Under the pieces are notes generated by a model, which made no database searches, was not told the origin of the DNA, and was given only the letters and a program-made list of their open reading frames with translations. 64,000 nt of DNA, from sequence record ON286972; one strand, given 5' to 3'. The translations under genes and the position numbers were made by a program. Origin of the DNA: Escherichia phage A4. Numbering within the stretch: position 1 is the stretch's first letter; the number at the start of each line of letters is the position of its first letter. Below, piece by piece: positions 1-64,000 of the stretch.

Positions 1-226
1 CTACTATAGTTACATATGGAATCATTGTTCTTTTATCAGTGATTATGGCAAATGATTTTAAGAGTGGTTTTCTTGAAGAAAATGGTGAGTTTTCTTCTAA
101 AACTGAAAAGTACTTTTATTATTTCTTTAAAATTTCGTATACAATTTTACTCATAATTTTGGGTTTACTATTGTATTTCATGTACACAATCTTAGATGTA
201 ATGCATCTTTTATAACGGAGATAACA

Positions 227-829
227 ATGACTTGTATTATTGCTTACACTGATGGTAACACATCTTTTATCGCGGGTGACAAACTGGGTAGTAATGGTTT
301 CACTAAAGCAATTCAAACTGAACCAAAAGTGTTTGAAAAAGAATTCATCAAAATCGATGAAAGTGGATTGAATCGCACCAAAGAAGTTATGGCAATGGGA
401 TACACGTCGAGCTTCCGCATGGGACAATTGCTGACGTATAAACTTGATTTACCTGAACAGCAATCAAACCAAACATTCTCACAGTACTTAGTACTTGAGG
501 TAATCCCACGTATTCGCACACTATTCAAAGAAGAATGGGGTGCTCGTGATACAACTCAAGATGTGGGTGGTGGTCAATTTATCATTCTTCATAATCATAC
601 AATTTATGAAGTGCAAGAGGACTTTTCAGTACTCCAGCCTAAGACTCAAATTACGTCAGTAGGTAGTGGGACATATCATGCAATTGCAGCTATGCAAGCA
701 TATATTGAAGTTCAAAAAGAAACAGGTGTTAAGATGGTTGATCGCACCGATTCTATCTTCAAAATTGTAAGTGATAATGTTACCAGCGTTAGTGCTGAGT
801 ATGATTTACTAAGCTATCCTAAGCTGTAA
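227..829 (+). CDS. HslV/proteasome-beta-like Ntn-hydrolase peptidase
   Basis: N-terminus MTCIIAYTDGNTSFIAGD resembles HslV MTTIVSV..VIAGD (Thr2 nucleophile present); later ITSVGSGTYHAIAAMQAY resembles HslV GSGGPYAQAAARAL. Confidence 0.5.
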   Translation: MTCIIAYTDGNTSFIAGDKLGSNGFTKAIQTEPKVFEKEFIKIDESGLNRTKEVMAMGYTSSFRMGQLLTYKLDLPEQQSNQTFSQYLVLEVIPRIRTLFKEEWGARDTTQDVGGGQFIILHNHTIYEVQEDFSVLQPKTQITSVGSGTYHAIAAMQAYIEVQKETGVKMVDRTDSIFKIVSDNVTSVSAEYDLLSYPKL

Positions 830-889
830 TACAAAAAAGGGGATTCTTATAATCCCCTATATTAATTTAATAAGGAGAGTATTATAACT

Positions 890-1102
890 ATGATAACTAT
901 CAATTACTTTTCACTATGCTTTGTTTATTTTGTTGTTGTATTTCTAGCAGTTGTAGCGTACAATAATATTAAATGTATATATAAAATTATCAAAAACAAA
1001 GAGAAATTCAATGGATGGATGATATATCACATTGTCATCTCGGTTGTGTGTATCTTATTTGTATACGATTTGAGTTCATTAGGTACAGTAGGTAAGCTAT
1101 GA
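890..1102 (+). CDS. small hydrophobic membrane protein
   Basis: 70-aa ORF, two hydrophobic segments; stop overlaps next start. Confidence 0.35.
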   Translation: MITINYFSLCFVYFVVVFLAVVAYNNIKCIYKIIKNKEKFNGWMIYHIVISVVCILFVYDLSSLGTVGKL

Positions 1103-1851
1103 TTTCTGACTCTTTTATAAAAAATAAAGGTAATAAACGTGTATTGGTTATTTCCGGTGCAGGTCTATCCGTTGAAAGTGGGATGGAACCGTTTCGCATG
1201 GACGATGGCCTATGGGATCAATTTCAAATAAATGATGTATGTAACATTGCACGTCTTAGTACTAAGTATCATTTAGTACACACTTTCTATAATACATTAC
1301 GTGTTAAAATGAAAGATTGTGTTCCTAATGATATGCATTATTATATCAAATCTCTAGAAGATACATACGGTGATAACTTTTTACATATGACTTCGAATAT
1401 GGATGATCTCTATACTCGTATTGGTGGTAATGAATTAAAGTTACATGGTAATTTAAAAGAAGTTATTGAGAATTTTACAATTGGTGGTGACGATTATAGT
1501 ATTGTGGATTGTGGTTATGAACCGTACATTCCGAAAGAAGGTGTCTTTGCGAAACCAAACGTAGTGTTCATTGGTGAATATTATCGTTATGTTGATGGTG
1601 AAAAACTCCCAATATACGATGAGCGTAATTTAATATTGCAATCCTTAACAGAAGATGATACAGTTGTAGTCATTGGTAGCAGTGACACAGTACTGAAATG
1701 GTCACATCTGGTTGCTTGTTTACCATGCTTTAGTGTTAATATCAACATCAGAAAAAATGATAACGATTTCATGTTCAATGAAAAAATTATAAAACCAGCT
1801 ACAAAAGCGATTCCAGTACTGGAAACTATCATTAAGGATAGAATGAAATGA
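1099..1851 (+). CDS. Sir2-family (sirtuin-like) NAD-dependent protein
   Basis: VLVISGAGLSVESGMEPFR..DGLW matches sirtuin NAD-binding motif GAGxSxxSGIPxFR..GLW; KLHGN candidate catalytic His; ATGA overlap with downstream Nudix. Confidence 0.6.
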   Translation: MISDSFIKNKGNKRVLVISGAGLSVESGMEPFRMDDGLWDQFQINDVCNIARLSTKYHLVHTFYNTLRVKMKDCVPNDMHYYIKSLEDTYGDNFLHMTSNMDDLYTRIGGNELKLHGNLKEVIENFTIGGDDYSIVDCGYEPYIPKEGVFAKPNVVFIGEYYRYVDGEKLPIYDERNLILQSLTEDDTVVVIGSSDTVLKWSHLVACLPCFSVNINIRKNDNDFMFNEKIIKPATKAIPVLETIIKDRMK

Positions 1852-2396
1852 TTCGAGAAGTACCTCTAGGTGAGTATGGTAAACGAGCAAACTTTGTATT
1901 CTGTTACTTCTTTGCTCGAAATTGTAACCCATATAAAGGTTATGAATTAAATGATATCCCTGTTGTGAATCTGGTATTACTCCAGCTTCGTTGGGATGGT
2001 TTACTGGGTGGTTGTGGTGGAACAGTCGAAGATACCGATGCCACCTTAGAAGATGCACTATTCCGTGAAATTCAGGAAGAGATGGATTATAATATTTTCA
2101 TCGAACAACTGAAACCATTGAAAACTTACGAACTATATCCTGGAGCACATACCCATAGCTATAGTTATGAAGTTACTTACGAAGAATTGAATGCGATTCG
2201 CGACGGATACAGTACTGCTAAACATGCAAGTGCAGAAGTGGCTGGTGTTAATTTATGTCACATTTCTCGTTATTCAAAGGGACAAAACCGAGAAGCAGGA
2301 TATAATAATCTTATGACACAAAACTTCATAGGAACTGCTAAAATGGAATTAGAACATCTTGTTCAATCCGAGAATTTACTGATTAGTTACTTATAA
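1848..2396 (+). CDS. Nudix-like hydrolase (degenerate Nudix box)
   Basis: GGTVEDTDATLEDALFREIQEE contains REIQEE signature of the Nudix box; start overlaps Sir2 stop. Confidence 0.45.
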   Translation: MIREVPLGEYGKRANFVFCYFFARNCNPYKGYELNDIPVVNLVLLQLRWDGLLGGCGGTVEDTDATLEDALFREIQEEMDYNIFIEQLKPLKTYELYPGAHTHSYSYEVTYEELNAIRDGYSTAKHASAEVAGVNLCHISRYSKGQNREAGYNNLMTQNFIGTAKMELEHLVQSENLLISYL

Positions 2397-2407
2397 GGTG
2401 AATTATA

Positions 2408-2740
2408 ATGTCTTACTCAATGTTTCTGGATGATATTCGTGATCCTGAAAAGTATTATCCAAATCAAAACATGGTTTTATGTCGTGATTATGAAAGTGCA
2501 TGTGCTTATGTAAATGAACATGGTTTACCACAATTTATTAGCTTCGATCATGACTTAGGTGATGTTGGGGAGGATGAAAAAACAGGGTATTCATTTGCAA
2601 AATTTCTAATTGATTATATGGTCGAAAACAATATCAGTACTGAATTCGATTATATCATCCATAGCAGTAATCCTGTAGGGAAGGTCAACATTGACACATA
2701 CTTACAGAATGGTTTTAGATTTTTGAGAGGGGACAATTGA
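2408..2740 (+). CDS. hypothetical protein
   Basis: 110-aa ORF with upstream AGGTGA; acidic motifs FLDDIRDP / SFDHDLGD; fold not assigned. Confidence 0.4.
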   Translation: MSYSMFLDDIRDPEKYYPNQNMVLCRDYESACAYVNEHGLPQFISFDHDLGDVGEDEKTGYSFAKFLIDYMVENNISTEFDYIIHSSNPVGKVNIDTYLQNGFRFLRGDN

Positions 2741-3036
2741 CAAAACATCATATACAAAGCTTTATAATCACAAGTGTTATATTTCTTGTTGTGTTTTGGT
2801 TCTTCTATCATCAAGATCAAACCAAGCACAGAAATATATACTACCGTACTGCTGTTGTTACTGACATAGGGCAGTGTGAAGAAAATACATGTTCATTTAC
2901 TTATAAGACTGAAGATGGGTCTATTAAGTATGGAGCATCAAGTAAACCAGTTTCAGTTGGGCAAATTGTTTACAATGAATGCTGGACAGAAAAGGCTCGC
3001 GGTCACCGCTGCTACGTTGACTATGAGCCACAATAA
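2737..3036 (+). CDS. hypothetical membrane-anchored protein
   Basis: N-terminal hydrophobic segment; TTG start in track, start uncertain. Confidence 0.3.
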   Translation: MTKHHIQSFIITSVIFLVVFWFFYHQDQTKHRNIYYRTAVVTDIGQCEENTCSFTYKTEDGSIKYGASSKPVSVGQIVYNECWTEKARGHRCYVDYEPQ

Positions 3037-3100
3037 GAAGTGTCTGAGTCTATAATCTACCGTAGAGCACAAGGATGTGCTCATAACTCAAGGATGTTTT

Positions 3101-4540
3101 ATGAAAAAATACACAATTGACACAAACGTACTACTATCCGATCCAAATGCAACTGTAGCATTTGATGGGGCAGCAGTGATTCTACCATTCACTGTTCTTG
3201 AAGAACTTGATTCAATCAAGAGCCGTAATGTTGACGTATCACGTGATGCACGTTTCGCAATCCGTAACATCGATGCAATTCTGAAAGATGCTACTCATGA
3301 AGAAATCAGCAGTACTGGTGTTAATATTGCCAATATCCACAAAAATATGGATGCATCCAGTAAGCTATTCGTTATGACGAATGAAGAAGCTGAAGCACTT
3401 ATTCGTATGGGCGGCAGTGAAGATAAAGTAGAAACTCTACTTAAAAGTACTGTACCAGATGACAAAATCATTCTAGTGGCTTTGGCATCACAATCAGTAC
3501 TGGTAACTCGCGACATTAACATGCGTATCAAAGCAATGAGCTACGGTGTTGAGGTACAAGATTACCGTCATGACGTTGCAATCGAAGATAGTGAGTTGAT
3601 TCATATTGGTCAGCACCACCTTGATATTGATTTCTGGAAAACATTCAGTGAAGTTAATAATGCTGAAATTAAATCCCAACAAGAAGGTCGCCGTCTATAT
3701 CACTATATTCCAACCGCATTGATTCAAGATGTTCTACCAGATAATCTATGTATTGGTGATTATCTATATGATAATGCTGATGTACTATTCGTATACGAAG
3801 GTCAATCTGCTATCGAAGAAGAAGACGGTTCACTAACACCTGAAGATATTTTGGTATTCCAGGATATTGGTCAAAGTATCGCTCTTCGTGCTAAAGTTTG
3901 GGATATTAAAGCAAAGAATATTCAACAGGCACTAGCAATTAACAGTATTCTTGACCCTGATGTACATTTGACAGTACTACTCGGTTCAGCAGGTACTGGT
4001 AAAACATTGATTACTGTTGCTACTTCACTCGAATTAGTGCTGGAAAAACGTAAATACGATCGTATAATCTTCTCCAAAACACAAGATTCTCAATTTGAAG
4101 AAATTGGTTTCTTGCCTGGTTCTGAAGCTGAGAAGGTCATCCCATTCTGTGGGGCTGCAATTGATGCACTAGAGTATCTACACAAAGACGATGCTAACCC
4201 ACAAGGTAGTATTGAAGAGATTCTCAAACGTAACGTAATGCAGTTTAAAGCATTGAACTTTATTCGTGGTCGTTCTTTTACTAATACAATTCTAATTGTT
4301 GATGAATTCCAGAACATCACCCCTGCACAGGCAAAAACTATTCTTACCCGTGCAGGTCAAAACTGTAAGGTTATCATTATGGGTAACTTAGCACAGATTG
4401 ATAGTAAGTTTATTAGTCCAGTTAATAGTGGTTTGACATATGTAACTGAAAAATTCAAAGATTGGGAAGGGTGTCGTATCATTGAATTGGAAGGTGTTGT
4501 ACGTTCTGCACTTGCAGAGTTTGCAGAAGAAAATATGTAA
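3101..4540 (+). CDS. phoH: PhoH-like ATPase with N-terminal PIN-like domain
   Basis: Walker A GSAGTGKT, Walker B IVDEFQN; N-terminal ~130 aa PIN-like; start moved to ATG 3101 (MKKYTIDTN) with AAGGA upstream. Confidence 0.7.
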   Translation: MKKYTIDTNVLLSDPNATVAFDGAAVILPFTVLEELDSIKSRNVDVSRDARFAIRNIDAILKDATHEEISSTGVNIANIHKNMDASSKLFVMTNEEAEALIRMGGSEDKVETLLKSTVPDDKIILVALASQSVLVTRDINMRIKAMSYGVEVQDYRHDVAIEDSELIHIGQHHLDIDFWKTFSEVNNAEIKSQQEGRRLYHYIPTALIQDVLPDNLCIGDYLYDNADVLFVYEGQSAIEEEDGSLTPEDILVFQDIGQSIALRAKVWDIKAKNIQQALAINSILDPDVHLTVLLGSAGTGKTLITVATSLELVLEKRKYDRIIFSKTQDSQFEEIGFLPGSEAEKVIPFCGAAIDALEYLHKDDANPQGSIEEILKRNVMQFKALNFIRGRSFTNTILIVDEFQNITPAQAKTILTRAGQNCKVIIMGNLAQIDSKFISPVNSGLTYVTEKFKDWEGCRIIELEGVVRSALAEFAEENM

Positions 4541-4547
4541 TCTATTA

Positions 4548-4576
4548 TTGACATTAAATGTGTTCATTGCTATAAT
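4548..4576 (+). promoter_or_regulatory. sigma70-type promoter (TTGACA-17-TATAAT)
   Basis: TTGACA 4548-4553, 17-bp spacer, TATAAT 4571-4576, ~30 bp upstream of ORF 4609. Confidence 0.55.
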
Positions 4577-4608
4577 GAACACACCATTATCGAAGAAGGA
4601 AGTAAATC

Positions 4609-4797
4609 ATGGCTAAACAACCTAAGAAAAAAGAACCAGAAGTTAAAGTTAAAAAAGTGAAAGTTATTCAATCCAAAGAACAACGCACTTATGAGCTACG
4701 TAAAGCTGAAACTTTAAGTGGGCTTCAGTCTCTACGTAAGCAAGGTGTACTAACACGTGCACAATATCGTGAACTGGTTGCACAAAAAGGTTTTTGA
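4609..4797 (+). CDS. small basic protein
   Basis: 62-aa Lys/Arg-rich ORF, GAAGGAAG ribosome-binding site, consensus promoter upstream. Confidence 0.5.
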   Translation: MAKQPKKKEPEVKVKKVKVIQSKEQRTYELRKAETLSGLQSLRKQGVLTRAQYRELVAQKGF

Positions 4798-4900
4798 TTT
4801 AACGCGTTTTTTTGGAGTTCTTAATAAATACTTTCATAAGAATAATAATACTTTTTATGAATTTAAAAAGAACTCCATGTGTTATTTCAGTAAGTTTTTC

Positions 4901-4927
4901 ATCCCTGTCAATTGGCAGGGATTTTTT
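4901..4927 (+). terminator. rho-independent terminator
   Basis: hairpin ATCCCTG-loop-CAGGGAT followed by TTTTT. Confidence 0.5.
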
Positions 4928-4941
4928 ATTGGTGGTAAACT

Positions 4942-5688
4942 ATGGATCTTGAAAAACAAACCGAAGCAATCATCACCGAACTAATCAAAATTGGTTATAA
5001 ATGCCCATTTATCTATGGTTCGTGGAATACTTTTTGTTTGTATAAGTATGATGACAAATTACCAAATGATATTGATGTTATTAATATAGTACCAGAAGAG
5101 TTTGAAGAAGGTGAGTTCTCTGTAAAATTAGATTGTATTGATATACCTGTCAATATTGAATGTATGACTCTCAATCATCTTCGTGTCGAATTAATGCGTG
5201 GTGATGTTAAATACTATACCATCGGTTTTGGTACTATTGTACCGAAATGTGCAAATCATCTTTTGATGTACCTTGGTCATATCGGTTCGGTTATGATGAC
5301 ACGCCGTAACAGTGAGATTCGTAAAATTTGCAGTACTGCATCAGATAAAGCCTTTAATAAAGGAAAAAAGAAGTTGACAGTACTGGAAGATTACGATAAG
5401 ATGTTAGGACTAAAGAACATCTGGCATAGCATTCACTTCATCTATATCATTACGCATTATTACAATCTGTACAGATCTAACACTGAACATGAAATGAATA
5501 TTGCGTCGATGAAACAAGAGTTTGATGTGCTTGAAATGCTGAACATTCGCGACAACATCTATAAGATATATGATGAAACATATGGTGATTATCATGTAAA
5601 AGCACAAGCTGTTATTGATTACGCGAAACCGATTCGTAACAAACTGATGACTGAATTTAGAAAATTATACCCCAAGGAGGATGTATGA
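4942..5688 (+). CDS. hypothetical protein (possible minimal nucleotidyltransferase fold)
   Basis: 248-aa ORF; YGSW..(17)..DIDV resembles GS..DxD nucleotidyltransferase signature, weak. Confidence 0.4.
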   Translation: MDLEKQTEAIITELIKIGYKCPFIYGSWNTFCLYKYDDKLPNDIDVINIVPEEFEEGEFSVKLDCIDIPVNIECMTLNHLRVELMRGDVKYYTIGFGTIVPKCANHLLMYLGHIGSVMMTRRNSEIRKICSTASDKAFNKGKKKLTVLEDYDKMLGLKNIWHSIHFIYIITHYYNLYRSNTEHEMNIASMKQEFDVLEMLNIRDNIYKIYDETYGDYHVKAQAVIDYAKPIRNKLMTEFRKLYPKEDV

Positions 5689-5751
5689 AAGATACTTTCA
5701 GAGGTCGCATGACTTTCCATTAAGGAACTTTAACTTAATGGAGAAAATAAT

Positions 5752-6309
5752 ATGTTCTTTGACCAAACATTTACGTTGTACCATGATTCTGGAAAAGTAG
5801 AGATTGTTGATAATCTTCTACAATATATTGCTGACCACGAAGGGGTTGAACGATTTCACAGCAAAATGAAATTTGATTTATCCGAGTTCAACAAGAAGAA
5901 TCGTGAATCATTCTGGAAAAATCGTTTCTATTATGAAATGTATCCTGAAAAGTTTGTCAGTTATTATCTCTGTACTGAAAAAGGTTTACTTGTATCGCCT
6001 GATTTACTTATGGGTGAATACATGGTTCTCTATAATGAGTACTGGGAACATAAACGTAAGGCCCGTGACACCGAATGGCGACACAAACGCTCTTACATGT
6101 ACAAGCATAACCATTTTCGCTACAAACGTCCTAAGACCCAACAAGAGCGTCGTATGGCGTGTGCAGTACTGAAGGATGATGGTGAACCTGATATTCGTGG
6201 AAAACGCAAGATGCGTTCACTACCGACATATTGGGACGATTTTAGAACAAGACACAGTACTGGCTGGAAATACAGTACTAAACGTAAACATCAATACAAA
6301 GGGAGCTAA
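5752..6309 (+). CDS. hypothetical protein, basic Arg/Lys/Tyr-rich C-terminus
   Basis: 185-aa ORF, AATGGAG ribosome-binding site. Confidence 0.45.
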   Translation: MFFDQTFTLYHDSGKVEIVDNLLQYIADHEGVERFHSKMKFDLSEFNKKNRESFWKNRFYYEMYPEKFVSYYLCTEKGLLVSPDLLMGEYMVLYNEYWEHKRKARDTEWRHKRSYMYKHNHFRYKRPKTQQERRMACAVLKDDGEPDIRGKRKMRSLPTYWDDFRTRHSTGWKYSTKRKHQYKGS

Positions 6310-6336
6310 TGCTCCCTATTTTTATATAGGTATATT

Positions 6337-6666
6337 ATGAACAAAATTGACGTTGAAGTTGTTATTGGCTATATTGAAATTGAACAGTGTGGTATTGATA
6401 CATTTATTGACACTCTTAATAAGTACCGTGCAGAGTACAAGGGGCACATTAGTCTTTCACCAGACGGTGGTTACGGCGGGTTCGATGGATACAATGTAAT
6501 TTGGACACGAGAAGAAACGGATGAAGAATACAATATCCGTTTGCAGTTAGAATCACAACGTCGCGAAGAAATTGAACGTCAAGAAATGAAACATTTAATG
6601 AACAAGAAATCATTAAGTGCTGAAGAGAAATCTAAACTTCTAAAATATATCAAGGATTACATGTAA
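6337..6666 (+). CDS. hypothetical protein
   Basis: 109-aa ORF; ATGTAATG junction with next gene. Confidence 0.45.
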   Translation: MNKIDVEVVIGYIEIEQCGIDTFIDTLNKYRAEYKGHISLSPDGGYGGFDGYNVIWTREETDEEYNIRLQLESQRREEIERQEMKHLMNKKSLSAEEKSKLLKYIKDYM

Positions 6667-7316
6667 TGAAAAATGTAACTCAAGAAAAGATTCTGTATCA
6701 CGCTAAACATAACGGTTCTTTCAATATTATTAGTCGAGAATACGTTGGTCATATGGCTAAGTTGATTGATAATTTATTGGAATTTGATTTCCTGAAATGG
6801 GAAACTAATAATCTTTGGTATGAATACGCTGGACAGCAATGGGAAAGTGATTATGATAATGCAACACATTCATATACTATCACCAAAGCAGGTGAAGTTC
6901 GTTTAGCCATTATGCGTTGTGCATATGCTTACAAAAATCACAAAGGTGAAGAAAAACATACTCGCAGAAATGAAGAGCTATTGCTTCTCATGGAATCAGC
7001 GAAAGTTACAATGTATGATTTGTTCAACCATCCGCGTTGGTATGAAAATCTAACCAAAGCAGAGTACAAAGCGTTGCGTTACATTGATGAACAGACCAAA
7101 ACGCCAATTTTAGTAGATGATGTAAGTGACGGTGAACTAAGCCTCAAATGTGTATTTGACAATTCCAGTACTGAGAGCATTGCTGACATTTCAGTACAAA
7201 TGGCACTTAAAGCTATGGAACTATTCAAGACGCAATACCAAGGTACAAATGCCGATGAAATTGAACGTGAGTTCATTACACGCGTACAGATTGCATTAGC
7301 TAAGACCAAAACTTAA
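6666..7316 (+). CDS. hypothetical protein
   Basis: 216-aa ORF. Confidence 0.45.
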   Translation: MKNVTQEKILYHAKHNGSFNIISREYVGHMAKLIDNLLEFDFLKWETNNLWYEYAGQQWESDYDNATHSYTITKAGEVRLAIMRCAYAYKNHKGEEKHTRRNEELLLLMESAKVTMYDLFNHPRWYENLTKAEYKALRYIDEQTKTPILVDDVSDGELSLKCVFDNSSTESIADISVQMALKAMELFKTQYQGTNADEIEREFITRVQIALAKTKT

Positions 7317-7334
7317 AAACATTGGAAAATAATC

Positions 7335-7520
7335 ATGAAAAGACTTGCATATGTATTAGTATTAATGTTAATATCATCTTGTTCACTAATGGACTTTAAA
7401 TACAGTACACAATACTATTCAGTGTTTGAAGAAGCACCAGATAACTGTTTACTAGAAAGTAATCAGATGTATGTCATTAATGGTGAAACAAAATTACAAT
7501 ACATTTGCAAAGAGGATTAA
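7335..7520 (+). CDS. putative small lipoprotein
   Basis: signal peptide with lipobox-like LISSC. Confidence 0.4.
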   Translation: MKRLAYVLVLMLISSCSLMDFKYSTQYYSVFEEAPDNCLLESNQMYVINGETKLQYICKED

Positions 7521-7523
7521 TTC

Positions 7524-7757
7524 ATGAAAAAGATTATCATTTCTTGTTTAGTTGCTGGGGCAACCTTACTCGTAGGCTGTGCACCTAAAGTTAACGAGAT
7601 GGATGCAGAAATGATCCGTAAGGACTTAACTAAACTGAATCATAATGGCACACTCTATGCCTGTCATGAGATGCGTCACGGACAGGATCTAAATCTTATG
7701 TGTCGCAAAATTGTTAACCGCAAACGCTTAACAACAGTTCCAAAGGATGCTCAATGA
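7524..7757 (+). CDS. putative small lipoprotein
   Basis: MKKIIISCLVAGATLLVGC: canonical lipobox LVGC. Confidence 0.5.
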   Translation: MKKIIISCLVAGATLLVGCAPKVNEMDAEMIRKDLTKLNHNGTLYACHEMRHGQDLNLMCRKIVNRKRLTTVPKDAQ

Positions 7758-7779
7758 AAGACGTAATGGGATATAAACT

Positions 7780-8139
7780 ATGAGTGATTATGTTGCATTC
7801 CTACATCGTTTTGGTAAAGCTGAAGAAAAGCACATCATTCGTCTACCAGCTTATGGTGAGAAAGACTGGTACAAAAGTACTATCAGCGTAGGTGCATTCC
7901 GTGACCGTGAAGCTGAATTCTTTCTCGGTAAGCAACATGAACGAGCAGTACTTTGCTCCCTTTGGCGTTTAGACGAATGGGATGAAGAGAATGCAAGAAC
8001 TGCGGTATCAATGCTTAAAATTGTTGGCATTGCAAACTATCAGCACCCATATGATCTATTACCTACGTTTACCCATGCTTCATTGTTTGACTTTTATAAA
8101 GCAATCGGGTATGATTATAAAAAGAAACGTTATATCTGA
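7780..8139 (+). CDS. hypothetical protein
   Basis: 119-aa ORF. Confidence 0.45.
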   Translation: MSDYVAFLHRFGKAEEKHIIRLPAYGEKDWYKSTISVGAFRDREAEFFLGKQHERAVLCSLWRLDEWDEENARTAVSMLKIVGIANYQHPYDLLPTFTHASLFDFYKAIGYDYKKKRYI

Positions 8140-8149
8140 GGATCAATCC

Positions 8150-8953
8150 ATGTCGAATCCAATCTGTAAGCATTGTTCAAAAACTAAATTCTACCATGAA
8201 CCACATACATTGAAATGTCCTAAACCTTCTCGTTCTCTTCTCGTCACTTATGAAGATGTTAATGTATATGATGAAGTAGTTTCTGAACCAAACGTTTTAG
8301 TTATTCCAGAAATCAATCAAACCGTAAGTACATTACTAGATTGGAAAGAACAGATTACCAATGTAGATGATTTTGTTATTCCGTTACATGACAAACAATG
8401 GGTTTTTGATACGATTTATAAAAATGCCGATGTTGATTGTGAAGAAGAAGCAGATGACCTAAAATGTGCATTAAACAATTGTGATGGAACTGTCGTTTTA
8501 GGTAAACCGGATACTGCAAATGATGGAACTTATCTAATGTTTGGTATGAAAACCAATATCGGTGAACTTGAAGATGATTATTGCCTTCTTGATAATATTA
8601 CATTAATAGAATGGAGTAAGCTTTCTAATTTAGAATTGATTGAAATTGGCACTTTTGAAAGTCATATGGATATTGATGAAAGTAAGAATAAAGGTATTAA
8701 TGCCTTTATGTCTGAAGTTATTGGGCGTTCATTGTATAGTCCCGATTCCGTTGATATCAAAACGACTGCTGATTGTAAAGCATTCCTAAAGCAAGAATAT
8801 GATGTTGAAAAAGCAAAACGCATTAAAAAAGAAAAATGGGGTCAAATCGAATACCGCTTATTTGAATCAGATGAAGGTAGACATTACACCTTAGTATCGT
8901 ATAACGATAAACTAATTTCTCATTACGCTTTTGCATATAACGAAGACTACTAA
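8150..8953 (+). CDS. hypothetical protein with N-terminal Cys-rich segment
   Basis: start moved to ATG 8150 (MSNPICKHCSK) with GAGGA 7 nt upstream; track ORF from 7982 overlaps previous gene. Confidence 0.5.
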   Translation: MSNPICKHCSKTKFYHEPHTLKCPKPSRSLLVTYEDVNVYDEVVSEPNVLVIPEINQTVSTLLDWKEQITNVDDFVIPLHDKQWVFDTIYKNADVDCEEEADDLKCALNNCDGTVVLGKPDTANDGTYLMFGMKTNIGELEDDYCLLDNITLIEWSKLSNLELIEIGTFESHMDIDESKNKGINAFMSEVIGRSLYSPDSVDIKTTADCKAFLKQEYDVEKAKRIKKEKWGQIEYRLFESDEGRHYTLVSYNDKLISHYAFAYNEDY

Positions 8954-8997
8954 TAGTTCAGTACTGTCCATGTGGCAGTACTTTTTATGGAGACTAT

Positions 8998-9615
8998 ATG
9001 ACTACATCACAAAAGTACTGGTGGATTTTGGGACACCCTGAATTTATCAATAAAGACTACGTTGATGCTCGCATTGATGTTGAGCCACACGATGTATGTC
9101 CCATCACAAATCGAATTGAAGATTATCCGGCCCTGAATACAAAAACACAGTACTGGATCGAAATGCTAACTCCGTTTTTCGATGAAGACGAAGGGAAGTT
9201 CGTTCGTGGACATGAGTACGAGTTGGATTGTGGTGGTGATACATATGAAGAAGCAATTGATAATTTATACACCAAGATCCTAGAAAAGTACGGTGATTAC
9301 ACACAAGAAGAAGCGGAAGCTAAGTATGATGCTGTACATCAGCGTGTAGTGACGAAAAGTGCTTTTCCTTCATCAATGTTCCAACCAGAAGAACTTCGTA
9401 ACACATGGGAGAACTCAAAATTATCTGAAATTGAACGTGATTATATTCCAGGTGATATTGAAAACATTAAAGGTACAATAAAAGCCTTGAAAGAATTCCT
9501 CAAAACTTGTACAATAGAAGAACAAGAAGAGGCAAACAAACATTTACAATCCGAGGAATGTAAACTATGGGTGCTTGAGGAATCACTTAGAAAAGGCATA
9601 GACTACAACATATGA
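8998..9615 (+). CDS. hypothetical acidic protein
   Basis: 205-aa ORF; followed by hairpin using AGTACTG arms at ~8958-8990 upstream. Confidence 0.45.
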   Translation: MTTSQKYWWILGHPEFINKDYVDARIDVEPHDVCPITNRIEDYPALNTKTQYWIEMLTPFFDEDEGKFVRGHEYELDCGGDTYEEAIDNLYTKILEKYGDYTQEEAEAKYDAVHQRVVTKSAFPSSMFQPEELRNTWENSKLSEIERDYIPGDIENIKGTIKALKEFLKTCTIEEQEEANKHLQSEECKLWVLEESLRKGIDYNI

Positions 9616-9980
9616 ACCCGAAATTGCTTAAACTGGTAGAAGAACTCCGTGAGATGCCGCCGATTGAACAAGTTGGCAATTACAAACGGTATAGAGTAAT
9701 TGCTCGTGCACTGGATAAGAAAGGTCGAGTACTGGCTACTCGTACCAACTCTTACACACAGACTCACCCTAAGCAGAAAGGCTTTGCAATTCGTGCGGGT
9801 CGCCCTCAAGGGGAATTTTTACACGCTGAAATTTCGTGTCTTCTTGCTGCTCGTGCTGAAGTACATACTCTTCTTATCGCTCGTGTAAGTAAAGATGGAA
9901 TTCCAGTTCCAGCAAAACCTTGTGAGATTTGTACATTAGCAATTCAGGAGTACGGGGTAAAAGAGATTATCCATACATGA
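9612..9980 (+). CDS. cytidine/deoxycytidylate deaminase-fold zinc enzyme
   Basis: HAE ... PCEIC zinc-binding signature (H[AC]E and PCxxC). Confidence 0.5.
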   Translation: MNPKLLKLVEELREMPPIEQVGNYKRYRVIARALDKKGRVLATRTNSYTQTHPKQKGFAIRAGRPQGEFLHAEISCLLAARAEVHTLLIARVSKDGIPVPAKPCEICTLAIQEYGVKEIIHT

Positions 9981-10198
9981 AAATTGAACGATATCAGCAC
10001 CATACTGTACTGTTTGGTGAATCAATAATGTACTATTATATTTTTGAGCCAAAACATTCGTTACAAATAACTATATACGAAAATGGTAAATTTAAAGATA
10101 CCAATTTCCCATTACATGAATTGGCATTATATTCCAGTACTGATCACTTTAAGCATTTAGTATTTGTATATTGTATTCCAAATGAAAACGAGGAATAA
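9977..10198 (+). CDS. hypothetical protein
   Basis: start set at ATG 9977 overlapping previous stop; track ORF from 9929 overlaps. Confidence 0.3.
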   Translation: MKIERYQHHTVLFGESIMYYYIFEPKHSLQITIYENGKFKDTNFPLHELALYSSTDHFKHLVFVYCIPNENEE

Positions 10199-10200
10199 CT

Positions 10201-10611
10201 ATGTTAGAAGATGAGTTTCTAAAATTAAGTAGAAAGATATTTGATATACTAGGTGATGAAACAGATTTCAATCTAAGCGATAAAGATATCCCATTGGAAG
10301 ATGGTGGTTTCTTTTTCGCATTTGGATCTACGTATAATCTGGATATTTCAAAGCCTATCAGTGATGATAGTGATTATACTGCAACAACATATTTTGATTT
10401 CCAGCTTAATGGACACAAAGAGCGTTTACTAACGTACAGACGTAAAGGTAGTTTCAATAGAACCGAGATTACATTAATGGATTTTGAGAAACGCATCGAA
10501 CTCGCGAAGAAACATCCATTCATCAGTACTCATGCGTTTAATAGGCTAATCGATCTATTAGACAGTTATCCAGAGACAATACGAGGGTCATTACGTTTAA
10601 ATGCAGATTGA
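10201..10611 (+). CDS. hypothetical protein
   Basis: 136-aa ORF. Confidence 0.45.
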   Translation: MLEDEFLKLSRKIFDILGDETDFNLSDKDIPLEDGGFFFAFGSTYNLDISKPISDDSDYTATTYFDFQLNGHKERLLTYRRKGSFNRTEITLMDFEKRIELAKKHPFISTHAFNRLIDLLDSYPETIRGSLRLNAD

Positions 10612-10786
10612 AATTTTTAAAAAAGAATATGATGGTGAAAGTATCTGTGATATCCAACGTGATGTACATGAAGCGTTTAATTCCAGATTCAATCCATTAG
10701 TTGCTCAAATTCCACAAGATGAGTATGGATTCCAGGAAGGTACATTTACTGTAACTATTACATGGAGTCCAGATGAGACTAATTAA
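10601..10786 (+). CDS. hypothetical small protein
   Basis: 61-aa ORF overlapping previous gene end. Confidence 0.3.
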   Translation: MQIEIFKKEYDGESICDIQRDVHEAFNSRFNPLVAQIPQDEYGFQEGTFTVTITWSPDETN

Positions 10787-10863
10787 ACTATTCATTGGTT
10801 GCAGTGCAATTGCAATTTATATGTTATGCTAATCTGGTCAGTTGTTATTTTGTCTATTCTATA

Positions 10864-10888
10864 AAGCACCCAAGTGGTGCTTTTTGTG
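10864..10888 (+). terminator. rho-independent terminator
   Basis: AAGCACC-CAAGT-GGTGCTT hairpin then TTTTT. Confidence 0.55.
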
Positions 10889-11019
10889 TTTGTACAGTAC
10901 TTAATCAATTGCACTTTTCCTTGATTTAGGTCAAGAGAAAAAGGCCAATATGAGGCTATAATGCTCTTTGTTGAAGTTAAATAAATTCACCCAAACGAAT
11001 AACATACAAGGAATGTGAA

Positions 11020-12825
11020 ATGCAAATAGATAAATTATATACGGACGTAACTAACTTCCTCAACCAGAGTAACGCTGATTTAACAAACGAAAATGCAAAT
11101 AAAGACGCTAAATGTGTTAATACACATCGTGATTTATTGGCAGGTATTCTTTCTAAACATTATTCCCAAGATGTGATTCCTGATGAATTGATGAAGTGGC
11201 ATAATGAAGGTTACGGTCATATTCATGATTTAGACTATTACATTAGCCCATTAACAAACTGTTGTTTAGTTAATTATCCTGATATGCTTGCTAATGGCTT
11301 CATGATTGGTTGTGCCAAGATTGAAGAACCAAAAAGCTTTGGGGTAGCTTGTACAGTACTAACACAGATTGTTCAGGCTGTTGCAAGCTCACAGTACGGT
11401 GGTCAGTCGTTGGCTCACATTGACACTGGCCTTGCACCATATGTACAAAAGTCATGGAATAAACTTCTAGAAAAACAAAAGAAATACAATCTTAGTACTG
11501 AATTCATTGAAGATGAGTTGCGTAAGGAAGTTTATGACGGTTGTCAAACAATTCTATATCAAACAAACTCAATGATCAGTACTAATGGTCAGGCTGCGTT
11601 CATTTCTTTAAGTTTAGGATTAGGTACATCTAAATTTGAAAAACTAATCACTGAACAATATTTGAAAGTACATGAAAATGGACTAGGTAAAGATAAGATT
11701 ACTCCAGTATTCCCTAAAGTAATATTCTTTCTTCAGGATGGAATTAATATGAACAGTACTGATTGTAATTATGACTTAAAACAATTAGCTATGCGTTGTG
11801 CAGCTAAACGCATCTATCCTGATTTTGTATCAGTACCTTTGAATCAAAAAGTTACTGGAAGCACAACTATTCCTGTTACTCCGATGGGATGCAGAAGTTT
11901 CTTAGGGAAATGGGAAAATACACAAGGAGAAGAAAAATACAATGGTAGATTCAACCTTGGCGTTGTGTCTATCAACTTACCACTAATTGCTCTTGAGAGT
12001 GAGTCTGATGGTGATTTCTTTGATAAGATTGACGAGCACATGAATATTGCTTACAGAGCACAGATGAACCGTGTAGAACGTTTAAAAGGTACAAAGGCAA
12101 AACAAAACCCTATACTTTTCGCTGAAGGTGCGATTGCACGTCTTGATCCTGAAGACACTATTGACCATTTATTTTATAATGGTTATGCTAGTATCAGTAT
12201 TGGTTATGTTGGGTTATCTGAGTGTTCAGAGATCCTCACTGGTTCAATTAGTAAAGAGTTCTGTATGAGTATTTTGAACTACATGAAAGCAAAATGTGAT
12301 GAATTCAAAAAAGAGAGTAACATTGCATTTAGTCTTTACGGTACACCAGCAGAATCACTATGTTATAAATTTGCACGTTGTATTGAGGCAAAACATCCTT
12401 CAGTACTGAAACGTGACTTTATCACTAACTCATTCCATCAACCAGTATGGGTTGAAAGTACACCTTTTGCTAAATGGGATTATGAGGAAAACTTTGCTTA
12501 TCTAAGCAATGGTGGTAATATTAGCTATGTCGAAACACCAAATCTAGCTAATAATATACAAGCACTAGAAACATTAATAAATTTTGCTTATACTAAAATT
12601 CCATATTTTGGTATTAATCAGAAGGTCGATAAGTGTTTTGAATGTGATTTTGAGGGTGAATTTAGTGTAGATAAAAATGGTTTCCATTGTCCGGTATGTG
12701 ACAACCGCAATGAACGCACAATGTCGGTTATTCGCAGAGTATCAGGATATCTTAGTGCACCAAATAGTCGCCCGTTCAATAAAGGTAAACAAGCTGAAGT
12801 TATTCAACGTATACAACACATGTAA
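11020..12825 (+). CDS. nrdD: anaerobic ribonucleoside-triphosphate reductase (class III)
   Basis: 601-aa; C-terminal Cys cluster CFECDFEG..CPVCDN and glycyl-radical-like RRVSGYL; adjacent nrdG. Confidence 0.8.
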   Translation: MQIDKLYTDVTNFLNQSNADLTNENANKDAKCVNTHRDLLAGILSKHYSQDVIPDELMKWHNEGYGHIHDLDYYISPLTNCCLVNYPDMLANGFMIGCAKIEEPKSFGVACTVLTQIVQAVASSQYGGQSLAHIDTGLAPYVQKSWNKLLEKQKKYNLSTEFIEDELRKEVYDGCQTILYQTNSMISTNGQAAFISLSLGLGTSKFEKLITEQYLKVHENGLGKDKITPVFPKVIFFLQDGINMNSTDCNYDLKQLAMRCAAKRIYPDFVSVPLNQKVTGSTTIPVTPMGCRSFLGKWENTQGEEKYNGRFNLGVVSINLPLIALESESDGDFFDKIDEHMNIAYRAQMNRVERLKGTKAKQNPILFAEGAIARLDPEDTIDHLFYNGYASISIGYVGLSECSEILTGSISKEFCMSILNYMKAKCDEFKKESNIAFSLYGTPAESLCYKFARCIEAKHPSVLKRDFITNSFHQPVWVESTPFAKWDYEENFAYLSNGGNISYVETPNLANNIQALETLINFAYTKIPYFGINQKVDKCFECDFEGEFSVDKNGFHCPVCDNRNERTMSVIRRVSGYLSAPNSRPFNKGKQAEVIQRIQHM

Positions 12826-12834
12826 GGAGATATT

Positions 12835-13197
12835 ATGTCAATTCAAGGTAAACAAGTCATGTCTGGTGAGCACCGTGGAACTATCATGCTAATAGAAAAT
12901 GATATTGCACGTATTATTGTATCAAAGACCTTTTCTGAAGATGATGAAGTACTTTTGAGTACTTTTGATGGTGAGGTACTGCGTGATGTGGAAATTCAAC
13001 ACGCACCGAATATTGAAGGTGGGCAGCACTTGAATGTAAATGTTCTATCTAAAGAACAACTCATTGATGCACAAAATAATCCAGAAAAGTATCCGCAACT
13101 TACAATTCGTGTTAGTGGTTATGCAGTTCGTTTCAATTCACTAACAAAAGAACAACAAGATGATGTAATCAATCGTACTTTTACTAAAGGTCTATGA
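12835..13197 (+). CDS. grcA: GrcA/YfiD-like autonomous glycyl-radical cofactor protein
   Basis: [37 protein letters not shown] closely matches E. coli YfiD glycyl-radical domain (from memory). Confidence 0.75.
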
Positions 13198-13529
13198 TGG
13201 ACTTAAAACCAATTGTAGTTAACAAATATAAAGAACCATATGATGTGTATATTGGTCGTGGGTCTAAATGGGGAAATCCATTTACCCACATTAATGACAA
13301 ACAAACAAAGGCAGAGTTTATAGTTCCGACACGAGAAGAGTCGATTGAGAAGTTCAGAGAGTATCTTATCCAAAGAATTGAAAATGGTGAGGTTACTATC
13401 GAAGAACTACTTGAATTGGCTGGGAAGCGTCTTGGGTGCTTTTGTAAGCCAAAATCATGTCATGGTGATGTTCTTGTAGAAATAGTGAGTGCAATATTAG
13501 ATGAATTACCAGACGATAATCAAGGATGA
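13194..13529 (+). CDS. DUF4326-like protein
   Basis: [12 protein letters not shown] ... [11 protein letters not shown] pattern. Confidence 0.45.
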
Positions 13530-13980
13530 TTTAGTTAATGGGGAGGGAGTTAGATGCTCCCTTTTTGTTTCAGGGTGTAGCCACGGATGTGAAGAATGCT
13601 TCAACGAAAAAGCATGGGATTATCGCAGTGGTTCAGAATTCAGTACTGAAACAGTTGAAATCATCCTGAATGAACTTAACAAGCCATATGTACAAGGATT
13701 ATCCCTTTTAGGTGGTGATCCATTGATGCCAAAGAATATCAGTACTGTTATTGAGTTATGTAAAGTAGTAAAAGAAAAATATCCAAATAAAGATATTTGG
13801 TGCTGGAGTGGTTATACTTTAGAGGAAATAATAAATAATCATGCCTCCGCAATACTAGAGTACATTGATGTATTAGTTGATGGTAAATTTATTCTTGAAG
13901 AAAAGAATTTAGAATTACCATTTAGAGGCTCTAATAATCAACGTATTCTTCGTAAAGGAGTAGATTATGCGTTATCTTGA
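13501..13980 (+). CDS. nrdG: anaerobic ribonucleotide reductase activating protein (radical SAM)
   Basis: GEGVRCSLFVSGCSHGCEEC radical-SAM CxxxCxxC-like cluster; next to nrdD. Confidence 0.75.
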   Translation: MNYQTIIKDDLVNGEGVRCSLFVSGCSHGCEECFNEKAWDYRSGSEFSTETVEIILNELNKPYVQGLSLLGGDPLMPKNISTVIELCKVVKEKYPNKDIWCWSGYTLEEIINNHASAILEYIDVLVDGKFILEEKNLELPFRGSNNQRILRKGVDYALS

Positions 13981-14125
13981 TATTATTTCTGAAAAGATAC
14001 AGAAACGTGGAAATGAGTGGGTTGTTACTGACCACACAGGGAAGAAAGTTCTCGGTCGTCACCCAACCAGAAAAGAAGCACTTAAACAATTAAGAGCAGT
14101 TGAATTTTCTAAACACGGCGGTTAA
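13967..14125 (+). CDS. small hypothetical protein (52 aa)
   Basis: ORF below track cutoff; AAAGGAG 8 nt upstream; followed by terminator. Confidence 0.3.
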   Translation: MRYLDIISEKIQKRGNEWVVTDHTGKKVLGRHPTRKEALKQLRAVEFSKHGG

Positions 14126-14131
14126 TATGAA

Positions 14132-14156
14132 GAAGCACCCTTTGGGTGCTTTTTTT
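14132..14156 (+). terminator. rho-independent terminator
   Basis: AAGCACCC-TTTG-GGTGCTT then TTTTTT. Confidence 0.6.
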
Positions 14157-14163
14157 ATACTAT

Positions 14164-14171
14164 TATAAATA
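14164..14171 (+). promoter_or_regulatory. T4-type late promoter-like TATAAATA
   Basis: exact TATAAATA ~30 bp upstream of tail-fibre gene start. Confidence 0.35.
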
Positions 14172-14202
14172 CACTATGGATATCTAGATAAAAGGGATAT
14201 AT

Positions 14203-16887
14203 ATGGCAAAGAAAATATATGGTGGCATTGATGTTACACATAATGTAACAGTCAAAGGTAAGAGAAGTGTTCAGAGCATCAATGATAACGTATTTGATGA
14301 AAATGGCAATCTCACAATAGATGCATATACACAAGATGATATGCTGGAAATGGTTGGTATGTTACCCATTTCTCGTTATGGTACACAAAACTATCTACCT
14401 GCTGGTGTCAATGGTACAACAGTTGGTTCTTCAGAAAATACTAAATCCAGAAATACAAAATTATTTTTGGAAGATGATAACACTTTAGTAATGCTACGTC
14501 CTGGTACAAATGGGAGTACACAAGGGGTTTATTATAGTTATATGACCCAGGCGGTTGGTACAACAAATACAAGTCGTATGGTTAATACTACTCGTGCATA
14601 TAAACCAAATTATTTTGGTGATTATTATGCATACCATTTATATTCATGTAGTGATGATATTACATGTGGTATGGCAAGTAATGGTTCAATTAATAAACTT
14701 TTTGTATCCGTTAATAATGGCACAATGAACGATGCAATGCATACCGGAATTTTAATTGATGACTATGCTTCAGTTAGGCCAATTGGTGAAGTACAATTTG
14801 TTATTCGTGCAGAAGATGGTGCATTATACTTTTTCAGTTTAGATACACCAAGCAATACTCTTAAAATATCAGTGGTTAAAGTTACTTTTAGTCCAAGTAA
14901 TAACCCAGGTGGTGGTACTTATAGTGTTACTAGAATTACTGGTTGGGCCACAAGAACTTTTTATAATGCAATGGTATATGATGACAATATTGTTCCAACT
15001 ATGAAAATAAATTCAACAAATACCAATGATAATCCATACGTTTTAATTCCAAGTGGTATTATTGGGTTTGGTATTTATATGACAGACCCAGATTTATATG
15101 TTGCACAGAAATCAGGTACAACTACATTTAAATTTAGATTATGTGGCGATATGTGGATGACTAACGGCAGATATGATATACGACCACAACACAGTTTTAG
15201 TATGACTTTTGATATTGCTACTAAGCAATGTGCATTGGATAATATGACAACTACTACACCAGTTGCTGTTTATGATAATGGTACAAGCATGAATGAATCT
15301 GGTCCATGTTTAACAACTGACCCGTTTTATCTTCACGCAGGTGGACGTAACATTTTCAGTAATTATTGCTATGTTCCATCAACTGGGGATGCGTTTTGCT
15401 CATTTTCACCAAACCTTGCAGAAGCATTGAATATATCATATGCAAAATACCCACCCAAATCATTATTTGATTTAATGGATGTTAGAAGTGTATCGGCAAC
15501 TGATTTTATTAATGGTGTCGTATCACCAAGATTTGGTTCAGCAGTTGGTTCATTCCAAGTGGGTGTGGAGTTATTACCAAATAACAGTACTAAGCAATAT
15601 TCAAGACGTTCAGGTGATGGTCGTTTTTATCCATCCTATGCTGTACATAAAGCTACCCCGAACTTTACATTTAAGTCTCTAGACTATGGTAATGTTCTTG
15701 GCTATGAACCAACACCAGACCGAGCGTTTATAACTACACCAGAATCTAGAATTTTTATAAGTTCAATTTCTGGTTCAACGGTAACGACTAATGGTGGTGT
15801 TTTGGTGGCTGATAATAGAACATCAACGCCAATTAGTTTTGATTATAAAGGTAATGTACTGAATAATGGTACAATCAGTATGTCACAAGATATAATGAAT
15901 TCCATTAGAAATTCCGAATTTGCTAAAGTTGCTAGTTCATGGAATATATCACCAGCATCAATAAAAACATTATCTGTATTTGTTCCACAACAAACTGATA
16001 TTCCTGTTTTTGGTGTTCTTGCAGCATCTACTACAGCCCGTGGTCTATATATTCGAGTTGTTGAATTGAATGTCAATACAAGAACTGGTGATATTACAAC
16101 ATGGTCGTTCAAACGTTTAGTACATGAAAGTGTTCAAGCTGGGGATTACAAAACAGATACCGCATATCATCTTGATAGTGGAAGTATTGGTATTACTATA
16201 TATGATGCGGGTTCTTTCTACTTCATTGGTGGTGGTATTCCTGGTTTCTTTAATACAGTTGGTAATACAAACTCTCCATTTTTCCGTGCTACAGTGGATA
16301 AAGCGACAGCCCAATTTAATAATTTCCATATAGCTGGTGCACGTCCGATCTATGCATTAGATGGTCAACCATTCGCTTTACCTAACATTGGGTTTGGTAT
16401 TCTTCAAAGTATAGATAATAATAACAAAACAATTTTTAGAACATATGGTACAACATTAGCGGATTATAATGCATGGACTGATAAAGGAAATCCATTTATA
16501 TGTCTTGTTTCCCAAGATGTTGCTCAAGGTTTTATTATATACTTCACCGAAGAGACACCAGTACTGATATCCGGTAAACACTATACATTACCAATATCAA
16601 ATATAGATTTAACAACTGTGAAAGCAAATCCTGCCAATACTACATTTTATGTGTATATTAAATTAGTACAGGGTATTGCAAACTATCATATATCAACAAC
16701 TGAATTAGCTGAAACTCATTCAATATTCTGGATTGGTACAGTGAAAACTGATAATTTACAAATAACCGAAATTAATATAGAAAAACGTTCTCGTTTAGAC
16801 CTGTTTGGTTCATCATTCAACGCTGCCGGAAGTTCCTTCCCAGTAAGTTCTGGGTTCCCTTCAAGTTCTGGTAATGTGAATTGGTAA
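14203..16887 (+). CDS. tail fibre protein
   Basis: 894-aa Ser/Thr/Asn/Gly-rich; C-terminal module shared with 16898-17488 and 17499-20240. Confidence 0.55.
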   Translation: MAKKIYGGIDVTHNVTVKGKRSVQSINDNVFDENGNLTIDAYTQDDMLEMVGMLPISRYGTQNYLPAGVNGTTVGSSENTKSRNTKLFLEDDNTLVMLRPGTNGSTQGVYYSYMTQAVGTTNTSRMVNTTRAYKPNYFGDYYAYHLYSCSDDITCGMASNGSINKLFVSVNNGTMNDAMHTGILIDDYASVRPIGEVQFVIRAEDGALYFFSLDTPSNTLKISVVKVTFSPSNNPGGGTYSVTRITGWATRTFYNAMVYDDNIVPTMKINSTNTNDNPYVLIPSGIIGFGIYMTDPDLYVAQKSGTTTFKFRLCGDMWMTNGRYDIRPQHSFSMTFDIATKQCALDNMTTTTPVAVYDNGTSMNESGPCLTTDPFYLHAGGRNIFSNYCYVPSTGDAFCSFSPNLAEALNISYAKYPPKSLFDLMDVRSVSATDFINGVVSPRFGSAVGSFQVGVELLPNNSTKQYSRRSGDGRFYPSYAVHKATPNFTFKSLDYGNVLGYEPTPDRAFITTPESRIFISSISGSTVTTNGGVLVADNRTSTPISFDYKGNVLNNGTISMSQDIMNSIRNSEFAKVASSWNISPASIKTLSVFVPQQTDIPVFGVLAASTTARGLYIRVVELNVNTRTGDITTWSFKRLVHESVQAGDYKTDTAYHLDSGSIGITIYDAGSFYFIGGGIPGFFNTVGNTNSPFFRATVDKATAQFNNFHIAGARPIYALDGQPFALPNIGFGILQSIDNNNKTIFRTYGTTLADYNAWTDKGNPFICLVSQDVAQGFIIYFTEETPVLISGKHYTLPISNIDLTTVKANPANTTFYVYIKLVQGIANYHISTTELAETHSIFWIGTVKTDNLQITEINIEKRSRLDLFGSSFNAAGSSFPVSSGFPSSSGNVNW

Positions 16888-16897
16888 TGGAGATAAT

Positions 16898-17488
16898 ATG
16901 GCTTATAAATTTAGATCTGATGTGGAAGCGTATGCTTCCGTTAAATCACAAGGAAAAAATACTGGGACCACGATAACTGATCGTTCTGGTAATGTGTATC
17001 AAGCTGATGCTAATGGGAATGTTGATGTACCACTCATGAGTACAGATGATGTGAATTACATTACCAGTTCCTTTCCGTTATCACAATTTGGTTCACTTTA
17101 CAGTACTGAACCATTGGGTATTTCTGCTGCTGGTTTCAATTTAACTTTCAGTAAAGAATTACCATTGTTCATGGCGGGAGCGGTTTATACCCTCCCTGCT
17201 AAAACAATAACGGACCCAGGAGTTACTGGAACTAATATTGAAACACATTATGTATATGTTATATTAGATGTTGGGGTAGCTGACTACCTCATTTCTAAAA
17301 CTCAACGCCCTGAAAGTAGTGTTAATATGTACATAGGACAACTGACAGTTTTCCCAGATGGCATTACAGGGGTCAGTATAAATAAAGTGTCAAGATTTGA
17401 CGACTTCAGAGTAAGTGCTACAAAAATTGGTTCAGCTATCCCTATCAGTTCTGGTACACCAGATGTGAATAGTGGGACAGAATGGTAA
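16898..17488 (+). CDS. tail fibre-related protein (shares fibre C-terminal module)
   Basis: 196 aa; C-terminus ..SRFDDFR..AIPISSGTPDVNSGTEW parallels the two large fibre proteins. Confidence 0.5.
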   Translation: MAYKFRSDVEAYASVKSQGKNTGTTITDRSGNVYQADANGNVDVPLMSTDDVNYITSSFPLSQFGSLYSTEPLGISAAGFNLTFSKELPLFMAGAVYTLPAKTITDPGVTGTNIETHYVYVILDVGVADYLISKTQRPESSVNMYIGQLTVFPDGITGVSINKVSRFDDFRVSATKIGSAIPISSGTPDVNSGTEW

Positions 17489-17498
17489 AGGAATATAT

Positions 17499-20240
17499 AT
17501 GGCTTCGAGACGAATTATAGGAAACGCAGAAATACTAGGGAATTTGAAAATTAATGGAAAGTATGCATTACGTTCCTTTAATGGATTCCCTGCTGATTCT
17601 GCTGGTAATATCACTTACCAATATTATGACAAAGCGGAAGTGGATCAAATGTTTGATATGCTTCCTGTTTCAAGGGTAGGTGATCAAGATTACCTACCGA
17701 TGAGTATTAACGGTACATTTGAAGGTGCTTCTTCCTTTTCATTTGCAAAAATAATGCAACCTTGTATCATTGAAAATGATGGTACTGGTGTAATTTTACG
17801 TGCAGGTACAAATGGAAGTTCTTATGGTTTCTATTATGCTTATATAAAAAATATAAGAGATATAGAAACATTAACTCAAGATAATATAATTACAACCAAC
17901 ACGATGTATAGACCTTCTGTGCTACCAAGTACTGATTACATTTATGAATTTTATGGGTCAAATGCATATGAATTACTATTTTGGGAATCAACTGATAGAG
18001 CATCATACTACCTTACATTAACAAATGAAACATTAAATGAATCAGCACACAAACATTGCAGAATTCCAAAAACAGCAATAACAAATAAACCAATCTATGC
18101 ACACATCGTAAATGATTCAGTTTATATATGGTGTATGGATTCAAGTGTATTGAGTAGTGTTCGCGGGTGTGCATTTATCATATACACAGTACCTTTAACT
18201 GCATTTAATACTGGTTCAGTTTCGACAGTAACACAGATTAGTGGTTATTCAGGAAGAACTATAAGAAATGTAACATACACTGCATCTAATAATATTCGTG
18301 TTTATGATAGTTATTCAGCGTTGGGTTCAGGTGGTGATGCACTAATAGCATATGATAATGGTGTTTCCAGAATAGATTATTGGGAAAATAACGCATTTAA
18401 TACCCAAGCAGTTCTTAGTCCAGATGGTACAAAAATAAGAGTAGCGATATATCCAGGGTTTCGTGTCTTAACCGCAACAAAAACATCTGGTGTATATGCA
18501 CTTGGTATCAGCTTTACATATGATATCAGTACTAAAACAATGACACTTGACGGTTCTGAACGTGGTCCAATCAGAGTATCAGCTAATGCATCAACTGGTA
18601 GTATAACAGTGAGTAACCCGTTTTCAATCAATATGGAAAACTTTACAGGGTTTTATGATGGTGCACTTGGTAACTATGGTTCAATCTGTCAAACTTCTGA
18701 TGGTTTTGTTTTCACTACCAAAGCAAGATGGTCATCCATGCCGACCTATGCAGTACAAACATACAAAGTTTCTGGTACACCTTATGATAGTTGGGTTGCT
18801 AAAACACGTACTGGTAGTAATTTAAAACGCGTAGAAGTAATGCCCGTTTATGGTTCACCTGTAGGTGAAAACTTAATAGGTGTTCGTTTCGTTGATAAAC
18901 GTAAGATACTTGTTGCATGTTCTGGTACTGCTGATGGAATTTCTTATGGTTATGATAGTACAGTTTTTACTGAAATAGGTGAGAATCCAACTTATAGTTA
19001 TAAAAACTTGGAACAAAATACCACAATGAATGGTTTTGCACCATCAGGTAATAGACACTATTTAAGTACTGATTACAAATATGCAGGTATGGTAACATTG
19101 GTTGATGCCAATGGAAATGTCAGCACTTATGGATCTTCTTTAATAGAAGGTATCGATAAACCAGCTTATGGAAAATTCGACCCTGTTACAATGGACTTTA
19201 ACAGTGATAGATATGAAATTTCAGGAACTACATTATCAGGTATAGGTTATAATGCCGTTGCTAAAGCTGGATTGACTGGAATAACTGAACATAAAACTGT
19301 TTTTTATTATGTACCTGATACTACATATTCTAAATCTATTGCAGTCACTTCTGCACTAAACGGTACTACCAACGTGTGTTATATTATTTTTTCCGAAATA
19401 TCATGTAGTGCACTGGGTACAAGTGGTACTATAATTTTACGTGGTATTAGTGTTGATACAGCAAGATATACATCAATCACGAATACATTCCAAATTTCAC
19501 CAAATGAAATGATCAAACGTTGGGCTGGTATGACTGTTGCTAAGTTTAGTGGTTTTAACTACTTAGGTGTGAACATTTTATATGGCATTGATACCCCAGG
19601 TTGGACTCGTTATCCTAACATGATTGCTAAAGTGAAAAATGGTATTATTTCAAGTCAACGATATATGGAAACAACTTATATTTCAAACGCACAATTTGAT
19701 ATAGGTACAATTCCAGGGATTGGGTTTGGATATTACCAAATGAACAAAAACGATTATCAAACTAAATCAGTTTTTGCTGTATGTGGTACTACTGAAGCAG
19801 ATATGGATAAACTAATATCTGGTAATGAAACGATATCACAGTACTTAGTTGTTGCTTCACAGGATGTGGCACAAGGGTTCAACGTGTACTTTTCACAAGA
19901 AGTACCAGTTTTCTTGGGTGGAAAGTTTGCAAAGATACCACCGACTATGATAGACTTATCTACCATAAGTACTACACCAGATAATTCAACATTCTACATA
20001 TATGCGGTTATGGATAGAGGTACATCTACAGCTTCGTATCAGATATCACTATATCAATTATCAGAAACTATGACATCAACCTACATTGGTAAGATAGTAA
20101 CTGATGCTAATGGTATTGCATCAATCGAGTCTGAAAAAGTGTCCAGATTCTTGCTATACCGCCCAAGTACCTACAATCGTGGTTCTGCTATCCCAGCTAG
20201 TTCTGGGTTACCATCACAATCTGGTACTCGTTGGAGTTAA
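17499..20240 (+). CDS. tail fibre protein
   Basis: start moved to ATG 17499 with AAAGGAATATATATGG, same context as 14203; C-terminal VAQGF..SRF..AIPASSGLPSQSGTRWS. Confidence 0.55.
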   Translation: MASRRIIGNAEILGNLKINGKYALRSFNGFPADSAGNITYQYYDKAEVDQMFDMLPVSRVGDQDYLPMSINGTFEGASSFSFAKIMQPCIIENDGTGVILRAGTNGSSYGFYYAYIKNIRDIETLTQDNIITTNTMYRPSVLPSTDYIYEFYGSNAYELLFWESTDRASYYLTLTNETLNESAHKHCRIPKTAITNKPIYAHIVNDSVYIWCMDSSVLSSVRGCAFIIYTVPLTAFNTGSVSTVTQISGYSGRTIRNVTYTASNNIRVYDSYSALGSGGDALIAYDNGVSRIDYWENNAFNTQAVLSPDGTKIRVAIYPGFRVLTATKTSGVYALGISFTYDISTKTMTLDGSERGPIRVSANASTGSITVSNPFSINMENFTGFYDGALGNYGSICQTSDGFVFTTKARWSSMPTYAVQTYKVSGTPYDSWVAKTRTGSNLKRVEVMPVYGSPVGENLIGVRFVDKRKILVACSGTADGISYGYDSTVFTEIGENPTYSYKNLEQNTTMNGFAPSGNRHYLSTDYKYAGMVTLVDANGNVSTYGSSLIEGIDKPAYGKFDPVTMDFNSDRYEISGTTLSGIGYNAVAKAGLTGITEHKTVFYYVPDTTYSKSIAVTSALNGTTNVCYIIFSEISCSALGTSGTIILRGISVDTARYTSITNTFQISPNEMIKRWAGMTVAKFSGFNYLGVNILYGIDTPGWTRYPNMIAKVKNGIISSQRYMETTYISNAQFDIGTIPGIGFGYYQMNKNDYQTKSVFAVCGTTEADMDKLISGNETISQYLVVASQDVAQGFNVYFSQEVPVFLGGKFAKIPPTMIDLSTISTTPDNSTFYIYAVMDRGTSTASYQISLYQLSETMTSTYIGKIVTDANGIASIESEKVSRFLLYRPSTYNRGSAIPASSGLPSQSGTRWS

Positions 20241-20246
20241 AAAATT

Positions 20247-20276
20247 AAGCCTGTCTATTGACAGGCTTTTCTTTTA
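20247..20276 (+). terminator. rho-independent terminator
   Basis: 9-bp stem AAGCCTGTC/GACAGGCTT, 4-nt loop, T-rich tail. Confidence 0.55.
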
Positions 20277-20286
20277 TCCGTATAAT
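20258..20286 (+). promoter_or_regulatory. sigma70-type promoter (TTGACA-17-TATAAT) overlapping terminator hairpin
   Basis: TTGACA 20258-20263, 17-bp spacer, TATAAT 20281-20286. Confidence 0.5.
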
Positions 20287-20308
20287 GCTAAAAAACTAGG
20301 AGGAAACT

Positions 20309-20869
20309 ATGGTACAATCACGTTTTAGACCACCGCTGTCACCAGCACAGTTACAACGTTTAAAAGAAAAAGAGCAGCACTTTCAGAATACCCTAGTAGT
20401 TCGTTTGCTATGCAAAAGTGTAACTCTTAAAGATTTTGTGAAAACCGATAATGATCGTAAATCACTTATCGAACTTAAGTACAAGTTAAGTAAGCATAAA
20501 CTATATGGATTACTGGCAGAATACACCCAAAATCCATTCAGTGATCGTTGGTCTATGGTTCAAAAAAAACTGTGGGGTGGTGATGAAGAATTCATACTAC
20601 GCGATTTAAAAAATGCAATCATGTTTAAGGTTGAGTATACACCAGCAGGGATTGAACACAGAACCGAAGAAACTATCATTCAATCAAGAGATTTGTCATG
20701 TGTTGTTTCTTCAAACTTCGGTGTTCATTATGATATGCTTGATGATGATGAGTTAATGATTCTGTTCCATGTCATTATTGGTGCTGAAGATATTAAAGAA
20801 AAGTTATCACAAATTGAAGAAGAACAGCGTAAATTCAAAATCCAAAAGAGAATAACTGATTTATATTAA
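20309..20869 (+). CDS. hypothetical protein, paralog family member 1
   Basis: shares K[ST]D[NE]DR[KR]..L..K..LS[KS]H motif and C-terminal L.LFH with next two genes. Confidence 0.5.
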   Translation: MVQSRFRPPLSPAQLQRLKEKEQHFQNTLVVRLLCKSVTLKDFVKTDNDRKSLIELKYKLSKHKLYGLLAEYTQNPFSDRWSMVQKKLWGGDEEFILRDLKNAIMFKVEYTPAGIEHRTEETIIQSRDLSCVVSSNFGVHYDMLDDDELMILFHVIIGAEDIKEKLSQIEEEQRKFKIQKRITDLY

Positions 20870-20878
20870 GAGGTTACT

Positions 20879-21379
20879 ATGTTTTTCAAAAAGAAAAATA
20901 ATGATCACAAAAGAGAAAATGTAGAGTGGTGTACATTAATTCTTCCAGTACTGATGAAAAGCTATTCTTTAAAAGAAATTATCCGTACTGATGAAGATCG
21001 TAGAACTATACTTAAAATTAAAGAAATGTTAAGTTCTCATTCTCTAATGAAACTAATCACAGACCTAGTTAAAGAACCATACGGTGAACGTTGGTTATAT
21101 GAACCAGTATTCATATATGGTAATCATATCAACCGTGTAAAATTGTTTGATACCGAAACTAAGGTTGATTTTAATGCAGTAACATATTCATCTAAAGATT
21201 ATGATGAAAAACATACATTTGTTTATATTAACGGAGATGCGAATATTCTACCTAAACATGAACAAATGTTTTTGTTTCATTTACTCGTTGCACTTCGTGA
21301 GCTTGAAACAAAGTACAAGAAGTTAGAATACGAGCAGCATAAACTTAATGAATTTAATAAATTAAAAGGATTATACTAA
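20879..21379 (+). CDS. hypothetical protein, paralog family member 2
   Basis: RTDEDRRTILKIKEMLSSH motif; tandem to paralogs. Confidence 0.5.
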   Translation: MFFKKKNNDHKRENVEWCTLILPVLMKSYSLKEIIRTDEDRRTILKIKEMLSSHSLMKLITDLVKEPYGERWLYEPVFIYGNHINRVKLFDTETKVDFNAVTYSSKDYDEKHTFVYINGDANILPKHEQMFLFHLLVALRELETKYKKLEYEQHKLNEFNKLKGLY

Positions 21380-21882
21380 TGTTCTTCGGTAAACATAAAG
21401 TAAAAGATGATGGTATTCTTCAGTACTTAGTTGCGTTGATTTTAAACAAAAGTACTTTATTAGTACCTAATATTAAATCAGACAAAGATCGCAGAGAAAT
21501 TATTCAAAACAAATATCTTCTTTCAAAATGTGATCCTGTTATCTATGCATTTTGTAAGTACTGTTCAAAAAACTTGTTCAGTATTCATGTAGATTTTGAA
21601 AGACACGAGAGTAGAACAGATTCTAGGATCAACGTGTATATAATTAATGATTTAAATCGAGGGAATCGAGGGTTCATGTTCTGGATGGACGGACGTGATA
21701 TACGTGTGCGTATTAAAATGTCGGTTGGGTGGAAGGATTTTTCAACTTCTGTATCTGATTATCTTGTACTTCACGCACTATATAACAGTATTACTAACGT
21801 GAAAGATATCGACAAGAAAATTCAGGAACAAAAAGAACTGGATGATGCAAAGAACGAATACTTACAATATTACAGGAGTTAA
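21379..21882 (+). CDS. hypothetical protein, paralog family member 3
   Basis: KSDKDRREIIQNKYLLSKC motif; tandem to paralogs. Confidence 0.5.
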   Translation: MFFGKHKVKDDGILQYLVALILNKSTLLVPNIKSDKDRREIIQNKYLLSKCDPVIYAFCKYCSKNLFSIHVDFERHESRTDSRINVYIINDLNRGNRGFMFWMDGRDIRVRIKMSVGWKDFSTSVSDYLVLHALYNSITNVKDIDKKIQEQKELDDAKNEYLQYYRS

Positions 21883-21885
21883 TAT

Positions 21886-22287
21886 ATGGATCTTGATGAT
21901 GTGTATAGCACCATAAGACAGATGGATTCGTATAAAAAAGTATATAGTGGTTACAAGAGTGATAAACAATTTTATGGAATCGGGGAGTATGATGTAATAT
22001 CATTCGAATACGATGATACTGGTGAAAGTTCCATTAATATTGTTTGCCCTCGTGACCGTGAAAATAACTTCATGTACGTTGAAATCAATAATGATGGTTT
22101 ACACTTTACTAAAATATTAAATGGTGGCAAACAATCTATTTCTCTGGATTTATCCGAAGAAGAAAAGTTCTTTCAAGAAGATACTATAATCAATCTTGGT
22201 TTTAGTTTATCAGAATACAAAGTTCTTCATAAAGATTTCATGAAGTACTATAATGGGTTTCTTAAGGAGCTAACATTACATCTATGA
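21886..22287 (+). CDS. hypothetical protein
   Basis: 133-aa ORF. Confidence 0.45.
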   Translation: MDLDDVYSTIRQMDSYKKVYSGYKSDKQFYGIGEYDVISFEYDDTGESSINIVCPRDRENNFMYVEINNDGLHFTKILNGGKQSISLDLSEEEKFFQEDTIINLGFSLSEYKVLHKDFMKYYNGFLKELTLHL

Positions 22288-23525
22288 ATAATAACAAATT
22301 TCTTGAACAAACAATTGTGAAGCACTTAGCAGGTTCACAAGCGTATGGAACCAGTACACCTGAAAGTGATACGGATTATCGTGGTATTTTTCTTGCTAAC
22401 AAAGAATTCATCCTTACGCCTTTTTATAATGTAAAGGAAGTTTCTGATTCAAGAGAAGAAGATACTAAATTCTATGAACTAAACCAGTACTTAAGACTAT
22501 ACACAGAGGCTAACCCAAATATCCTTGAATCACTATGGGTCGATCCTGAACACATCGTAGAAAGTACTGAGATCTATGATTATCTACGCACTTTCAATCA
22601 ACAATTGCTTAGCTCAAAGATTGCACACTCTTATACTGGTTATGCCTATAATCAGGTTAAGCGTATGTCTAATCACCACGGGTGGATGGATAAAGAGCGT
22701 ATTGCTGAAAAACGTCTAAATGAAATCTTAGAAGATTTTCCAGTAGATGAAACTTTAGCATGGATGTATGAAAACTTCCCACACTATTTGGTAGAACGTT
22801 TAGATACTTCTAAACTACATCCATTTAATGCTAAGAAAATAGATTTTGAAAAATACATGCGTGATACTTCATTGCAGTTAGTTTCAACTAATCCGTTGAA
22901 ACAGTATCATTTTGTACGTTTAGTACATAATTACAGTACTGATAAAGTACTAGACCGTGATTTCAACTTATTGGATTATAACAATGGGTACGAATTAATT
23001 CATTACGGTGAAAATATCTTTGGTGTTATTATCAATCCTAATGAAAGTACAGTTAACGCGGATGGTTCTTTACGTTATTTCAACAAAGAACGCAGTACTG
23101 AAGAATTGAAAGTACGACCTGAACTCATTGTTAAATTCAATGAAAAAGAATACAGTGAGAACAGTGAGAACCGTAAAAGTTATCACAAATGGAAAGAGAA
23201 TCGTAATGCTAAACGTGCAATTCTTGAATCCAAACACGGCTACGATTGCAAACATGCTATGCATACGATCAGACTTTTGAATACAGCCGAAGAAGCATTA
23301 CAAAGCGGTATTATTCTGGTGAAACGTCCTGATGCTGATATGCTAATGGATATTCGCAACGGTAAGTGGAAATATGAAGAAGTCATGGAGTACTTTAACG
23401 ATAAGGTAAAATATATTCGTGAAGTACTTTATCCTAAGTCAGTACTCCCGAAGAAACCAGATATTGCATTAGCTGCGAAAGTACTGTTAGATATTCGCGA
23501 AATGCAGTGGTACGGTAAGAAATAG
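22284..23525 (+). CDS. Pol-beta-superfamily nucleotidyltransferase-domain protein
   Basis: N-terminal GSQAYGTSTPESDTDYRG fits GS-x(9-13)-DxD nucleotidyltransferase signature; 413 aa. Confidence 0.45.
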   Translation: MNNNKFLEQTIVKHLAGSQAYGTSTPESDTDYRGIFLANKEFILTPFYNVKEVSDSREEDTKFYELNQYLRLYTEANPNILESLWVDPEHIVESTEIYDYLRTFNQQLLSSKIAHSYTGYAYNQVKRMSNHHGWMDKERIAEKRLNEILEDFPVDETLAWMYENFPHYLVERLDTSKLHPFNAKKIDFEKYMRDTSLQLVSTNPLKQYHFVRLVHNYSTDKVLDRDFNLLDYNNGYELIHYGENIFGVIINPNESTVNADGSLRYFNKERSTEELKVRPELIVKFNEKEYSENSENRKSYHKWKENRNAKRAILESKHGYDCKHAMHTIRLLNTAEEALQSGIILVKRPDADMLMDIRNGKWKYEEVMEYFNDKVKYIREVLYPKSVLPKKPDIALAAKVLLDIREMQWYGKK

Positions 23526-23609
23526 TATTATTGAATATTGGTCTAAATGGGTCTAAAAAATCCACTTAGACCAATAAATACCCAATAATAACTAATTTAA
23601 GGATGGATT

Positions 23610-24239
23610 ATGGCTATTTCCTTTTACACCACAATGGAAGTTACTGGTGTTGTTAAATTCTCGAAAGCTGAATTTAAAAAACCAATATTAACATTTGATA
23701 CATCGTCTTTTAATATTATCAGAACACACGAAATTTCTGGTGCAGATAATCATTTAAGTAATTCAGTGATTACAACACTAGGAACAGATAGCAACCAATC
23801 GTTACAGATTGCTGCGTGGGCTGGGATGACAGAGACTAATAACGGTGTTAAAATACAAGCACGCACAACAAATGACACAAACAGTACTGAATGGGTTACA
23901 TTATATGATAGCTCCAACAGTACTGTGACAGTATTACCACAAGCTGATAGTTACGATATAGATACCAGTACTGGTAATAAAGTTTTTAATTTAACTCTAA
24001 ACAAACCAAACACTACAATTAATATCCTTCCTAATGCTAAAACTCAAGTATATGATTGCACTGTTATCATAGAACAAGGCACAGGTTCAAATCTTGTAAG
24101 CTGGAGTTCTAATGTGAAATGGTCATTCAATCGTCAAGTTCTTCTTTCATATGAACAATCCCAAAAAGATATAATTTCCCTAGAAACCTATGATGGTGGT
24201 ATTACATGGTACGGTGCTCTTATTCGAGCAGGGGTATAA
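23610..24239 (+). CDS. hypothetical protein (Ser/Thr/Asn-rich, possibly virion-associated)
   Basis: 209-aa ORF, composition like fibre proteins. Confidence 0.4.
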   Translation: MAISFYTTMEVTGVVKFSKAEFKKPILTFDTSSFNIIRTHEISGADNHLSNSVITTLGTDSNQSLQIAAWAGMTETNNGVKIQARTTNDTNSTEWVTLYDSSNSTVTVLPQADSYDIDTSTGNKVFNLTLNKPNTTINILPNAKTQVYDCTVIIEQGTGSNLVSWSSNVKWSFNRQVLLSYEQSQKDIISLETYDGGITWYGALIRAGV

Positions 24240-24240
24240 A

Positions 24241-27024
24241 ATGACAAAATATAACATAGATAACGTTATACAATTACTTTATGGTCATCATAGATTTTTA
24301 GAAAGAAATACAGGTGATACAGTAGATCCAACAAAACAGCATTACGTAATAAACGATCAAGGTGTATTAGCAAATAACCGTCATTTTATTAATTTCAGTG
24401 CAATGGAAGGTCAACCAAATGGTGACGGGACAACTGAGGGTCAAAGTCTTTTGATCATTGGTTATATCTATGCTTATCTTGCAACTAATGATGAAATGTT
24501 TTTGGATAAAGCTAAGTATTATTGGGACGCATATCACAAATATTTTTATGCTAATAGACAGTTTCCAGATCCACCACGTCCATTACAATGTAACTGGATT
24601 GTGAATGCTAAAGAACCAATACTCGCCAACTGGCCTTTGTCAGATGATGATTGGCCTACTCACGGTGGATTCAAAGGCGTAGAATTTAATTTCATAGATG
24701 GTCAATGTCGTATTCCACATGATGAGCCGTATTATGGACAATTCCTTGATAAAGTTACTTTTGCATTCAAAGGTGCACTTGCATGGAATCAGATTAACGC
24801 GTCAGTACAGGCAATATTACCAGATGGTAGTACTGACTGGGATAACCCTGGTGAACAATATGATGTTGATTGGGTAATTGATTACTTAGGACGTAAAGTA
24901 GATTATAATGGGGATATTATCAGTACTGGACACTATGAGTCAGAAAAAGGAACAGTACAGGTAAAAGACAGAACATTAAATGGTGTTTATAAATTAAACT
25001 TCGCTAATAGACAACCTGTTGAATTTGGTGGTACGTACATCGCACGTAATCAGATGCAACACAACCGTCCATTACATGTTCCTATTACTCTTGACTTTGC
25101 TGATAACGCATCTGATGCTGAATTATGGTTCAGTGATGCTTCTTACTTGTTATATAAAATAACAAAGGAAAGAAAACATTATCTTGGATGGAAATGTTCT
25201 TTACTTACTTGTTATGCATATGGTGACATTGATGCATTTGATAAATTCTTCAGACAAAGTACTAAAGTATCTTCGCCATTTACTGATGGTATTTCATATG
25301 ATTATTTTTATCCAAGTGATGCGATTGCTACATATTCCCGCAACGTTGATGGTTATATCAGAATACGTCAGGAACAAAGTGCACAAAGTACTCTTGAACA
25401 GCAAGCAATATGGTTCAGACTAAATTCTGATTCGAAATTGGTTGTTGATTATGGTGGAATATGTGATGATGGTTCTCCATTAACATTTAAGCCAGTACTT
25501 GACTTATCAAAAACAAAAAGTGATAATGATGCTATAAGATACCGTTGTGGTTTACCACTGAGTACCAGTACTGAAATTAAACACTCTGAAACTCCATTAA
25601 GTGTTTTTGTCCGTGAGAAGAAAGATGATGGTAGCTCTTATATTATGGCTGACAGCCGTTCAGTTGTTGATTATGGGGGAGCCGTATATAAAATGGAATA
25701 TAGTACTGATATTCTTGGTTCCAGAGTTGATACTATATGCGATATCAGTACTGGTGAAGACGGTGGTATAGTTGTAGGATTTTGGTTATTAGATTCAGAA
25801 AAAGCACCTATTAATTCTTTTACATATCGTTCATATGAAGATGATTTTAATATCAGAATCGAAGATGATAATGGATGGCGTTGGTGGTGGATGATTCCTG
25901 CAACACATGGTGAATGGACCACAATAGAATTGAAACCAGAGGATTTACATCTTTCTGGATATCAGCCAAATCACAGCGATGATCCTGACCCAGAAGCCCC
26001 AGTATATAGTGAATTGGAAGATTTCACTCTATTACCCGATACAACACCAATCAATGGAACTGCTAAAATCCAATGGTATTGTATAAATGATATTCCACCA
26101 CTATATACATCCGAAAATGGCGATGACTATACAATGACATTCTCTATTACTGTTTCTGGAACAGCAGCATATTCGGCGTATTTGGGGGATTGTGTAATTA
26201 AAGATTATGAATTAAATTCGTTACGTTACACTCCTGGTACTATTCCATTTTCAAATATTACTGATCCATATGCAAATCAGTACGGTGGGTGGCGTGGACT
26301 ACCATATCCTGGATACCAATACCCAGTAATTTACTGCTTTAAAGACGAACCAGTAGACCATACAAGAATGGGTAATATGTTGGATTTTATGAAAGATTCA
26401 CAAGAATGGTTTACAAACCAATTCGGTACAGTTGGTCCTTGTGCACAGGCATATGTATGGAACCGCTGGGACAACCTCAAATATGGTGAACCTGATACGT
26501 TTACAATGTTACACTGGGGTGATGAAGCATGGAGTGGATATGAACCACGTGCATTCTTTGGTGCGGCTCGTTGCTGGCAAGAATTAGCAGAGCGTGGTGA
26601 AGAACCACCAGTTGAATTGGTTGAGTTCTGTGAGAACTGGATTAACTTTTTAATTCAATTCCAGGATGAAAATGAAGGTCGTTCACCAACAATCTTTAAT
26701 AAAGATGGAACAGTTGAAGGCCCAGCATGGGATTTCACAGGACATATGTGTGGATTGTGGTTGGCAGGTGGTAGTGCATGTGGCTTAGCTGGGTGCAAGA
26801 TTGAACGCTTACCAGAAATGGTTGACAGATTGGTTGATGAATTGCAAAATAACTATGTAATAACAAAACCAGGTTCACCGATGAACGGCTCATGGAGTCC
26901 AGCAGTTCGAGAAGATTCAGACAATGGGATGTTCTTTGGATTTTGGGCTGGTGAAATCATGCGTGGTCTTGGTTTGTACTCAATGTACAGACTGAACTCA
27001 CACAATCGTTATAGTGAATTATAA
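24241..27024 (+). CDS. large hypothetical protein (927 aa), Trp/Tyr/Asp-rich
   Basis: start set at ATG 24241 (MTKYNIDN) rather than overlapping track start 24190. Confidence 0.45.
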   Translation: MTKYNIDNVIQLLYGHHRFLERNTGDTVDPTKQHYVINDQGVLANNRHFINFSAMEGQPNGDGTTEGQSLLIIGYIYAYLATNDEMFLDKAKYYWDAYHKYFYANRQFPDPPRPLQCNWIVNAKEPILANWPLSDDDWPTHGGFKGVEFNFIDGQCRIPHDEPYYGQFLDKVTFAFKGALAWNQINASVQAILPDGSTDWDNPGEQYDVDWVIDYLGRKVDYNGDIISTGHYESEKGTVQVKDRTLNGVYKLNFANRQPVEFGGTYIARNQMQHNRPLHVPITLDFADNASDAELWFSDASYLLYKITKERKHYLGWKCSLLTCYAYGDIDAFDKFFRQSTKVSSPFTDGISYDYFYPSDAIATYSRNVDGYIRIRQEQSAQSTLEQQAIWFRLNSDSKLVVDYGGICDDGSPLTFKPVLDLSKTKSDNDAIRYRCGLPLSTSTEIKHSETPLSVFVREKKDDGSSYIMADSRSVVDYGGAVYKMEYSTDILGSRVDTICDISTGEDGGIVVGFWLLDSEKAPINSFTYRSYEDDFNIRIEDDNGWRWWWMIPATHGEWTTIELKPEDLHLSGYQPNHSDDPDPEAPVYSELEDFTLLPDTTPINGTAKIQWYCINDIPPLYTSENGDDYTMTFSITVSGTAAYSAYLGDCVIKDYELNSLRYTPGTIPFSNITDPYANQYGGWRGLPYPGYQYPVIYCFKDEPVDHTRMGNMLDFMKDSQEWFTNQFGTVGPCAQAYVWNRWDNLKYGEPDTFTMLHWGDEAWSGYEPRAFFGAARCWQELAERGEEPPVELVEFCENWINFLIQFQDENEGRSPTIFNKDGTVEGPAWDFTGHMCGLWLAGGSACGLAGCKIERLPEMVDRLVDELQNNYVITKPGSPMNGSWSPAVREDSDNGMFFGFWAGEIMRGLGLYSMYRLNSHNRYSEL

Positions 27025-27055
27025 GTTGACAACCAACAAACAGTGATATAAACTA

Positions 27056-27087
27056 AGAGAACTTCATGAGAGGTTCTCTTTTTTTTA
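27056..27087 (+). terminator. hairpin + T8 run (terminator or 5' leader structure)
   Basis: AGAGAAC..GTTCTCT stem then TTTTTTTT; a TTGACA-15-TGaTATAAA promoter-like site lies just upstream (27026-27052). Confidence 0.4.
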
Positions 27088-27099
27088 TAAGGTGAAAAA

Positions 27100-27525
27100 A
27101 TGCTAAACGAACAAATCAAAGACGCACTACGTGTACTGAATCGCGAAGTTAGCCGTATCCATAAAAGTACTGATCGTTATAAAGTAATGCATGAAATTAA
27201 ACTAGAATTAGAAGCTATCAATAAGGGTGAATGGTTCCTTGAACCAGAATACCGTACACGTGAACCATCTGACGTTGAAAAAGCAATTGCAAAATTCATT
27301 TCTGGTCGTTATAGTGATGTATCAGAGAAAGATGTACTGATGAATTTACATTTAACCTCCTTAGAAATTGAAGAAAAATTCAAATTTGATTCACTGGACT
27401 GGGTAGAAATGATCATGGAACTTGAAGATGAATTTAAGGTTGAGATCGAAGATAAGTATGAATCAGGTGATACCAGAATCGTACATCTCGTAGCACATGT
27501 ACAAACAATGATCGATAAACGATAA
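27100..27525 (+). CDS. acyl carrier protein-like protein with N-terminal extension
   Basis: FDSLDWVEMIMELEDEFKVEIED closely parallels ACP [23 protein letters not shown] incl. phosphopantetheine Ser. Confidence 0.5.
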   Translation: MLNEQIKDALRVLNREVSRIHKSTDRYKVMHEIKLELEAINKGEWFLEPEYRTREPSDVEKAIAKFISGRYSDVSEKDVLMNLHLTSLEIEEKFKFDSLDWVEMIMELEDEFKVEIEDKYESGDTRIVHLVAHVQTMIDKR

Positions 27526-27570
27526 TTTTCAGCACTCTAAATAATATCATCATCTATAGGAGATATTATT

Positions 27571-27945
27571 ATGAGTGTACTAGATATTATTGTTTCAAAA
27601 GTACTGATACCGTTCTGGAAACCAATTGCGTTTGTTCTCCTGATGGCATCATGTACTTTTGGAGGCTGGAAGGCTAATACTTTTTATACTGGGTATAAAG
27701 AAAGTATTGAATTAAAAATAGAGAAGAAAGTAGATGCGGCTTTAAGTAAAATTGAAAGCCAAAATACCAAAAACTATGTAGAAACTAAACAGATAATGCA
27801 AAATAATGCAAAGGTAATAGAAACTAAAGTACCAGTTATTATTGAGCGTGAAGTGTATAGAAATGTATGTTTAGATGAAGAAGGGGTAAAACTTTTGAAT
27901 GATCTAAAACAAAATTCACTTGCAGCTAGAGAGAAATTTAAATGA
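27571..27945 (+). CDS. putative i-spanin (Rz-like)
   Basis: N-terminal TM segment, predicted coiled-coil remainder; overlaps downstream lipoprotein gene. Confidence 0.4.
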   Translation: MSVLDIIVSKVLIPFWKPIAFVLLMASCTFGGWKANTFYTGYKESIELKIEKKVDAALSKIESQNTKNYVETKQIMQNNAKVIETKVPVIIEREVYRNVCLDEEGVKLLNDLKQNSLAAREKFK

Positions 27946-28256
27946 AATACATATTAACATTCTTGATTACTTTTATGTTTATCACTGGGTGTTCTAATAA
28001 GGTTCCAGTTCAAGCGTCACCAATAATCACCCAGGAAATATTATTAGAACGATGCGAAGAAGATACACCAATTCCTAAAAAAATTGTTGTTGACTCACAT
28101 GGTAATAGAGGATATGCTGGTGATGAAATTCTTAACGTTCTGACGCGTTGGGATTCCATGTACAATGATTGTGCACTGAGATATGATGCACTAATTGATA
28201 CAATTCGCAAACTCCAAGACCAAAATATTCGTGTTAACATAAAAGTTAAGGAATAG
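27942..28256 (+). CDS. putative o-spanin (Rz1-like outer-membrane lipoprotein)
   Basis: signal peptide with lipobox ITGC; start overlaps upstream TM gene. Confidence 0.45.
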   Translation: MKYILTFLITFMFITGCSNKVPVQASPIITQEILLERCEEDTPIPKKIVVDSHGNRGYAGDEILNVLTRWDSMYNDCALRYDALIDTIRKLQDQNIRVNIKVKE

Positions 28257-28257
28257 T

Positions 28258-28869
28258 ATGTCTAAATATCATGTTTATTATGTAACCAAATTGAGTTTAC
28301 TAGATGAACTCAATCATACTAGTACCAAAATGAAACGTTATACTTATAATGGTATTACTTTCAGATACTTTCCACAAAAAGTACTAACATTCGTTAAGAA
28401 TTGTAAGTGCATTGCTTGTGGCATCGAGGCTACAGAAGTTCGAATCGAACGTTCCAACTGTAGTGATCCGGTATATGGTAAACCGCATTTAAATGTGTAT
28501 GCAGTATGTGGTCTTTATGAAGTTATGATGACTGTAGATCATAATCATCTTGCATCTAAAGGTGGTGCTGATTTGGAGTCAAACTTTAATACAATGTGTG
28601 CGAGATGTAATCAGTTGCGTTCAAATAAAACTGAAACGGTTGATGAATTCCTTGAGAAAGTCAAAAACCGAAATCTACTTGAAGAACATATGAATCGTTA
28701 TTTCAATAAGATTGAGAAGGAAAGTAAACGTCCTACACCAGAAATGCTCGAAGAACGTAGATTGCGTCAAGAGCTATGGGATAACGATCATCTGTGGCAT
28801 GTTCGTGAGTACGGGCGACACATGAAAGCATTAAAAAAGGCACAAAAGCTGTTGGATAAACATGAGTAA
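28258..28869 (+). CDS. HNH endonuclease
   Basis: VDHNHLASKGGADLESNFNTMCARCNQLRSNK (HNH core) plus upstream CxxC. Confidence 0.6.
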   Translation: MSKYHVYYVTKLSLLDELNHTSTKMKRYTYNGITFRYFPQKVLTFVKNCKCIACGIEATEVRIERSNCSDPVYGKPHLNVYAVCGLYEVMMTVDHNHLASKGGADLESNFNTMCARCNQLRSNKTETVDEFLEKVKNRNLLEEHMNRYFNKIEKESKRPTPEMLEERRLRQELWDNDHLWHVREYGRHMKALKKAQKLLDKHE

Positions 28870-28882
28870 TATGTTATAATAG

Positions 28883-28908
28883 GGACTTGAGAAATCAAGT
28901 CCTTTTTT
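28883..28908 (+). terminator. rho-independent terminator
   Basis: GGACTTGA-GAAA-TCAAGTCC then TTTTTT. Confidence 0.55.
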
Positions 28909-28922
28909 AATGGAGAAAATAA

Positions 28923-29279
28923 ATGAAATCAAAAATCTTTTTACCACAGTTAATGTGGCATCTTGCAGAGTTAGATGAAGATGATGTGTATACAGACTAT
29001 GGTGCATGGGATGACAGTACTGAAACCGTTGGTCCAGATGTGCAGTACAAAATCATTTGCAATGAAAGTAAAGGGCATAGACGATTTACTGAAGAATTTG
29101 ATCTTGTTTTTCTTGACATAAACGAGAACAAGTATTATCATTGTACGTATGAACGAGGTTTAACAGAATATCGACCACAACGACCATTCGAGTATGAAAC
29201 GGATGGTGTTAAGTGCAATGAAGTTTCTGTTACCAGAGAAGAAATTATCACTTATAGAACTTTGTGGAAATATGTGTAA
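28923..29279 (+). CDS. hypothetical protein
   Basis: 118-aa ORF. Confidence 0.45.
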   Translation: MKSKIFLPQLMWHLAELDEDDVYTDYGAWDDSTETVGPDVQYKIICNESKGHRRFTEEFDLVFLDINENKYYHCTYERGLTEYRPQRPFEYETDGVKCNEVSVTREEIITYRTLWKYV

Positions 29280-29677
29280 TGCTTAAAGATTTAGATTTTT
29301 CAAACTTAGAAATTGTTAGTGCTGTGAAAAATATCTCTGACATGGGAGACGAAAAGACAGTACTGTTAACTATTACATTTGTCAAAGAAGAAGATAGTTA
29401 TTTACATCTTACAGGTATTGAAGAACTAATTCATAAAACTAATCTACAAGATAATAGGAAGTATATTAAGCTTCAGGCTTCCTATACGAAAAAAACGTCA
29501 AATTTTGTAGACCTAAATAGTGTAGTCAAGGTGGTATTCAATCACCCTGAACAAAAGTACAGAAATGTGTCACGCAATGAGACAGATGCCAGTACTCTAC
29601 AGCTTCTTCAGGATATTGAGTTCATTGAAACAGTATTTGAACGAAGCAGCAAAGAATTGAAAAAAGTTTATATGTAA
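29279..29677 (+). CDS. hypothetical protein
   Basis: start ambiguous (track 29264; ATG 29279 overlaps previous stop). Confidence 0.4.
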   Translation: MLKDLDFSNLEIVSAVKNISDMGDEKTVLLTITFVKEEDSYLHLTGIEELIHKTNLQDNRKYIKLQASYTKKTSNFVDLNSVVKVVFNHPEQKYRNVSRNETDASTLQLLQDIEFIETVFERSSKELKKVYM

Positions 29678-29679
29678 TT

Positions 29680-29707
29680 GGGACAATACTTTATATTGTG
29701 CTATAAT
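29680..29707 (+). promoter_or_regulatory. promoter (GGGACA-16-TGcTATAAT, extended -10)
   Basis: same AATTGGGACAA..TGnTATAAT architecture as promoter at 60668-60695. Confidence 0.45.
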
Positions 29708-29713
29708 TATATT

Positions 29714-30253
29714 GTAATGGAAAATGTCAGTGGACGTTTTAACAACGGACAAGAAGAACCTACTTCTCTTGAAAATGTAAAGGATAGATGAGCCTTCCCA
29801 CTGAGGCGATGAGCAAAAGAAACCCGTTAGTACCATCCAAGTGCATTCATACAAACGCGAAATAAGACACGGATCACACGGCGACACGGCTCAATAAAGA
29901 ACTCCGATAAGCATACAGAGAGTTCCTCGATAGATGTATAAGGATCGCACCTTACCAGATTTGCTAAGGGAGTTTTACTTAAAACAAGCGGTCAATTTTT
30001 CTACGGGAAAGTTGCACCCAAAATTTGAGTAAAACGAGTACTGAATTGATCGAATAGTTCCAGTACTTTAGTGCAGGGGATGAAAATACCTGCGACCGTT
30101 GCATATGACTGCGATAGAGAGAAACAGAGCAACCCGCTTTCGTTCTCCAAAAATTGGACACCCTTGATCCGTCCAAAATATGGAGAAATTCGCAATTCGA
30201 TAAATTCCGATGCCATCAGCGTCAAAATCAAGAACCTTAATTGGTTCTTTTTT
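29714..30253 (+). ncRNA. candidate ~540-nt non-coding transcript (unclassified)
   Basis: no ORF >60 aa with a ribosome-binding site; only short overlapping ORFs in several frames; bounded by promoter 29680-29707 and terminator 30230-30253; locally GC-richer. Confidence 0.3.
30230..30253 (+). terminator. rho-independent terminator
   Basis: AAGAACC-TTAATT-GGTTCTT then TTTTTT. Confidence 0.55.
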
Positions 30254-30397
30254 AATATCATTCCCCTGCGGGGGGATGAAAATGTCCTCAACAAATCCCG
30301 TCAATCTTTAAAAGTACAATACAATATTAATTAATATGAATGAGTGAGTTATCGTAGATAACGAAACGAATTCTTGAGTTACGAGAGAACGAAGTGA

Positions 30398-30814
30398 ATG
30401 AGTAACGCAACGAATATTAAAAATTCATCTGATTTAACCAAAGAATTGTTTAAAAAGTTTTTTGAGTATCAAATCAATGAAGAGCATGGAATTAAACAGA
30501 ATTACATAAGTACAATAAAAACCAATAATATCCGAACTGAAATCTATGATAGTGTAATCGAATTTATTAATGCATTGAGTACTGAAAGACCTATAGTAGT
30601 TTTGTTTTTTAAACGAGATTATCCAGTACAAGTCAACAGGAATGTTCATTTCATTACAGAAAATGATTTAAGTACTTACACAACGAGTTCTCTTAGGAAT
30701 TGTATACTGATAGTATGTGATGACTCCGAGTATTATAGTAAAGTTGTATGGGATAGAAGACGTAATTCAGTAATAAGAGATATGAATCCCGAATTTACAT
30801 TTCTGATCAAATAA
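30398..30814 (+). CDS. hypothetical protein
   Basis: 138-aa ORF. Confidence 0.4.
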   Translation: MSNATNIKNSSDLTKELFKKFFEYQINEEHGIKQNYISTIKTNNIRTEIYDSVIEFINALSTERPIVVLFFKRDYPVQVNRNVHFITENDLSTYTTSSLRNCILIVCDDSEYYSKVVWDRRRNSVIRDMNPEFTFLIK

Positions 30815-30825
30815 ATAGACATAGA

Positions 30826-31287
30826 ATGACTCCCTGGAGAGATTTTATGGAAAATATTAACGACTTGCGACATGTTATGGACTTCATTGGCTGTACTGAA
30901 GAAGACAGTGCTTATGATGAAGTACTATTGACATTTATTGAAAACAGCATTATACTACCAGCAATTGCACATAGCTGGCATTTACAAAGTAAACACTACA
31001 CAAAACATCTACAATTAGATGAGTTGTATAAAGAGTTACCAGAATATGTCGATGCGTTCATTGAAGGCATTATGAACACTCGTGGTGCTTTACAAATTGG
31101 TACTGGACACAGTTATAAGTTCACACCAATTGAACAGTGTATTCCGATTCTTGAAGAATACTGTGAACAATGTAAGTACGTTCATGCTATGCTTGAAGAA
31201 GCTGAAGACTATGGCAGTACTAATACCCTTGAAGATATAATGAGTTTCATTGAGGGTACTTTATATAAACTTAAGTATCTTGAATAA
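30826..31287 (+). CDS. hypothetical protein
   Basis: 153-aa ORF. Confidence 0.45.
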   Translation: MTPWRDFMENINDLRHVMDFIGCTEEDSAYDEVLLTFIENSIILPAIAHSWHLQSKHYTKHLQLDELYKELPEYVDAFIEGIMNTRGALQIGTGHSYKFTPIEQCIPILEEYCEQCKYVHAMLEEAEDYGSTNTLEDIMSFIEGTLYKLKYLE

Positions 31288-31296
31288 TATAAACAT

Positions 31297-31326
31297 GGAG
31301 AGTCATTTTGACTCTCCTTTTCTTTT
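31297..31326 (+). terminator. rho-independent terminator
   Basis: GGAGAGTC-loop-GACTCTCC then T-rich run. Confidence 0.55.
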
Positions 31327-31347
31327 ACTATAAAAAAGAGGTTGACT

Positions 31348-31701
31348 ATGAGTGATTATCGCATAACAGCAGGTCTTATTGCACGTTTAGTAGATCCAGT
31401 ACCACGAGAAGATTGGGAATCTATCACTGACCGTCTGTTTCAAGCAGATGTAAACCTTCATATTTCTTATGATGGTATGCTAGTATATAGTACTGATAAA
31501 GATGTTACAATGTACGAGTTTGATATTCTCATTGGAGAACCAAGTGACAGTACAGAATTCAGTACTAAATGTGAACGAGAAGGTCTTTGCATTGATACTT
31601 CTTCTATTAAGCCTTATGTATCTTTATGGTATGATGGTGCTGATAGTCCAATGTCAACTACTGAAATCGGTGATTTCCTGAATGCAAATCAAAAAAATTA
31701 A
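31348..31701 (+). CDS. hypothetical protein
   Basis: start set at ATG 31348 with AAGAGG 7 nt upstream (track uses TTG 31342). Confidence 0.45.
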   Translation: MSDYRITAGLIARLVDPVPREDWESITDRLFQADVNLHISYDGMLVYSTDKDVTMYEFDILIGEPSDSTEFSTKCEREGLCIDTSSIKPYVSLWYDGADSPMSTTEIGDFLNANQKN

Positions 31702-32074
31702 ATTCCATCAGCATTGCTCAATTCATGAATGTGATGACTGTGGTATGTGTATGAGTGATATTTTTACAGTTTCCTGTAAAGGATTCAAATTCACACATGG
31801 TGAACCTGCGTATTGTTATGGTACAGAAGAAGGTGATATTGAAGTAGTACTGAAAGAGTTGTTCCAGTACTTGCAAAGTGCAGGGCATGATGTTACAATG
31901 CCCACATATTATGAAGATGAATATGACACTCATGTGGAAGAAAACATTTACTATAATCAATTCGTTTATGGTAATGGTTTTATCACATACCTTCACGAGA
32001 ATGGTATTGAGGTAAAAACTAAGTACACAAGTGACGATTATGATGATGATAATTCTATGGAGATTGAAGATTGA
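31682..32074 (+). CDS. hypothetical Cys/His-rich acidic protein
   Basis: HQHCSIHECDDCGMCMSD cluster. Confidence 0.4.
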   Translation: MQIKKIKFHQHCSIHECDDCGMCMSDIFTVSCKGFKFTHGEPAYCYGTEEGDIEVVLKELFQYLQSAGHDVTMPTYYEDEYDTHVEENIYYNQFVYGNGFITYLHENGIEVKTKYTSDDYDDDNSMEIED

Positions 32075-32640
32075 AAGCAAAAGACTTAGCAGCACTGTTG
32101 ATGCAGAATCCTGAAATGGAAGTGTATCATGAGCACATGCACATTGATGATATGTGTGAGGTTTACTATTCTGCTGAAAATGTCACTGGTATTGAAATTA
32201 CTCCAAGTGGTGTATTCATCAGTACTGAACGTGTTGATTTCAATTCCCAGCAAGAAATCAAAACTCCACATAATAAACCTCGCATTGGTGCTATTGACCT
32301 AGTATTTCATCAGGACCGTTTGGTAGAATATGATGAAGACGATGGTACTACCAGAACTGATGTTGAGAATGTTGTTTTTCGTTTTTATAATGCATACGAA
32401 GACCCAACTACTGGGGAAGACTTCTTCCGTGAGCTATTCGAGGATGGTCAAGTTTATGGTCAGGATGGAACAGTTTTTGTTCTGGACCCTAACTATGAGC
32501 CAGATCACAATACATGGCAATTCTATACACCACAAGATGTAATGGAAGTTAAAGTACTGACTTCTGTTGACGATGCGTGGAATCCAGTATATACTTCAAT
32601 GACCTTTGAAGAAGCACGTAATTTCTTTGTAAACAAATAA
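32071..32640 (+). CDS. hypothetical protein
   Basis: 189-aa ORF. Confidence 0.45.
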   Translation: MKAKDLAALLMQNPEMEVYHEHMHIDDMCEVYYSAENVTGIEITPSGVFISTERVDFNSQQEIKTPHNKPRIGAIDLVFHQDRLVEYDEDDGTTRTDVENVVFRFYNAYEDPTTGEDFFRELFEDGQVYGQDGTVFVLDPNYEPDHNTWQFYTPQDVMEVKVLTSVDDAWNPVYTSMTFEEARNFFVNK

Positions 32641-32655
32641 TAAGGATTCAAATAT

Positions 32656-32937
32656 ATGAAAATTGTTGGCGTAGCATGGATGTTGATGAATGATGGTACT
32701 AAAGGCTTTGAAGAATATGCAATCCTTGAAAATGTAAATGATTTAAAGCATTTCAAGAAAACCACTGACGATGATACATTCGATATCGTCTATACGTACC
32801 AGCTTATCCCTAATGACACAGACTACGAAGCATTTGAGTATGATTCTGATTTGTTTAACTCTGTAATTATGGATTCAGCAGAGTCCCTTGATGAAAATGC
32901 AGTACTTCTAATGTTGAGTACAGTACCAGCAATGTAG
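32656..32937 (+). CDS. hypothetical protein
   Basis: 93-aa ORF. Confidence 0.4.
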   Translation: MKIVGVAWMLMNDGTKGFEEYAILENVNDLKHFKKTTDDDTFDIVYTYQLIPNDTDYEAFEYDSDLFNSVIMDSAESLDENAVLLMLSTVPAM

Positions 32938-32944
32938 AGGTTTT

Positions 32945-33442
32945 ATGTATACAATTATATTATTGCGTAGTTCATATGGTGAATCTGATGGTGCAACTGA
33001 TGGTATAATGAGTTTTGATTACGCACATAGTACATCAGATGCGATTGATACCATTAAAGAGATTGTACGAACTGAACATTACCGTGTACGTTCTGAACCA
33101 TCGAATGCATTTGCCGATATTGCAATCACTGCATTGTATAATGGTAAAGTTTTTAGTACGTACCCACAATATTCTGAAGATATCTATATAGTTGCTGAAG
33201 CACCAGAATTCAGTACTGAAGAAGAAAAGTACATTTTCAATGTTGGTGATATAATGTTTTCAGAAAGTAAGAAAATCACAAAAAATCATGCTTTCTGTGA
33301 ACGAATTAAAAACGAAGAAAATGCATTAGGTAAAAAGTTAAAACCACTATACGCTAGTATGTTACGTGAAGAACAAGAACGCAAACATCTGGAGGAACTA
33401 ATGAAAAAGTATCCTGATATGGTGAAAAATTATGGCACTTAG
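32945..33442 (+). CDS. hypothetical protein
   Basis: 165-aa ORF. Confidence 0.45.
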   Translation: MYTIILLRSSYGESDGATDGIMSFDYAHSTSDAIDTIKEIVRTEHYRVRSEPSNAFADIAITALYNGKVFSTYPQYSEDIYIVAEAPEFSTEEEKYIFNVGDIMFSESKKITKNHAFCERIKNEENALGKKLKPLYASMLREEQERKHLEELMKKYPDMVKNYGT

Positions 33443-33767
33443 AGGTAGTAAGAAATATAATGCTTTTGAAACATACGTTTCGAAAGATGGAAAACTACAC
33501 CGAGATTTAAAGCCTGAGTGTAAGGTATTACTTGATACAGTGCGTGATGCACCTTATGGTGGTAAACGCCGCAAATTGATTTATGAAATTCTGAAAAGCG
33601 GTGCAGAATTACAGGTTAATGGAAAACATTGTGTCCAAACGAAGAATGATCCTGATATCTTACGTCTTCTTAAAGAAGGTAAGATTGAAATGTTCAATGA
33701 AGGTGTTTCTTATTACGGACAAAGAGTAAAATGTAAACATACTTTTTTGAGAATTAAAAATGGATGA
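33432..33767 (+). CDS. hypothetical protein
   Basis: 111-aa ORF. Confidence 0.45.
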   Translation: MALRGSKKYNAFETYVSKDGKLHRDLKPECKVLLDTVRDAPYGGKRRKLIYEILKSGAELQVNGKHCVQTKNDPDILRLLKEGKIEMFNEGVSYYGQRVKCKHTFLRIKNG

Positions 33768-33930
33768 AACAGATATAGAATTACTAATTCAAAATAATCT
33801 TAGTGTAGAAATAGAATCAGAAGATGTAGAACTGTGGAATAGTGATGGTAGTACTTCACCACATAAACGCATTACTGTAAAATTACTATACGGAGGTAGT
33901 GTAATTAGTACAACAGAAACAAGTTTATAA
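33760..33930 (+). CDS. small hypothetical acidic protein (56 aa)
   Basis: below track cutoff; ATG overlaps previous stop. Confidence 0.25.
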   Translation: MDETDIELLIQNNLSVEIESEDVELWNSDGSTSPHKRITVKLLYGGSVISTTETSL

Positions 33931-33938
33931 ACTAAGGA

Positions 33939-34529
33939 TTGGTTATGGGTAAACTTATTTTCTTTAGTGGGAGTATGTCATCAGGAAAGAGTACACATCT
34001 TTTACAGAACGCATATAACCACAAGAAGAACGGGATGAAAGTCATCTACTTAACGAGTGCATTAGATGATCGTTATGGTACTGGTAAAATAACATCGAGA
34101 ATCGGTATAGAATCTGAAGCTCAAGTTATTCCAAAAGATGACCTAAGCGTTATTCATGACGTAATAAAACTATTACAGGTTGACAATGATTATAATAGTA
34201 TCTACGTTGATGAATGTCAGTTTTTAAATCGAAAACAAATTGATTTATTAGCCGATATTGCTGATGAGCATATGGTTGATGTATATTGTTATGGTATTAA
34301 AACCGATTTTGAATCAAATACATTTGAAGGTTCTCAAAGGTTATTTGAAATAGCAGATGAGATCCATGAATTAAAGAACGTATGTGAAAATCAAAAGTGC
34401 GGAAGAAATGCCATAATGAATGCTCGCATCGTAGATAGTACTGATAAAGTGTTTATTGGTGGTGATGAATCATATAAGAGCCTGTGTAGAAAATGTTATA
34501 AAAACTATATGAGGAATAAAAATGGTTGA
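33939..34529 (+). CDS. tdk: thymidine kinase
   Basis: P-loop FFSGSMSSGKST, ~195 aa, C-terminal CRKC pair typical of type II TK. Confidence 0.75.
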   Translation: MVMGKLIFFSGSMSSGKSTHLLQNAYNHKKNGMKVIYLTSALDDRYGTGKITSRIGIESEAQVIPKDDLSVIHDVIKLLQVDNDYNSIYVDECQFLNRKQIDLLADIADEHMVDVYCYGIKTDFESNTFEGSQRLFEIADEIHELKNVCENQKCGRNAIMNARIVDSTDKVFIGGDESYKSLCRKCYKNYMRNKNG

Positions 34530-34755
34530 TAAACTACTTAAAAATATTGCAGTACGCTTGTTGGATGGTTTTGTTGATACAGTGAAACTACTATTCAGTA
34601 CTGCAATGAGCATTTTAGTAATATTGATGTTCGCATTAGTATTACATTTTGTACCAGTATGGATTGTAATTACTGCAATTGTCGTTCTACTTATCATCAT
34701 CTCGTACTTCACATATCGTGAAGATTTGCAAGAGTTGCTTGATAAAGATGACTAA
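34522..34755 (+). CDS. small membrane protein
   Basis: two hydrophobic helices. Confidence 0.4.
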   Translation: MVDKLLKNIAVRLLDGFVDTVKLLFSTAMSILVILMFALVLHFVPVWIVITAIVVLLIIISYFTYREDLQELLDKDD

Positions 34756-34801
34756 AACTTTATATTCCTCACTATGTGGGGAATATTTTTAAGGTAATAT
34801 T

Positions 34802-35263
34802 ATGATTAATCGTGAAATATTGCAATGCTTGTATCGTTTGGTTGATGTTTGTAAAGATACTAATCTATTGAAAATGGATTTTTATGAACACAAAGCTAAT
34901 ATATTAGCTGAAATTCTTGGATATACAAATCCTCAATTCCGATACTATGACGGTGCGATGTTTAGTGCATTTGATGGTAATTATTCAGTCCAATGCGTAG
35001 CACAAGAGTTATTTTATGTGTGGGATGACACAACGAATTGTCAGGTTATGATCGAAGTTAGATATCCAGATGGGAGTAATACACCAATGGGTGAATATAA
35101 TAGATTAGATACATTTTATGCATTACAACCATCCACACCTACACCTGTTCCATATCCTAATATTGAATCTGAAATTATCCATTATGAGATGATTCAGAAA
35201 TGTAAATCACTCTCAACTTATGATGAGATATATTTTCCATTAGTTTTTATAGGATCTAAATGA
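34802..35263 (+). CDS. hypothetical protein
   Basis: 153-aa ORF. Confidence 0.45.
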   Translation: MINREILQCLYRLVDVCKDTNLLKMDFYEHKANILAEILGYTNPQFRYYDGAMFSAFDGNYSVQCVAQELFYVWDDTTNCQVMIEVRYPDGSNTPMGEYNRLDTFYALQPSTPTPVPYPNIESEIIHYEMIQKCKSLSTYDEIYFPLVFIGSK

Positions 35264-35646
35264 TGAGATGGAAAAAGAGACATACTAAACGATTTACTGA
35301 GATCGTCAAAAAGTATTATAATTCTAAAGATAGTTTTGCATCTATGTTGTATGAAAGTATTACACCTAGACGTTATCCACAATGCTATGTTAATGTAAGA
35401 AACAAAAGTAAGAACCGATATACAGTAGAGTTATATGGGGAAGGTACTACATTTCTTGGGACTCGTATTTCAGTACCTTCTTACCTGTACTCACGAGTTA
35501 AACGCAGTCGTGTTCAGGGTGTACTAGTCGGATATCAAATGTTGTCCATTGATGAAGTTAATGATAAGCTCACACGAAACTTTTCTTACACAGATTTCGA
35601 AATTCATGATATAATCTTAGATATCTTATCAGATTTGGGGAATTGA
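35260..35646 (+). CDS. hypothetical protein
   Basis: 128-aa ORF, ATGA overlap. Confidence 0.45.
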   Translation: MMRWKKRHTKRFTEIVKKYYNSKDSFASMLYESITPRRYPQCYVNVRNKSKNRYTVELYGEGTTFLGTRISVPSYLYSRVKRSRVQGVLVGYQMLSIDEVNDKLTRNFSYTDFEIHDIILDILSDLGN

Positions 35647-35695
35647 CCGTGGTATACGTAGAAGTCTTTATGTTTGATGTTAAAAAAGGAAAAAA

Positions 35696-35830
35696 ATGAT
35701 GAAAGGATTAAAGAAATTTGGATCGGATTTTGTTAAGTGTATTCGCTACACTTATGATGCAAATCCAGAAATGACCGCCATTGTCGGTGTGTTTATTACA
35801 TTAGTTGTGTTAAGCTTTGTAGTGGTGTAA
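35696..35830 (+). CDS. small membrane protein (44 aa)
   Basis: below track cutoff; C-terminal hydrophobic helix; AAAGGAAAAAAATG. Confidence 0.25.
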   Translation: MMKGLKKFGSDFVKCIRYTYDANPEMTAIVGVFITLVVLSFVVV

Positions 35831-35833
35831 AAT

Positions 35834-36037
35834 ATGATTGAAATTAATGCTGATATATATTGTAGTGCATCACCCAATTACTTCATTTATGCACTAAGTA
35901 CATTTGGTGAAACTGAAGGTGAAACTTTTGTTTTAGTAGATAATACTACATGGTACAAAACAAGTAATAAAATTCCAAAAGATGTTTTGGAAACATATGT
36001 TCGTATTGAAAATAAAAACATATATGTACATTTATAG
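35834..36037 (+). CDS. hypothetical protein
   Basis: 67-aa ORF. Confidence 0.35.
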   Translation: MIEINADIYCSASPNYFIYALSTFGETEGETFVLVDNTTWYKTSNKIPKDVLETYVRIENKNIYVHL

Positions 36038-36044
36038 GTAAAAT

Positions 36045-36455
36045 ATGATTGAAATGGAAGGAACTCTGGTGTATGATCCAGACCGTGGCACTATGAAAAA
36101 GAAGAAGGACTTCTGGTTAGTACTGCAACTTCCATTACAGTTGGTTAGATACTACCAGTACTTCATCAGAACTGATCTACACATTGATGTTAAAGACCCA
36201 CAATGGGGAGCACACGTCAGTATTGTTCGTGGTGAAGTGCCACCAAATCCAGAGTACTGGAAAAAGTACGATGGTCAAAAAATTAAAATAAAATTCAATC
36301 CTGATATTGTTCAAGTGAAAGATAAAAAGAAACCAGGCTCGTTCTTTATCATAGAGTTCGATGATGAATTCATTGGACACATTCGCAATGAACTAGGATT
36401 ACAATCAAAGTACTTACGTTATCACCTCACAGTAGGGAGAACGTACTACGACTAA
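36045..36455 (+). CDS. 2H-phosphoesterase-fold protein (LigT/cyclic phosphodiesterase-like)
   Basis: two H-x-[ST]-x motifs: AHVSIV and YHLTVG, spaced as in 2H phosphoesterases; 136 aa. Confidence 0.45.
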   Translation: MIEMEGTLVYDPDRGTMKKKKDFWLVLQLPLQLVRYYQYFIRTDLHIDVKDPQWGAHVSIVRGEVPPNPEYWKKYDGQKIKIKFNPDIVQVKDKKKPGSFFIIEFDDEFIGHIRNELGLQSKYLRYHLTVGRTYYD

Positions 36456-36540
36456 CCTATAGGTTTGTCATACAATTGGCTAAATAAAATGGGTATTAAT
36501 ATACCCATAATTATAACCAAAAGAAATATCAAGATTTTAC

Positions 36541-36568
36541 TTGATATGAAATTGAAAGATGCTATACT
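36541..36568 (+). promoter_or_regulatory. putative sigma70-like promoter (TTGATA-16-TATACT)
   Basis: upstream of endolysin; followed by 14-bp perfect palindrome TTTCAGTACTGAAA at 36597-36610. Confidence 0.3.
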
Positions 36569-36702
36569 ACTTACATGTACAGAATGAAAGTTACCTTTTC
36601 AGTACTGAAAGTATTGTAGAAAGTCCGATGAGGCTTTTGCAAATGGCCTCATAAGCCCTCTTTGTAATTGCTCATCATAACACGCAAACAAAGGAGGCGT
36701 TT

Positions 36703-37629
36703 TTGACAATAGCGATACAAACACCTAAAACTAAGACAGCTATAGGCTTATTAGTTTCACTTGTTATCATCGCTGCGTTTGGATTTTATGGTTTTTCTCA
36801 ACATGATCGTGCATCATCATCGGGCGAAAGTCAGGTGCACAATTTAAAACCGCAAGTTACACAAATTCAAAAGCAGGAATTACCTAAAGGGTATACACCT
36901 AAAGTAGTTCCAGGCAGCGAGAAACATTATACTGTTGAATACGGTGATAGTTATCATTCGATAGCTAAGAAGTTTAAACCGCATAATGTGTTGTTTGAAG
37001 ATTACGTTACAGTATTGAAGAATATCAATCTTAATGCTAAACTTCATACATCGCAGGGTATCTTTATCCCAACAAAAGAGGATTTGAAAGACGTACTGTT
37101 ACCTGATGTGGTAGTACTTTTCGATTATAATGATCCTGAAATAGTTGCACACATCAAAGAAGCTGAAGGTTCAATTGAATTTCAGTCCAAGAACAAAAGA
37201 CGTTTACTTGGGGGAAAAGTTGGAGTTCCTTTCTACAATTCAAAATTTCATCCTTATAAGGATATGAAAGGTAATTATACAATAGGTTATGGACATTACT
37301 TAGGTAAGAACGAATCTGATGCAATTAAGTACAGAAACGGTATTACCAAAGCACAAGCACATAAACTATTACTTCAAGATTTGAAAAGGACATATAATGA
37401 CTTTACAACTCTAATGAAGAAAAAAAATGCAGTAAATCTTACAAAAGACCAACAACGTATTCTCTTTGACATGGCTTACACGATGGGTGTTGATAAGTTG
37501 GCCTCATTTAATAAACTATGGAGAAGTGCTGAAGCTGAAAATCATAAGAAGTTTAAAAGAGAAATCAAAAATTCCTTATGGTATAGGCAAGTAACAAACA
37601 GAGCGGATACTTTGTTAAGCTCAATCTAA
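36703..37629 (+). CDS. endolysin: signal-anchor + LysM-like + lysozyme domain
   Basis: TTG start after AAAGGAGG; N-terminal TM; YTVEYGDSYHSIAKKF LysM-like; NYTIGYGHYLG resembles T4-lysozyme TIGIGH core. Confidence 0.65.
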   Translation: MTIAIQTPKTKTAIGLLVSLVIIAAFGFYGFSQHDRASSSGESQVHNLKPQVTQIQKQELPKGYTPKVVPGSEKHYTVEYGDSYHSIAKKFKPHNVLFEDYVTVLKNINLNAKLHTSQGIFIPTKEDLKDVLLPDVVVLFDYNDPEIVAHIKEAEGSIEFQSKNKRRLLGGKVGVPFYNSKFHPYKDMKGNYTIGYGHYLGKNESDAIKYRNGITKAQAHKLLLQDLKRTYNDFTTLMKKKNAVNLTKDQQRILFDMAYTMGVDKLASFNKLWRSAEAENHKKFKREIKNSLWYRQVTNRADTLLSSI

Positions 37630-37643
37630 AAGGAAGGTGAAGT

Positions 37644-37976
37644 ATGCTAAATCTAGTTATTCAAGGTAATGTTGATATTACTCCAGCAATCCATGACGCA
37701 ATTCATCAAGAAGCAAACACTCTAAATAAATTTAGTGATTCTTCAGTACTGAATATTGGTGTTCATGTGAAAAAAGAGCATAAGACACAGTACGCAGTAA
37801 CTTTAACATCAGGTGGTAAGTCTGTTACTGCCGATGATGCAGATTTATACAAGGCGATTGTCGATTCATTCGAAAAAATGGAAACTGTATTCAGTAAAGA
37901 CAAAAGCATTAAATTGCACCGCCGAAACCATCCAGACCGTCCAGTTGTAGTTGATGTAACTGACGAAGAAGAGTAA
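37644..37976 (+). CDS. hypothetical protein
   Basis: 110-aa ORF, AAGGAAGGTGA ribosome-binding site. Confidence 0.45.
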   Translation: MLNLVIQGNVDITPAIHDAIHQEANTLNKFSDSSVLNIGVHVKKEHKTQYAVTLTSGGKSVTADDADLYKAIVDSFEKMETVFSKDKSIKLHRRNHPDRPVVVDVTDEEE

Positions 37977-37982
37977 TATAAT

Positions 37983-38012
37983 AAAGGGACAGATTAATTC
38001 TGTCCCTTTTCT
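37983..38012 (+). terminator. rho-independent terminator
   Basis: GGGACAG-loop-CTGTCCC then TTTT. Confidence 0.55.
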
Positions 38013-38027
38013 TATGGAGTTTTAATT

Positions 38028-38441
38028 ATGAATTATGCTTGGATGGAAATTGTAAAATCTCTCGTATCAACACATGATGTTGATTTACCAGATAGTCTAG
38101 TGTTTAATAGATGGTACTATCCAAATCCAGAGGACTGTAGGGTTGGAATTGGATTTTTTATTAATGATAAATCTAATTTGATTGGATTAATTGAAGATAT
38201 GAAATCCAACGCAGTATCAATCTCTATTGAGTTTAATGAAGACCACATAAAATACTACGACAATAAAATGGCAGAAGATGATGATGTTATAATCCCTGTA
38301 GATATAGACGAAGCTTCATTTTTTCAGTTATCATTGATTTATGATCTATCTAACATTACTTATGATAATGTGAAAGACCTTTTTATATTGTACAATAAAA
38401 TGTATAATTACTTTTTAAGACCTTTTTATATTGTACAATAA
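38028..38441 (+). CDS. hypothetical protein (C-terminus encoded by tandem repeat)
   Basis: 137-aa ORF; last ~20 codons lie inside the 43-bp tandem duplication. Confidence 0.4.
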   Translation: MNYAWMEIVKSLVSTHDVDLPDSLVFNRWYYPNPEDCRVGIGFFINDKSNLIGLIEDMKSNAVSISIEFNEDHIKYYDNKMAEDDDVIIPVDIDEASFFQLSLIYDLSNITYDNVKDLFILYNKMYNYFLRPFYIVQ

Positions 38442-38460
38442 AATGTATAATTACTTTTTA
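38375..38460 (+). repeat. perfect 43-bp tandem direct repeat (2 copies)
   Basis: AGACCTTTTTATATTGTACAATAAAATGTATAATTACTTTTTA at 38375-38417 and again at 38418-38460. Confidence 0.85.
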
Positions 38461-38476
38461 TAATGGAGGTATTGTA

Positions 38477-38662
38477 ATGGAATATACAATAGGTGCAATA
38501 GTATGTATCGCAGCATTATTAGGTGGCATTGGTGTGATGATTTACTTTGATGCAGAACCCAGTACTGAAATGGGTACAACCCTGGAACTCAAACCTGGCA
38601 TTAAGGTGAACGACTCTTACTGTTACGATCCACATAGTAATAAGTATGTGATTTGTTTATGA
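38477..38662 (+). CDS. small membrane protein
   Basis: N-terminal hydrophobic helix. Confidence 0.35.
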   Translation: MEYTIGAIVCIAALLGGIGVMIYFDAEPSTEMGTTLELKPGIKVNDSYCYDPHSNKYVICL

Positions 38663-39069
38663 AAAAGTTTAATATTAAACCGATATTTGATGCTATCGAA
38701 ATTAAATTGAAAGACCAACGAAAACCCGATGGTACTGGTTTATTCTTTAGTTTAGATAGAACCTACGTTGAAACACATGTATCAAGTTTTGATAGAACTG
38801 GTAATCTTTTCATCCGTTCATATAACATGTTTTATAGTGAAGATGTTTTTATGATAGATATCACTTTAGATGAAAGTATAGGTTTGATGTACATTGAAGA
38901 TGTTCAATCAAACGATCAACGAAACGGCACACTTCCTATTGGTGCTACCGAGGAAGAGTTTATGCAATATCAGTTCATTGATGATACCTTTGGTATTGAC
39001 TTTGTGACATATCAGAGTATAATGCGTGTATACGAACAGTATGAGGATTACGTAATTGGACGTTACTAA
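38653..39069 (+). CDS. hypothetical protein, paralog A
   Basis: C-terminal ..EEEFMQYQFIDDTFGIDFVTYQSIMRVYEQYE parallels next gene. Confidence 0.45.
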   Translation: MFMKKFNIKPIFDAIEIKLKDQRKPDGTGLFFSLDRTYVETHVSSFDRTGNLFIRSYNMFYSEDVFMIDITLDESIGLMYIEDVQSNDQRNGTLPIGATEEEFMQYQFIDDTFGIDFVTYQSIMRVYEQYEDYVIGRY

Positions 39070-39478
39070 AATACCCAAATTCAACGAAACGTTAAAGTAC
39101 TTTTCTGAACAAGAGTTCAGTACTGAAAGACGTGGTTTAGTCACATACAACCAATATCGCGTAATGTATACTAACCAGTTACAAGGAACAGTACGTATTA
39201 AAATCCGTAATGCATATGATGATGGTGATGAATTATTAATTATACTAAGAAAAAGTAAGATAGAACTACAATACCATAGATTTGATACTTCCGATGAGTT
39301 TGCATGGAATGTGTTAGAAAAGAAAGTAGGTTCATTGCCTGTAGTTGATGATGGACCTGAAACACTTGATCAGTACATGTTCATTGATGATACATTTAGT
39401 ATTGACTATTCTTCATTTCAGTATATACTATCTATACATAAACAATATGAATCCCGCTTGCGTGACAGATTAATTTAA
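39056..39478 (+). CDS. hypothetical protein, paralog B
   Basis: C-terminal ..LDQYMFIDDTFSIDYSSFQYILSIHKQYE parallels previous gene. Confidence 0.45.
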   Translation: MDVTKIPKFNETLKYFSEQEFSTERRGLVTYNQYRVMYTNQLQGTVRIKIRNAYDDGDELLIILRKSKIELQYHRFDTSDEFAWNVLEKKVGSLPVVDDGPETLDQYMFIDDTFSIDYSSFQYILSIHKQYESRLRDRLI

Positions 39479-39489
39479 TTGGAGGCTTT

Positions 39490-39612
39490 ATGATTGCAAT
39501 GTTAGAAGAAGATTGGGGTGTTTCTGAACAAGGAACCGACGAATATCAAGTTCCAGAATACAAGCCAAAAGGCTTCTGGGAAAGTCTGCGTGATTGGTTG
39601 ATGGGAGAATAA
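39490..39612 (+). CDS. small hypothetical protein (40 aa)
   Basis: GGAGG 5 nt upstream; below track cutoff. Confidence 0.2.
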   Translation: MIAMLEEDWGVSEQGTDEYQVPEYKPKGFWESLRDWLMGE

Positions 39613-39621
39613 GATTAGAAA

Positions 39622-40689
39622 ATGTATAAATTTTATTTTAATGAAAATAACGAGAAGGTATATTTCCATGAAGAATTAGGTATGCGTTTCGAATGGATGC
39701 GTCCCGAAGATTTATCACCAAAATTAATTAAAACATCAAAAACACCTAAAGAACATTTTGATGAAATAATAGAAAAAGGATATAATATTTTAGGATTTGC
39801 TATAACATCAAGTGATGAATGGAAATCTAGTTTTACAAGAACTGTTGTTGAAAAAGATGGTATTATATATACAAAAAGAAATATAAATGATATAAAAACG
39901 AAAGGTATGAAATATATCATTGGGAAATATGACAATGAAAATTATAGATATTATCTTTATAAGACTTCAAAAAGTCTAATGACTGGTGAATGTGAATTAC
40001 TTTTAGAACAACCAATAATTAAAGATAAAAGAACCAAATTAACTTATAAATGCTTAAAATGTGGTCACGTTGATGAAATGGAAATTAGTAATATACAAAG
40101 TGGTCAGGGTTGCTCTATTTGTCGATTTGAAAAAACCAGATTAGCACACGCATTCACCACCGCTGAATTTGTTGAACGAGCAAAAGAAATTCATGGTAAT
40201 GTATATAACTATTCAAAAGTCATCTACATTAATAGTAGCACTCATGTTGAAATAATTTGTAAAAAACATAATAATTCTTTTTATATCATTCCAAATTTTC
40301 ATATAGCAAAAAATAAAAATCAAGGTTGCCCAATATGCTCATCTGAACATACTGAATCCAGAGCTAGTAGAGAAATAACACGTTTTTTAATTGAAAATGG
40401 TATAAAATTTAATAAAGAACAAACATTTAGTGACTGTAAAAATAAAATGTTATTAAGATTTGATTTTTATTTGGTTGATTATGATATTTGTATTGAGTAT
40501 GATGGTAAACAACATTTTGAGAAATCACCTCATTGGGGTGGAGAAGATAAATTGAAAAACATCAAGGATAACGATACTATAAAGACACAATATTGTGAAA
40601 AGAATTTTATTAAATTAATACGTGTAACATATTATGAAGACCACTTAACTGTATTAAAAAAACATCTTTCAGAGGAAGGTATATTATGA
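39622..40689 (+). CDS. Zn-ribbon protein with C-terminal endonuclease-like domain (possible free-standing homing endonuclease)
   Basis: multiple CxxC pairs; C-terminal RFDFYLVDYDICIEYDGKQHF resembles PD-(D/E)xK/DUF559-type motif; gene markedly more AT-rich than neighbours. Confidence 0.35.
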   Translation: MYKFYFNENNEKVYFHEELGMRFEWMRPEDLSPKLIKTSKTPKEHFDEIIEKGYNILGFAITSSDEWKSSFTRTVVEKDGIIYTKRNINDIKTKGMKYIIGKYDNENYRYYLYKTSKSLMTGECELLLEQPIIKDKRTKLTYKCLKCGHVDEMEISNIQSGQGCSICRFEKTRLAHAFTTAEFVERAKEIHGNVYNYSKVIYINSSTHVEIICKKHNNSFYIIPNFHIAKNKNQGCPICSSEHTESRASREITRFLIENGIKFNKEQTFSDCKNKMLLRFDFYLVDYDICIEYDGKQHFEKSPHWGGEDKLKNIKDNDTIKTQYCEKNFIKLIRVTYYEDHLTVLKKHLSEEGIL

Positions 40690-41798
40690 AAAAGTATTTG
40701 GTGGGCGGCTATGTGAGGGACCGTTTAATGGGTATTCGTACAAAAGACAAAGATTATGTCATTGTCGGTGCTACCGAATCCGATATTAAGTACTTACAAA
40801 GTATTGGCTATAAGCAAGTAGGTAAGGATTTTCCCGTGTATCTAAGTCCAGAGGGTAATGAGCACGCATTGGCCCGTACCGAACGTAAAACTGGTACTGG
40901 TTACGGTGGCTTCGAAGTGAATACTAAAGGCGTGACACTAGAGCAAGATCTATACAGAAGGGATATTACGGTAAATAGCATAGCGTATGATCCAGTACTG
41001 CAAATTCACATCGACCCATACGGTGGTAAAGCTGATATCAAGAATAAAGTACTACGCCATGTATCCGAGCACTTCAAAGAAGATCCATTACGTGTATTAC
41101 GTCTAGCTCGCTTTGCTACGCGTTATTCTGATTTCTCTATACACGAGACTACTGAAGCACTTGCAATCGATATGGTAGCGTCTGGTGAGCTAAATCACCT
41201 TGTTCCAGACCGTGTTTATGTTGAATTTGAAAAAGCACTGTCAGAAGAAAAGCCAGCTAAGTTCCTTAAAACACTAAGTAAGTTGGGTTACTATGAAAAA
41301 GCATTTAATGCAACATTAACCAAAAAGTCATTGGAACTCATTGATCATATCTCTGATAATTGTACTGAAGCATATAAGCCATATTTCTTATGGTCTGTGC
41401 TTCTTGAGAAAGAAGAAGTTGGTGAGGATTCAGTACTGAATGGTGCTATTAAAATGCCCGTTAAGTACGTTAAATTCAGTAATTACATCAAACGTTTCCG
41501 TGATGATATCAAGGCATTCCGTAAAAAGACCCCAAATGAAATGGGACAATTATTACTGGATATGAATATCAAGAATAACGGCGGTGAAGAATTCCTTTAC
41601 AAAGTACTGGAATATTTTATTCTACGTAAAGAGATTGATTTAGACCTTGAAGATTTAATCATTAAGGTATATGATCGTTACACTGATGTAGTACTTCCAG
41701 ATATTCAACAACTGGTAAAAGACGGTGAGTTAGAAGCATCTGAAATCCGTGATTTTGTTTCAGATTTACGTTGTGAAGCAATTCAACAAATGTTTTAA
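40686..41798 (+). CDS. tRNA nucleotidyltransferase (CCA-adding enzyme) family protein
   Basis: N-terminal GGYVRDRLMG..DKDYV head-domain motif. Confidence 0.65.
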   Translation: MKKYLVGGYVRDRLMGIRTKDKDYVIVGATESDIKYLQSIGYKQVGKDFPVYLSPEGNEHALARTERKTGTGYGGFEVNTKGVTLEQDLYRRDITVNSIAYDPVLQIHIDPYGGKADIKNKVLRHVSEHFKEDPLRVLRLARFATRYSDFSIHETTEALAIDMVASGELNHLVPDRVYVEFEKALSEEKPAKFLKTLSKLGYYEKAFNATLTKKSLELIDHISDNCTEAYKPYFLWSVLLEKEEVGEDSVLNGAIKMPVKYVKFSNYIKRFRDDIKAFRKKTPNEMGQLLLDMNIKNNGGEEFLYKVLEYFILRKEIDLDLEDLIIKVYDRYTDVVLPDIQQLVKDGELEASEIRDFVSDLRCEAIQQMF

Positions 41799-41884
41799 AA
41801 CTCTGGGACAAGAGAACGACTTCTGATATAATAATTGTATCTGGGCATCATTGCTATTAAGAGATAAGATTATGCGTTATAGTT

Positions 41885-42301
41885 GTGGCATTATATTTTA
41901 TCGTGATGGTCAGATACTTGTTGGACACACAACACGGACAGAAGCATTGGGATTTACCAAAAGGTAAAACCGAGGGCAATGAAACATTTGCTGAAGCTGC
42001 TGTTCGTGAGTGCTATGAAGAAACAGGATTTGAGATTGATGAAAAGGATCTTCTCTTATTAGGTGATGTATCATACAGGAAAGGGAAAAGATTAGTTTTA
42101 TTTTTCTATACAGCTAAATACAAACCCGAACCGGATGAACTGAAGTGTAACAGTACTTATACCAATCGATATGGTAAAAGCCATCCAGAATTGGATAAAT
42201 TCATGTACATTGATGTTCAAGATTGTCAAAAGTATTTGACCGAACGAATGTGTAACAGTATAATTAAAGCTGTTAAATTGTTTCAAAAAAATAAAGGATA
42301 G
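41885..42301 (+). CDS. Nudix hydrolase (apparent frameshift at 5' end)
   Basis: perfect Nudix box GKTEGNETFAEAAVRECYEETGF; expected N-terminal strand MRYSCGIIFYRDGQILVGH is in the -1 frame starting ATG 41872. Confidence 0.5.
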   Translation: MALYFIVMVRYLLDTQHGQKHWDLPKGKTEGNETFAEAAVRECYEETGFEIDEKDLLLLGDVSYRKGKRLVLFFYTAKYKPEPDELKCNSTYTNRYGKSHPELDKFMYIDVQDCQKYLTERMCNSIIKAVKLFQKNKG

Positions 42302-42305
42302 TTAT

Positions 42306-42554
42306 ATGAAAGTGAAAATTTATGGTCGCACGACTGGTTGTAATTTCTGTGATACAGCAAAAGCAATTTGTGAGAACAATTCATTTGAAATGGATTTTAT
42401 CGATGTGGTTTCTGAAGGTATTGATGGTGCTAAACTATCAGAAATTTGCGGTGAGCCAGTTCGTCAAGTTCCACAAATTTTCGTAAATGATGAGTATGTT
42501 CCTGGTGGATGTACTGGTTTTGTTAACGGGCTAAAAGAAGGTCGCTGGAACTAA
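42306..42554 (+). CDS. glutaredoxin/thioredoxin-fold protein (NrdC-like)
   Basis: CNFC active-site motif near N-terminus, ~82 aa. Confidence 0.55.
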   Translation: MKVKIYGRTTGCNFCDTAKAICENNSFEMDFIDVVSEGIDGAKLSEICGEPVRQVPQIFVNDEYVPGGCTGFVNGLKEGRWN

Positions 42555-42793
42555 TGAATATCGATAAGGTATCATCACGAGCACGTGCATTGGCTGACAG
42601 TTTGGGAGTTAAATTTGAAACTCCAGATATCAACCAATCAAAACAAAAAGCTCAAAAGAAAATTCATGAAATGAAAGAATACACATCAAGACGTGAAGAA
42701 TACGATGCTGCTATTTCTCACATTATTGAAGTGTTTAGTAAAGATGATATTTTAGCATTTATTGCTTCACATGAGGTTGTAAAAAACCCCTAA
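42554..42793 (+). CDS. hypothetical protein
   Basis: 79-aa ORF, ATGA overlap. Confidence 0.4.
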   Translation: MNIDKVSSRARALADSLGVKFETPDINQSKQKAQKKIHEMKEYTSRREEYDAAISHIIEVFSKDDILAFIASHEVVKNP

Positions 42794-42828
42794 ATAATAT
42801 TGAAGAACAACAAGTTCTTCTTAACAAT

Positions 42829-43086
42829 TTGGGAGATACTATTATGCTCAGTTTTCGTGAACAATTAGCAAAAGGTCAATTTCAGACTAAAGCTCAAACA
42901 AATATTCCTAAAAAATCTGCATTCTTAGGAACAATTACGGAAGATGGTTATTGTGACTTCAATCCACCAGAAGATAGCTGGTATATTGAAAAAGACACAA
43001 AACGTAGTAATAGACTTCACAAAAGTACAATAGCAAGAAAGCATCGAAAAGAATTGAAGAAAATTCGTTTCGGTGAAGAAGAATAA
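42829..43086 (+). CDS. hypothetical basic protein
   Basis: 85-aa ORF. Confidence 0.4.
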   Translation: MGDTIMLSFREQLAKGQFQTKAQTNIPKKSAFLGTITEDGYCDFNPPEDSWYIEKDTKRSNRLHKSTIARKHRKELKKIRFGEEE

Positions 43087-43100
43087 CCTAATAATATAAA

Positions 43101-43130
43101 GGACTTGAGATTATCGAGTCCTTTTCTTTT
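43101..43130 (+). terminator. rho-independent terminator
   Basis: GGACTTGA-GATTA-TCGAGTCC (one wobble) then T-rich run. Confidence 0.5.
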
Positions 43131-43140
43131 CGGAGAACAC

Positions 43141-43617
43141 ATGATACATGAACATCACGGAAATCTGTTTGAATTATTCAGTACTGTAACTGATGATCAT
43201 ACTGCATTACATATTATAGCTCATGGTTGTAATGCTCAAGGTAAAATGGGTTCTGGTTTTGCAAAAGAACTCAGAATGCAGTACCCAAAGGCATATGATG
43301 ATTATAAAGAATATGAAAAGAGAATGGGTTTTCTAAGAACCGGACAAATTGCATATTCAGCAATTAATGATGATTTGATTATCGCAAACTGCATTACTCA
43401 AAAATGGTACGGAACTGATGGTGCAAAATACGTAAGCTATGATGCCATTGATGACGTTTTCATGCATTTGAATTTTTTCTGTAAAATTGAACGAAATGTT
43501 CATGTACACTTTCCGAAAATTGGAGCCGATTTGGGCGGTGGTAACTGGAACGTTATCAAAGAAATCATTGACCACAGGCTGGTTAATGCTGAAAAACATT
43601 TATATATTCTCAAATAA
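43141..43617 (+). CDS. macro-domain-like protein (ADP-ribose binding/processing)
   Basis: IIAHGCNAQGKMGSGFAKEL resembles macro motif NAAN..GGGV..AI; start set at ATG 43141. Confidence 0.4.
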   Translation: MIHEHHGNLFELFSTVTDDHTALHIIAHGCNAQGKMGSGFAKELRMQYPKAYDDYKEYEKRMGFLRTGQIAYSAINDDLIIANCITQKWYGTDGAKYVSYDAIDDVFMHLNFFCKIERNVHVHFPKIGADLGGGNWNVIKEIIDHRLVNAEKHLYILK

Positions 43618-43636
43618 ACAAAAGGACTTGACAAAA

Positions 43637-43945
43637 ATGACTATTACCGTTAAACTACTAAACATCAACAACGTTGGCCCAGTACTAGCAGTTCTACAAA
43701 CCGATGCTCCAGAAGCAGTAGTAGTTAACTACCCAGCACAGCTAGGTACTGACGAAAAAGGTGAAATCATTCTACGTGATTATCTAGAATTTATTAGTTC
43801 AGAAAAAGGTGTTATTTTCTTCAAATCTAACATCATCAGTATCAGTGATGCAAACCCTGCACTGGTTGATGCTTATGTTGAAGCAATTAAGACTCTAGAA
43901 GATAAGCCAGCGTTGATTGTCCCTGACAACAAAATCATCCTATAA
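43637..43945 (+). CDS. hypothetical protein
   Basis: start set at ATG 43637 (MTITVKLL); track ORF from 43487 overlaps previous gene. Confidence 0.45.
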   Translation: MTITVKLLNINNVGPVLAVLQTDAPEAVVVNYPAQLGTDEKGEIILRDYLEFISSEKGVIFFKSNIISISDANPALVDAYVEAIKTLEDKPALIVPDNKIIL

Positions 43946-43957
43946 TAGAGGTATAAA

Positions 43958-44335
43958 ATGGCTGCTAATGAAGTGAAAGCAAAAACTATTCAAGCTATCG
44001 TAGTACTGAAAGGTAAAACCCCATCACCAAAAGAATTGGTTATGGCTGGCATGACTATGCTACATCAGTACAACCCAGCATCCCCTAACTATGTTCAAGA
44101 ATATGAAGCCAAACAGTTTAAAGCTCATTGGGATTCATGGATTAAAGACAATGAACTGGAACAAGTTGTCTATGAAGCAGATGACATGGATGAAATGATG
44201 CAGATTGAATATCTTGCGAATCAGCAGTCAGTACCACTAAGTATGTTTGGTAATGGGGAAGAGGTTCTAGTACTCGGCCCCTTCACTAAAAAAGATATTG
44301 AACACATTGTCACTAACTGTACAAAGATAAGTTAG
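43958..44335 (+). CDS. hypothetical protein
   Basis: 125-aa ORF. Confidence 0.45.
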   Translation: MAANEVKAKTIQAIVVLKGKTPSPKELVMAGMTMLHQYNPASPNYVQEYEAKQFKAHWDSWIKDNELEQVVYEADDMDEMMQIEYLANQQSVPLSMFGNGEEVLVLGPFTKKDIEHIVTNCTKIS

Positions 44336-44547
44336 TGAGCGATCATCTTTTAACAGGTGTTTATAATCATAAATTAATAGTCGGGAATACTCATTACTGG
44401 ATTGAGCCAAATCAAGACTATATAATATACTATCATGATGGGAAACATATATATTCAGTTAGTATATTTGGTTTCCTTGATATGATAGATACTGAACACT
44501 TTGTTAACTTAGTTTATTTGCGTTGTTGGTACGATAGACTAAGCTAA
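44335..44547 (+). CDS. hypothetical protein
   Basis: 70-aa ORF. Confidence 0.35.
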   Translation: MSDHLLTGVYNHKLIVGNTHYWIEPNQDYIIYYHDGKHIYSVSIFGFLDMIDTEHFVNLVYLRCWYDRLS

Positions 44548-44598
44548 ATCAATAGCACCTCTAAATAATGTATATAAACATTAAAGAGGTGCTTTTTT

Positions 44599-45390
44599 AT
44601 GTCATATGACTATATGGGTGGAAATCCAGATGCCCCAAATTACGATCACCGTGAAAAATTAAAAGATGTGATTACACAAATGTTGGGTGCTGGTGCTGTT
44701 GAAGTTGAAATTACTGATGGACAATTAGAAATCGCAATCGATAATGCGGTATCAAACTACAGAGCATGGAGTTCTGCATCAAAAGAAGAAGCTTTTTTAA
44801 GCATGAAATTCTATGATTCTCAATCAGTTTACATGCTACCAACTGAAGTAGAAATTGTTAAGAAAATTTATCGTTATGGTAATGGTTATTTGAGTTCTGG
44901 TAGTGGTAACTCGGTTGACCCATTTTCAATTGCATTTACAAACACATATCTACTAACGTCTGCTCGCAACGCTGGTGGTTATGATTTAACAACCTATGAC
45001 TTCAGTTTCCAGTTTCAGGAATTAGTAGGTCGTATGTTTGGACGTGAGATTATTTTCCAGTTTAATCCCATGACTAAGAAACTGGTTATTGACCGTGATA
45101 TTCGCGGCACAGAAGAAGTACTGGTTCATGTGTATCATAACATCCCAGAACCACTACTATTCCAACGTCAAATGAGTTATCCGTGGCTTCGTGATTGGGC
45201 TTTATCGGAAGCGATGATTATGTTAGGTCGCAACCGTGCTAAGTTTGCTTCTTTGCCTGGACCACAAGGAACATTTTCAATGGATGGTGATACACTTCGT
45301 AATGAAGGTATGCAACTCCAGGAACAACTTAAAGAACAGTTGAAGAGATACAAAGATGGTGGTGAACCACTTGGTATGATTATTGGTTAA
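44599..45390 (+). CDS. hypothetical protein (possibly tail/neck-associated)
   Basis: 263-aa ORF upstream of sheath gene. Confidence 0.4.
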   Translation: MSYDYMGGNPDAPNYDHREKLKDVITQMLGAGAVEVEITDGQLEIAIDNAVSNYRAWSSASKEEAFLSMKFYDSQSVYMLPTEVEIVKKIYRYGNGYLSSGSGNSVDPFSIAFTNTYLLTSARNAGGYDLTTYDFSFQFQELVGRMFGREIIFQFNPMTKKLVIDRDIRGTEEVLVHVYHNIPEPLLFQRQMSYPWLRDWALSEAMIMLGRNRAKFASLPGPQGTFSMDGDTLRNEGMQLQEQLKEQLKRYKDGGEPLGMIIG

Positions 45391-45400
45391 AATAAAAAAA

Positions 45401-45424
45401 AGACTCCATGTTGGGGTCTTTTTT
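45401..45424 (+). terminator. rho-independent terminator
   Basis: AGACTCC-loop-GGGGTCT then TTTTTT, A-run upstream. Confidence 0.5.
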
Positions 45425-45440
45425 CATATACGGTGATATA

Positions 45441-45698
45441 ATGACAATTGAATATGCAAAATTCAGATGTGGAAAATTAAGCGACAATTATTTCGAATCA
45501 GAACAGTACTGGCGATTTATCAAAAATGCATTAGTAGATGTATTCACCAGGGATGTAATTAACGCATGGGCAAGTATATGCAGGGATGATAATGGAAAAA
45601 CATTTTATGTTGTATATGTGTCAGTATACAACGGTAATGAAACTATTATTGATATAGTTAGAAGCTTAGTTGGTGATGAATATATGAAGGAAGTGTAA
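45441..45698 (+). CDS. hypothetical protein
   Basis: start uncertain (ATG 45441 vs track 45408 inside terminator hairpin). Confidence 0.3.
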   Translation: MTIEYAKFRCGKLSDNYFESEQYWRFIKNALVDVFTRDVINAWASICRDDNGKTFYVVYVSVYNGNETIIDIVRSLVGDEYMKEV

Positions 45699-45700
45699 CT

Positions 45701-46327
45701 ATGGAAAGAAAAATCGTAGCCATCAATGGCTCAATAGGAAGTGGTAAAGATACATACGCTAAAACATTCATCGATAATGGATATACCCGTATGTCGTTTG
45801 CAAAGAACCTGAAAGATTCAGTTGCAGCTATTTTTGGCTGGGACAGGGAAATGCTAGAAGGAACTACTAAAGAAGGTCGTGCTATTCGTGAACAACCGGA
45901 TCAGTACTGGTGTAATAAATTAGGACGTGATGATGTTTCACCACGTTGGGTACTGCAAAATTACGGTACTAATGTAGTTCGTCGTTATTTGCATAATGAC
46001 ATTTGGGTATTCAGTTTAGAACGTTCTATGATGGAAATAGAAGGTAACATTATCATTACTGATTGTCGTTTTCCAAATGAATTGAAAATGATTCGTGAAA
46101 ATAACGGTATCATCATTGAAGTTCAACGCAATTTACCATTCTGGTATGGTCTAGCAGCATCATACAATAAAGGTGATATCCAAATGAAACCAGTTGAACT
46201 GGAATCAGTACATGAATCTGAATGGGCATGGATTGGTATTAACAACCCACATTATATTATCAAGAATAATGGAACTATAAAAGACCTAGAAAACAAAGCA
46301 CTGGATATTATTTATACGAAAAACTGA
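45701..46327 (+). CDS. P-loop kinase, deoxynucleoside-monophosphate-kinase-like
   Basis: INGSIGSGKDT resembles T4 gp1 SGVKRSGKDT P-loop; ~208 aa. Confidence 0.45.
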   Translation: MERKIVAINGSIGSGKDTYAKTFIDNGYTRMSFAKNLKDSVAAIFGWDREMLEGTTKEGRAIREQPDQYWCNKLGRDDVSPRWVLQNYGTNVVRRYLHNDIWVFSLERSMMEIEGNIIITDCRFPNELKMIRENNGIIIEVQRNLPFWYGLAASYNKGDIQMKPVELESVHESEWAWIGINNPHYIIKNNGTIKDLENKALDIIYTKN

Positions 46328-46421
46328 TAAAAAATCAATTAGCTCAAGTCAATTAAATCCACCAATAAATAAGACTATACGAAATATATTCGAATAACCA
46401 ATTATTTTTGGAGGATTTAAT

Positions 46422-49085
46422 ATGGCAGGAGAACTCCTATCGCCTGGCGTTTCCATTTCAGTTACTGATGAAAGTATGAGCACTGCTTCCGCACCTGGAA
46501 CAGTACCACTATTCATCATTGCTACCGCAGAAGATAAATTAGTACCAGGTAGCAACACAATCGCTGCTGGAACCACAAAAGCAAATGCTGGTAAGTTGCA
46601 ACTTCTAACTTCTCAGAAAAGTTCACTAGACACTTACGGCACACCGATTTTTCAATCAAGTAATGGTTCAGTTGTTCAAGGTGACGAACTAAACGAATAC
46701 GGCCTACATGCTGCTTATTCTTACCTTGGTATTACTAACCGTGCTTATGTTGTACGTGCAGATATCGACTTGGCACAACTATCACCTTCTGCTACTGCTC
46801 CAACTGGTCCAGTACCAAACGGTACATTGTGGCTAGATGTTGCTCAATCACAAGTTGAAGCATATGTTTCTAAAGTGGATTCACCAACCAGTTTCTATGA
46901 CTGGCAACTAAAACCAGTAACTATTGTTAGTGCTGAAGAAGTTAGTGATGTTAGCCTAGTTGGTATCAACGTTGACGATCTAGTACTACGTTATAAGCCA
47001 AGCAATGGTCAAATGCTAATGTACAAACGTGCAGCATCTGGTCTAGTTCAAGTTGAAACTTACCTTTCACCAATCAACAAAGTACCAGTAGGTAATACAG
47101 TTGAGAAAGGTAATATCTGGATTCGTGATGGATACACTCAAAATGGTGCTAATTACTTCGGTACTCGTTTTGTTATTAAACGTTATGCATCCCTAACTCA
47201 AGTTTGGAATCAAGTACAAGCATTCACTGGTAACAGTTTCCAAGAAATTGAATCCAAAAGTGGTGTTCTAAATAACAGCTTCATCGCTACTCGTTTTGAC
47301 TGGGATAGTAAGAGTTTCTCTTTCTATATTCAAAGTGCAAAACTACCAGCACTAAGTGCTCCAGCGATTCCAGTTGGTGAAACTGTAGTTGTTCAAGCAG
47401 ACCAAGATTCTTACTTGACTTTCTCTTATTTGACCAAAACTGTTAAAGTACTAGCAGTTGCACTAGGTGGTGTTATTAACACTCAAACTATTCTTGACAA
47501 TCTAAATGCTTCATCTGAACTAATCAATGATGGCTTTAAATTTAAAAGAGAAAGTAATGGTGGCCTAGTAATTAATAGTTCTAAAGGTTATAGTTTCAAA
47601 ACTGCACAAAGTGGTAGTGTACTATTTGATGAAGATGAATTTGCAAAACTAACTGTTGATAGTAATAACTATGCTTTGATTAACGTTAACAATTTCCGTG
47701 TTGATAGTAACGTTCCACGTAGTATCGCTAAAGAAGGTACTCTATGGTATGATTTCAGTAATTCTGATAATCTAAATGTTACCATGTATCTAGCTGATGT
47801 TGCTAATGACAAATGGGTTGAAGTTGACGAAGCTAACAAATATGTGCAAGTTGACGAACCTGCTGCTGACCGTACAATCTGGGTTTCTCCTAAATCACAA
47901 GGTATTGATGGCTACGATTTCTATCGTAATGTTAATGGTGAGTGGGTTAAACTTGACAGTACTGATCAAAGTACACTAAACGGTATGATCTTCAAGGACT
48001 TTAACTTCCCTGAACAAGTTCCAGCGGCTGCTCTATACCAAAACGGTATGCTCGCAATCGACCTTGGAAATACTGAAGGTGTGGTTAAGAAAATGATCGA
48101 TGGATTTTGGCATGTTGTCAGTGGTGTTGGTCTTGATGGGAATGGCTTGTTTGGTCGTGCTGCTCAACGCCAATTGGTTGTAGAAGCACTAAATGCAGTT
48201 ATCGTTGGAAACGATGATATCCGTTCTGAATTCATTGACTTTAACCTAATTTCTGTTCCTGGTTATGTTGAATGTTTAGATGAGTGTGTGACCCTAAACA
48301 CCGACCGTAAAGAAACTGCTTTCATCGTAACTGATGTTCCAGCACGTTTGAACCCAACTGGTAACGGTAATGCTGTTCAACAATGGGCAACTAACGCAAA
48401 TAACGCACCAAGTAATGGTGATGTTGGTCGTACTACTGCATATGATTATGCTGCTCAATATATGGGCTGGTGCTTAAGTACTAACGTTGATGGTGAAGAA
48501 GTTGCAGTTCCTGGCAGTACTATTGCAATGCGTACCTATGCATACAGCGACAGCGTAAGTTATGTATGGTATCCACCTGCTGGTACTACTCGTGGTGTTG
48601 TAACAAACGCTGCATCTGTAGGCTTCATCAATGATGAAGGTGAATATCAGCCAGTGGTTTATAACCAAGGTCAACGTGATGTAATGTACACCAACAACAT
48701 TAACCCAATTGCAATGCGTCCAAATCGTGGTTTGCTAGTATATGGTGATAAAACACTATCTCCTAACCAAACTTCCGCATTAAGCCGTGTTAACGTTGCA
48801 CGTTTAGTTGTTTATATTCGTCGTCAACTAGAAATTATTTCTGAACCATTCCTATTCCGTTTGAATACTCCAAGTACTCGTCAGGAATTCAGTGGTGTAG
48901 TTAATAGCTTCCTAGCTGAAATCGTTCAACAACAAGGTCTATATAACTTCGCAGTTGTTTGTGATGAAAGTAACAACACCTCCGAGCGAATTGACCGTAA
49001 CGAACTTTGGATGGATATCGCAATCCAACCTACTAAGTCTATCAACTTCATTTACGTACCGATTCGTATTGAAAAGACTCAATAA
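46422..49085 (+). CDS. tail sheath protein
   Basis: 887 aa; N-terminus MAGELLSPGVSISVTDES resembles T4 gp18 MTLLSPGIEL; followed by tube-like genes. Confidence 0.6.
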   Translation: MAGELLSPGVSISVTDESMSTASAPGTVPLFIIATAEDKLVPGSNTIAAGTTKANAGKLQLLTSQKSSLDTYGTPIFQSSNGSVVQGDELNEYGLHAAYSYLGITNRAYVVRADIDLAQLSPSATAPTGPVPNGTLWLDVAQSQVEAYVSKVDSPTSFYDWQLKPVTIVSAEEVSDVSLVGINVDDLVLRYKPSNGQMLMYKRAASGLVQVETYLSPINKVPVGNTVEKGNIWIRDGYTQNGANYFGTRFVIKRYASLTQVWNQVQAFTGNSFQEIESKSGVLNNSFIATRFDWDSKSFSFYIQSAKLPALSAPAIPVGETVVVQADQDSYLTFSYLTKTVKVLAVALGGVINTQTILDNLNASSELINDGFKFKRESNGGLVINSSKGYSFKTAQSGSVLFDEDEFAKLTVDSNNYALINVNNFRVDSNVPRSIAKEGTLWYDFSNSDNLNVTMYLADVANDKWVEVDEANKYVQVDEPAADRTIWVSPKSQGIDGYDFYRNVNGEWVKLDSTDQSTLNGMIFKDFNFPEQVPAAALYQNGMLAIDLGNTEGVVKKMIDGFWHVVSGVGLDGNGLFGRAAQRQLVVEALNAVIVGNDDIRSEFIDFNLISVPGYVECLDECVTLNTDRKETAFIVTDVPARLNPTGNGNAVQQWATNANNAPSNGDVGRTTAYDYAAQYMGWCLSTNVDGEEVAVPGSTIAMRTYAYSDSVSYVWYPPAGTTRGVVTNAASVGFINDEGEYQPVVYNQGQRDVMYTNNINPIAMRPNRGLLVYGDKTLSPNQTSALSRVNVARLVVYIRRQLEIISEPFLFRLNTPSTRQEFSGVVNSFLAEIVQQQGLYNFAVVCDESNNTSERIDRNELWMDIAIQPTKSINFIYVPIRIEKTQ

Positions 49086-49092
49086 CACACTA

Positions 49093-49118
49093 AGGGAACC
49101 ATATGGTTCCCTTTTTTA
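49093..49118 (+). terminator. rho-independent terminator
   Basis: AGGGAACC-ATAT-GGTTCCCT then TTTTT. Confidence 0.6.
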
Positions 49119-49163
49119 TTGTTTAAATTAAATACCATATATTCAGTAAGGTGAGAGGGATAT

Positions 49164-49334
49164 ATGGACGAAATAATTAAAAGTATCCTACAAGAATTGG
49201 CCTTTAATTCAGAATCACAAGAAGAAGCCCAAAATCTTATAGAAGCCTTAATGGAAGTATTAAAAGATGTGGGTATTGTGAGTGATTTTTCTGCTTATAC
49301 AAATGGTAGATGGTCAGTTCGGTGTAAGGTTTAA
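49164..49334 (+). CDS. small hypothetical protein (56 aa)
   Basis: below track cutoff; GAGAGGGA upstream. Confidence 0.25.
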   Translation: MDEIIKSILQELAFNSESQEEAQNLIEALMEVLKDVGIVSDFSAYTNGRWSVRCKV

Positions 49335-49435
49335 GCTATATACTGGTGAATTCCAGTACACATATTGTATTAATATGGATTGGTTCCCTATAGATAAAAC
49401 ATATCATTAAGTACTACATAAAGTATGTTAATTTT

Positions 49436-49443
49436 TATAAATA
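49436..49443 (+). promoter_or_regulatory. T4-type late promoter-like TATAAATA
   Basis: exact TATAAATA ~38 bp upstream of tail-tube-like gene. Confidence 0.35.
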
Positions 49444-49480
49444 ATATAAAGATCTCATTTCCTAATAGGAGAATTAATTA

Positions 49481-50164
49481 ATGGCTACTATGCTAGATCG
49501 ATATGGCGTTCCGCTTGCTGGTGGTGGTCGTATTTCAATGAAACAACCAAAAGCAAAATATAAATTCCGTGTAATTTTCTTTGGTTTTGGTGCCAATGAT
49601 GATGGCAACATGATTACACTAGATACAAACACTGTTGGTGCAGTATCTGTATCGCATGAAAACGTAACTGTTCATAGTTATAACAGTTCCGCACACTATA
49701 AAGGCAAATATACTTGGGATGCGATTGAAGTTGCTTTCCGTGATTCAGTTGGTAATGCTTCAGCAAAAGCACTTTACAACCAAATGCGTAAAGAATTCAA
49801 CTACTATAGTCAAGAATCTCGTATGACTGATTCCCAGTTTAAATTTGAAATGTGGATTCAAGAACTAGATGGTTCTAACAGCGAAAATGCAACAAACCTT
49901 TTTGAAGGTACTCTAAGTACTTGGGTTTGTCAGGGTTGCTTTATTGAATCCAGCAACTTTGGTGATTGGGATTACTCTTCAAGCGAAGCACAAGTTATTA
50001 CAATGAGTGTTCAACCAGATGGTTGTGCTAAGTTGGGTCCAAACGGTGAAGCATTCGGTGATGAAGTTACTGGTTTCGGTAACCCAAGTACTGCATCTTC
50101 TATTAGTGGTGCACAAACCAACATTAGTAGTACTACACTACCTGATACAAACTTCTTTGATTAA
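49481..50164 (+). CDS. tail tube-like protein, paralog 1
   Basis: YGVPLAGGGRISMKQPKAKYKFRVIFFGFG parallels next gene; position after sheath. Confidence 0.45.
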   Translation: MATMLDRYGVPLAGGGRISMKQPKAKYKFRVIFFGFGANDDGNMITLDTNTVGAVSVSHENVTVHSYNSSAHYKGKYTWDAIEVAFRDSVGNASAKALYNQMRKEFNYYSQESRMTDSQFKFEMWIQELDGSNSENATNLFEGTLSTWVCQGCFIESSNFGDWDYSSSEAQVITMSVQPDGCAKLGPNGEAFGDEVTGFGNPSTASSISGAQTNISSTTLPDTNFFD

Positions 50165-50181
50165 TTAAAGATACTTCTAAA

Positions 50182-50209
50182 GCCTCGAAACTATTTCGGG
50201 GCTTTTTTT
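50182..50209 (+). terminator. rho-independent terminator
   Basis: GCCTCGAAA-CTA-TTTCGGGGC then TTTTTTT. Confidence 0.55.
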
Positions 50210-50251
50210 ATGCTAAATAAAGTATAATACCTTAAATTAAAAGAGGTTGCT

Positions 50252-51028
50252 ATGGCAAAAAACATGATTAGTAAATATGGCGTTCCATTACCATCGGGAA
50301 GAAATAAAACAATGCTACAACCTAAAGCTAAGTATAAATTTAGAGTTATTGTTTATAATTTCGGTACTGATATTGATGAGCGTGATCACATCGCATTAGA
50401 TGTTGATAAAGTTGATAGACCAACAGTAACATTCAGTACTCATAAGTTGAACCATTTTACTACCAATACTACATATATTGGTAATCATAACTGGGAACCC
50501 ATCACACTAACAATTCGTGATTCAATCGGTAATGAAAGTGCTAAAGCATTGTCTAGACAGTTACAAAAACAATTAGATTTTCAAAGACGTATTACCTCCA
50601 GAAGTGAACAAGACTATGGTTCGTATAAATTTGGTATGGTTATTCAAATGCTAAATGGACGTAACACAGATGATAGTATTGAAGATTTGGCAAGAAATAC
50701 GGCTGTTTCTGCTGCAACCGCAGTGACAAATAATGGTGGGTTAGTTAACGCAGTAGATCAATTCATCGGCGGCTCCAACTATAATAGTGCTGGTGTAATG
50801 GAATACTTTGTTCTTACAGGGTGTATCATCACCAATATTAGTTACGATTCATTGGAATATAGCTCCAGTGCACCAGTAACTATGGATATTACAATTAAGC
50901 CTGATAATTGTATTCAATTTGATAATATTGAAGAAATGTATAGTACTCGCATTAATTCATTACTACCAGAAAAAGTTAATCAGGGACTAGATATCATTGA
51001 CCGTGTATTCGGTAATATAGGTTTTTAA
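50252..51028 (+). CDS. tail tube-like protein, paralog 2
   Basis: YGVPLPSGRNKTMLQPKAKYKFRVIVYNFG. Confidence 0.45.
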   Translation: MAKNMISKYGVPLPSGRNKTMLQPKAKYKFRVIVYNFGTDIDERDHIALDVDKVDRPTVTFSTHKLNHFTTNTTYIGNHNWEPITLTIRDSIGNESAKALSRQLQKQLDFQRRITSRSEQDYGSYKFGMVIQMLNGRNTDDSIEDLARNTAVSAATAVTNNGGLVNAVDQFIGGSNYNSAGVMEYFVLTGCIITNISYDSLEYSSSAPVTMDITIKPDNCIQFDNIEEMYSTRINSLLPEKVNQGLDIIDRVFGNIGF

Positions 51029-51038
51029 GGAGAGTACT

Positions 51039-53152
<2,114 letters not shown>

Positions 53153-53180
53153 CTTAAACGACCATTAATGGAGTTATTAA

Positions 53181-53711
53181 ATGAACAAACTACAACAAAT
53201 TCTAACAGAAAATAAACCTGTATATGAATATCGTGTCAAATTTGCATTTGAACCTAGTACTGAACAATTGAGTAAAGTTACCCAACGTCTAGTAGATCGC
53301 TATGATGCTTTCGAAGTTGGTGCTCTGAAGAAAACTATTTTCATGGAAAAACCACTAGACTTTTATGAACTAGATTGTGGTGAAATCTGGATGTTTGATT
53401 TCAAATGCAATCGTGGCGTACAGTCTAATGTACTAATGTATGAAATTGGAAACCTTCTATCTGTTACTGAAGCACTTATTCGTGTTCGCGGTAAAGATGA
53501 ACCACGTCAAATTGAAATGTCCATCAGTGAAGATGACGTTGATTTTGACGAAATTCGTGTTATCGGAAAAGATTTCGGTGATGCAGTAGATAGTACTGGT
53601 ATTTCTGGTCAAGAACGTGCTGATAAAGCAGTTGAAGACGCAAAAGAAGAGATTAAACGTGATAATAAATACTCTCAATATATGAGTGCTGGTTTTGGTA
53701 AAAAGGAATAA
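53181..53711 (+). CDS. hypothetical protein
   Basis: 176-aa ORF. Confidence 0.45.
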   Translation: MNKLQQILTENKPVYEYRVKFAFEPSTEQLSKVTQRLVDRYDAFEVGALKKTIFMEKPLDFYELDCGEIWMFDFKCNRGVQSNVLMYEIGNLLSVTEALIRVRGKDEPRQIEMSISEDDVDFDEIRVIGKDFGDAVDSTGISGQERADKAVEDAKEEIKRDNKYSQYMSAGFGKKE

Positions 53712-53714
53712 ACG

Positions 53715-54266
53715 ATGAGTATACTTAATGAAATGTTTGAGTATGAGGACAATGAACTGAATGAAGCTCGTCCTTATAGTCGTTCTCAAAGTGCTATTGA
53801 TAGTGCTAAAGGGAAAGTAAAAGGTATGTTCGGTAGTGGGCAGATTGAGCAAGGTGCACAGGAAGTTGGTGCAGAAGCTAACCGCCTATGGGCTGAATTT
53901 AAACGATATATTGGTAAAAAATATGGTAAAGCACAAAGCTCTGTTCCATATGCTGATGTTGCACAATTCTTCAAAGGTAATCAATTGGATGTGAAATTCC
54001 TCGGTAATAATCAACGCCGTTCTTTTACACCAAAAGATGTTGGTAACGCTCTATTACAGGCTGCTCGTGAATACATGAACACATATCGTGATCAAGAAGA
54101 GCCAGCACCAGCTAAACCACAAAGTGAACCAGCAGCAGCACCACAAGCTTCAAATGAACCACCACAACCAGCGGCGAATCCATCTACCCAATCACAAGGT
54201 ATTGCTGGTATTCTACAAGGTCTAAGTCCTGCTGAACGTGAGCAACTACTTCGAATGATTTCGTAA
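53715..54266 (+). CDS. hypothetical protein with Pro/Ala/Gln-rich C-terminus
   Basis: 183-aa ORF. Confidence 0.45.
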   Translation: MSILNEMFEYEDNELNEARPYSRSQSAIDSAKGKVKGMFGSGQIEQGAQEVGAEANRLWAEFKRYIGKKYGKAQSSVPYADVAQFFKGNQLDVKFLGNNQRRSFTPKDVGNALLQAAREYMNTYRDQEEPAPAKPQSEPAAAPQASNEPPQPAANPSTQSQGIAGILQGLSPAEREQLLRMIS

Positions 54267-54278
54267 GGGGATAATACA

Positions 54279-55751
54279 ATGCTTAAATTATTCAGTACTG
54301 AAAGTACGGTAGTTCCTAATGGGTATATCTATACTTCCCATACTGGAGCAAAATATGTCTTCTTAGAAGGTATGTGGTTCAATGATAGTAATATGATGAT
54401 GGTTGATCCACAAAAATATCCAAATATGTATGCTTGTGCTCGACAACAAATTGTTGAGCACAACAATAAATCAAACACTGCATTTAAAATTGGCGAAAAC
54501 TATCTTCACAATGGAAAAGAGTGTACGTTCATCGGTGAAAGCCGCTTCCATAGTGATGACGGTACTATTCTTTCTGAAAGTGAAGTGATTACAGAACTAA
54601 TGGGTGATGAACAACGTGTATATCAAGTTTCCAAAGAAACTCTACAAAAAGAGTGGAGTACTTTGAAATTTTATATTCTACCCCCACATGCACAAGATAT
54701 TTCTATCCCAGCAGGTATGGTAGTTCAAGGATATAAGTTTATTCCTAACAGTCATCGCTTTGTTGAACTAAAAAGCGGTCGCCCTGTAAGCCCAGAAATG
54801 ACACGTAAACTAAGTGAAGAAGGTCTTCGCATTGCTCGCCAATTATCTACAAACAATAAACTAATCCCATTGAAATCTGTATTGATTCAAGGTAATGTTC
54901 GTTCTGAATGGAACGGTAAAGAATTTTGCGATAATGACGGTAATGTGGTAGTATCTGAACAAGGCTCGAAAGCTATTTTCCAAGCATATTCACAGTTCGT
55001 TAAGGCAAATCCTGAAGATTTTCCTTCTTTAACTGGTGCTAGTACTGGTGAAGAACAACGTTTTGGTTCTGTACCGAAGCCAGAAAAAGTTACCGAAGCT
55101 GAAGATGAACCAGCAGTTGGTGTACCAGATGGATACCGTTTTACTTCTGGTAAAAACAAAACTTATGCTAAACAACGTGGTGCTTGGTTTGATGTTGAAA
55201 CTAAAAAACAACTAAATTCAGGTGCTGCACAAAGTATTGAGCGTGCTGCACAACAAGCTATTCTTAAACATAACGAATCCGGTGCAATGAAAATCGGAAC
55301 AAAAGTTACTTCTAAGAAAGGCAAAGAATATGTATACGTTGGTGGTGATCGATTCATTGGTCCAGATGGTAAAATGATTCCAAAAAGTGCTGCACAAGCT
55401 ATTCTGGATCGTTTTGAATCTTCTAAATCAGAGAATGAACCTAAACCAAATGACGCACCACAAGAAGAACCAAAAGCACAAGAAGAACCTAAACCTGAAG
55501 CACAGGCTGAACCGAAAGAAGAACCAAAGGAAGAGCCTAAACCAGAACCGACCCCTGAACCAGAAGTTGAGCAAGGGAATGGTATGGAAGCACTTGCATC
55601 ACAAATTAAATCTTCTCCTTATGCGAAAAAGATTACAGTACTGCTAACCCGTGGTGATAAGGTTTCTTTACTAGCCGCTGACATTCTATTAGCTGGTAAT
55701 AAAGATGAAGTAGTGCAGATTTTAAAATCATTAAATAATAATGATGAATAA
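54279..55751 (+). CDS. hypothetical protein with internal duplicated segments and EPK-rich linker
   Basis: 490 aa; recurring G.KY.F.EG / KIGTKVTSKKGKEYVYVGGDRF-like blocks. Confidence 0.45.
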   Translation: MLKLFSTESTVVPNGYIYTSHTGAKYVFLEGMWFNDSNMMMVDPQKYPNMYACARQQIVEHNNKSNTAFKIGENYLHNGKECTFIGESRFHSDDGTILSESEVITELMGDEQRVYQVSKETLQKEWSTLKFYILPPHAQDISIPAGMVVQGYKFIPNSHRFVELKSGRPVSPEMTRKLSEEGLRIARQLSTNNKLIPLKSVLIQGNVRSEWNGKEFCDNDGNVVVSEQGSKAIFQAYSQFVKANPEDFPSLTGASTGEEQRFGSVPKPEKVTEAEDEPAVGVPDGYRFTSGKNKTYAKQRGAWFDVETKKQLNSGAAQSIERAAQQAILKHNESGAMKIGTKVTSKKGKEYVYVGGDRFIGPDGKMIPKSAAQAILDRFESSKSENEPKPNDAPQEEPKAQEEPKPEAQAEPKEEPKEEPKPEPTPEPEVEQGNGMEALASQIKSSPYAKKITVLLTRGDKVSLLAADILLAGNKDEVVQILKSLNNNDE

Positions 55752-55764
55752 CTAAAAGGATTTA

Positions 55765-56715
55765 TTGAAAATGGCAAAAAAAATTAATGAAGCACAGGTT
55801 AAAATTGATATTGCTGGTCTAGAATCTGATGATCTAGAAGCACTATCCCGTATGCTTGCACTAGCTGGTCAAGCTGAAAAGCAATCATCCGTAGCACCTA
55901 CTGTTTCTCCAATCGCTCCACTTGACTTCGGTTCTTTTGGTGGTTCAGCGGAAGAACCAGAAGTTGTTGCTCCAGAAATGGGTGCTGATGTAGCACCTGT
56001 TCCAGAAATTGGTGAAGAAGACCCACTAGCACAAGCTGTTGATGATCTATCTGGTTCAGTAACTGATTTCGGTGCTGATGCAGAAGGTGAAGCTGACATT
56101 CCAGTTATCGATGTTGAAGCTCCTGGTGAAGAAGATGAACTTTCTCTTGACATGAGTGGTCAACCTAAGCTAGAATCTACTCTATCAGATGAAGACGAAG
56201 AAGTTATTGAAGAAGAATTCGATTTCGGTCGTATGATGTCTCTAGCTGGTCTTCCTGTTACTGAAGCAGTAGATGAAGATGAAGAAGAAATTGAAGAAGA
56301 AGTTACTGAATCTCAAATCCTTCCTGACCTAAGTCTAGAAGAAGAGAGTCCAGCACTTGACACAACTGATTTTGGTCCTTTCCGTTCTGAATACGATGCT
56401 GTTCAAGATGGTCAAGCTAAAACCAATGGTGTTGAAGGTGATAACTTCATCGTAGTTCCTAAAGGAAACCAATTCTACTGGAGACGTGTTGTTCAAGAAG
56501 AACTTGACAATGTTCCAAATCCAGAAGAATATGATAATGAAGGCAATGTACATCGTGTACATGAATTCAAGCCAAAAGCACCTGGTACTGCTCTAGGTGA
56601 TAACCCACTTAATGTTTACGAAGCTGAAGAAGAAGAGTCTGAAGAAGACGAATCTGTAGAAGACATTTTTGAAAGTCTCCAAAGTAAGTACAATAAGTTT
56701 CTAGGAGATAAGTAA
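55765..56715 (+). CDS. highly acidic protein
   Basis: 316 aa, Asp/Glu-rich. Confidence 0.45.
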   Translation: MKMAKKINEAQVKIDIAGLESDDLEALSRMLALAGQAEKQSSVAPTVSPIAPLDFGSFGGSAEEPEVVAPEMGADVAPVPEIGEEDPLAQAVDDLSGSVTDFGADAEGEADIPVIDVEAPGEEDELSLDMSGQPKLESTLSDEDEEVIEEEFDFGRMMSLAGLPVTEAVDEDEEEIEEEVTESQILPDLSLEEESPALDTTDFGPFRSEYDAVQDGQAKTNGVEGDNFIVVPKGNQFYWRRVVQEELDNVPNPEEYDNEGNVHRVHEFKPKAPGTALGDNPLNVYEAEEEESEEDESVEDIFESLQSKYNKFLGDK

Positions 56716-56716
56716 T

Positions 56717-57118
56717 ATGTCATACAGCTATCGTGAACTAGTGGAATCACTAGATGCGATTATGGCAGAAGAAGAAGTTCCTCAAGAAGAAAATGGTATC
56801 GTTGTCCAAGAAGATTCGGACAACGTTATCGTTGATTTACTAAAGGAAATCACTACATCTTTAGTTGCTTTAGTTGATAAAGCAAAAGAAGAAGGTTCTG
56901 ACCATAAAGAAATCGCAGAAAAACTTAAAAAAGCATGTGACATTTTGGCAGATGTGGAATATAATGATGACTTAGAAGCGAAAGACAGTACTAAAGAAAT
57001 TGAAGAAGATTTCGGTACTGAAGATATGGCTCCTAAAGTTGACAGTGAAGGTCATCGTAGCTATAAAGTTAAAGATGCTCCTTCTTATGCTGCCAGACAA
57101 GGTTTTGTGGGGATGTAA
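56717..57118 (+). CDS. acidic hypothetical protein
   Basis: 133-aa ORF, ATGTAATATG junction. Confidence 0.45.
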   Translation: MSYSYRELVESLDAIMAEEEVPQEENGIVVQEDSDNVIVDLLKEITTSLVALVDKAKEEGSDHKEIAEKLKKACDILADVEYNDDLEAKDSTKEIEEDFGTEDMAPKVDSEGHRSYKVKDAPSYAARQGFVGM

Positions 57119-57120
57119 TT

Positions 57121-57465
57121 ATGATACCACAACCCACTAACAGCACTGAATTTCAAAATGAAGTACTTATAAAAGTTAAAGAAGTACATGAATCGGACGC
57201 TGAAATCACTGACAGAATGCTTCTGATGTCTATTTTTGAAAACTTCAGAACTGGTGGTGGTTTGAGGCTTAGTAAGTATGGATTTATGATTTGTGAAGAA
57301 AATAATCTTTATGAATTTACAAAAATCCCCTTGCTAAGAGAGTTCAAAAGCTCTATAATATTTACATCGCTTGATAGAATATGTAGAAGTCCTTATTATG
57401 TTGATGGCTACTACATATATCTCTCCGACGCAATGATAGTTACTGAATTAACATTGTGTCGGTGA
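57121..57465 (+). CDS. hypothetical protein
   Basis: 114-aa ORF. Confidence 0.4.
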   Translation: MIPQPTNSTEFQNEVLIKVKEVHESDAEITDRMLLMSIFENFRTGGGLRLSKYGFMICEENNLYEFTKIPLLREFKSSIIFTSLDRICRSPYYVDGYYIYLSDAMIVTELTLCR

Positions 57466-57529
57466 TGATTTCAAGCAGTTATTTTCGATGCATATGTAGA
57501 ACGCTTCGAAAATAAAAATGAAAAAGATG

Positions 57530-57557
57530 TTGACAGTACAGATTAACGTGATATAAT
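57530..57557 (+). promoter_or_regulatory. sigma70-type promoter P1 (TTGACA-16-TGaTATAAT)
   Basis: TTGACA 57530-57535, extended -10 GTGATATAAT ending 57557, A-tract upstream. Confidence 0.55.
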
Positions 57558-57622
57558 GAACGTCACGAAGCAAGATTTCAAAATCACAAGATGTGAGATT
57601 GAAAAAGAAAGAAAAAAAGTTG

Positions 57623-57650
57623 TTGACAAGCCTGAACGATGTGATATAAT
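57623..57650 (+). promoter_or_regulatory. sigma70-type promoter P2 (TTGACA-16-TGaTATAAT)
   Basis: near-identical to P1, 93 bp downstream; A-tract upstream. Confidence 0.55.
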
Positions 57651-57817
57651 GACCACATCAAGACGGCAAACAAGATTGACCTTTTTAAACACACGGATGA
57701 TTCACTGAAGATAAGGAACTGATAAGTTAAAATACTTTTAACACAGTTCCTTTACTTTTGCCAACGGATTGGTTATAATATAAACCTAGTTTTTTATCCA
57801 ACAAAAGGAAAATACAC

Positions 57818-59143
57818 ATGAGCGAACAACAAGATATCCTGAACGTAAAACTGACTCCTAAGAAAGCAAAAATGGCTATGGCTCTGGCAGATAAAATTCA
57901 GGATAGTCTGATGATTTGGGGTAGCCCTGGTATCGGTAAGTCTGCGATTGCACGTCAATACGCTGACGAGAACTATCCTCTTCGTAAGGATAACTTGGCT
58001 AAAATCGAGTTCATGAAACAACAAATTGAAGTTGATACTGAAAATGCTGATGCACTTCGCCGCGAACTGGCAGCGTTTGAAGCAAAACTGATTGACCAAG
58101 ACACTAACTTCATCGACTTCCGTCTGTCACAGATTGAACCAAGTGACCTACGTGGTATCCCAGTCCCTGAAAAAGTGTTCCTGGATATGGATGGCAAACA
58201 ACTGATTGAATCTGAACTGGAAACAGCTAAAGATTACATTGCTGAAACAGCAGTTGTATGGGCAGCACCTAAAGTACTGAAACTGTCTCCAGATTGGAAA
58301 GGTGTTATCCTGTTTGACGAAATTAACTCTGCTATGCCGATTGTACAGGCAGCGTCTTATCAGCTAATCCTCGACCGTTGTGTTGGTGAGATGAAGCTAC
58401 CTAAGACTGCACTGATTCTCGCAGCAGGTAACCGTGAAACTGATGGCGGCGTAACGTTCTCTCTGGCAACGCCACTACGTGACCGTATGACCCACATCGA
58501 AATGGTTCCTTACCATCAAGATTGGATTGACGATTACGCGATTGCTAAGCGTTTGAACCCAGGTACTGTTGCGTTCATCAACAACACTGGTGCTAAGTAC
58601 TTCAACACCCTTAGCCCACAAGATCCTTCTCACAGTGGTGGTACTTCTCCACGTTCATGGGAAGCAGTAGCACGCTACGAAGACCTGAAGAAAGGCAACA
58701 ACATTGATAAAGAAGTGTTCCGTGCTCTAATCGCTGGTCGTGTTGGTGAAGGTGTAGCAACTGAATATATCGAATACGTAGAAAACGTATCTAAACTACC
58801 AGATACTATGTCCATCCTACAGGGTGAGATTAAAGAGATTGATGCAACGCTGGATATTTCTGCGAACTACTTCATCTCTCTGAATCTGGTTTATAAAATT
58901 ATCGACCTGTACAATGAGAAGCAAGAACAACGTCTTCCAGTTGAAGAGTGGGGCAAGCTGTGCAACAACTTCATCACCTTCCTGGACCGTAACTTCTCCG
59001 AAACTCAGGCAGAACTGGCAGTACTAGCAATTCGTACCATCACTCAACATAAGGTAGCGATTGCGTACAAAGATGTTCCAGCGTTCAAAGACTTCGTTAT
59101 GAAGTACTCTGACCTAGTACGCAAAGCACGTTCTCTTGGTTAA
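57818..59143 (+). CDS. AAA+ ATPase (MoxR/CobS-like)
   Basis: Walker A WGSPGIGKS, Walker B ILFDEINSA; CTG/CGT-rich codon usage unlike neighbours. Confidence 0.65.
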   Translation: MSEQQDILNVKLTPKKAKMAMALADKIQDSLMIWGSPGIGKSAIARQYADENYPLRKDNLAKIEFMKQQIEVDTENADALRRELAAFEAKLIDQDTNFIDFRLSQIEPSDLRGIPVPEKVFLDMDGKQLIESELETAKDYIAETAVVWAAPKVLKLSPDWKGVILFDEINSAMPIVQAASYQLILDRCVGEMKLPKTALILAAGNRETDGGVTFSLATPLRDRMTHIEMVPYHQDWIDDYAIAKRLNPGTVAFINNTGAKYFNTLSPQDPSHSGGTSPRSWEAVARYEDLKKGNNIDKEVFRALIAGRVGEGVATEYIEYVENVSKLPDTMSILQGEIKEIDATLDISANYFISLNLVYKIIDLYNEKQEQRLPVEEWGKLCNNFITFLDRNFSETQAELAVLAIRTITQHKVAIAYKDVPAFKDFVMKYSDLVRKARSLG

Positions 59144-59217
59144 TAACTAAAAGAATGTTTGACAAGAAGGATGCCACATGGTATCCTTCTTTTATCTTAA
59201 CTAAACGAGGAAATATC

Positions 59218-60621
59218 ATGTCCGATAAGAAATTTAGCGACGTAACACCACAACTCCAGAAAGAATGCCAAGACCGTTTGATTCTTGCTCGTACTTCTCT
59301 GATGTTAACTGCTCCATTCTTTGGTGTACTGGCTTCACGTCTGCGTCCAGTTGCAAACAATACATGGTGTCGTACCTTAGCAGTAGATGGTAAACATTTA
59401 TTCTATAACGTAGAATTTATCATGGGTATTCAAGACCCAAGCAAGAAAGAAGCATACGAAGAAGCAATTCGTGAGAAGCATCCTGAAGTAACTGAAGAAC
59501 AATTGAAAGAAATGACCGAAGGTTTGACTGATGAAAACCTGATTGCAGTTATCTGTCATGAAATTCTTCACTGTGCATACGATCACTTCCTTCGTCGTGG
59601 TATGCGTGACCCACAACGCTACAACCGTGCAGCAGACTACGCAATCAACCAAATTATTGTTCGTGAAAAAATTGGTAAGATTCAAAGTCAATGGTTGTAT
59701 GATAAGAAGTATGATGGTATGACCGCCGAAGAGATTTATATTCTTCTAGAAGAAGAAGATAAACAAGATCAAGATGAAGGTGAAGGACAACCACAATCTG
59801 GTAGTGGTGAAGGTGAAGGTAAATCACGCGGTACTTTTGGTGATATCCAAAATGGTAAAGGCAAAGGCACTACCATTGACCAACACGATGTACCACAAGA
59901 TGGTGAAGGTGGTGCATCTGAAGCACAAAAACGTGAATACATGGACGATTTCAAAACAGCAATGATGAATGCTGCTCGTGCAGGTGGTACTCCTGCTGAA
60001 ATCGCTCGTATGATCAATAACTTTAAAGAACCAAAAATTGACTGGCGTTCTAAACTTCAACGTACTCTTCGTAGCTGGTTGAAGTCCGATGCGACCTATC
60101 AAAGCCCAAGCCGCCGTTCGTGGGGTGCTGGTTTTGGTTCTAACGGTTCATTCTACGGGAATCCAATCTTCCCAGGTATGAAACCAGATGACGATATTGA
60201 TATTGCAATTGCACTCGATGCATCAGGCTCTATCAGTGAAGATATGCTTCGTGATTTCATCAGTGAAGTACTAGGCATCACTAAACAATTCAAGCAGTTT
60301 AAAATTCGTATCATGACATTTGATACTGAAGTTTATACTGTGATGGATTATAAAACTGGTGAAGAACGTAAGATTCTTGAATATCCAGTTAAAGGTGGTG
60401 GCGGTACTGACTTTGAAGCAGTTTGGGTTCACATGAAGCATGACAATTATAAGCCTAAACAGCTTATCATGTTTACCGATGGTGAACCGTGGCAGTCATG
60501 GGGTGATCCTAACTACTGTAAAACACTGTTTGTGATTCACAGTAACCCGAACAAAGTAGCACCATTTGGTGAAACTGTTCACTACGAATATGAAGCGGAC
60601 AAAAAACGCCAACGTTCGTAA
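59218..60621 (+). CDS. vWA-domain protein with N-terminal HExxH metallopeptidase-like motif (CobT/DUF2201-like)
   Basis: HEILH motif; MIDAS-like DASGS; start set at ATG 59218 with GAGGAAATATC upstream. Confidence 0.6.
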   Translation: MSDKKFSDVTPQLQKECQDRLILARTSLMLTAPFFGVLASRLRPVANNTWCRTLAVDGKHLFYNVEFIMGIQDPSKKEAYEEAIREKHPEVTEEQLKEMTEGLTDENLIAVICHEILHCAYDHFLRRGMRDPQRYNRAADYAINQIIVREKIGKIQSQWLYDKKYDGMTAEEIYILLEEEDKQDQDEGEGQPQSGSGEGEGKSRGTFGDIQNGKGKGTTIDQHDVPQDGEGGASEAQKREYMDDFKTAMMNAARAGGTPAEIARMINNFKEPKIDWRSKLQRTLRSWLKSDATYQSPSRRSWGAGFGSNGSFYGNPIFPGMKPDDDIDIAIALDASGSISEDMLRDFISEVLGITKQFKQFKIRIMTFDTEVYTVMDYKTGEERKILEYPVKGGGGTDFEAVWVHMKHDNYKPKQLIMFTDGEPWQSWGDPNYCKTLFVIHSNPNKVAPFGETVHYEYEADKKRQRS

Positions 60622-60641
60622 AAATAAATATAGAGAACGAT

Positions 60642-60670
60642 TCGTCGTTCTCTTTTATTTTATAATTGGG
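60642..60670 (+). terminator. rho-independent terminator
   Basis: AGAGAACG-loop-CGTTCTCT then TTTTATTTT. Confidence 0.55.
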
Positions 60671-60695
60671 ACAACCCAATTAACTATGATATAAT
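60668..60695 (+). promoter_or_regulatory. promoter (GGGACA-16-TGaTATAAT)
   Basis: AATTGGGACAA..ATGATATAAT, same architecture as 29680-29707. Confidence 0.45.
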
Positions 60696-60728
60696 GGAAA
60701 TCGTAATAACATACATGGAGAGTAATAT

Positions 60729-60971
60729 ATGAGTACTGAAAACAATGCACAAGACGAAGTAATCCTAGACCTAGTTGACCTAATCAACGCTGCTCGTATT
60801 ATGGAATCTGCGGTTGCACGTAATGCGTTTCAAGTTGATGAACTAGTGAACGTAGCACCAATTGTTTCCAAGTTCGTTAAATTTGCTGATAAAGCACTTG
60901 CTGATATCAAAGAACGTGAAGAAGCTGCTGCTCAAGCACAAGATACCGCTGGTACAGAAGGGGAAGAATAA
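60729..60971 (+). CDS. hypothetical acidic protein
   Basis: 80-aa ORF, GGAGAG upstream. Confidence 0.4.
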   Translation: MSTENNAQDEVILDLVDLINAARIMESAVARNAFQVDELVNVAPIVSKFVKFADKALADIKEREEAAAQAQDTAGTEGEE

Positions 60972-61627
60972 TGGCTGCTATTCGTCACACAGGTGTAATT
61001 CGTAATACTGGTTCTCGTGTTTTCGTTGTTTGGCGTTCACTTCCAGATGATCATGATCATTGTCTAGTTGTGTATCGTGACTCACTTCCAGAAGCATATG
61101 TATCTGCTGTAACCGATTTAGTTATGGGTCGTGGACAAGCTTCTGTTGAACTTTGGGAAGTTATGCATCAAGTAGGTTATCTCGATGGTCGTAAAATGCT
61201 AGATGTTCTTCACAATCTACAATATCTACGTAAAGTCCGTACTTGTGATATTGACATGCACACTGGCGGTAACAACAAGATTTCACTTGATGTACTGAAT
61301 GATGCAATCGACGGTAATGAAAGTAAAAAACATGAAGATGGTAAAGTAAAAGATTACAACCCATTCAATCCACAAGTTCAAGATACAAAAGTCGAAGATG
61401 AAACTATTGTTGATGAACTACTAAAAACTGCTGCAAAATATGATCAACTAGCTAAAGAGCATTATGAGCGTGCTTATAACCTAGAACCTTCTCTTCGTCC
61501 CAACGAAACGAATGTGAAAACTGATTCTGATAAGAAAGTTTTTTACATTGAACTTCCAGAAGGTATTTCTCAAACCAAAGCAATTGAGAAACTAAAACTT
61601 GTTTTTGCAGAGCGTAAGAATGGCTAA
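60971..61627 (+). CDS. hypothetical protein
   Basis: 218-aa ORF. Confidence 0.45.
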   Translation: MAAIRHTGVIRNTGSRVFVVWRSLPDDHDHCLVVYRDSLPEAYVSAVTDLVMGRGQASVELWEVMHQVGYLDGRKMLDVLHNLQYLRKVRTCDIDMHTGGNNKISLDVLNDAIDGNESKKHEDGKVKDYNPFNPQVQDTKVEDETIVDELLKTAAKYDQLAKEHYERAYNLEPSLRPNETNVKTDSDKKVFYIELPEGISQTKAIEKLKLVFAERKNG

Positions 61628-61925
61628 AGTTACTAGAGAAGATATCATTCTCAAAATAACTGAAGAAAGACAGAAACAAATAGATAATCCAAATACATTA
61701 TCTGATACACTTAAAACAAAGAATGATTGGGCTTCCTTATGTGCCTATTATCTCTTCGAAGGGGCAACTCGCCCCGATAAGCATGTATCATTCGATGAAT
61801 TTAGAGAGTCCTTAATCAAAGCTGGTGCTGTCATTTTGGCAGCCCTTGAAACCAGTTTCGCATTAGAGGATGAGAAATTACAAGAATTAATGTCTGCTTT
61901 GGAACATAAGAATGACGATAAATGA
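61620..61925 (+). CDS. hypothetical protein
   Basis: start set at ATG 61620 overlapping previous stop. Confidence 0.4.
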   Translation: MAKVTREDIILKITEERQKQIDNPNTLSDTLKTKNDWASLCAYYLFEGATRPDKHVSFDEFRESLIKAGAVILAALETSFALEDEKLQELMSALEHKNDDK

Positions 61926-62502
61926 ACTTGATGAAGCAATCAAGGGATTAACTAATACATTTTATAGCGGTGGTGCACAAGGTGCAGACCGCTTTTTCAC
62001 TTTATATGCTATGGAAAATGGTTTTAATGTAATTAACTTTTCATTCAAAAATCATAATCATAGTGTTGATGAAAGTACTATATTAGAAATCCCATCTTAT
62101 ATTTTGAATGATAGTTCTATTCTACATCAACTAAACATGGCATGTTATTCATTACAACGCCGTGTACCTAAACCTGGCTCGTATGTTTATAATCTATTAG
62201 CTCGTAATAGATATCAAATTTTAAACACAGAGAGAGTTTATTGTATGGCTTCACTTGTTTCACCTACTCAAGTTAGTGGTGGTACTGCATGGGCTGTACA
62301 AATGTATATTGACAGTACTGATAATCCTGAAATATACTGCTATGACATTAATGACAGAAAAGTATATTCATATAATCCAGTACTAAAAGAATTCGAAGAA
62401 ACCGCATCAGTACCTAAGCCGCATGGAAATTGGACGGGAATAGGCTCAAGAAATGCACAAGAAAAGCATATGATGCACTTTACAACATTTTTTCAAGGAT
62501 GA
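61912..62502 (+). CDS. Rossmann-like nucleotide-binding protein with GGAxGxD motif (SLOG/DprA-like?)
   Basis: FYSGGAQGADRF near N-terminus; assignment tentative. Confidence 0.3.
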   Translation: MTINELDEAIKGLTNTFYSGGAQGADRFFTLYAMENGFNVINFSFKNHNHSVDESTILEIPSYILNDSSILHQLNMACYSLQRRVPKPGSYVYNLLARNRYQILNTERVYCMASLVSPTQVSGGTAWAVQMYIDSTDNPEIYCYDINDRKVYSYNPVLKEFEETASVPKPHGNWTGIGSRNAQEKHMMHFTTFFQG

Positions 62503-62505
62503 ACA

Positions 62506-63435
62506 ATGAAACAACTACAAGAACTATATCAAAAAATTCTGGATGAAGGCGTAGAAAGTACTGATCGTACAGGTGTAGGTACTATCAAACTAATCGGTCA
62601 ACAAATGCGTTTTGACCTTCAACAAGGCTTTCCAGCAGTGACAACCAAACGTTTAGCTTGGAAAGCAATGACTTCAGAATTATTATGGTTCATTGAAGGT
62701 TCTCATGATGAGCGTCGCTTGTGTGAAATTCTACACGGCACTCGTGATTGGGAAAAGAAAACAATTTGGACAGACAACTACCTTAATCAAGGTGTAGCTC
62801 TTGGATATTCTAATGGTGAGCTTGGACCAGTTTATGGTAAGCAATGGCGTGAATGGGAAGATTATAAATTCAGTGCCAGTACTGTAGAAATTCAGGAATT
62901 GAAAGATAAAGGTTATAAAGTAATTGATTATACTGGTTCACATGGTGTTGTTATGCGTCGTGTTACTGACCAACTAAAACAAGTCATTGAAGGTATCAAA
63001 GCAGATCCATACGGTCGTCGTCACATTCTAAGTGCCTGGAACGTTGGTGAGCTTGATGATATGACTTTACCACCCTGTCATAGCTTCGTACAGTTTTGTG
63101 TCGTACAGGGTAAGCTAAGCTGTATTCTGCATCAACGTTCAGCAGATCTATTTTTGGGCGTACCATTTAACATTAGTAGCTATTCACTACTAACACATAT
63201 GATTGCTCAAATTACAGGTTTAGATGTTGGTGAGTTTATTTGGAATGGTGGTGATTGTCACATTTACAAAAACCACGTTGAACAAGTAAAAGAACAACTT
63301 CAACGTGAACCACGTGAATTACCAGAACTATGGCTAGATCCTTCAATTACCGATATTGAAGATTTTACAATGGATTCTTTCAAACTTTTGAATTACAATC
63401 CAATGCCAACAATTAAAGCACCAATGGCTGTATAA
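62506..63435 (+). CDS. thyA: thymidylate synthase
   Basis: ThyA-like N-terminus, active-site LPPCH, 309 aa uninterrupted. Confidence 0.8.
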   Translation: MKQLQELYQKILDEGVESTDRTGVGTIKLIGQQMRFDLQQGFPAVTTKRLAWKAMTSELLWFIEGSHDERRLCEILHGTRDWEKKTIWTDNYLNQGVALGYSNGELGPVYGKQWREWEDYKFSASTVEIQELKDKGYKVIDYTGSHGVVMRRVTDQLKQVIEGIKADPYGRRHILSAWNVGELDDMTLPPCHSFVQFCVVQGKLSCILHQRSADLFLGVPFNISSYSLLTHMIAQITGLDVGEFIWNGGDCHIYKNHVEQVKEQLQREPRELPELWLDPSITDIEDFTMDSFKLLNYNPMPTIKAPMAV

Positions 63436-63442
63436 TAGAAAA

Positions 63443-63467
63443 GGGAGACAAATGTCTCCCTTTTTTT
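63443..63467. terminator. bidirectional rho-independent terminator
   Basis: GGGAGAC-AAAT-GTCTCCC flanked by A-run upstream and T7 downstream, between convergent genes. Confidence 0.6.
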
Positions 63468-63930
63468 ATTTCACGGTTACTAATGTTCTTCCTGCAAAAC
63501 GAACATCAGGAGAAGAAGGAATACTATAAACTACACCAGTTAATGTAAACTTAACACTATCAACATCAACTTTAACAAATTCATCAGTTGTTACTTGTTC
63601 TTGAATTTCAGCATTAACTATATCAGTTTCTGGAACTGTCAGTCTGTAATATGCACCATCAAGTACCCAATTATCAACAGTGAATAATGTAGTTCTTACT
63701 GTACCAGAACCAATCGGAACCCATTTACCATCAACTTTCTGCATTGATGTTCTATTCTGTTCAGAGTACGCAATCATACCATCAACACCTTCACTGTCAT
63801 TAACAGTTGTTAGTACTGGCAATTGGATACCATAACGGTTAATACGTGTACGCAACACATTACTGTCATATACAGATAAATCCGCATAACCACGAACATC
63901 CATACGCAATTCACCGTTTAGTAGTTTCAT
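63466..63930 (-). CDS. hypothetical protein (only clear minus-strand gene; N-terminus may extend)
   Basis: 154-aa ORF convergent with thyA, ends at the shared terminator. Confidence 0.45.
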   Translation of the reverse strand: MKLLNGELRMDVRGYADLSVYDSNVLRTRINRYGIQLPVLTTVNDSEGVDGMIAYSEQNRTSMQKVDGKWVPIGSGTVRTTLFTVDNWVLDGAYYRLTVPETDIVNAEIQEQVTTDEFVKVDVDSVKFTLTGVVYSIPSSPDVRFAGRTLVTVK

Positions 63931-64000
63931 ATTAATATCGTTGGTAACGTGTGCAAATCTAAATGAATTACCACTGGTTAGCAGGATTCCATTAAAATTA

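What the first reader, a model, noticed from the sequence alone, without database searches (positions are those of the whole stretch)
43141..43617. Macro-like domain protein
The motif NAQGKMGSGFAKEL resembles the macro-domain ADP-ribose-binding loop. Macro domains hydrolyse O-acetyl-ADP-ribose (the sirtuin product) and remove protein or nucleic-acid ADP-ribosylation, fitting the Sir2 and Nudix genes in this window.
Basis: partly seen in the sequence, partly recalled or inferred. Interest (0 to 1): 0.4.

Follow-up and report, generated by a model that had tools for sequence, protein, structure and literature searches.

The report
Phage macrodomain, likely anti-DarT2 enzyme
This is a real 158-residue macrodomain (ADP-ribose-removing) gene of an Asteriusvirus-type jumbo phage; relatives already carry that annotation, and it most likely strips ADP-ribose that the bacterial DarT2 toxin puts on phage DNA.

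Summary
Window 43141-43617 (+) is an intact 158-aa ORF under strong purifying selection (dN/dS 0.08 against its PBECO4 orthologue), and it contains the quoted motif.

It is a macrodomain. The AlphaFold2 model has pLDDT 94 and matches BT1257 (2FG1) at TM 0.83. A profile of the family hits the BT1257, SCO6735, Poa1p, DarG and TARG1 structures at E 5e-27 to 4e-11.

The window comes from an Asteriusvirus-like jumbo phage. The PBECO4 orthologue (gp028) is already annotated "macro domain-containing protein".

The protein belongs to the TARG1/DarG/SCO6735 (ALC1-like) class, not the MacroD/OAADPr-deacetylase class. At the catalytic position it has an invariant Gln (Q87) where DarG and TARG1 have Lys. 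SCO6735 (Gln85, essential for cleaving thymidine-linked ADP-ribose on DNA) and T4 Tk.4 also have Gln there. Tk.4 was recently named AdfM, and deleting it sensitises T4 to DarTG2.

Best reading, by homology only: a Gln-type DNA ADP-ribosylglycohydrolase that counters DarT2.

The proposed link to Sir2 is weak. Sir2 lies 41 kb away in its own Sir2-Nudix-cREC-PIN/PhoH cluster.

This is a new member of a known kind, of low-to-moderate interest.

The parts
43141..43617 (+). Macrodomain gene (158 aa plus stop); orthologue of Escherichia phage PBECO4 gp028
   Evidence: ORF and translation. PHROG 335 at 1.6e-43. PDB sequence and profile hits. AF2 pLDDT 94.2 and Foldseek TM 0.83 to 2FG1. PBECO4 annotation 'macro domain-containing protein'. 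dN/dS 0.08.
43222..43272 (+). H28-G-C-N31-A-Q-G-K-M-G37-S-G39-F...L44: conserved His/Asn and the Gly-x-Gly phosphate-binding loop.
   Evidence: H28, N31 and G39 are invariant in 42 homologues. N31 aligns with SCO6735 Asn27 and the DarG/PhiKZ AdfM Asn, whose mutation lowers activity.
43387..43401 (+). N83-C-I-T-Q87: catalytic-position motif, with Gln in place of the DarG K80 / TARG1 K84 lysine
   Evidence: N83 and Q87 are invariant, 42 of 42. Q87 aligns with SCO6735 Gln85, BT1257 Gln, T4 Tk.4 Gln, and Lys in DarG and PhiKZ gp104. SCO6735 Q85A is inactive.
43408..43446 (+). Y90-G-T-D-G-A-K96-Y-V-S-Y100-D-A: family-specific conserved 'mobile' loop after the Gln, with a near-invariant Lys96
   Evidence: Conservation counts. 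The only lower-confidence stretch of the model, block 91-100 at pLDDT 76. Loop length is intermediate between SCO6735/BT1257 and DarG/Tk.4.
43513..43548 (+). P125-K-I-G128-A-D130-L-G-G133-G-N-W136: second (substrate-binding) glycine-rich loop
   Evidence: P125, G128, L131 and G133 are invariant. The loop aligns with PRIGCGLAGG(K/T)W of BT1257 and SCO6735. D130 occupies the position of SCO6735 Gly128.
43098..43134 (+). Terminator-like hairpin (11-pair stem, 5-nt loop) plus T-rich tail, immediately upstream of the gene
   Evidence: Scan hit. The hairpin is retained in PBECO4 and SD-1_S14 with a different stem sequence.
43132..43136 (+). GGAGA ribosome-binding site, 5 nt before the ATG
   Evidence: Read directly from the sequence. 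It is conserved in PBECO4 and SD-1_S14.

Best explanation
The gene encodes a stand-alone macrodomain ADP-ribosyl(glyco)hydrolase. It belongs to the ALC1-like class (TARG1/DarG/SCO6735), and within it to the glutamine-type subclass shared by SCO6735, BT1257 and T4 Tk.4.

Proposed mechanism:
1. The Asn31 / Gly37-x-Gly39 loop and the Pro125...Gly128...Gly133 loop clamp the diphosphate and distal ribose of ADP-ribose.
2. Gln87, held in place by Asn31, positions the distal ribose.
3. The N-glycosidic bond to a thymine base is then hydrolysed by a backbone-positioned water, as proposed for SCO6735.
4. The conserved basic, flexible loop 90-102 (Lys96) helps hold single-stranded DNA.

In infection the enzyme would remove ADP-ribose that the host DarT2 toxin of DarTG2 systems places on phage ssDNA, so that replication can continue. 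That is the role shown genetically for T4 Tk.4/AdfM.

Shown here: gene integrity, fold, class, the residue equivalences, and homology to Tk.4 and SCO6735.

Inferred: the substrate (thymidine-linked ADP-ribose on DNA) and the anti-DarTG2 role.
For: Fold and class:
- AF2 pLDDT 94.2, pTM 0.90.
- Foldseek top hits are BT1257 (TM 0.83), Poa1p, SCO6735, DarG and TARG1.
- Family profile against PDB: BT1257 4.9e-27, SCO6735 1.2e-20, Poa1p 1e-15, DarG 2e-13, TARG1 4e-11.
- DarG models are hit in NCBIfam (1.4e-7) and PADLOC (1.8e-10).

Residue equivalences:
- Q87 = SCO6735 Gln85 and N31 = Asn27. Both are invariant in 42 homologues.
- SCO6735 Q85A and N27S lose activity on DarT-modified DNA, and SCO6735 rescues DarT toxicity.
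- SCO6735 was inactive on guanine-linked and 2'-OH-linked RNA ADP-ribose, and in the results also on 5'-phosphate-linked ADP-ribose.

Link to T4 Tk.4:
- 31% identity over 135 aa, E 1e-12.
- hhalign probability 99.6%, E 6e-24.
- Same HGCN / MGSG / TQ / GNW motifs and the same ranking of PDB hits.
- A tk.4 knockout sensitises T4 to DarTG2 (bioRxiv 10.1101/2025.11.20.689424).
- A second phage macrodomain, PhiKZ gp104, removes DarT2 ADP-ribose from DNA in vitro (PMC13309987).

Other support:
- A 46%-identical family member lies in a T5-like contig beside the anti-Gabija gene Gad2 and other early accessory genes.
- The acidic pI of 6.4 is no obstacle, because Tk.4 (5.9) and PhiKZ AdfM (5.05) are similar.
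Against: - No experiment exists on this protein or on any Asteriusvirus orthologue. No paper links Asteriusvirus macrodomains to DarTG.
- Identity is only about 31% to Tk.4 and 24-27% to BT1257 and SCO6735, and macrodomain substrate range shifts easily.
- The evidence for Tk.4 is genetic and comes from a preprint. Its biochemistry is not shown.
- D130 replaces the Gly equivalent to SCO6735 Gly128, whose G128E mutant has reduced activity. The position varies within the family: D 17, G 17, V 4 of 42.
- SCO6735 Lys34 is Ser38 here, although a neighbouring K/R35 is present in 30 of 42.
- The conserved gene neighbourhood is rich in tRNA and translation functions (HPF, CCA-adding enzyme, Nudix, YqeY, PTH2) rather than DNA functions.
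- The gene follows a conserved terminator-like hairpin, and its time of expression is unknown.
Confidence: 0.55

Rival explanations
1. Small-molecule ADP-ribose clean-up linked to RNA repair. In this reading the protein is a Poa1p-like ADP-ribose-1''-phosphate (or ADPr>p / O-acyl-ADP-ribose) processing enzyme. It would dispose of by-products of NAD-dependent 2'-phosphate removal by the phage sirtuin system, or by a Tpt1-like enzyme, during tRNA repair. This is the nearest version of the first reader's idea.
For: - Poa1p structures are strong hits (profile E 1e-15, Foldseek rank 3).
- His28 matches Poa1p His23, a residue mutated in deposited structures.
- The gene sits in a block conserved down to about 40% identity that holds HPF, CCA-adding enzyme, Nudix, Grx, YqeY and PTH2.
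- The window also carries a Sir2-Nudix-cREC-PIN/PhoH cluster and an RlaP nucleotidyltransferase, both tied to RNA repair.
- T4 Tk.4 and PHROG 335 have historically been labelled 'phosphatase (A1pp motif)'.
Against: - Poa1p lacks the two residues that are invariant here. N83 corresponds to Leu and Q87 to Ser. The equivalents of Poa1p Ser30 and Phe152 are Lys35 and Gly132.
- BT1257 and SCO6735 are closer than Poa1p by 5-12 orders of magnitude in E-value.
- Sir2 is 41 kb away, and the published analysis stresses that this sirtuin clade is not coupled to Macro genes.
- The synteny is shared by one viral lineage, so it may reflect descent rather than function.
- The T4 homologue has a demonstrated DarTG2 phenotype.
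Confidence: 0.18
2. Protein or RNA de-mono-ADP-ribosylation. In this reading the enzyme reverses ADP-ribose placed on host or phage proteins, or on RNA. The sources could be host defence ARTs (for example CmdT on mRNA) or the phage's own ADP-ribosyltransferases, so that it acts as an eraser tuning those modifications.
For: - SCO6735 and TARG1 also remove ADP-ribose from glutamate-modified proteins.
- Macro and ART genes co-occur in myoviruses and may be packaged into virions.
- The gene lies next to the neck/tail structural module.
- The neighbourhood is translation-related.
Against: - No Alt-like ART was detected in the window by tblastn.
- SCO6735 is inactive on 2'-OH-linked and guanine-linked RNA ADP-ribose.
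- In SCO6735, Gln85 was critical for the DNA substrate, and the paper infers a different mechanism for protein substrates.
- No known phage macrodomain has been shown to have this role.
Confidence: 0.12
3. Degradation or sequestration of ADP-ribose-derived immune signals, such as Thoeris gcADPR or His-ADPR and other TIR/Sir2 products. This is the role generally proposed for phage Macro domains by comparative genomics.
For: [quoted passage not shown]
- One family member weakly matches ThsA_Macro.
- A T5-like family member neighbours the SLOG-like cpYpsA and Gad2.
Against: - This is a prediction only. No macrodomain has been shown to cleave Thoeris signals.
- The closest characterised relatives act on macromolecular ADP-ribose.
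- Only 1 of 42 members gives the ThsA_Macro match, at E 1.8e-4.
Confidence: 0.08
4. Non-catalytic ADP-ribose reader or DarT-binding inhibitor. In this reading the protein is a binding module without hydrolase activity.
For: - The canonical Lys is absent.
- D130 sits where G128E impairs SCO6735.
- Catalytically dead SCO6735 still inhibits DarT by interaction.
Against: - The Gln/Asn pair that is essential in SCO6735 is invariant here.
- Strong purifying selection acts on all active-site loops.
- SCO6735, with the same Gln, is the most active enzyme of its class on T-ADPr DNA.
Confidence: 0.05

Closest known systems
Escherichia phage PBECO4 gp028 (YP_009150342) and other Asteriusvirus orthologues (slurp01, Sharanji, Ecwhy_1, SD-1_S14)
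   Same: Same gene at the same locus: CCA-adding enzyme, Nudix, Grx, two small ORFs, macro, then the neck and sheath genes. Same 158-aa length. 84-90% amino-acid identity. Already annotated 'macro domain-containing protein', 'Macro domain protein', 'Appr-1-p processing' or 'phosphatase'.
   Different: About 15% nucleotide divergence, so the window phage is a distinct relative. No functional work exists on any of these orthologues.
Phage T4 Tk.4 = AdfM (anti-DarT factor Macrodomain; bioRxiv 10.1101/2025.11.20.689424)
   Same: Stand-alone phage macrodomain of about 155 aa. Shares the AHGCN, MGSG, N-x-x-TQ and P-[KR]-IGA-x-x-G-x-GNW motifs, including Gln at the catalytic position. Same ranking of PDB relatives. 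Same PHROG 335.
   Different: Only 31% identity. Tk.4 has a shorter loop after the Gln (9 residues against 13) and lacks the YG-x-DG-x-KYVSYDA motif. Its genomic context differs (the tk-vs early region). Tk.4 has Gly where this protein has D130.
Streptomyces coelicolor SCO6735 (PDB 5E3B) and Bacteroides BT1257 (PDB 2FG1/2AFC)
   Same: These are the closest solved structures: E 1e-20 to 5e-27, TM 0.76-0.83. They share the Gln-type active site (Gln85 = Q87, Asn27 = N31, His = H28) and a longer mobile loop than DarG. SCO6735 hydrolyses thymidine-linked ADP-ribose on ssDNA and neutralises DarT.
   Different: They are cellular proteins and basic (pI 8.7-10 against 6.4). Lys34 corresponds to Ser38 and Gly128 to Asp130. 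The mobile-loop sequence is unrelated. Identity is 24-27%.
DarG2 antitoxin macrodomain (PDB 5M31/5M3E/5M3I) and PhiKZ gp104 AdfM (PMC13309987)
   Same: Same fold and class, with the conserved Asn and both glycine loops. The predicted biological outcome is the same: removal of DarT2 ADP-ribose from DNA.
   Different: These are lysine-type (P-T-K motif) and this protein is glutamine-type. PhiKZ gp104 scores 132.9 bits on the PADLOC DarG model against 38.8 here. Only a 44-aa local alignment links gp104 to this protein. DarG carries an extra DarT-binding domain, and PhiKZ AdfM is imported into a phage nucleus.
Yeast Poa1p ADP-ribose-1''-phosphate phosphatase (PDB 6LFQ-6LFU)
   Same: Significant sequence and fold match (E 1e-15, Foldseek rank 3). 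Shares the H-x-C-N motif and the glycine loop.
   Different: Poa1p lacks N83 and Q87, has a roughly 20-residue insertion, and uses different candidate catalytic residues (Ser30, Phe152) that are not conserved here.

Membership tests
Macro domain superfamily (Pfam PF01661) | Significant match to macrodomain sequence profiles | tested here: met
   This single sequence is below the Pfam cutoff (17.5 against 22 bits, E 0.004). However, 35 of 42 homologues match (best 3.7e-12). The family profile hits macrodomain crystal structures at 4.9e-27 to 4e-11.
Macro domain superfamily (Pfam PF01661) | Three-layer alpha/beta/alpha macro fold | tested here: met
   AF2 pLDDT 94.2, pTM 0.90. Foldseek TM 0.83 to 2FG1, and the top 50 PDB hits are almost all macrodomains. 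BFVD hits are phage and viral macrodomains.
Macro domain superfamily (Pfam PF01661) | Conserved Asn plus two glycine-rich ADP-ribose-binding loops | tested here: met
   N31, G37, G39, P125, G128 and G133 align with the same residues in ADP-ribose-bound DarG and Poa1p and in SCO6735 and BT1257. Most are invariant in the family.
Macro domain superfamily (Pfam PF01661) | Binds ADP-ribose | not testable with these tools
   Needs ITC, DSF or a co-crystal.
   Loop 1 is NAQGKMGSGF and loop 2 is GADLGGGNW, so there is no N-GGV-GIFG signature. YmdB is absent from the sequence hits at E<=10 and ranks 19th by fold at TM 0.68.
DarG2 / TARG1 lysine-type hydrolases (includes PhiKZ-type AdfM) | Catalytic Lys in the T-K motif (DarG K80, TARG1 K84) | tested here: not met
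   The position is Gln87, invariant 42 of 42. The DarG models match only weakly (31-39 bits against 133 bits for PhiKZ gp104).
SCO6735/BT1257 glutamine-type subclass of ALC1-like macrodomains | Gln at the Lys-equivalent position, stabilised by the conserved Asn | tested here: met
   Q87 = Gln85 and N31 = Asn27, by pairwise HMMER alignment and by MAFFT. Both are invariant.
SCO6735/BT1257 glutamine-type subclass of ALC1-like macrodomains | Extended mobile loop after the Gln, with basic residues | tested here: inconclusive
   13 residues lie between the Gln and the conserved Tyr here, against 14-15 in SCO6735 and BT1257, 11 in DarG and 9 in Tk.4. Near-invariant K96 is present, but the loop sequence is unrelated.
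SCO6735/BT1257 glutamine-type subclass of ALC1-like macrodomains | Gly128 and Lys34 equivalents | tested here: not met
   Gly128 corresponds to Asp130 (D 17, G 17, V 4 of 42). Lys34 corresponds to Ser38, with K/R at the neighbouring position 35 in 30 of 42.
SCO6735/BT1257 glutamine-type subclass of ALC1-like macrodomains | Hydrolyses thymidine-linked ADP-ribose on ssDNA | not testable with these tools
   Needs a gel-shift assay on a DarT2-modified oligonucleotide.
AdfM, T4 Tk.4 type (anti-DarTG2 factor) | Homology to T4 Tk.4 over the whole domain, with shared active-site motifs | tested here: met
   BLASTP 31% over 135 aa, E 1e-12. hhalign probability 99.6%, E 6e-24. Both are in PHROG 335. Motifs are shared.
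AdfM, T4 Tk.4 type (anti-DarTG2 factor) | Protects the phage from DarTG2 | not testable with these tools
   Shown only for T4 tk.4, by transposon screen and clean knockout, in a preprint.
Poa1p-like ADP-ribose-1''-phosphate phosphatase | Conservation of the Poa1p residues probed by mutation (His23, Ser30, Phe152) | tested here: inconclusive
   The His is conserved (H28). Ser30 corresponds to Lys35 and Phe152 to Gly132. Conversely, Poa1p lacks N83 and Q87. The Poa1p structure paper was not in the library.

The most novel reading that the evidence does not exclude
The Asteriusvirus/Rak2-like macrodomains may form a distinct glutamine-type subfamily. They carry their own invariant loop (YG-x-DG-x-KYVSYDA) and a lineage-specific acidic residue (D130). 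They are fixed for a long evolutionary span inside a tRNA and translation-maintenance block: HPF, CCA-adding enzyme, Nudix, Grx, YqeY, PTH2. Under this reading their real substrate is not DarT2-modified DNA. It would instead be ADP-ribosylated RNA or tRNA, or ADP-ribose-phosphate by-products of NAD-dependent RNA repair. That would tie them in trans to the phage's sirtuin-cREC-Nudix-PIN system and define a new substrate class for this macrodomain clade.
Probability: 0.15. Interest if true: 0.5.

Novelty: new member of a known kind. Interest (0 to 1): 0.2.

Why it matters
DarTG2 is a widespread toxin-antitoxin defence in Enterobacteria. Phage macrodomains that erase its DNA mark were reported only in 2025-2026, for T4 Tk.4 and PhiKZ gp104.

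Placing the Asteriusvirus gene in the glutamine-type (SCO6735/Tk.4) branch has three consequences:
- It gives a testable function for a gene conserved across roughly 50 jumbo coliphage, Klebsiella and Salmonella phage genomes, some of which are considered for therapy.
- It shows that the two proteins now both called 'AdfM' are chemically different recruitments, Gln-type and Lys-type.
- It corrects the legacy 'phosphatase' label.

As a finding in this window it is ordinary. It is a correctly spotted, already annotated domain.

Tried and rejected
- **Orthology with PhiKZ AdfM/DarG.** Rejected. There is only a 44-aa local match, the catalytic residue is Lys rather than Gln, and the DarG model scores 39 bits here against 133 bits for gp104.
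- **MacroD/YmdB-type OAADPr deacetylase.** Rejected on motifs and hit ranking.
- **Functional operon with Sir2.** Rejected. Sir2 is 41 kb away in a separate, conserved Sir2-Nudix-cREC-PIN/PhoH cluster.
- **Companion anti-DarT1 NADAR (T4 30.3/AdfN) or Alt-like ART in the window.** tblastn found nothing below E 2.5. The phage-wide NADAR search showed no record over 300 kb among the 60 sampled rows, but that does not settle absence.
- **The 11-mer AAAGGACTTGA.** It flanks the gene on both sides and was checked as a possible regulatory motif. There are 5 matches against 1.9 expected, and 9 of 100 shuffles do as well, so it is not significant.
- **Sigma-70-like promoter for the gene.** None lies between the hairpin and the ATG, and promoter-like sites in the region are no more frequent than in shuffles.
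- **The longer TTG start at 43105, and the overlapping ORFs 43357-43599 (-) and 43487-43945 (+).** All are spurious when compared with homologues and annotation.
- **The Poa1p structure paper.** It is not in the held library, so the Poa1p catalytic residues are taken only from the PDB entry titles.
- **Asteriusvirus literature.** It contains no statement on the macrodomain.
- **Coordinates of the AF2 model.** They were not available to scripts, so no docking or electrostatics could be done.
Full report
**Observation.** Window 43141-43617 (+) is an uninterrupted ORF running from ATG to TAA and encoding 158 aa. A GGAGA ribosome-binding site sits 5 nt upstream, and the quoted motif NAQGKMGSGFAKEL is residues 31-44. 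The mechanically longer TTG-initiated ORF from 43105 begins inside an upstream hairpin. Homologues and the PBECO4 annotation all start at the equivalent 'MI...', so 43141 is the real start. The overlapping ORFs on either strand have no support. Against the PBECO4 and SD-1_S14 orthologues (85% nucleotide identity) dN/dS is 0.08, so this is a protein-coding gene under strong purifying selection.

**Where the window comes from.** Megablast of 42000-45000 finds 49 phage genomes of 310-386 kb from Escherichia, Klebsiella and Salmonella, at 83-84% identity over 91% of the query. These include PBECO4, slurp01, Sharanji and G17, and PBECO4 is classified in the genus Asteriusvirus. The orthologue in PBECO4 (gp028, YP_009150342) occupies the same position and has the same length. 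RefSeq annotates it 'macro domain-containing protein'. Other records call it 'Macro domain protein', 'Appr-1-p processing domain protein' or 'phosphatase'. The domain assignment is therefore already public.

**Is it a macrodomain?** Yes.
- The single sequence is just under the Pfam Macro threshold (E 0.004, 17.5 against 22 bits). However, 35 of 42 homologues match (best 3.7e-12).
- The sequence hits PHROG 335 at 1.6e-43.
- It hits the crystal structures of BT1257 (8.5e-14), SCO6735 (1.4e-9), Poa1p (6e-8) and DarG (2e-3).
- A profile of 42 homologues (alignment A1) raises these to 4.9e-27, 1.2e-20, 1e-15 and 2e-13, and adds TARG1 at 4e-11.
- AlphaFold2 on A1 gives pLDDT 94.2 and pTM 0.90, with the expected alternating beta/alpha pattern.
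- Foldseek returns BT1257 first (TM 0.83), then Poa1p, SCO6735, DarG and TARG1, followed by coronavirus and YmdB macrodomains.
- Against predicted viral structures the top hit is Tk.4 of Acinetobacter phage 133.
- It is the only macrodomain gene in the window.

**Which kind of macrodomain?** A MAFFT alignment of this protein with T4 Tk.4, BT1257, SCO6735, Poa1p, two DarG macrodomains and PhiKZ gp104 agrees with the pairwise HMMER alignment. It gives these equivalences:
- N31 aligns with the Asn conserved in all eight sequences (SCO6735 Asn27).
- G37-x-G39 and P125...G128...G133 form the two glycine loops.
- Q87 aligns with SCO6735 Gln85, and with Gln in BT1257 and T4 Tk.4. DarG and PhiKZ gp104 have Lys at this position (DarG K80).

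Across 42 homologues H28, N31, G39, N83, Q87, G91, Y100, P125, G128, L131 and G133 are invariant. The MacroD signature (N-GGV-GIFG) is absent. The protein therefore belongs to the ALC1-like (TARG1/DarG/SCO6735) class, in the glutamine-type subclass.

For SCO6735 the literature shows:
- Q85A and N27S abolish hydrolysis of thymidine-linked ADP-ribose on DarT-modified DNA.
- The enzyme rescues DarT toxicity and is more active than DarG or TARG1 on this substrate (PMC9411070).
- It is inactive on guanine-linked and 2'-OH-linked RNA ADP-ribose (PMC11833690).

**The phage precedent.** T4 gene tk.4 has long been annotated 'phosphatase; A1pp motif'. It was the single hit in a transposon screen of T4 on a DarTG2-expressing host. 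A clean knockout sensitised T4 to DarTG2, and the gene was named adfM (bioRxiv 10.1101/2025.11.20.689424).

This protein and Tk.4 compare as follows:
- They align over 135 residues at 31% identity, E 1e-12.
- The family profile matches Tk.4 with 99.6% probability, E 6e-24.
- They share AHGCN, MGSG, N-x-x-TQ and P-[KR]-IGA-x-x-G-x-GNW.
- Tk.4 has the same order of PDB relatives, with BT1257 first.

A different protein, PhiKZ gp104, was independently named AdfM and shown biochemically to remove DarT2 ADP-ribose from DNA (PMC13309987). It is a lysine-type, DarG-like macrodomain. It matches DarG at 9e-25 and scores 132.9 bits on the PADLOC DarG model against 38.8 here. It shares only a 44-residue local match with this protein. 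All three phage proteins fall in the broad PHROG 335. The present gene is thus a relative of the T4-type AdfM and not of the PhiKZ-type AdfM.

**Mechanism proposed.**
1. The Asn31/GxG loop and the second glycine loop bind the ADP-ribose diphosphate and distal ribose.
2. Gln87, oriented by Asn31, positions the ribose for water-mediated cleavage of the thymine-ribose bond, as proposed for SCO6735.
3. The flexible, conserved loop 90-102 may contact ssDNA. It has near-invariant K96 and is the only region of reduced model confidence.
4. The biological role would be to erase DarT2 marks from replicating phage DNA.

Shown here are the fold, the class, the residue equivalences and the homology. The substrate and the anti-defence role are inferred.

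**Caveats.**
- Identity to every characterised relative is at most 31%.
- D130 occupies the position of SCO6735 Gly128, where G128E reduces activity. Within the family this position is D in 17, G in 17 and V in 4 of 42. It is therefore tolerant rather than catalytic, but it is a real difference.
- SCO6735 Lys34 is Ser38 here.
- The loop sequence YG-x-DG-x-KYVSYDA is specific to this family.
- No literature addresses the Asteriusvirus protein.

**Context.** The gene lies at the junction between a block of small accessory genes and the neck/tail module. The local order is CCA-adding enzyme (40686-41798), Nudix (41885-42301), glutaredoxin (42306-42554), two small ORFs, macro, a small ORF, a weak PTH2-like ORF (43958-44335), gp13-like neck protein, dNMP kinase and sheath.

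Look-ups of family members that are 39-55% identical (Xanthomonas phage XaC1 and several metagenomic contigs) show the same order: lysozyme, HPF, CCA enzyme, Nudix, Grx, YqeY, two unannotated ORFs, macro, two unannotated ORFs, PTH2, gp13, DNMK, sheath. This long-lived synteny with tRNA and translation-related genes is the main support for an RNA-linked rival function. It is confined to one viral lineage, though, and may simply be inherited.

In contrast, a 46%-identical member in a T5-like 127-kb contig sits among early accessory genes, including the anti-Gabija gene Gad2, cpYpsA and an HD_4 protein. That placement fits a counter-defence role.

Sir2 (1099-1851, PF02146, 2e-19) and an overlapping Nudt16-like Nudix (1848-2396) do exist. 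They form a tight cluster with a cREC domain protein (2408-2740) and a PIN+PhoH protein (3077-4540). This is exactly configuration (1) of the sirtuin-centred RNA-repair neighbourhoods predicted by Iyer et al. 2022, who remark that these sirtuins are not coupled to a Macro gene (PMC9503650). The cluster is 41 kb from the macro gene. A trans relationship, with the macrodomain processing ADPr-phosphate by-products, cannot be excluded, but neither linkage nor subfamily supports it.

**Regulatory features.** A terminator-like hairpin (43098-43124, 11 pairs) with a T-rich tail lies 16 nt upstream of the ATG. PBECO4 and SD-1_S14 keep a hairpin at the same place with a different stem sequence, so the structure itself appears to be selected. 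No sigma-70-like promoter lies between it and the gene. The gene must be expressed by read-through or from an unrecognised phage promoter, and this remains unexplained. An 11-mer shared by both flanks is not statistically enriched.

**Other checks.** No T4-type NADAR (AdfN) or Alt-like ADP-ribosyltransferase is detectable in the window. Homologues of this macrodomain occur in 1,787 phage records at E<=1e-5, in line with the published estimate that 41% of myoviruses and 56% of jumbo phages carry a Macro domain.

**Verdict.** The gene is already annotated as a macrodomain in close relatives, so this is a new member of a known kind. The added value is a sharper assignment: a glutamine-type ALC1-like macrodomain, homologous to T4 Tk.4/AdfM and SCO6735, and most likely an anti-DarT2 DNA ADP-ribosylglycohydrolase (confidence about 0.55). 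An RNA-repair or small-molecule role is the main alternative.

Noticed in passing
window 1099-4540 (+): A tight cluster of Sir2 (1099-1851), an overlapping Nudt16-like Nudix (1848-2396), a cREC cyclic-phosphate-processing receiver domain (2408-2740), a 99-aa ORF and a PIN+PhoH protein (3077-4540). It matches the sirtuin-centred NAD-dependent RNA-repair neighbourhood predicted for jumbo phages in PMC9503650. As far as found, that system has not been tested experimentally.
   Followed up: partly
window about 36700-46300 (+); loci L006, L007, L011, L012, L013: The block lysozyme, HPF/RaiA, CCA-adding enzyme, Nudix, glutaredoxin, (YqeY), macro, PTH2-like, gp13 neck and dNMP kinase, followed by the sheath gene, is conserved in order even where the macro proteins are only 39-55% identical. 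It is an unusually stable module of translation and tRNA-maintenance genes next to the tail genes. The window and PBECO4 lack the YqeY gene seen in the more distant relatives.
   Followed up: partly
window 43098-43134 (+): A terminator-like hairpin with a T-run lies 16 nt before the macro ATG. PBECO4 and SD-1_S14 keep a hairpin at the same spot with a different stem sequence (GGACTCTG...CAGAGTCC), so the structure is conserved. How the macro gene is transcribed past it is unclear.
   Followed up: partly
window 39622-40689 (+): A 355-aa ORF with a DUF4379 treble-clef zinc finger / CapR-like match sits directly upstream of the CCA-adding enzyme gene. PBECO4 has only a 136-nt gap with a 40-aa ORF at that place. 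This looks like a roughly 1.07-kb insertion specific to this phage, possibly a mobile or homing element.
   Followed up: no
L008 / L009 (ENA contigs k141_93252 and k141_128693), gene at 5001-5465: A 46%-identical member of this macrodomain family lies in a T5-like phage contig. Its neighbours include Gad2 (anti-Gabija), cpYpsA (SLOG-like), an HD_4 protein, dCMP deaminase and a T5 A2-like gene. This looks like an early accessory or anti-defence neighbourhood.
   Followed up: no
window 22284-23525 (+): A 413-aa protein matches RlaP, the 'RNA repair pathway DNA polymerase beta family' nucleotidyltransferase (PF10127, 2e-17). It is another RNA-repair-associated gene in this window.
   Followed up: no
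window 7982-8953 (+): The PBECO4 counterpart (gp086) is annotated 'WGR domain-containing protein', a domain typical of PARPs. The window ORF gave no Pfam hit at E<=0.01, so the annotation could not be confirmed here.
   Followed up: partly
window 43528-43530 (codon for D130): Asp occupies the position of the glycine that is conserved in SCO6735 (Gly128), BT1257, DarG and Tk.4. Among 42 homologues the position is D in 17, G in 17 and V in 4. The Asp is characteristic of the Asteriusvirus-proximal clade, and its effect on activity or specificity is unknown.
   Followed up: partly
literature: Two non-orthologous phage macrodomains, T4 Tk.4 (Gln-type) and PhiKZ gp104 (Lys-type, DarG-like), have both been named AdfM. 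PHROG 335 lumps both together with this protein under the label 'phosphatase'.
   Followed up: yes

What the first reader, a model, noticed from the sequence alone, without database searches (positions are those of the whole stretch)
57530..60621. Tandem near-identical consensus promoters driving an AAA+ / vWA-metallopeptidase pair with atypical codon usage
Two copies of an A-tract + TTGACA-16-TGaTATAAT promoter lie 93 bp apart, followed by a hairpin (about 57711-57755). They precede an AAA+ ATPase and a vWA protein with HEILH and DASGS motifs. Both genes use CTG/CGT/GAA-rich codons unlike neighbouring genes, suggesting horizontal origin or tuning for very high expression. Such ATPase-vWA pairs act as chaperone or remodelling machines, and their role in phages is unresolved.
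Basis: partly seen in the sequence, partly recalled or inferred. Interest (0 to 1): 0.55.

Follow-up and report, generated by a model that had tools for sequence, protein, structure and literature searches.

The report
Phage ATPase–vWA cassette tuned for expression
A known pair of jumbo-phage genes, a MoxR-like ATPase and a peptidase-vWA partner, sits in its own transcription unit with duplicated strong host-type promoters, host-optimised codons and a conserved terminator-like leader, so the genes are ordinary but their expression wiring is more elaborate than reported.

Summary
The window is an Asteriusvirus-like (RaK2-like) jumbo coliphage. Two perfect TTGACA-16-TGaTATAAT promoters with A-rich upstream tracts lie 93 bp apart. 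They precede a MoxR-like AAA+ ATPase (57818-59143) and a zincin-vWA protein whose true start is 59218 (59218-60621). These two genes have the highest E. coli codon adaptation of 75 window ORFs.

The pair is not new. It is the N4 gp24/gp25 family (PHROG 1297/1314, Pfam DUF2201_N+DUF2201), and it was already noted in jumbo phages by Iyer et al. 2021.

Synteny across at least five genera, and a codon shift toward host-optimal codons rather than a general GC shift, favour selection for expression over horizontal origin.

The new detail is the wiring:
- The promoters are separated from the ATPase gene by a terminator-like hairpin and a small YGGA-loop hairpin. Both are conserved with compensatory changes across five genera.
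- A third, weaker promoter overlaps the hairpin tail.
- A second terminator-like hairpin separates the ATPase and vWA genes in every lineage examined.
- Promoter copy number varies from one in the Eneladus/Mimas leaders to two in Asteriusvirus and K64-1 and three in SP27.

Whether the leader acts as an attenuator, a small RNA or only an insulator is unresolved, as is the biochemical role of the pair.

The parts
57508..57529 (+). A-rich UP-element-like tract of promoter P1
   Evidence: 65% A in the 23 nt upstream of the -35 hexamer; sequence read.
57530..57557 (+). Promoter P1: TTGACA, 16-nt spacer, TGaTATAAT
   Evidence: 12/12 match with TG. Conserved in Asteriusvirus relatives and in RaK2/K64-1; the -10 hexamer is TACAAT in 121Q.
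57576..57604 (+). Hairpin in the P1-proximal transcript (TTTCAAAATCACA / TGTGAGATTGAAA)
   Evidence: Inverted repeat I3, 85% complementary; predicted in the MFE fold. Function unknown.
57601..57622 (+). A-rich UP-element-like tract of promoter P2 (AAAAAAAGT at about -46 to -38)
   Evidence: 70% A. The resemblance to the proximal UP subsite consensus (Estrem 1998) is my own inference.
57623..57650 (+). Promoter P2: TTGACA, 16-nt spacer, TGaTATAAT
   Evidence: 12/12 match with TG. Both hexamers and TGa are kept in all six Asteriusvirus sequences aligned. The unit is exactly duplicated (94 bp, 100%) in phage SP27.
57691..57702 (+). Conserved A-Y-GGA-T motif 5' of the leader hairpin (ACACGGATGATT)
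   Evidence: The GGA and flanking A are invariant in the Eneladus/Mimas leader alignment and present in Asterius and Alcyoneus. Two of the eight ACGGAT on the + strand of the window lie in this leader.
57713..57760 (+). Leader helix H1: terminator-like hairpin (AAGGAACTG...CAGTTCCTT) plus TACTTTTG tail
   Evidence: dG -13 kcal/mol. Compensatory changes across 5 genera. The homologue is annotated as an ARNold terminator in G17 and in CBB as 'Torf215'. The BF homologue is flagged by the terminator scan; the window copy is not flagged.
57751..57779 (+). Promoter P3: TTTACT, 17-nt spacer, TATAAT, overlapping the H1 tail
   Evidence: 10/12 match. Conserved in Asteriusvirus; TATCAT in K64-1; TGgTATAAT in Hallingskeid; absent in BF, GAP32, CBB and XbC2.
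57760..57773 (+). Leader helix H2: small hairpin GCCAA-CGGA-TTGGT with a YGGA tetraloop
   Evidence: Three of its five pairs show changes on both sides across genera; listed among NGGA-loop hairpins.
57818..59143 (+). MoxR-like AAA+ ATPase, 441 aa, 49.65 kDa (N4 gp24 family, PHROG 1297)
59164..59198 (+). Intercistronic terminator-like hairpin with T-run between the ATPase and vWA genes
   Evidence: 12 pairs followed by TTATCTT. A hairpin plus T-run at the same position, with unrelated sequence, is present in G17, K64-1, BF and the Vibrio phage. Annotated as terminator 'Torf216' in CBB.
59218..60621 (+). Zincin metallopeptidase-vWA protein, 467 aa (N4 gp25 family, PHROG 1314, DUF2201_N + DUF2201)
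60632..60663 (+). Terminator closing the cassette (AGAGAACGA...TCGTTCTCT plus TTTATTTTAT)
   Evidence: Terminator scan. Homologous terminators in G17, K64-1 and BF.
60666..60695 (+). Next promoter (TTGGGA, 18-nt spacer, TGaTATAAT) for the downstream genes
   Evidence: A TGnTATAAT promoter follows the terminator in G17, K64-1 and BF, and in CBB as 'Porf_218'. This is the usual terminator-then-promoter order, in contrast to the promoter-then-terminator order upstream of the ATPase.

Best explanation
This is the self-contained, non-late expression cassette for the N4 gp24/gp25-type MoxR-like AAA+ ATPase and its zincin-peptidase/vWA partner in a RaK2-like jumbo coliphage.

Shown by sequence and comparison:
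- Two consensus sigma-70 promoters with A-rich upstream tracts arose by tandem duplication of a unit of about 93 bp. The unit comprises the A-tract, the promoter and the first part of the transcript.
- They are followed by a leader containing a conserved terminator-like helix (H1) and a small YGGA-loop helix (H2).
- A weaker third promoter overlaps the H1 tail.
- The ATPase gene is the most host-codon-adapted ORF in the window.
- A conserved terminator-like hairpin follows the ATPase gene, then the vWA gene (second most adapted), then a terminator.

Inferred:
- Host RNA polymerase transcribes the unit before or independently of the T4-like late programme.
- H1 insulates the cassette from upstream late transcription and attenuates P1/P2 transcripts.
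- The intercistronic hairpin lowers vWA output relative to the ATPase, giving abundant ATPase hexamer and sub-stoichiometric adaptor.
- Promoter duplication and codon optimisation both reflect selection for high ATPase output.

Inferred by analogy with NorQ/NorD, CbbQ/CbbO, BchI/BchD and RavA/ViaA: the ATPase ring remodels a protein substrate that the vWA MIDAS site recruits, and the fused HExxH peptidase cleaves it. The substrate is unknown.
For: Promoters.

Conservation and copy-number change of the promoter unit: two in Asteriusvirus; P1 plus a weaker TTGAAT-17-CATAAT in K64-1; three in SP27 through a 100% identical 94-bp duplication; an independent 34-nt exact repeat at 135 bp spacing in a Vibrio phage.

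No T4-like late motif (TATAAATA or ATAAATA) occurs in 57466-57817, whereas such motifs precede structural genes at 14164, 23574, 46365 and 49436.

H1 and H2: 90.6% of cells are paired against 28-54% when partners are slid. Six pairs change on both sides. Covariation score 0.324 against 0.120, with 0 of 500 shuffles reaching it. A covariance model built only from Eneladus/Mimas leaders finds window 57679-57787 (27.7 bits, E 0.005).

The intercistronic hairpin is conserved in position with unrelated sequences.

Codon adaptation. The same holds in G17 and K64-1 (CTG/Leu 0.76, CAI 0.505), and GC3 is the highest of the annotated neighbouring genes in the Vibrio phage.

Protein identity.

The pair is conserved in 834 phage records and on distant phage-like contigs.

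The phAPEC6 orthologue, a 49.5 kDa ATPase, was detected by virion mass spectrometry with 6 peptides, while the vWA protein is not in the part of the table I read. This is consistent with an abundant ATPase (PMC7247149).

N4 gp24/gp25 are middle transcripts (PMC4193335).
Against: No transcript data exist for any Asteriusvirus in the searched literature, so promoter activity, timing and termination efficiency are all unmeasured.

The window's H1 tail (ACTTTTG) is an imperfect U-tract, and the simple terminator scan did not flag it.

In Eneladus and Mimas phages the only recognisable promoter lies upstream of a strong-looking terminator. This means either substantial read-through or a regulatory mechanism I cannot identify.

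The spacer is 16 nt rather than the optimal 17.

Virion detection of the ATPase could also mean it is a true virion or assembly component (Iyer et al. 2021) rather than simply abundant.

CAI ranks are from 75 ORFs of one 64-kb window, not the whole genome. The host is inferred from relatives.
Confidence: 0.6

Rival explanations
1. The tandem promoters plus H1 constitute a small-RNA gene, about 105 nt from P2 and about 200 nt from P1. The terminated transcript is the functional product: a trans-acting sRNA, or a protein-titrating RNA carrying GGA motifs of the kind bound by CsrA/RsmA. The ATPase is then transcribed mainly from P3 or by read-through.
For: The promoter-then-terminator order is conserved across five genera, whereas the downstream cassette boundary uses the ordinary terminator-then-promoter order.

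In Mimasvirus the terminator is canonical, with a 10-11 bp stem and a six-T run, and lies about 30 nt after the start site. This predicts an RNA of about 60 nt.

The first nucleotides of the transcript (TYAAGACAG) and an AYGGAT motif are conserved.

Asteriusvirus acquired P3 downstream of H1, which uncouples ATPase expression from H1.

The promoter unit, not the gene, is what has been amplified.
Against: No Rfam family matches.

NGGA-loop hairpins are not enriched in the window: 15 observed against 19 expected.

H2 and its GGA lie downstream of the terminator, so they would not be part of the short RNA.

Eneladus and Mimas phages have no recognisable promoter between H1 and the ATPase gene, so read-through must occur there.

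No target or binding partner could be tested.
Confidence: 0.2
2. H1 is simply the terminator of the upstream late structural operon. The promoters happen to lie between the stop codon and that terminator. The arrangement has no regulatory meaning, and P1/P2 transcripts read through a leaky hairpin.
For: The CBB authors list the homologous hairpin as the terminator of the upstream ORF ('Torf215'), and G17 annotates it as a terminator.

The covariance model of the leader also picks up ordinary gene-end terminators in the window, at 37954-38035 and 50150-50236. H1 therefore looks like the phage's generic terminators.

The upstream genes are virion proteins.
Against: This does not explain why the promoter stays upstream of the terminator in five genera even though the promoter class has been replaced: TGAAACG-type in Mimas and Eneladus, TTGACA-type in Asterius and Alcyoneus.

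It also does not explain the conserved GGA motif and H2 flanking H1.
Confidence: 0.15
3. The atypical codon usage reflects recent horizontal acquisition of the ATPase-vWA pair from a GC-richer donor.
For: The ATPase has the highest GC (0.444) and GC3 (0.405) of the window ORFs, and GC rises locally to 0.43-0.47. The cassette is bounded by its own promoters and terminators, like a moron.
Against: The pair is present at the same syntenic position in Asteriusvirus, Alcyoneusvirus, Eneladusvirus and a Vibrio jumbo phage, with the same gene upstream of the ATPase in Mimasvirus. The family is a core gene pair of N4-like phages.

The bias recurs in diverged orthologues and tracks host-optimal codons.

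T- and A-ending optimal codons (CGT, GGT, TCT, ACT, GAA, CCA, GCA) are kept rather than replaced by GC-ending ones.

No mobility genes flank the pair.
Confidence: 0.05

Closest known systems
Bacteriophage N4 gp24 (ATPase) / gp25 (vWFA) core gene pair; PHROG 1297 / 1314
   Same: Homologous proteins. RaK2 annotates its ATPase as 'N4 Gp24-like' and K64-1 annotates 'gp25-like'. tblastn hits N4-like phages at 27-29% identity. The genes are adjacent and under non-late regulation; N4 gp24/25 are middle transcripts.
   Different: The jumbo-phage ATPase is about 80-100 aa longer than the roughly 360-aa ATPases of distant homologues. It carries a predicted helical insert between Walker A and Walker B. 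N4 middle genes are transcribed by the phage RNAPII, whereas here the promoters are of the host sigma-70 type.
MoxR AAA+ / vWA chaperone pairs (NorQ-NorD, CbbQ-CbbO, RavA-ViaA, BchI-BchD)
   Different: The vWA protein carries an N-terminal HExxH zincin domain (DUF2201_N) that those partners lack. Pfam AAA_3 is matched only below threshold and AAA_5 is not matched. No substrate is known.
MoxR-vWA(+metallopeptidase) pair of 'group 2.2' jumbo phages (Iyer, Anantharaman, Krishnan, Burroughs, Aravind 2021, PMC7824862)
   Same: The same gene pair and domain architecture in the same phage group. This finding is an instance of it.
   Different: That paper proposes a virion-assembly and proteolytic-processing role by analogy with the Acidianus two-tailed virus. 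It does not describe the promoters, the leader, the intercistronic terminator or the codon bias. The non-late promoters seen here fit a late-only role less easily.
RpoD-like early promoters with UP-like elements, and the TGAAACG-type promoter class, of phages CBB and GAP32 (PMC5259590)
   Same: P1 and P2 match the described RpoD-like class with an UP-like element. The orthologous leader promoter in CBB (TGAAACGTCTAAAAAAATTGTGGTATAAT) fits the paper's second class (Table S6).
   Different: The tandem duplication and the promoter-then-terminator leader upstream of the ATPase are not described there. The CBB leader promoter is not among the Table S6 entries I saw. It lies more than 100 bp upstream of the gene, outside the authors' search range.
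Promoter-proximal terminator switches (lambda PR'-tR'/6S RNA with Q antitermination; attenuator leaders) and tandem rrn P1-P2 promoters
   Same: A strong constitutive-looking promoter followed within 60-110 nt by an intrinsic-terminator-like hairpin ahead of the genes. Tandem strong promoters with UP elements.
   Different: No antiterminator protein, qut/nut/put-like element or alternative antiterminator structure was identified. The resemblance is architectural only and rests on my own knowledge of those systems.

Membership tests
MoxR-class AAA+ ATPase | Walker A GxxxxGK[ST] and Walker B hhhhDE | tested here: met
   GSPGIGKS at residues 35-42 and ILFDE at 164-168. G38, K41, S42 and E168 are invariant in 45 sequences.
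MoxR-class AAA+ ATPase | Sensor 1 Asn, arginine finger and sensor 2 Arg | tested here: met
   N205 (AAGN), R223 (PLRDR) and R279 (SPRSW) are invariant. Assigning these roles to those residues is an inference from motif position.
MoxR-class AAA+ ATPase | Match to the Pfam AAA_3 / AAA_5 models above the curated threshold | tested here: not met
   AAA_3 scores 17.7 bits against a cutoff of 27. AAA scores 21.0 against 21.2. AAA_5 is not reported. NCBIfam gives no meaningful hit.
MoxR-class AAA+ ATPase | Fold closest to MoxR members | tested here: inconclusive
MoxR-class AAA+ ATPase | Neighbouring vWA-domain partner gene | tested here: met
   The vWA gene lies 74 nt downstream. The pairing is kept in all relatives and on distant contigs.
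DUF2201_N + DUF2201 (zincin-vWA) proteins | Pfam PF13203 and PF09967 above the curated threshold | tested here: met
   123.8 bits against a cutoff of 23.2, and 73.9 bits against 26.4. All 120 listed homologues carry PF13203, and all but one truncated entry also carry PF09967.
DUF2201_N + DUF2201 (zincin-vWA) proteins | HExxH zinc-binding/catalytic motif | tested here: met
   H114, E115 and H118 are invariant; H123 is at least 90% conserved. Peptidase activity cannot be tested here.
DUF2201_N + DUF2201 (zincin-vWA) proteins | vWA fold with a complete MIDAS (DxSxS...T...D) | tested here: met
N4 gp24/gp25 phage gene pair | Homology to both proteins and adjacency | tested here: met
   PHROG 1297 E 6.5e-106 and PHROG 1314 E 1.6e-125. 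tblastn hits N4-like phages, including one annotated 'N4 gp24-like'.
N4 gp24/gp25 phage gene pair | Non-late (middle) transcription | tested here: inconclusive
   Only promoter types could be read: sigma-70-like, with no late motif in the leader. No transcript data were found.
Sigma-70 promoter with extended -10 and UP element | Consensus -35 and -10 hexamers, 16-18 nt spacer, TGn, A/T-rich region at -40 to -60 | tested here: met
   The spacer is 16 nt; the optimum is 17.
Sigma-70 promoter with extended -10 and UP element | Activity in vivo | not testable with these tools
   Needs 5'-end mapping or reporter fusions.
Intrinsic (Rho-independent) terminator, for H1 | Stable stem-loop immediately followed by a U-run | tested here: inconclusive
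   In the window: dG -13 kcal/mol, tail ACTTTTG, not flagged by the scan. The BF homologue is flagged. The Mimas homologues have a six-T run. Annotated by ARNold in G17 and CBB.
Intrinsic (Rho-independent) terminator, for H1 | Base pairing maintained by compensatory change | tested here: met
   A-U, C-G and G-C occur at one pair, and G-C and A-U at another. 92.5% of H1 cells are paired. The alignment had its loops excised by hand.
CsrA/RsmA-binding RNA | Multiple GGA motifs, preferably in hairpin loops | tested here: inconclusive
   H2 presents CGGA in a loop. ACACGGAUGA resembles the SELEX consensus RUACARGGAUGU, which I recalled from memory. However, such hairpins are not enriched in the window (15 against 19 expected), and binding cannot be tested.
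Recently transferred genomic island | Atypical composition plus patchy presence among relatives | tested here: not met
   The composition is atypical, but the pair is syntenic in every relative examined.

The most novel reading that the evidence does not exclude
The conserved unit of promoter, about 30-100 nt of transcript, terminator-like H1 and GGA-loop H2 upstream of the ATPase is a functional RNA element of RaK2-like jumbo phages. It would be either a conditional attenuator read through in response to a phage or host factor, or an abundant short RNA with its own trans function, possibly engaging the host GGA-binding regulator CsrA. Recurrent tandem amplification of its promoter would then reflect selection on the RNA dose rather than only on ATPase output.
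Probability: 0.25. Interest if true: 0.6.

Novelty: new member of a known kind. Interest (0 to 1): 0.38.

Why it matters
The MoxR-like ATPase / zincin-vWA pair is among the most widely conserved phage gene pairs of unknown function. Its ATPase has homologues in 834 phage records, the pair is a core gene pair of N4-like phages, and it is present throughout RaK2-like jumbo phages.

Several features indicate that the ATPase is needed in large amounts and in excess over its vWA-peptidase partner, and probably before late assembly:
- non-late, host-type promoters that have been repeatedly duplicated;
- the highest host codon adaptation in the window;
- terminator-like hairpins that should set the ATPase-to-vWA ratio.

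This constrains hypotheses about the pair's role and gives concrete handles for experiments: promoters, leader mutants and catalytic residues. The conserved promoter-then-terminator leader is a candidate regulatory RNA in a phage group with no published transcriptome.

Tried and rejected
- Rfam at a permissive E-value over 56500-61500 gave only two chance-level hits.
- tRNA/tmRNA scan of the window found none.
- PADLOC and NCBIfam gave no meaningful hits for either protein.
- PDB sequence searches with single sequences and with profiles gave only generic P-loop and weak vWA hits.
- PA5oct ncRNA003 was checked as a possible homologue of the leader. It is not next to an ATPase homologue.
- A second genomic copy of the leader, suggested by 'two places per record', turned out to be P1 matching P2.
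- The leader covariance model found no further specific copies in the window, only ordinary terminators.
- Leader peptide: short ATG-initiated ORFs overlap the GGA motif in several phages, but their frame, length and position are not conserved and they lack Shine-Dalgarno sequences (read). Rejected.
- Anti-Shine-Dalgarno pairing (inverted repeats I4 and I5): the CCTTTT element is not conserved outside Asteriusvirus. Pairing of a pyrimidine-rich terminator tail with a purine-rich Shine-Dalgarno is trivial. Rejected.
- boxA-like antitermination site: BF has GCTCATTAAGA, close to rrn boxA, but this is not conserved in other genera. Rejected.
- Enrichment of GGA-loop hairpins: not found.
- The first CAI calculation used Sharp-Li weights recalled from memory. 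It was repeated with weights computed from E. coli K-12 ribosomal-protein genes and gave the same ranking.

Full report
**What the window is.** The region 57100-60700 is 88% identical over 98% of its length to Escherichia jumbo phages such as WPEC3, EC.P1 and fEgEco12, and 85% identical to 121Q, PBECO4 and G17. All are genus Asteriusvirus, the RaK2-like jumbo myoviruses. Gene order is conserved in Alcyoneusvirus (K64-1, RaK2), Eneladusvirus (Serratia phage BF) and an unclassified Vibrio jumbo phage: head-completion protein, several virion proteins, a small ORF, the ATPase, the vWA protein, small ORFs, a DprA-like protein and thymidylate synthase. In Mimasvirus (GAP32, CBB, XbC2) the upstream gene and the ATPase are adjacent in the same way.

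**The observation.** Two TTGACA-16-TATAAT matches with TG at -15/-14 lie at 57530-57557 and 57623-57650. They are the only 12/12 sites in 50000-64000. The 64 kb contains four perfect sites against 0.19 expected, and none of 100 shuffles reached four. Both are preceded by tracts that are 65-70% A. They belong to a 52-nt direct repeat, 73% identical, with 93 bp spacing. The hairpin is real: arms at 57708-57721 and 57744-57757, dG -13 kcal/mol. HEILH, DASGS and the Walker motifs are present.

One correction is needed. The vWA gene starts at 59218, as in the annotated relatives. The 59155 ATG lies upstream of an intercistronic hairpin.

**Codon usage.** Weights were computed from 23 E. coli K-12 ribosomal-protein genes plus rpoA (3478 codons).
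- The ATPase has CAI 0.634 and the vWA gene 0.594. These are ranks 1 and 2 of 75 ORFs; the others have mean 0.405, sd 0.068 and max 0.562.
- Rare codons (AGA, AGG, ATA, CTA, CGA, CGG, GGA, CCC) occur at 20.5 and 6.4 per 1000 codons, against 58.1 in the background.
- Resampling synonymous codons from the window background gives z = +15.6 and +9.4 for CAI (those weights were recalled from memory).
- The shift is toward CTG (ATPase 0.56 against 0.08), CGT, AAC, TAC, TTC and ATC, with AGA, AGG, ATA and CGA absent.
- GAA is not distinctive, and CCA, GCA, GGT and ACT are retained.
- The bias recurs in G17 (CAI 0.464 and 0.412) and in K64-1 (0.505 and 0.410; CTG/Leu 0.76). In the Vibrio phage the ATPase has the highest GC3 of the annotated neighbouring genes (0.415). 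The bias is weak in Serratia phage BF, which uses almost no CTG anywhere.

A bias that persists in orthologues only 48-81% identical, at a conserved syntenic position, and that follows host-optimal codons rather than GC in general, argues for translational selection. It argues against recent transfer.

**The proteins.**
- RaK2 and K64-1 annotate the pair as N4 gp24-like and gp25-like. ATPase homologues occur in 834 phage records. Distant homologues (36-38% identity) on phage-like contigs keep an AAA gene nearby, again close to a thymidylate synthase.

**What the literature says.** Iyer et al. 2021 already described this MoxR / vWA-plus-metallopeptidase pair in 'group 2.2' jumbo phages and proposed a role in virion assembly and processing (PMC7824862). 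gp24 and gp25 are among the 14 core genes of N4-like phages and are middle transcripts in N4 (PMC4193335). In phAPEC6, a 49.5 kDa ATPase (the window protein is 49.65 kDa) was found in virion preparations with 6 peptides (PMC7247149).

**The wiring, which is the new part.** Alignment of the intergenic region shows that P2 keeps both consensus hexamers and the TGa in all Asteriusvirus sequences aligned, and P1 nearly so.
- Promoter copy number varies. SP27 carries an exact 94-bp duplication that gives three promoters at spacings of about 94 bp. K64-1 and RaK2 have P1 plus a weaker TTGAAT-17-CATAAT.
- The promoter class differs between genera. Eneladus and Mimas phages have one promoter of a different class, TGAAACG-N16-TATAAT. 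This is the second promoter class described for CBB and GAP32, which is associated there with DNA-synthesis genes.
- The Vibrio phage has an independent 34-nt exact repeat containing TGTTATAAC, at 135 bp spacing.
- Downstream of the promoter, all five genera keep a terminator-like hairpin (H1) followed by a T-run, then a small hairpin (H2) with a YGGA loop. An AYGGAT motif lies 5' of H1.

I counted base pairs on an alignment of the helix arms from 12 phages, with the loops excised by hand. This procedure leans toward the structure. On it, 90.6% of cells pair, against 28-54% when partners are slid. Six pairs change on both sides. The covariation score is 0.324 against 0.120, and none of 500 shuffles reached it. 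A covariance model built only from Eneladus and Mimas leaders finds window 57679-57787 (27.7 bits, E 0.005).

H1 is annotated as a terminator in G17 and CBB and is flagged by the scan in BF. The window copy has a weaker tail and is not flagged.

A third promoter, TTTACT-17-TATAAT at 57751-57779, overlaps the H1 tail in Asterius, Alcyoneus and Hallingskeid but is absent in the other Eneladus and Mimas phages.

After the ATPase stop codon, every lineage has a hairpin plus T-run with unrelated sequences ('Torf216' in CBB). After the vWA gene comes a terminator and then a TGnTATAAT promoter. That is the ordinary terminator-then-promoter order, which makes the promoter-then-terminator order upstream of the ATPase stand out.

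No T4-like late motif lies in the leader, while such motifs precede structural genes elsewhere in the window.

**Interpretation.** The best-supported reading is an autonomous, non-late cassette selected for high ATPase output, with lower vWA-peptidase output. H1 would act as an insulator and attenuator. Everything about activity, timing and termination efficiency is inferred, because I found no transcript data for these phages.

The main rivals are:
- that the short transcript terminated at H1 is itself the functional product;
- that H1 is merely the upstream operon's terminator.

Horizontal origin is unlikely. The biochemical function remains an analogy to MoxR-vWA chaperone systems, with a fused peptidase.

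**Verdict.** The gene pair and the promoter class are already known. The codon optimisation, the recurrent promoter amplification and the conserved promoter-terminator-GGA-hairpin leader are new details of moderate interest.

Noticed in passing
L006 (Escherichia phage SP27) 554-741: An exact 94-bp tandem duplication (100% identical) of the P2 unit, comprising the A-tract, the promoter and the first ~43 nt of transcript. It gives three promoters in a row at spacings of about 94 bp, roughly nine helical turns.
   Followed up: yes
L009 (Vibrio phage 2.275.O) 5679-5847 and 7294-8805: An independent 34-nt exact repeat containing TGTTATAAC, at 135 bp spacing, lies upstream of the ATPase with a terminator-like hairpin between the copies. 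A low-GC 504-aa gene (GC 0.316) is inserted between the ATPase gene and the vWA orthologue (8869-10203).
   Followed up: partly
L015 (Pectobacterium phage CBB) 456-484: TGAAACGTCTAAAAAAATTGTGGTATAAT upstream of the ATPase leader fits the CBB paper's 'Promoter 1' motif (Table S6). It is not among the entries I saw there. It lies more than 100 bp upstream of the gene, outside the authors' search range. The stop codon of the upstream gene supplies the TGA.
   Followed up: partly
window 4548-4797: Another perfect TTGACA-17-TATAAT promoter with TG drives a 62-aa, very basic ORF (4609-4797, MAKQPKKKEPEVKVKK...). Hairpins follow before the next gene at 4942.
   Followed up: no
window 14164, 23574, 46365, 49436: T4-like late-promoter motifs (TATAAATA or ATAAATA) lie 36-57 nt upstream of large, probably structural, genes. 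One more (60624) sits immediately before the terminator that closes the vWA gene.
   Followed up: partly
window 57479-57515: A hairpin TTATTTTCGATGC...GCTTCGAAAATAA lies just after the stop codon of the upstream gene and just before the P1 A-tract. It is conserved in relatives, with arm changes in RaK2 and 121Q. It is not followed by a T-run on either strand, and its role is unknown.
   Followed up: no
L008 (Serratia phage BF), all 16 genes examined: CTG is almost absent as a leucine codon: 0.00 in 12 of the 16 genes examined and at most 0.10 in the rest. The E. coli and Klebsiella relatives do use it. This may reflect avoidance of a sequence motif or adaptation to the host tRNA pool.
   Followed up: no
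window 3065-3082, 13518-13531, 23593-23610, 55753-55764, 62492-62503: Several gene starts have their Shine-Dalgarno AGGA presented in the loop of a short hairpin, for example GAGCACA-AGGA-TGTGCTC at 3065-3082. Overall counts of such hairpins are not above chance.
   Followed up: partly
phAPEC6 virion proteome (PMC7247149, table read): Both the ATPase orthologue (gp265c, 49.5 kDa) and thymidylate synthase (gp259c) were detected in purified virions. They are therefore either genuine virion passengers or abundant contaminants.
   Followed up: no
window 60666-60695: The promoter after the cassette has a 7-bp palindrome (AATTGGG-ACAA-CCCAATT) in its spacer. This echoes the H2 hairpin in the spacer of P3. 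In both places a terminator is followed by a small hairpin and then a -10 box.
   Followed up: no
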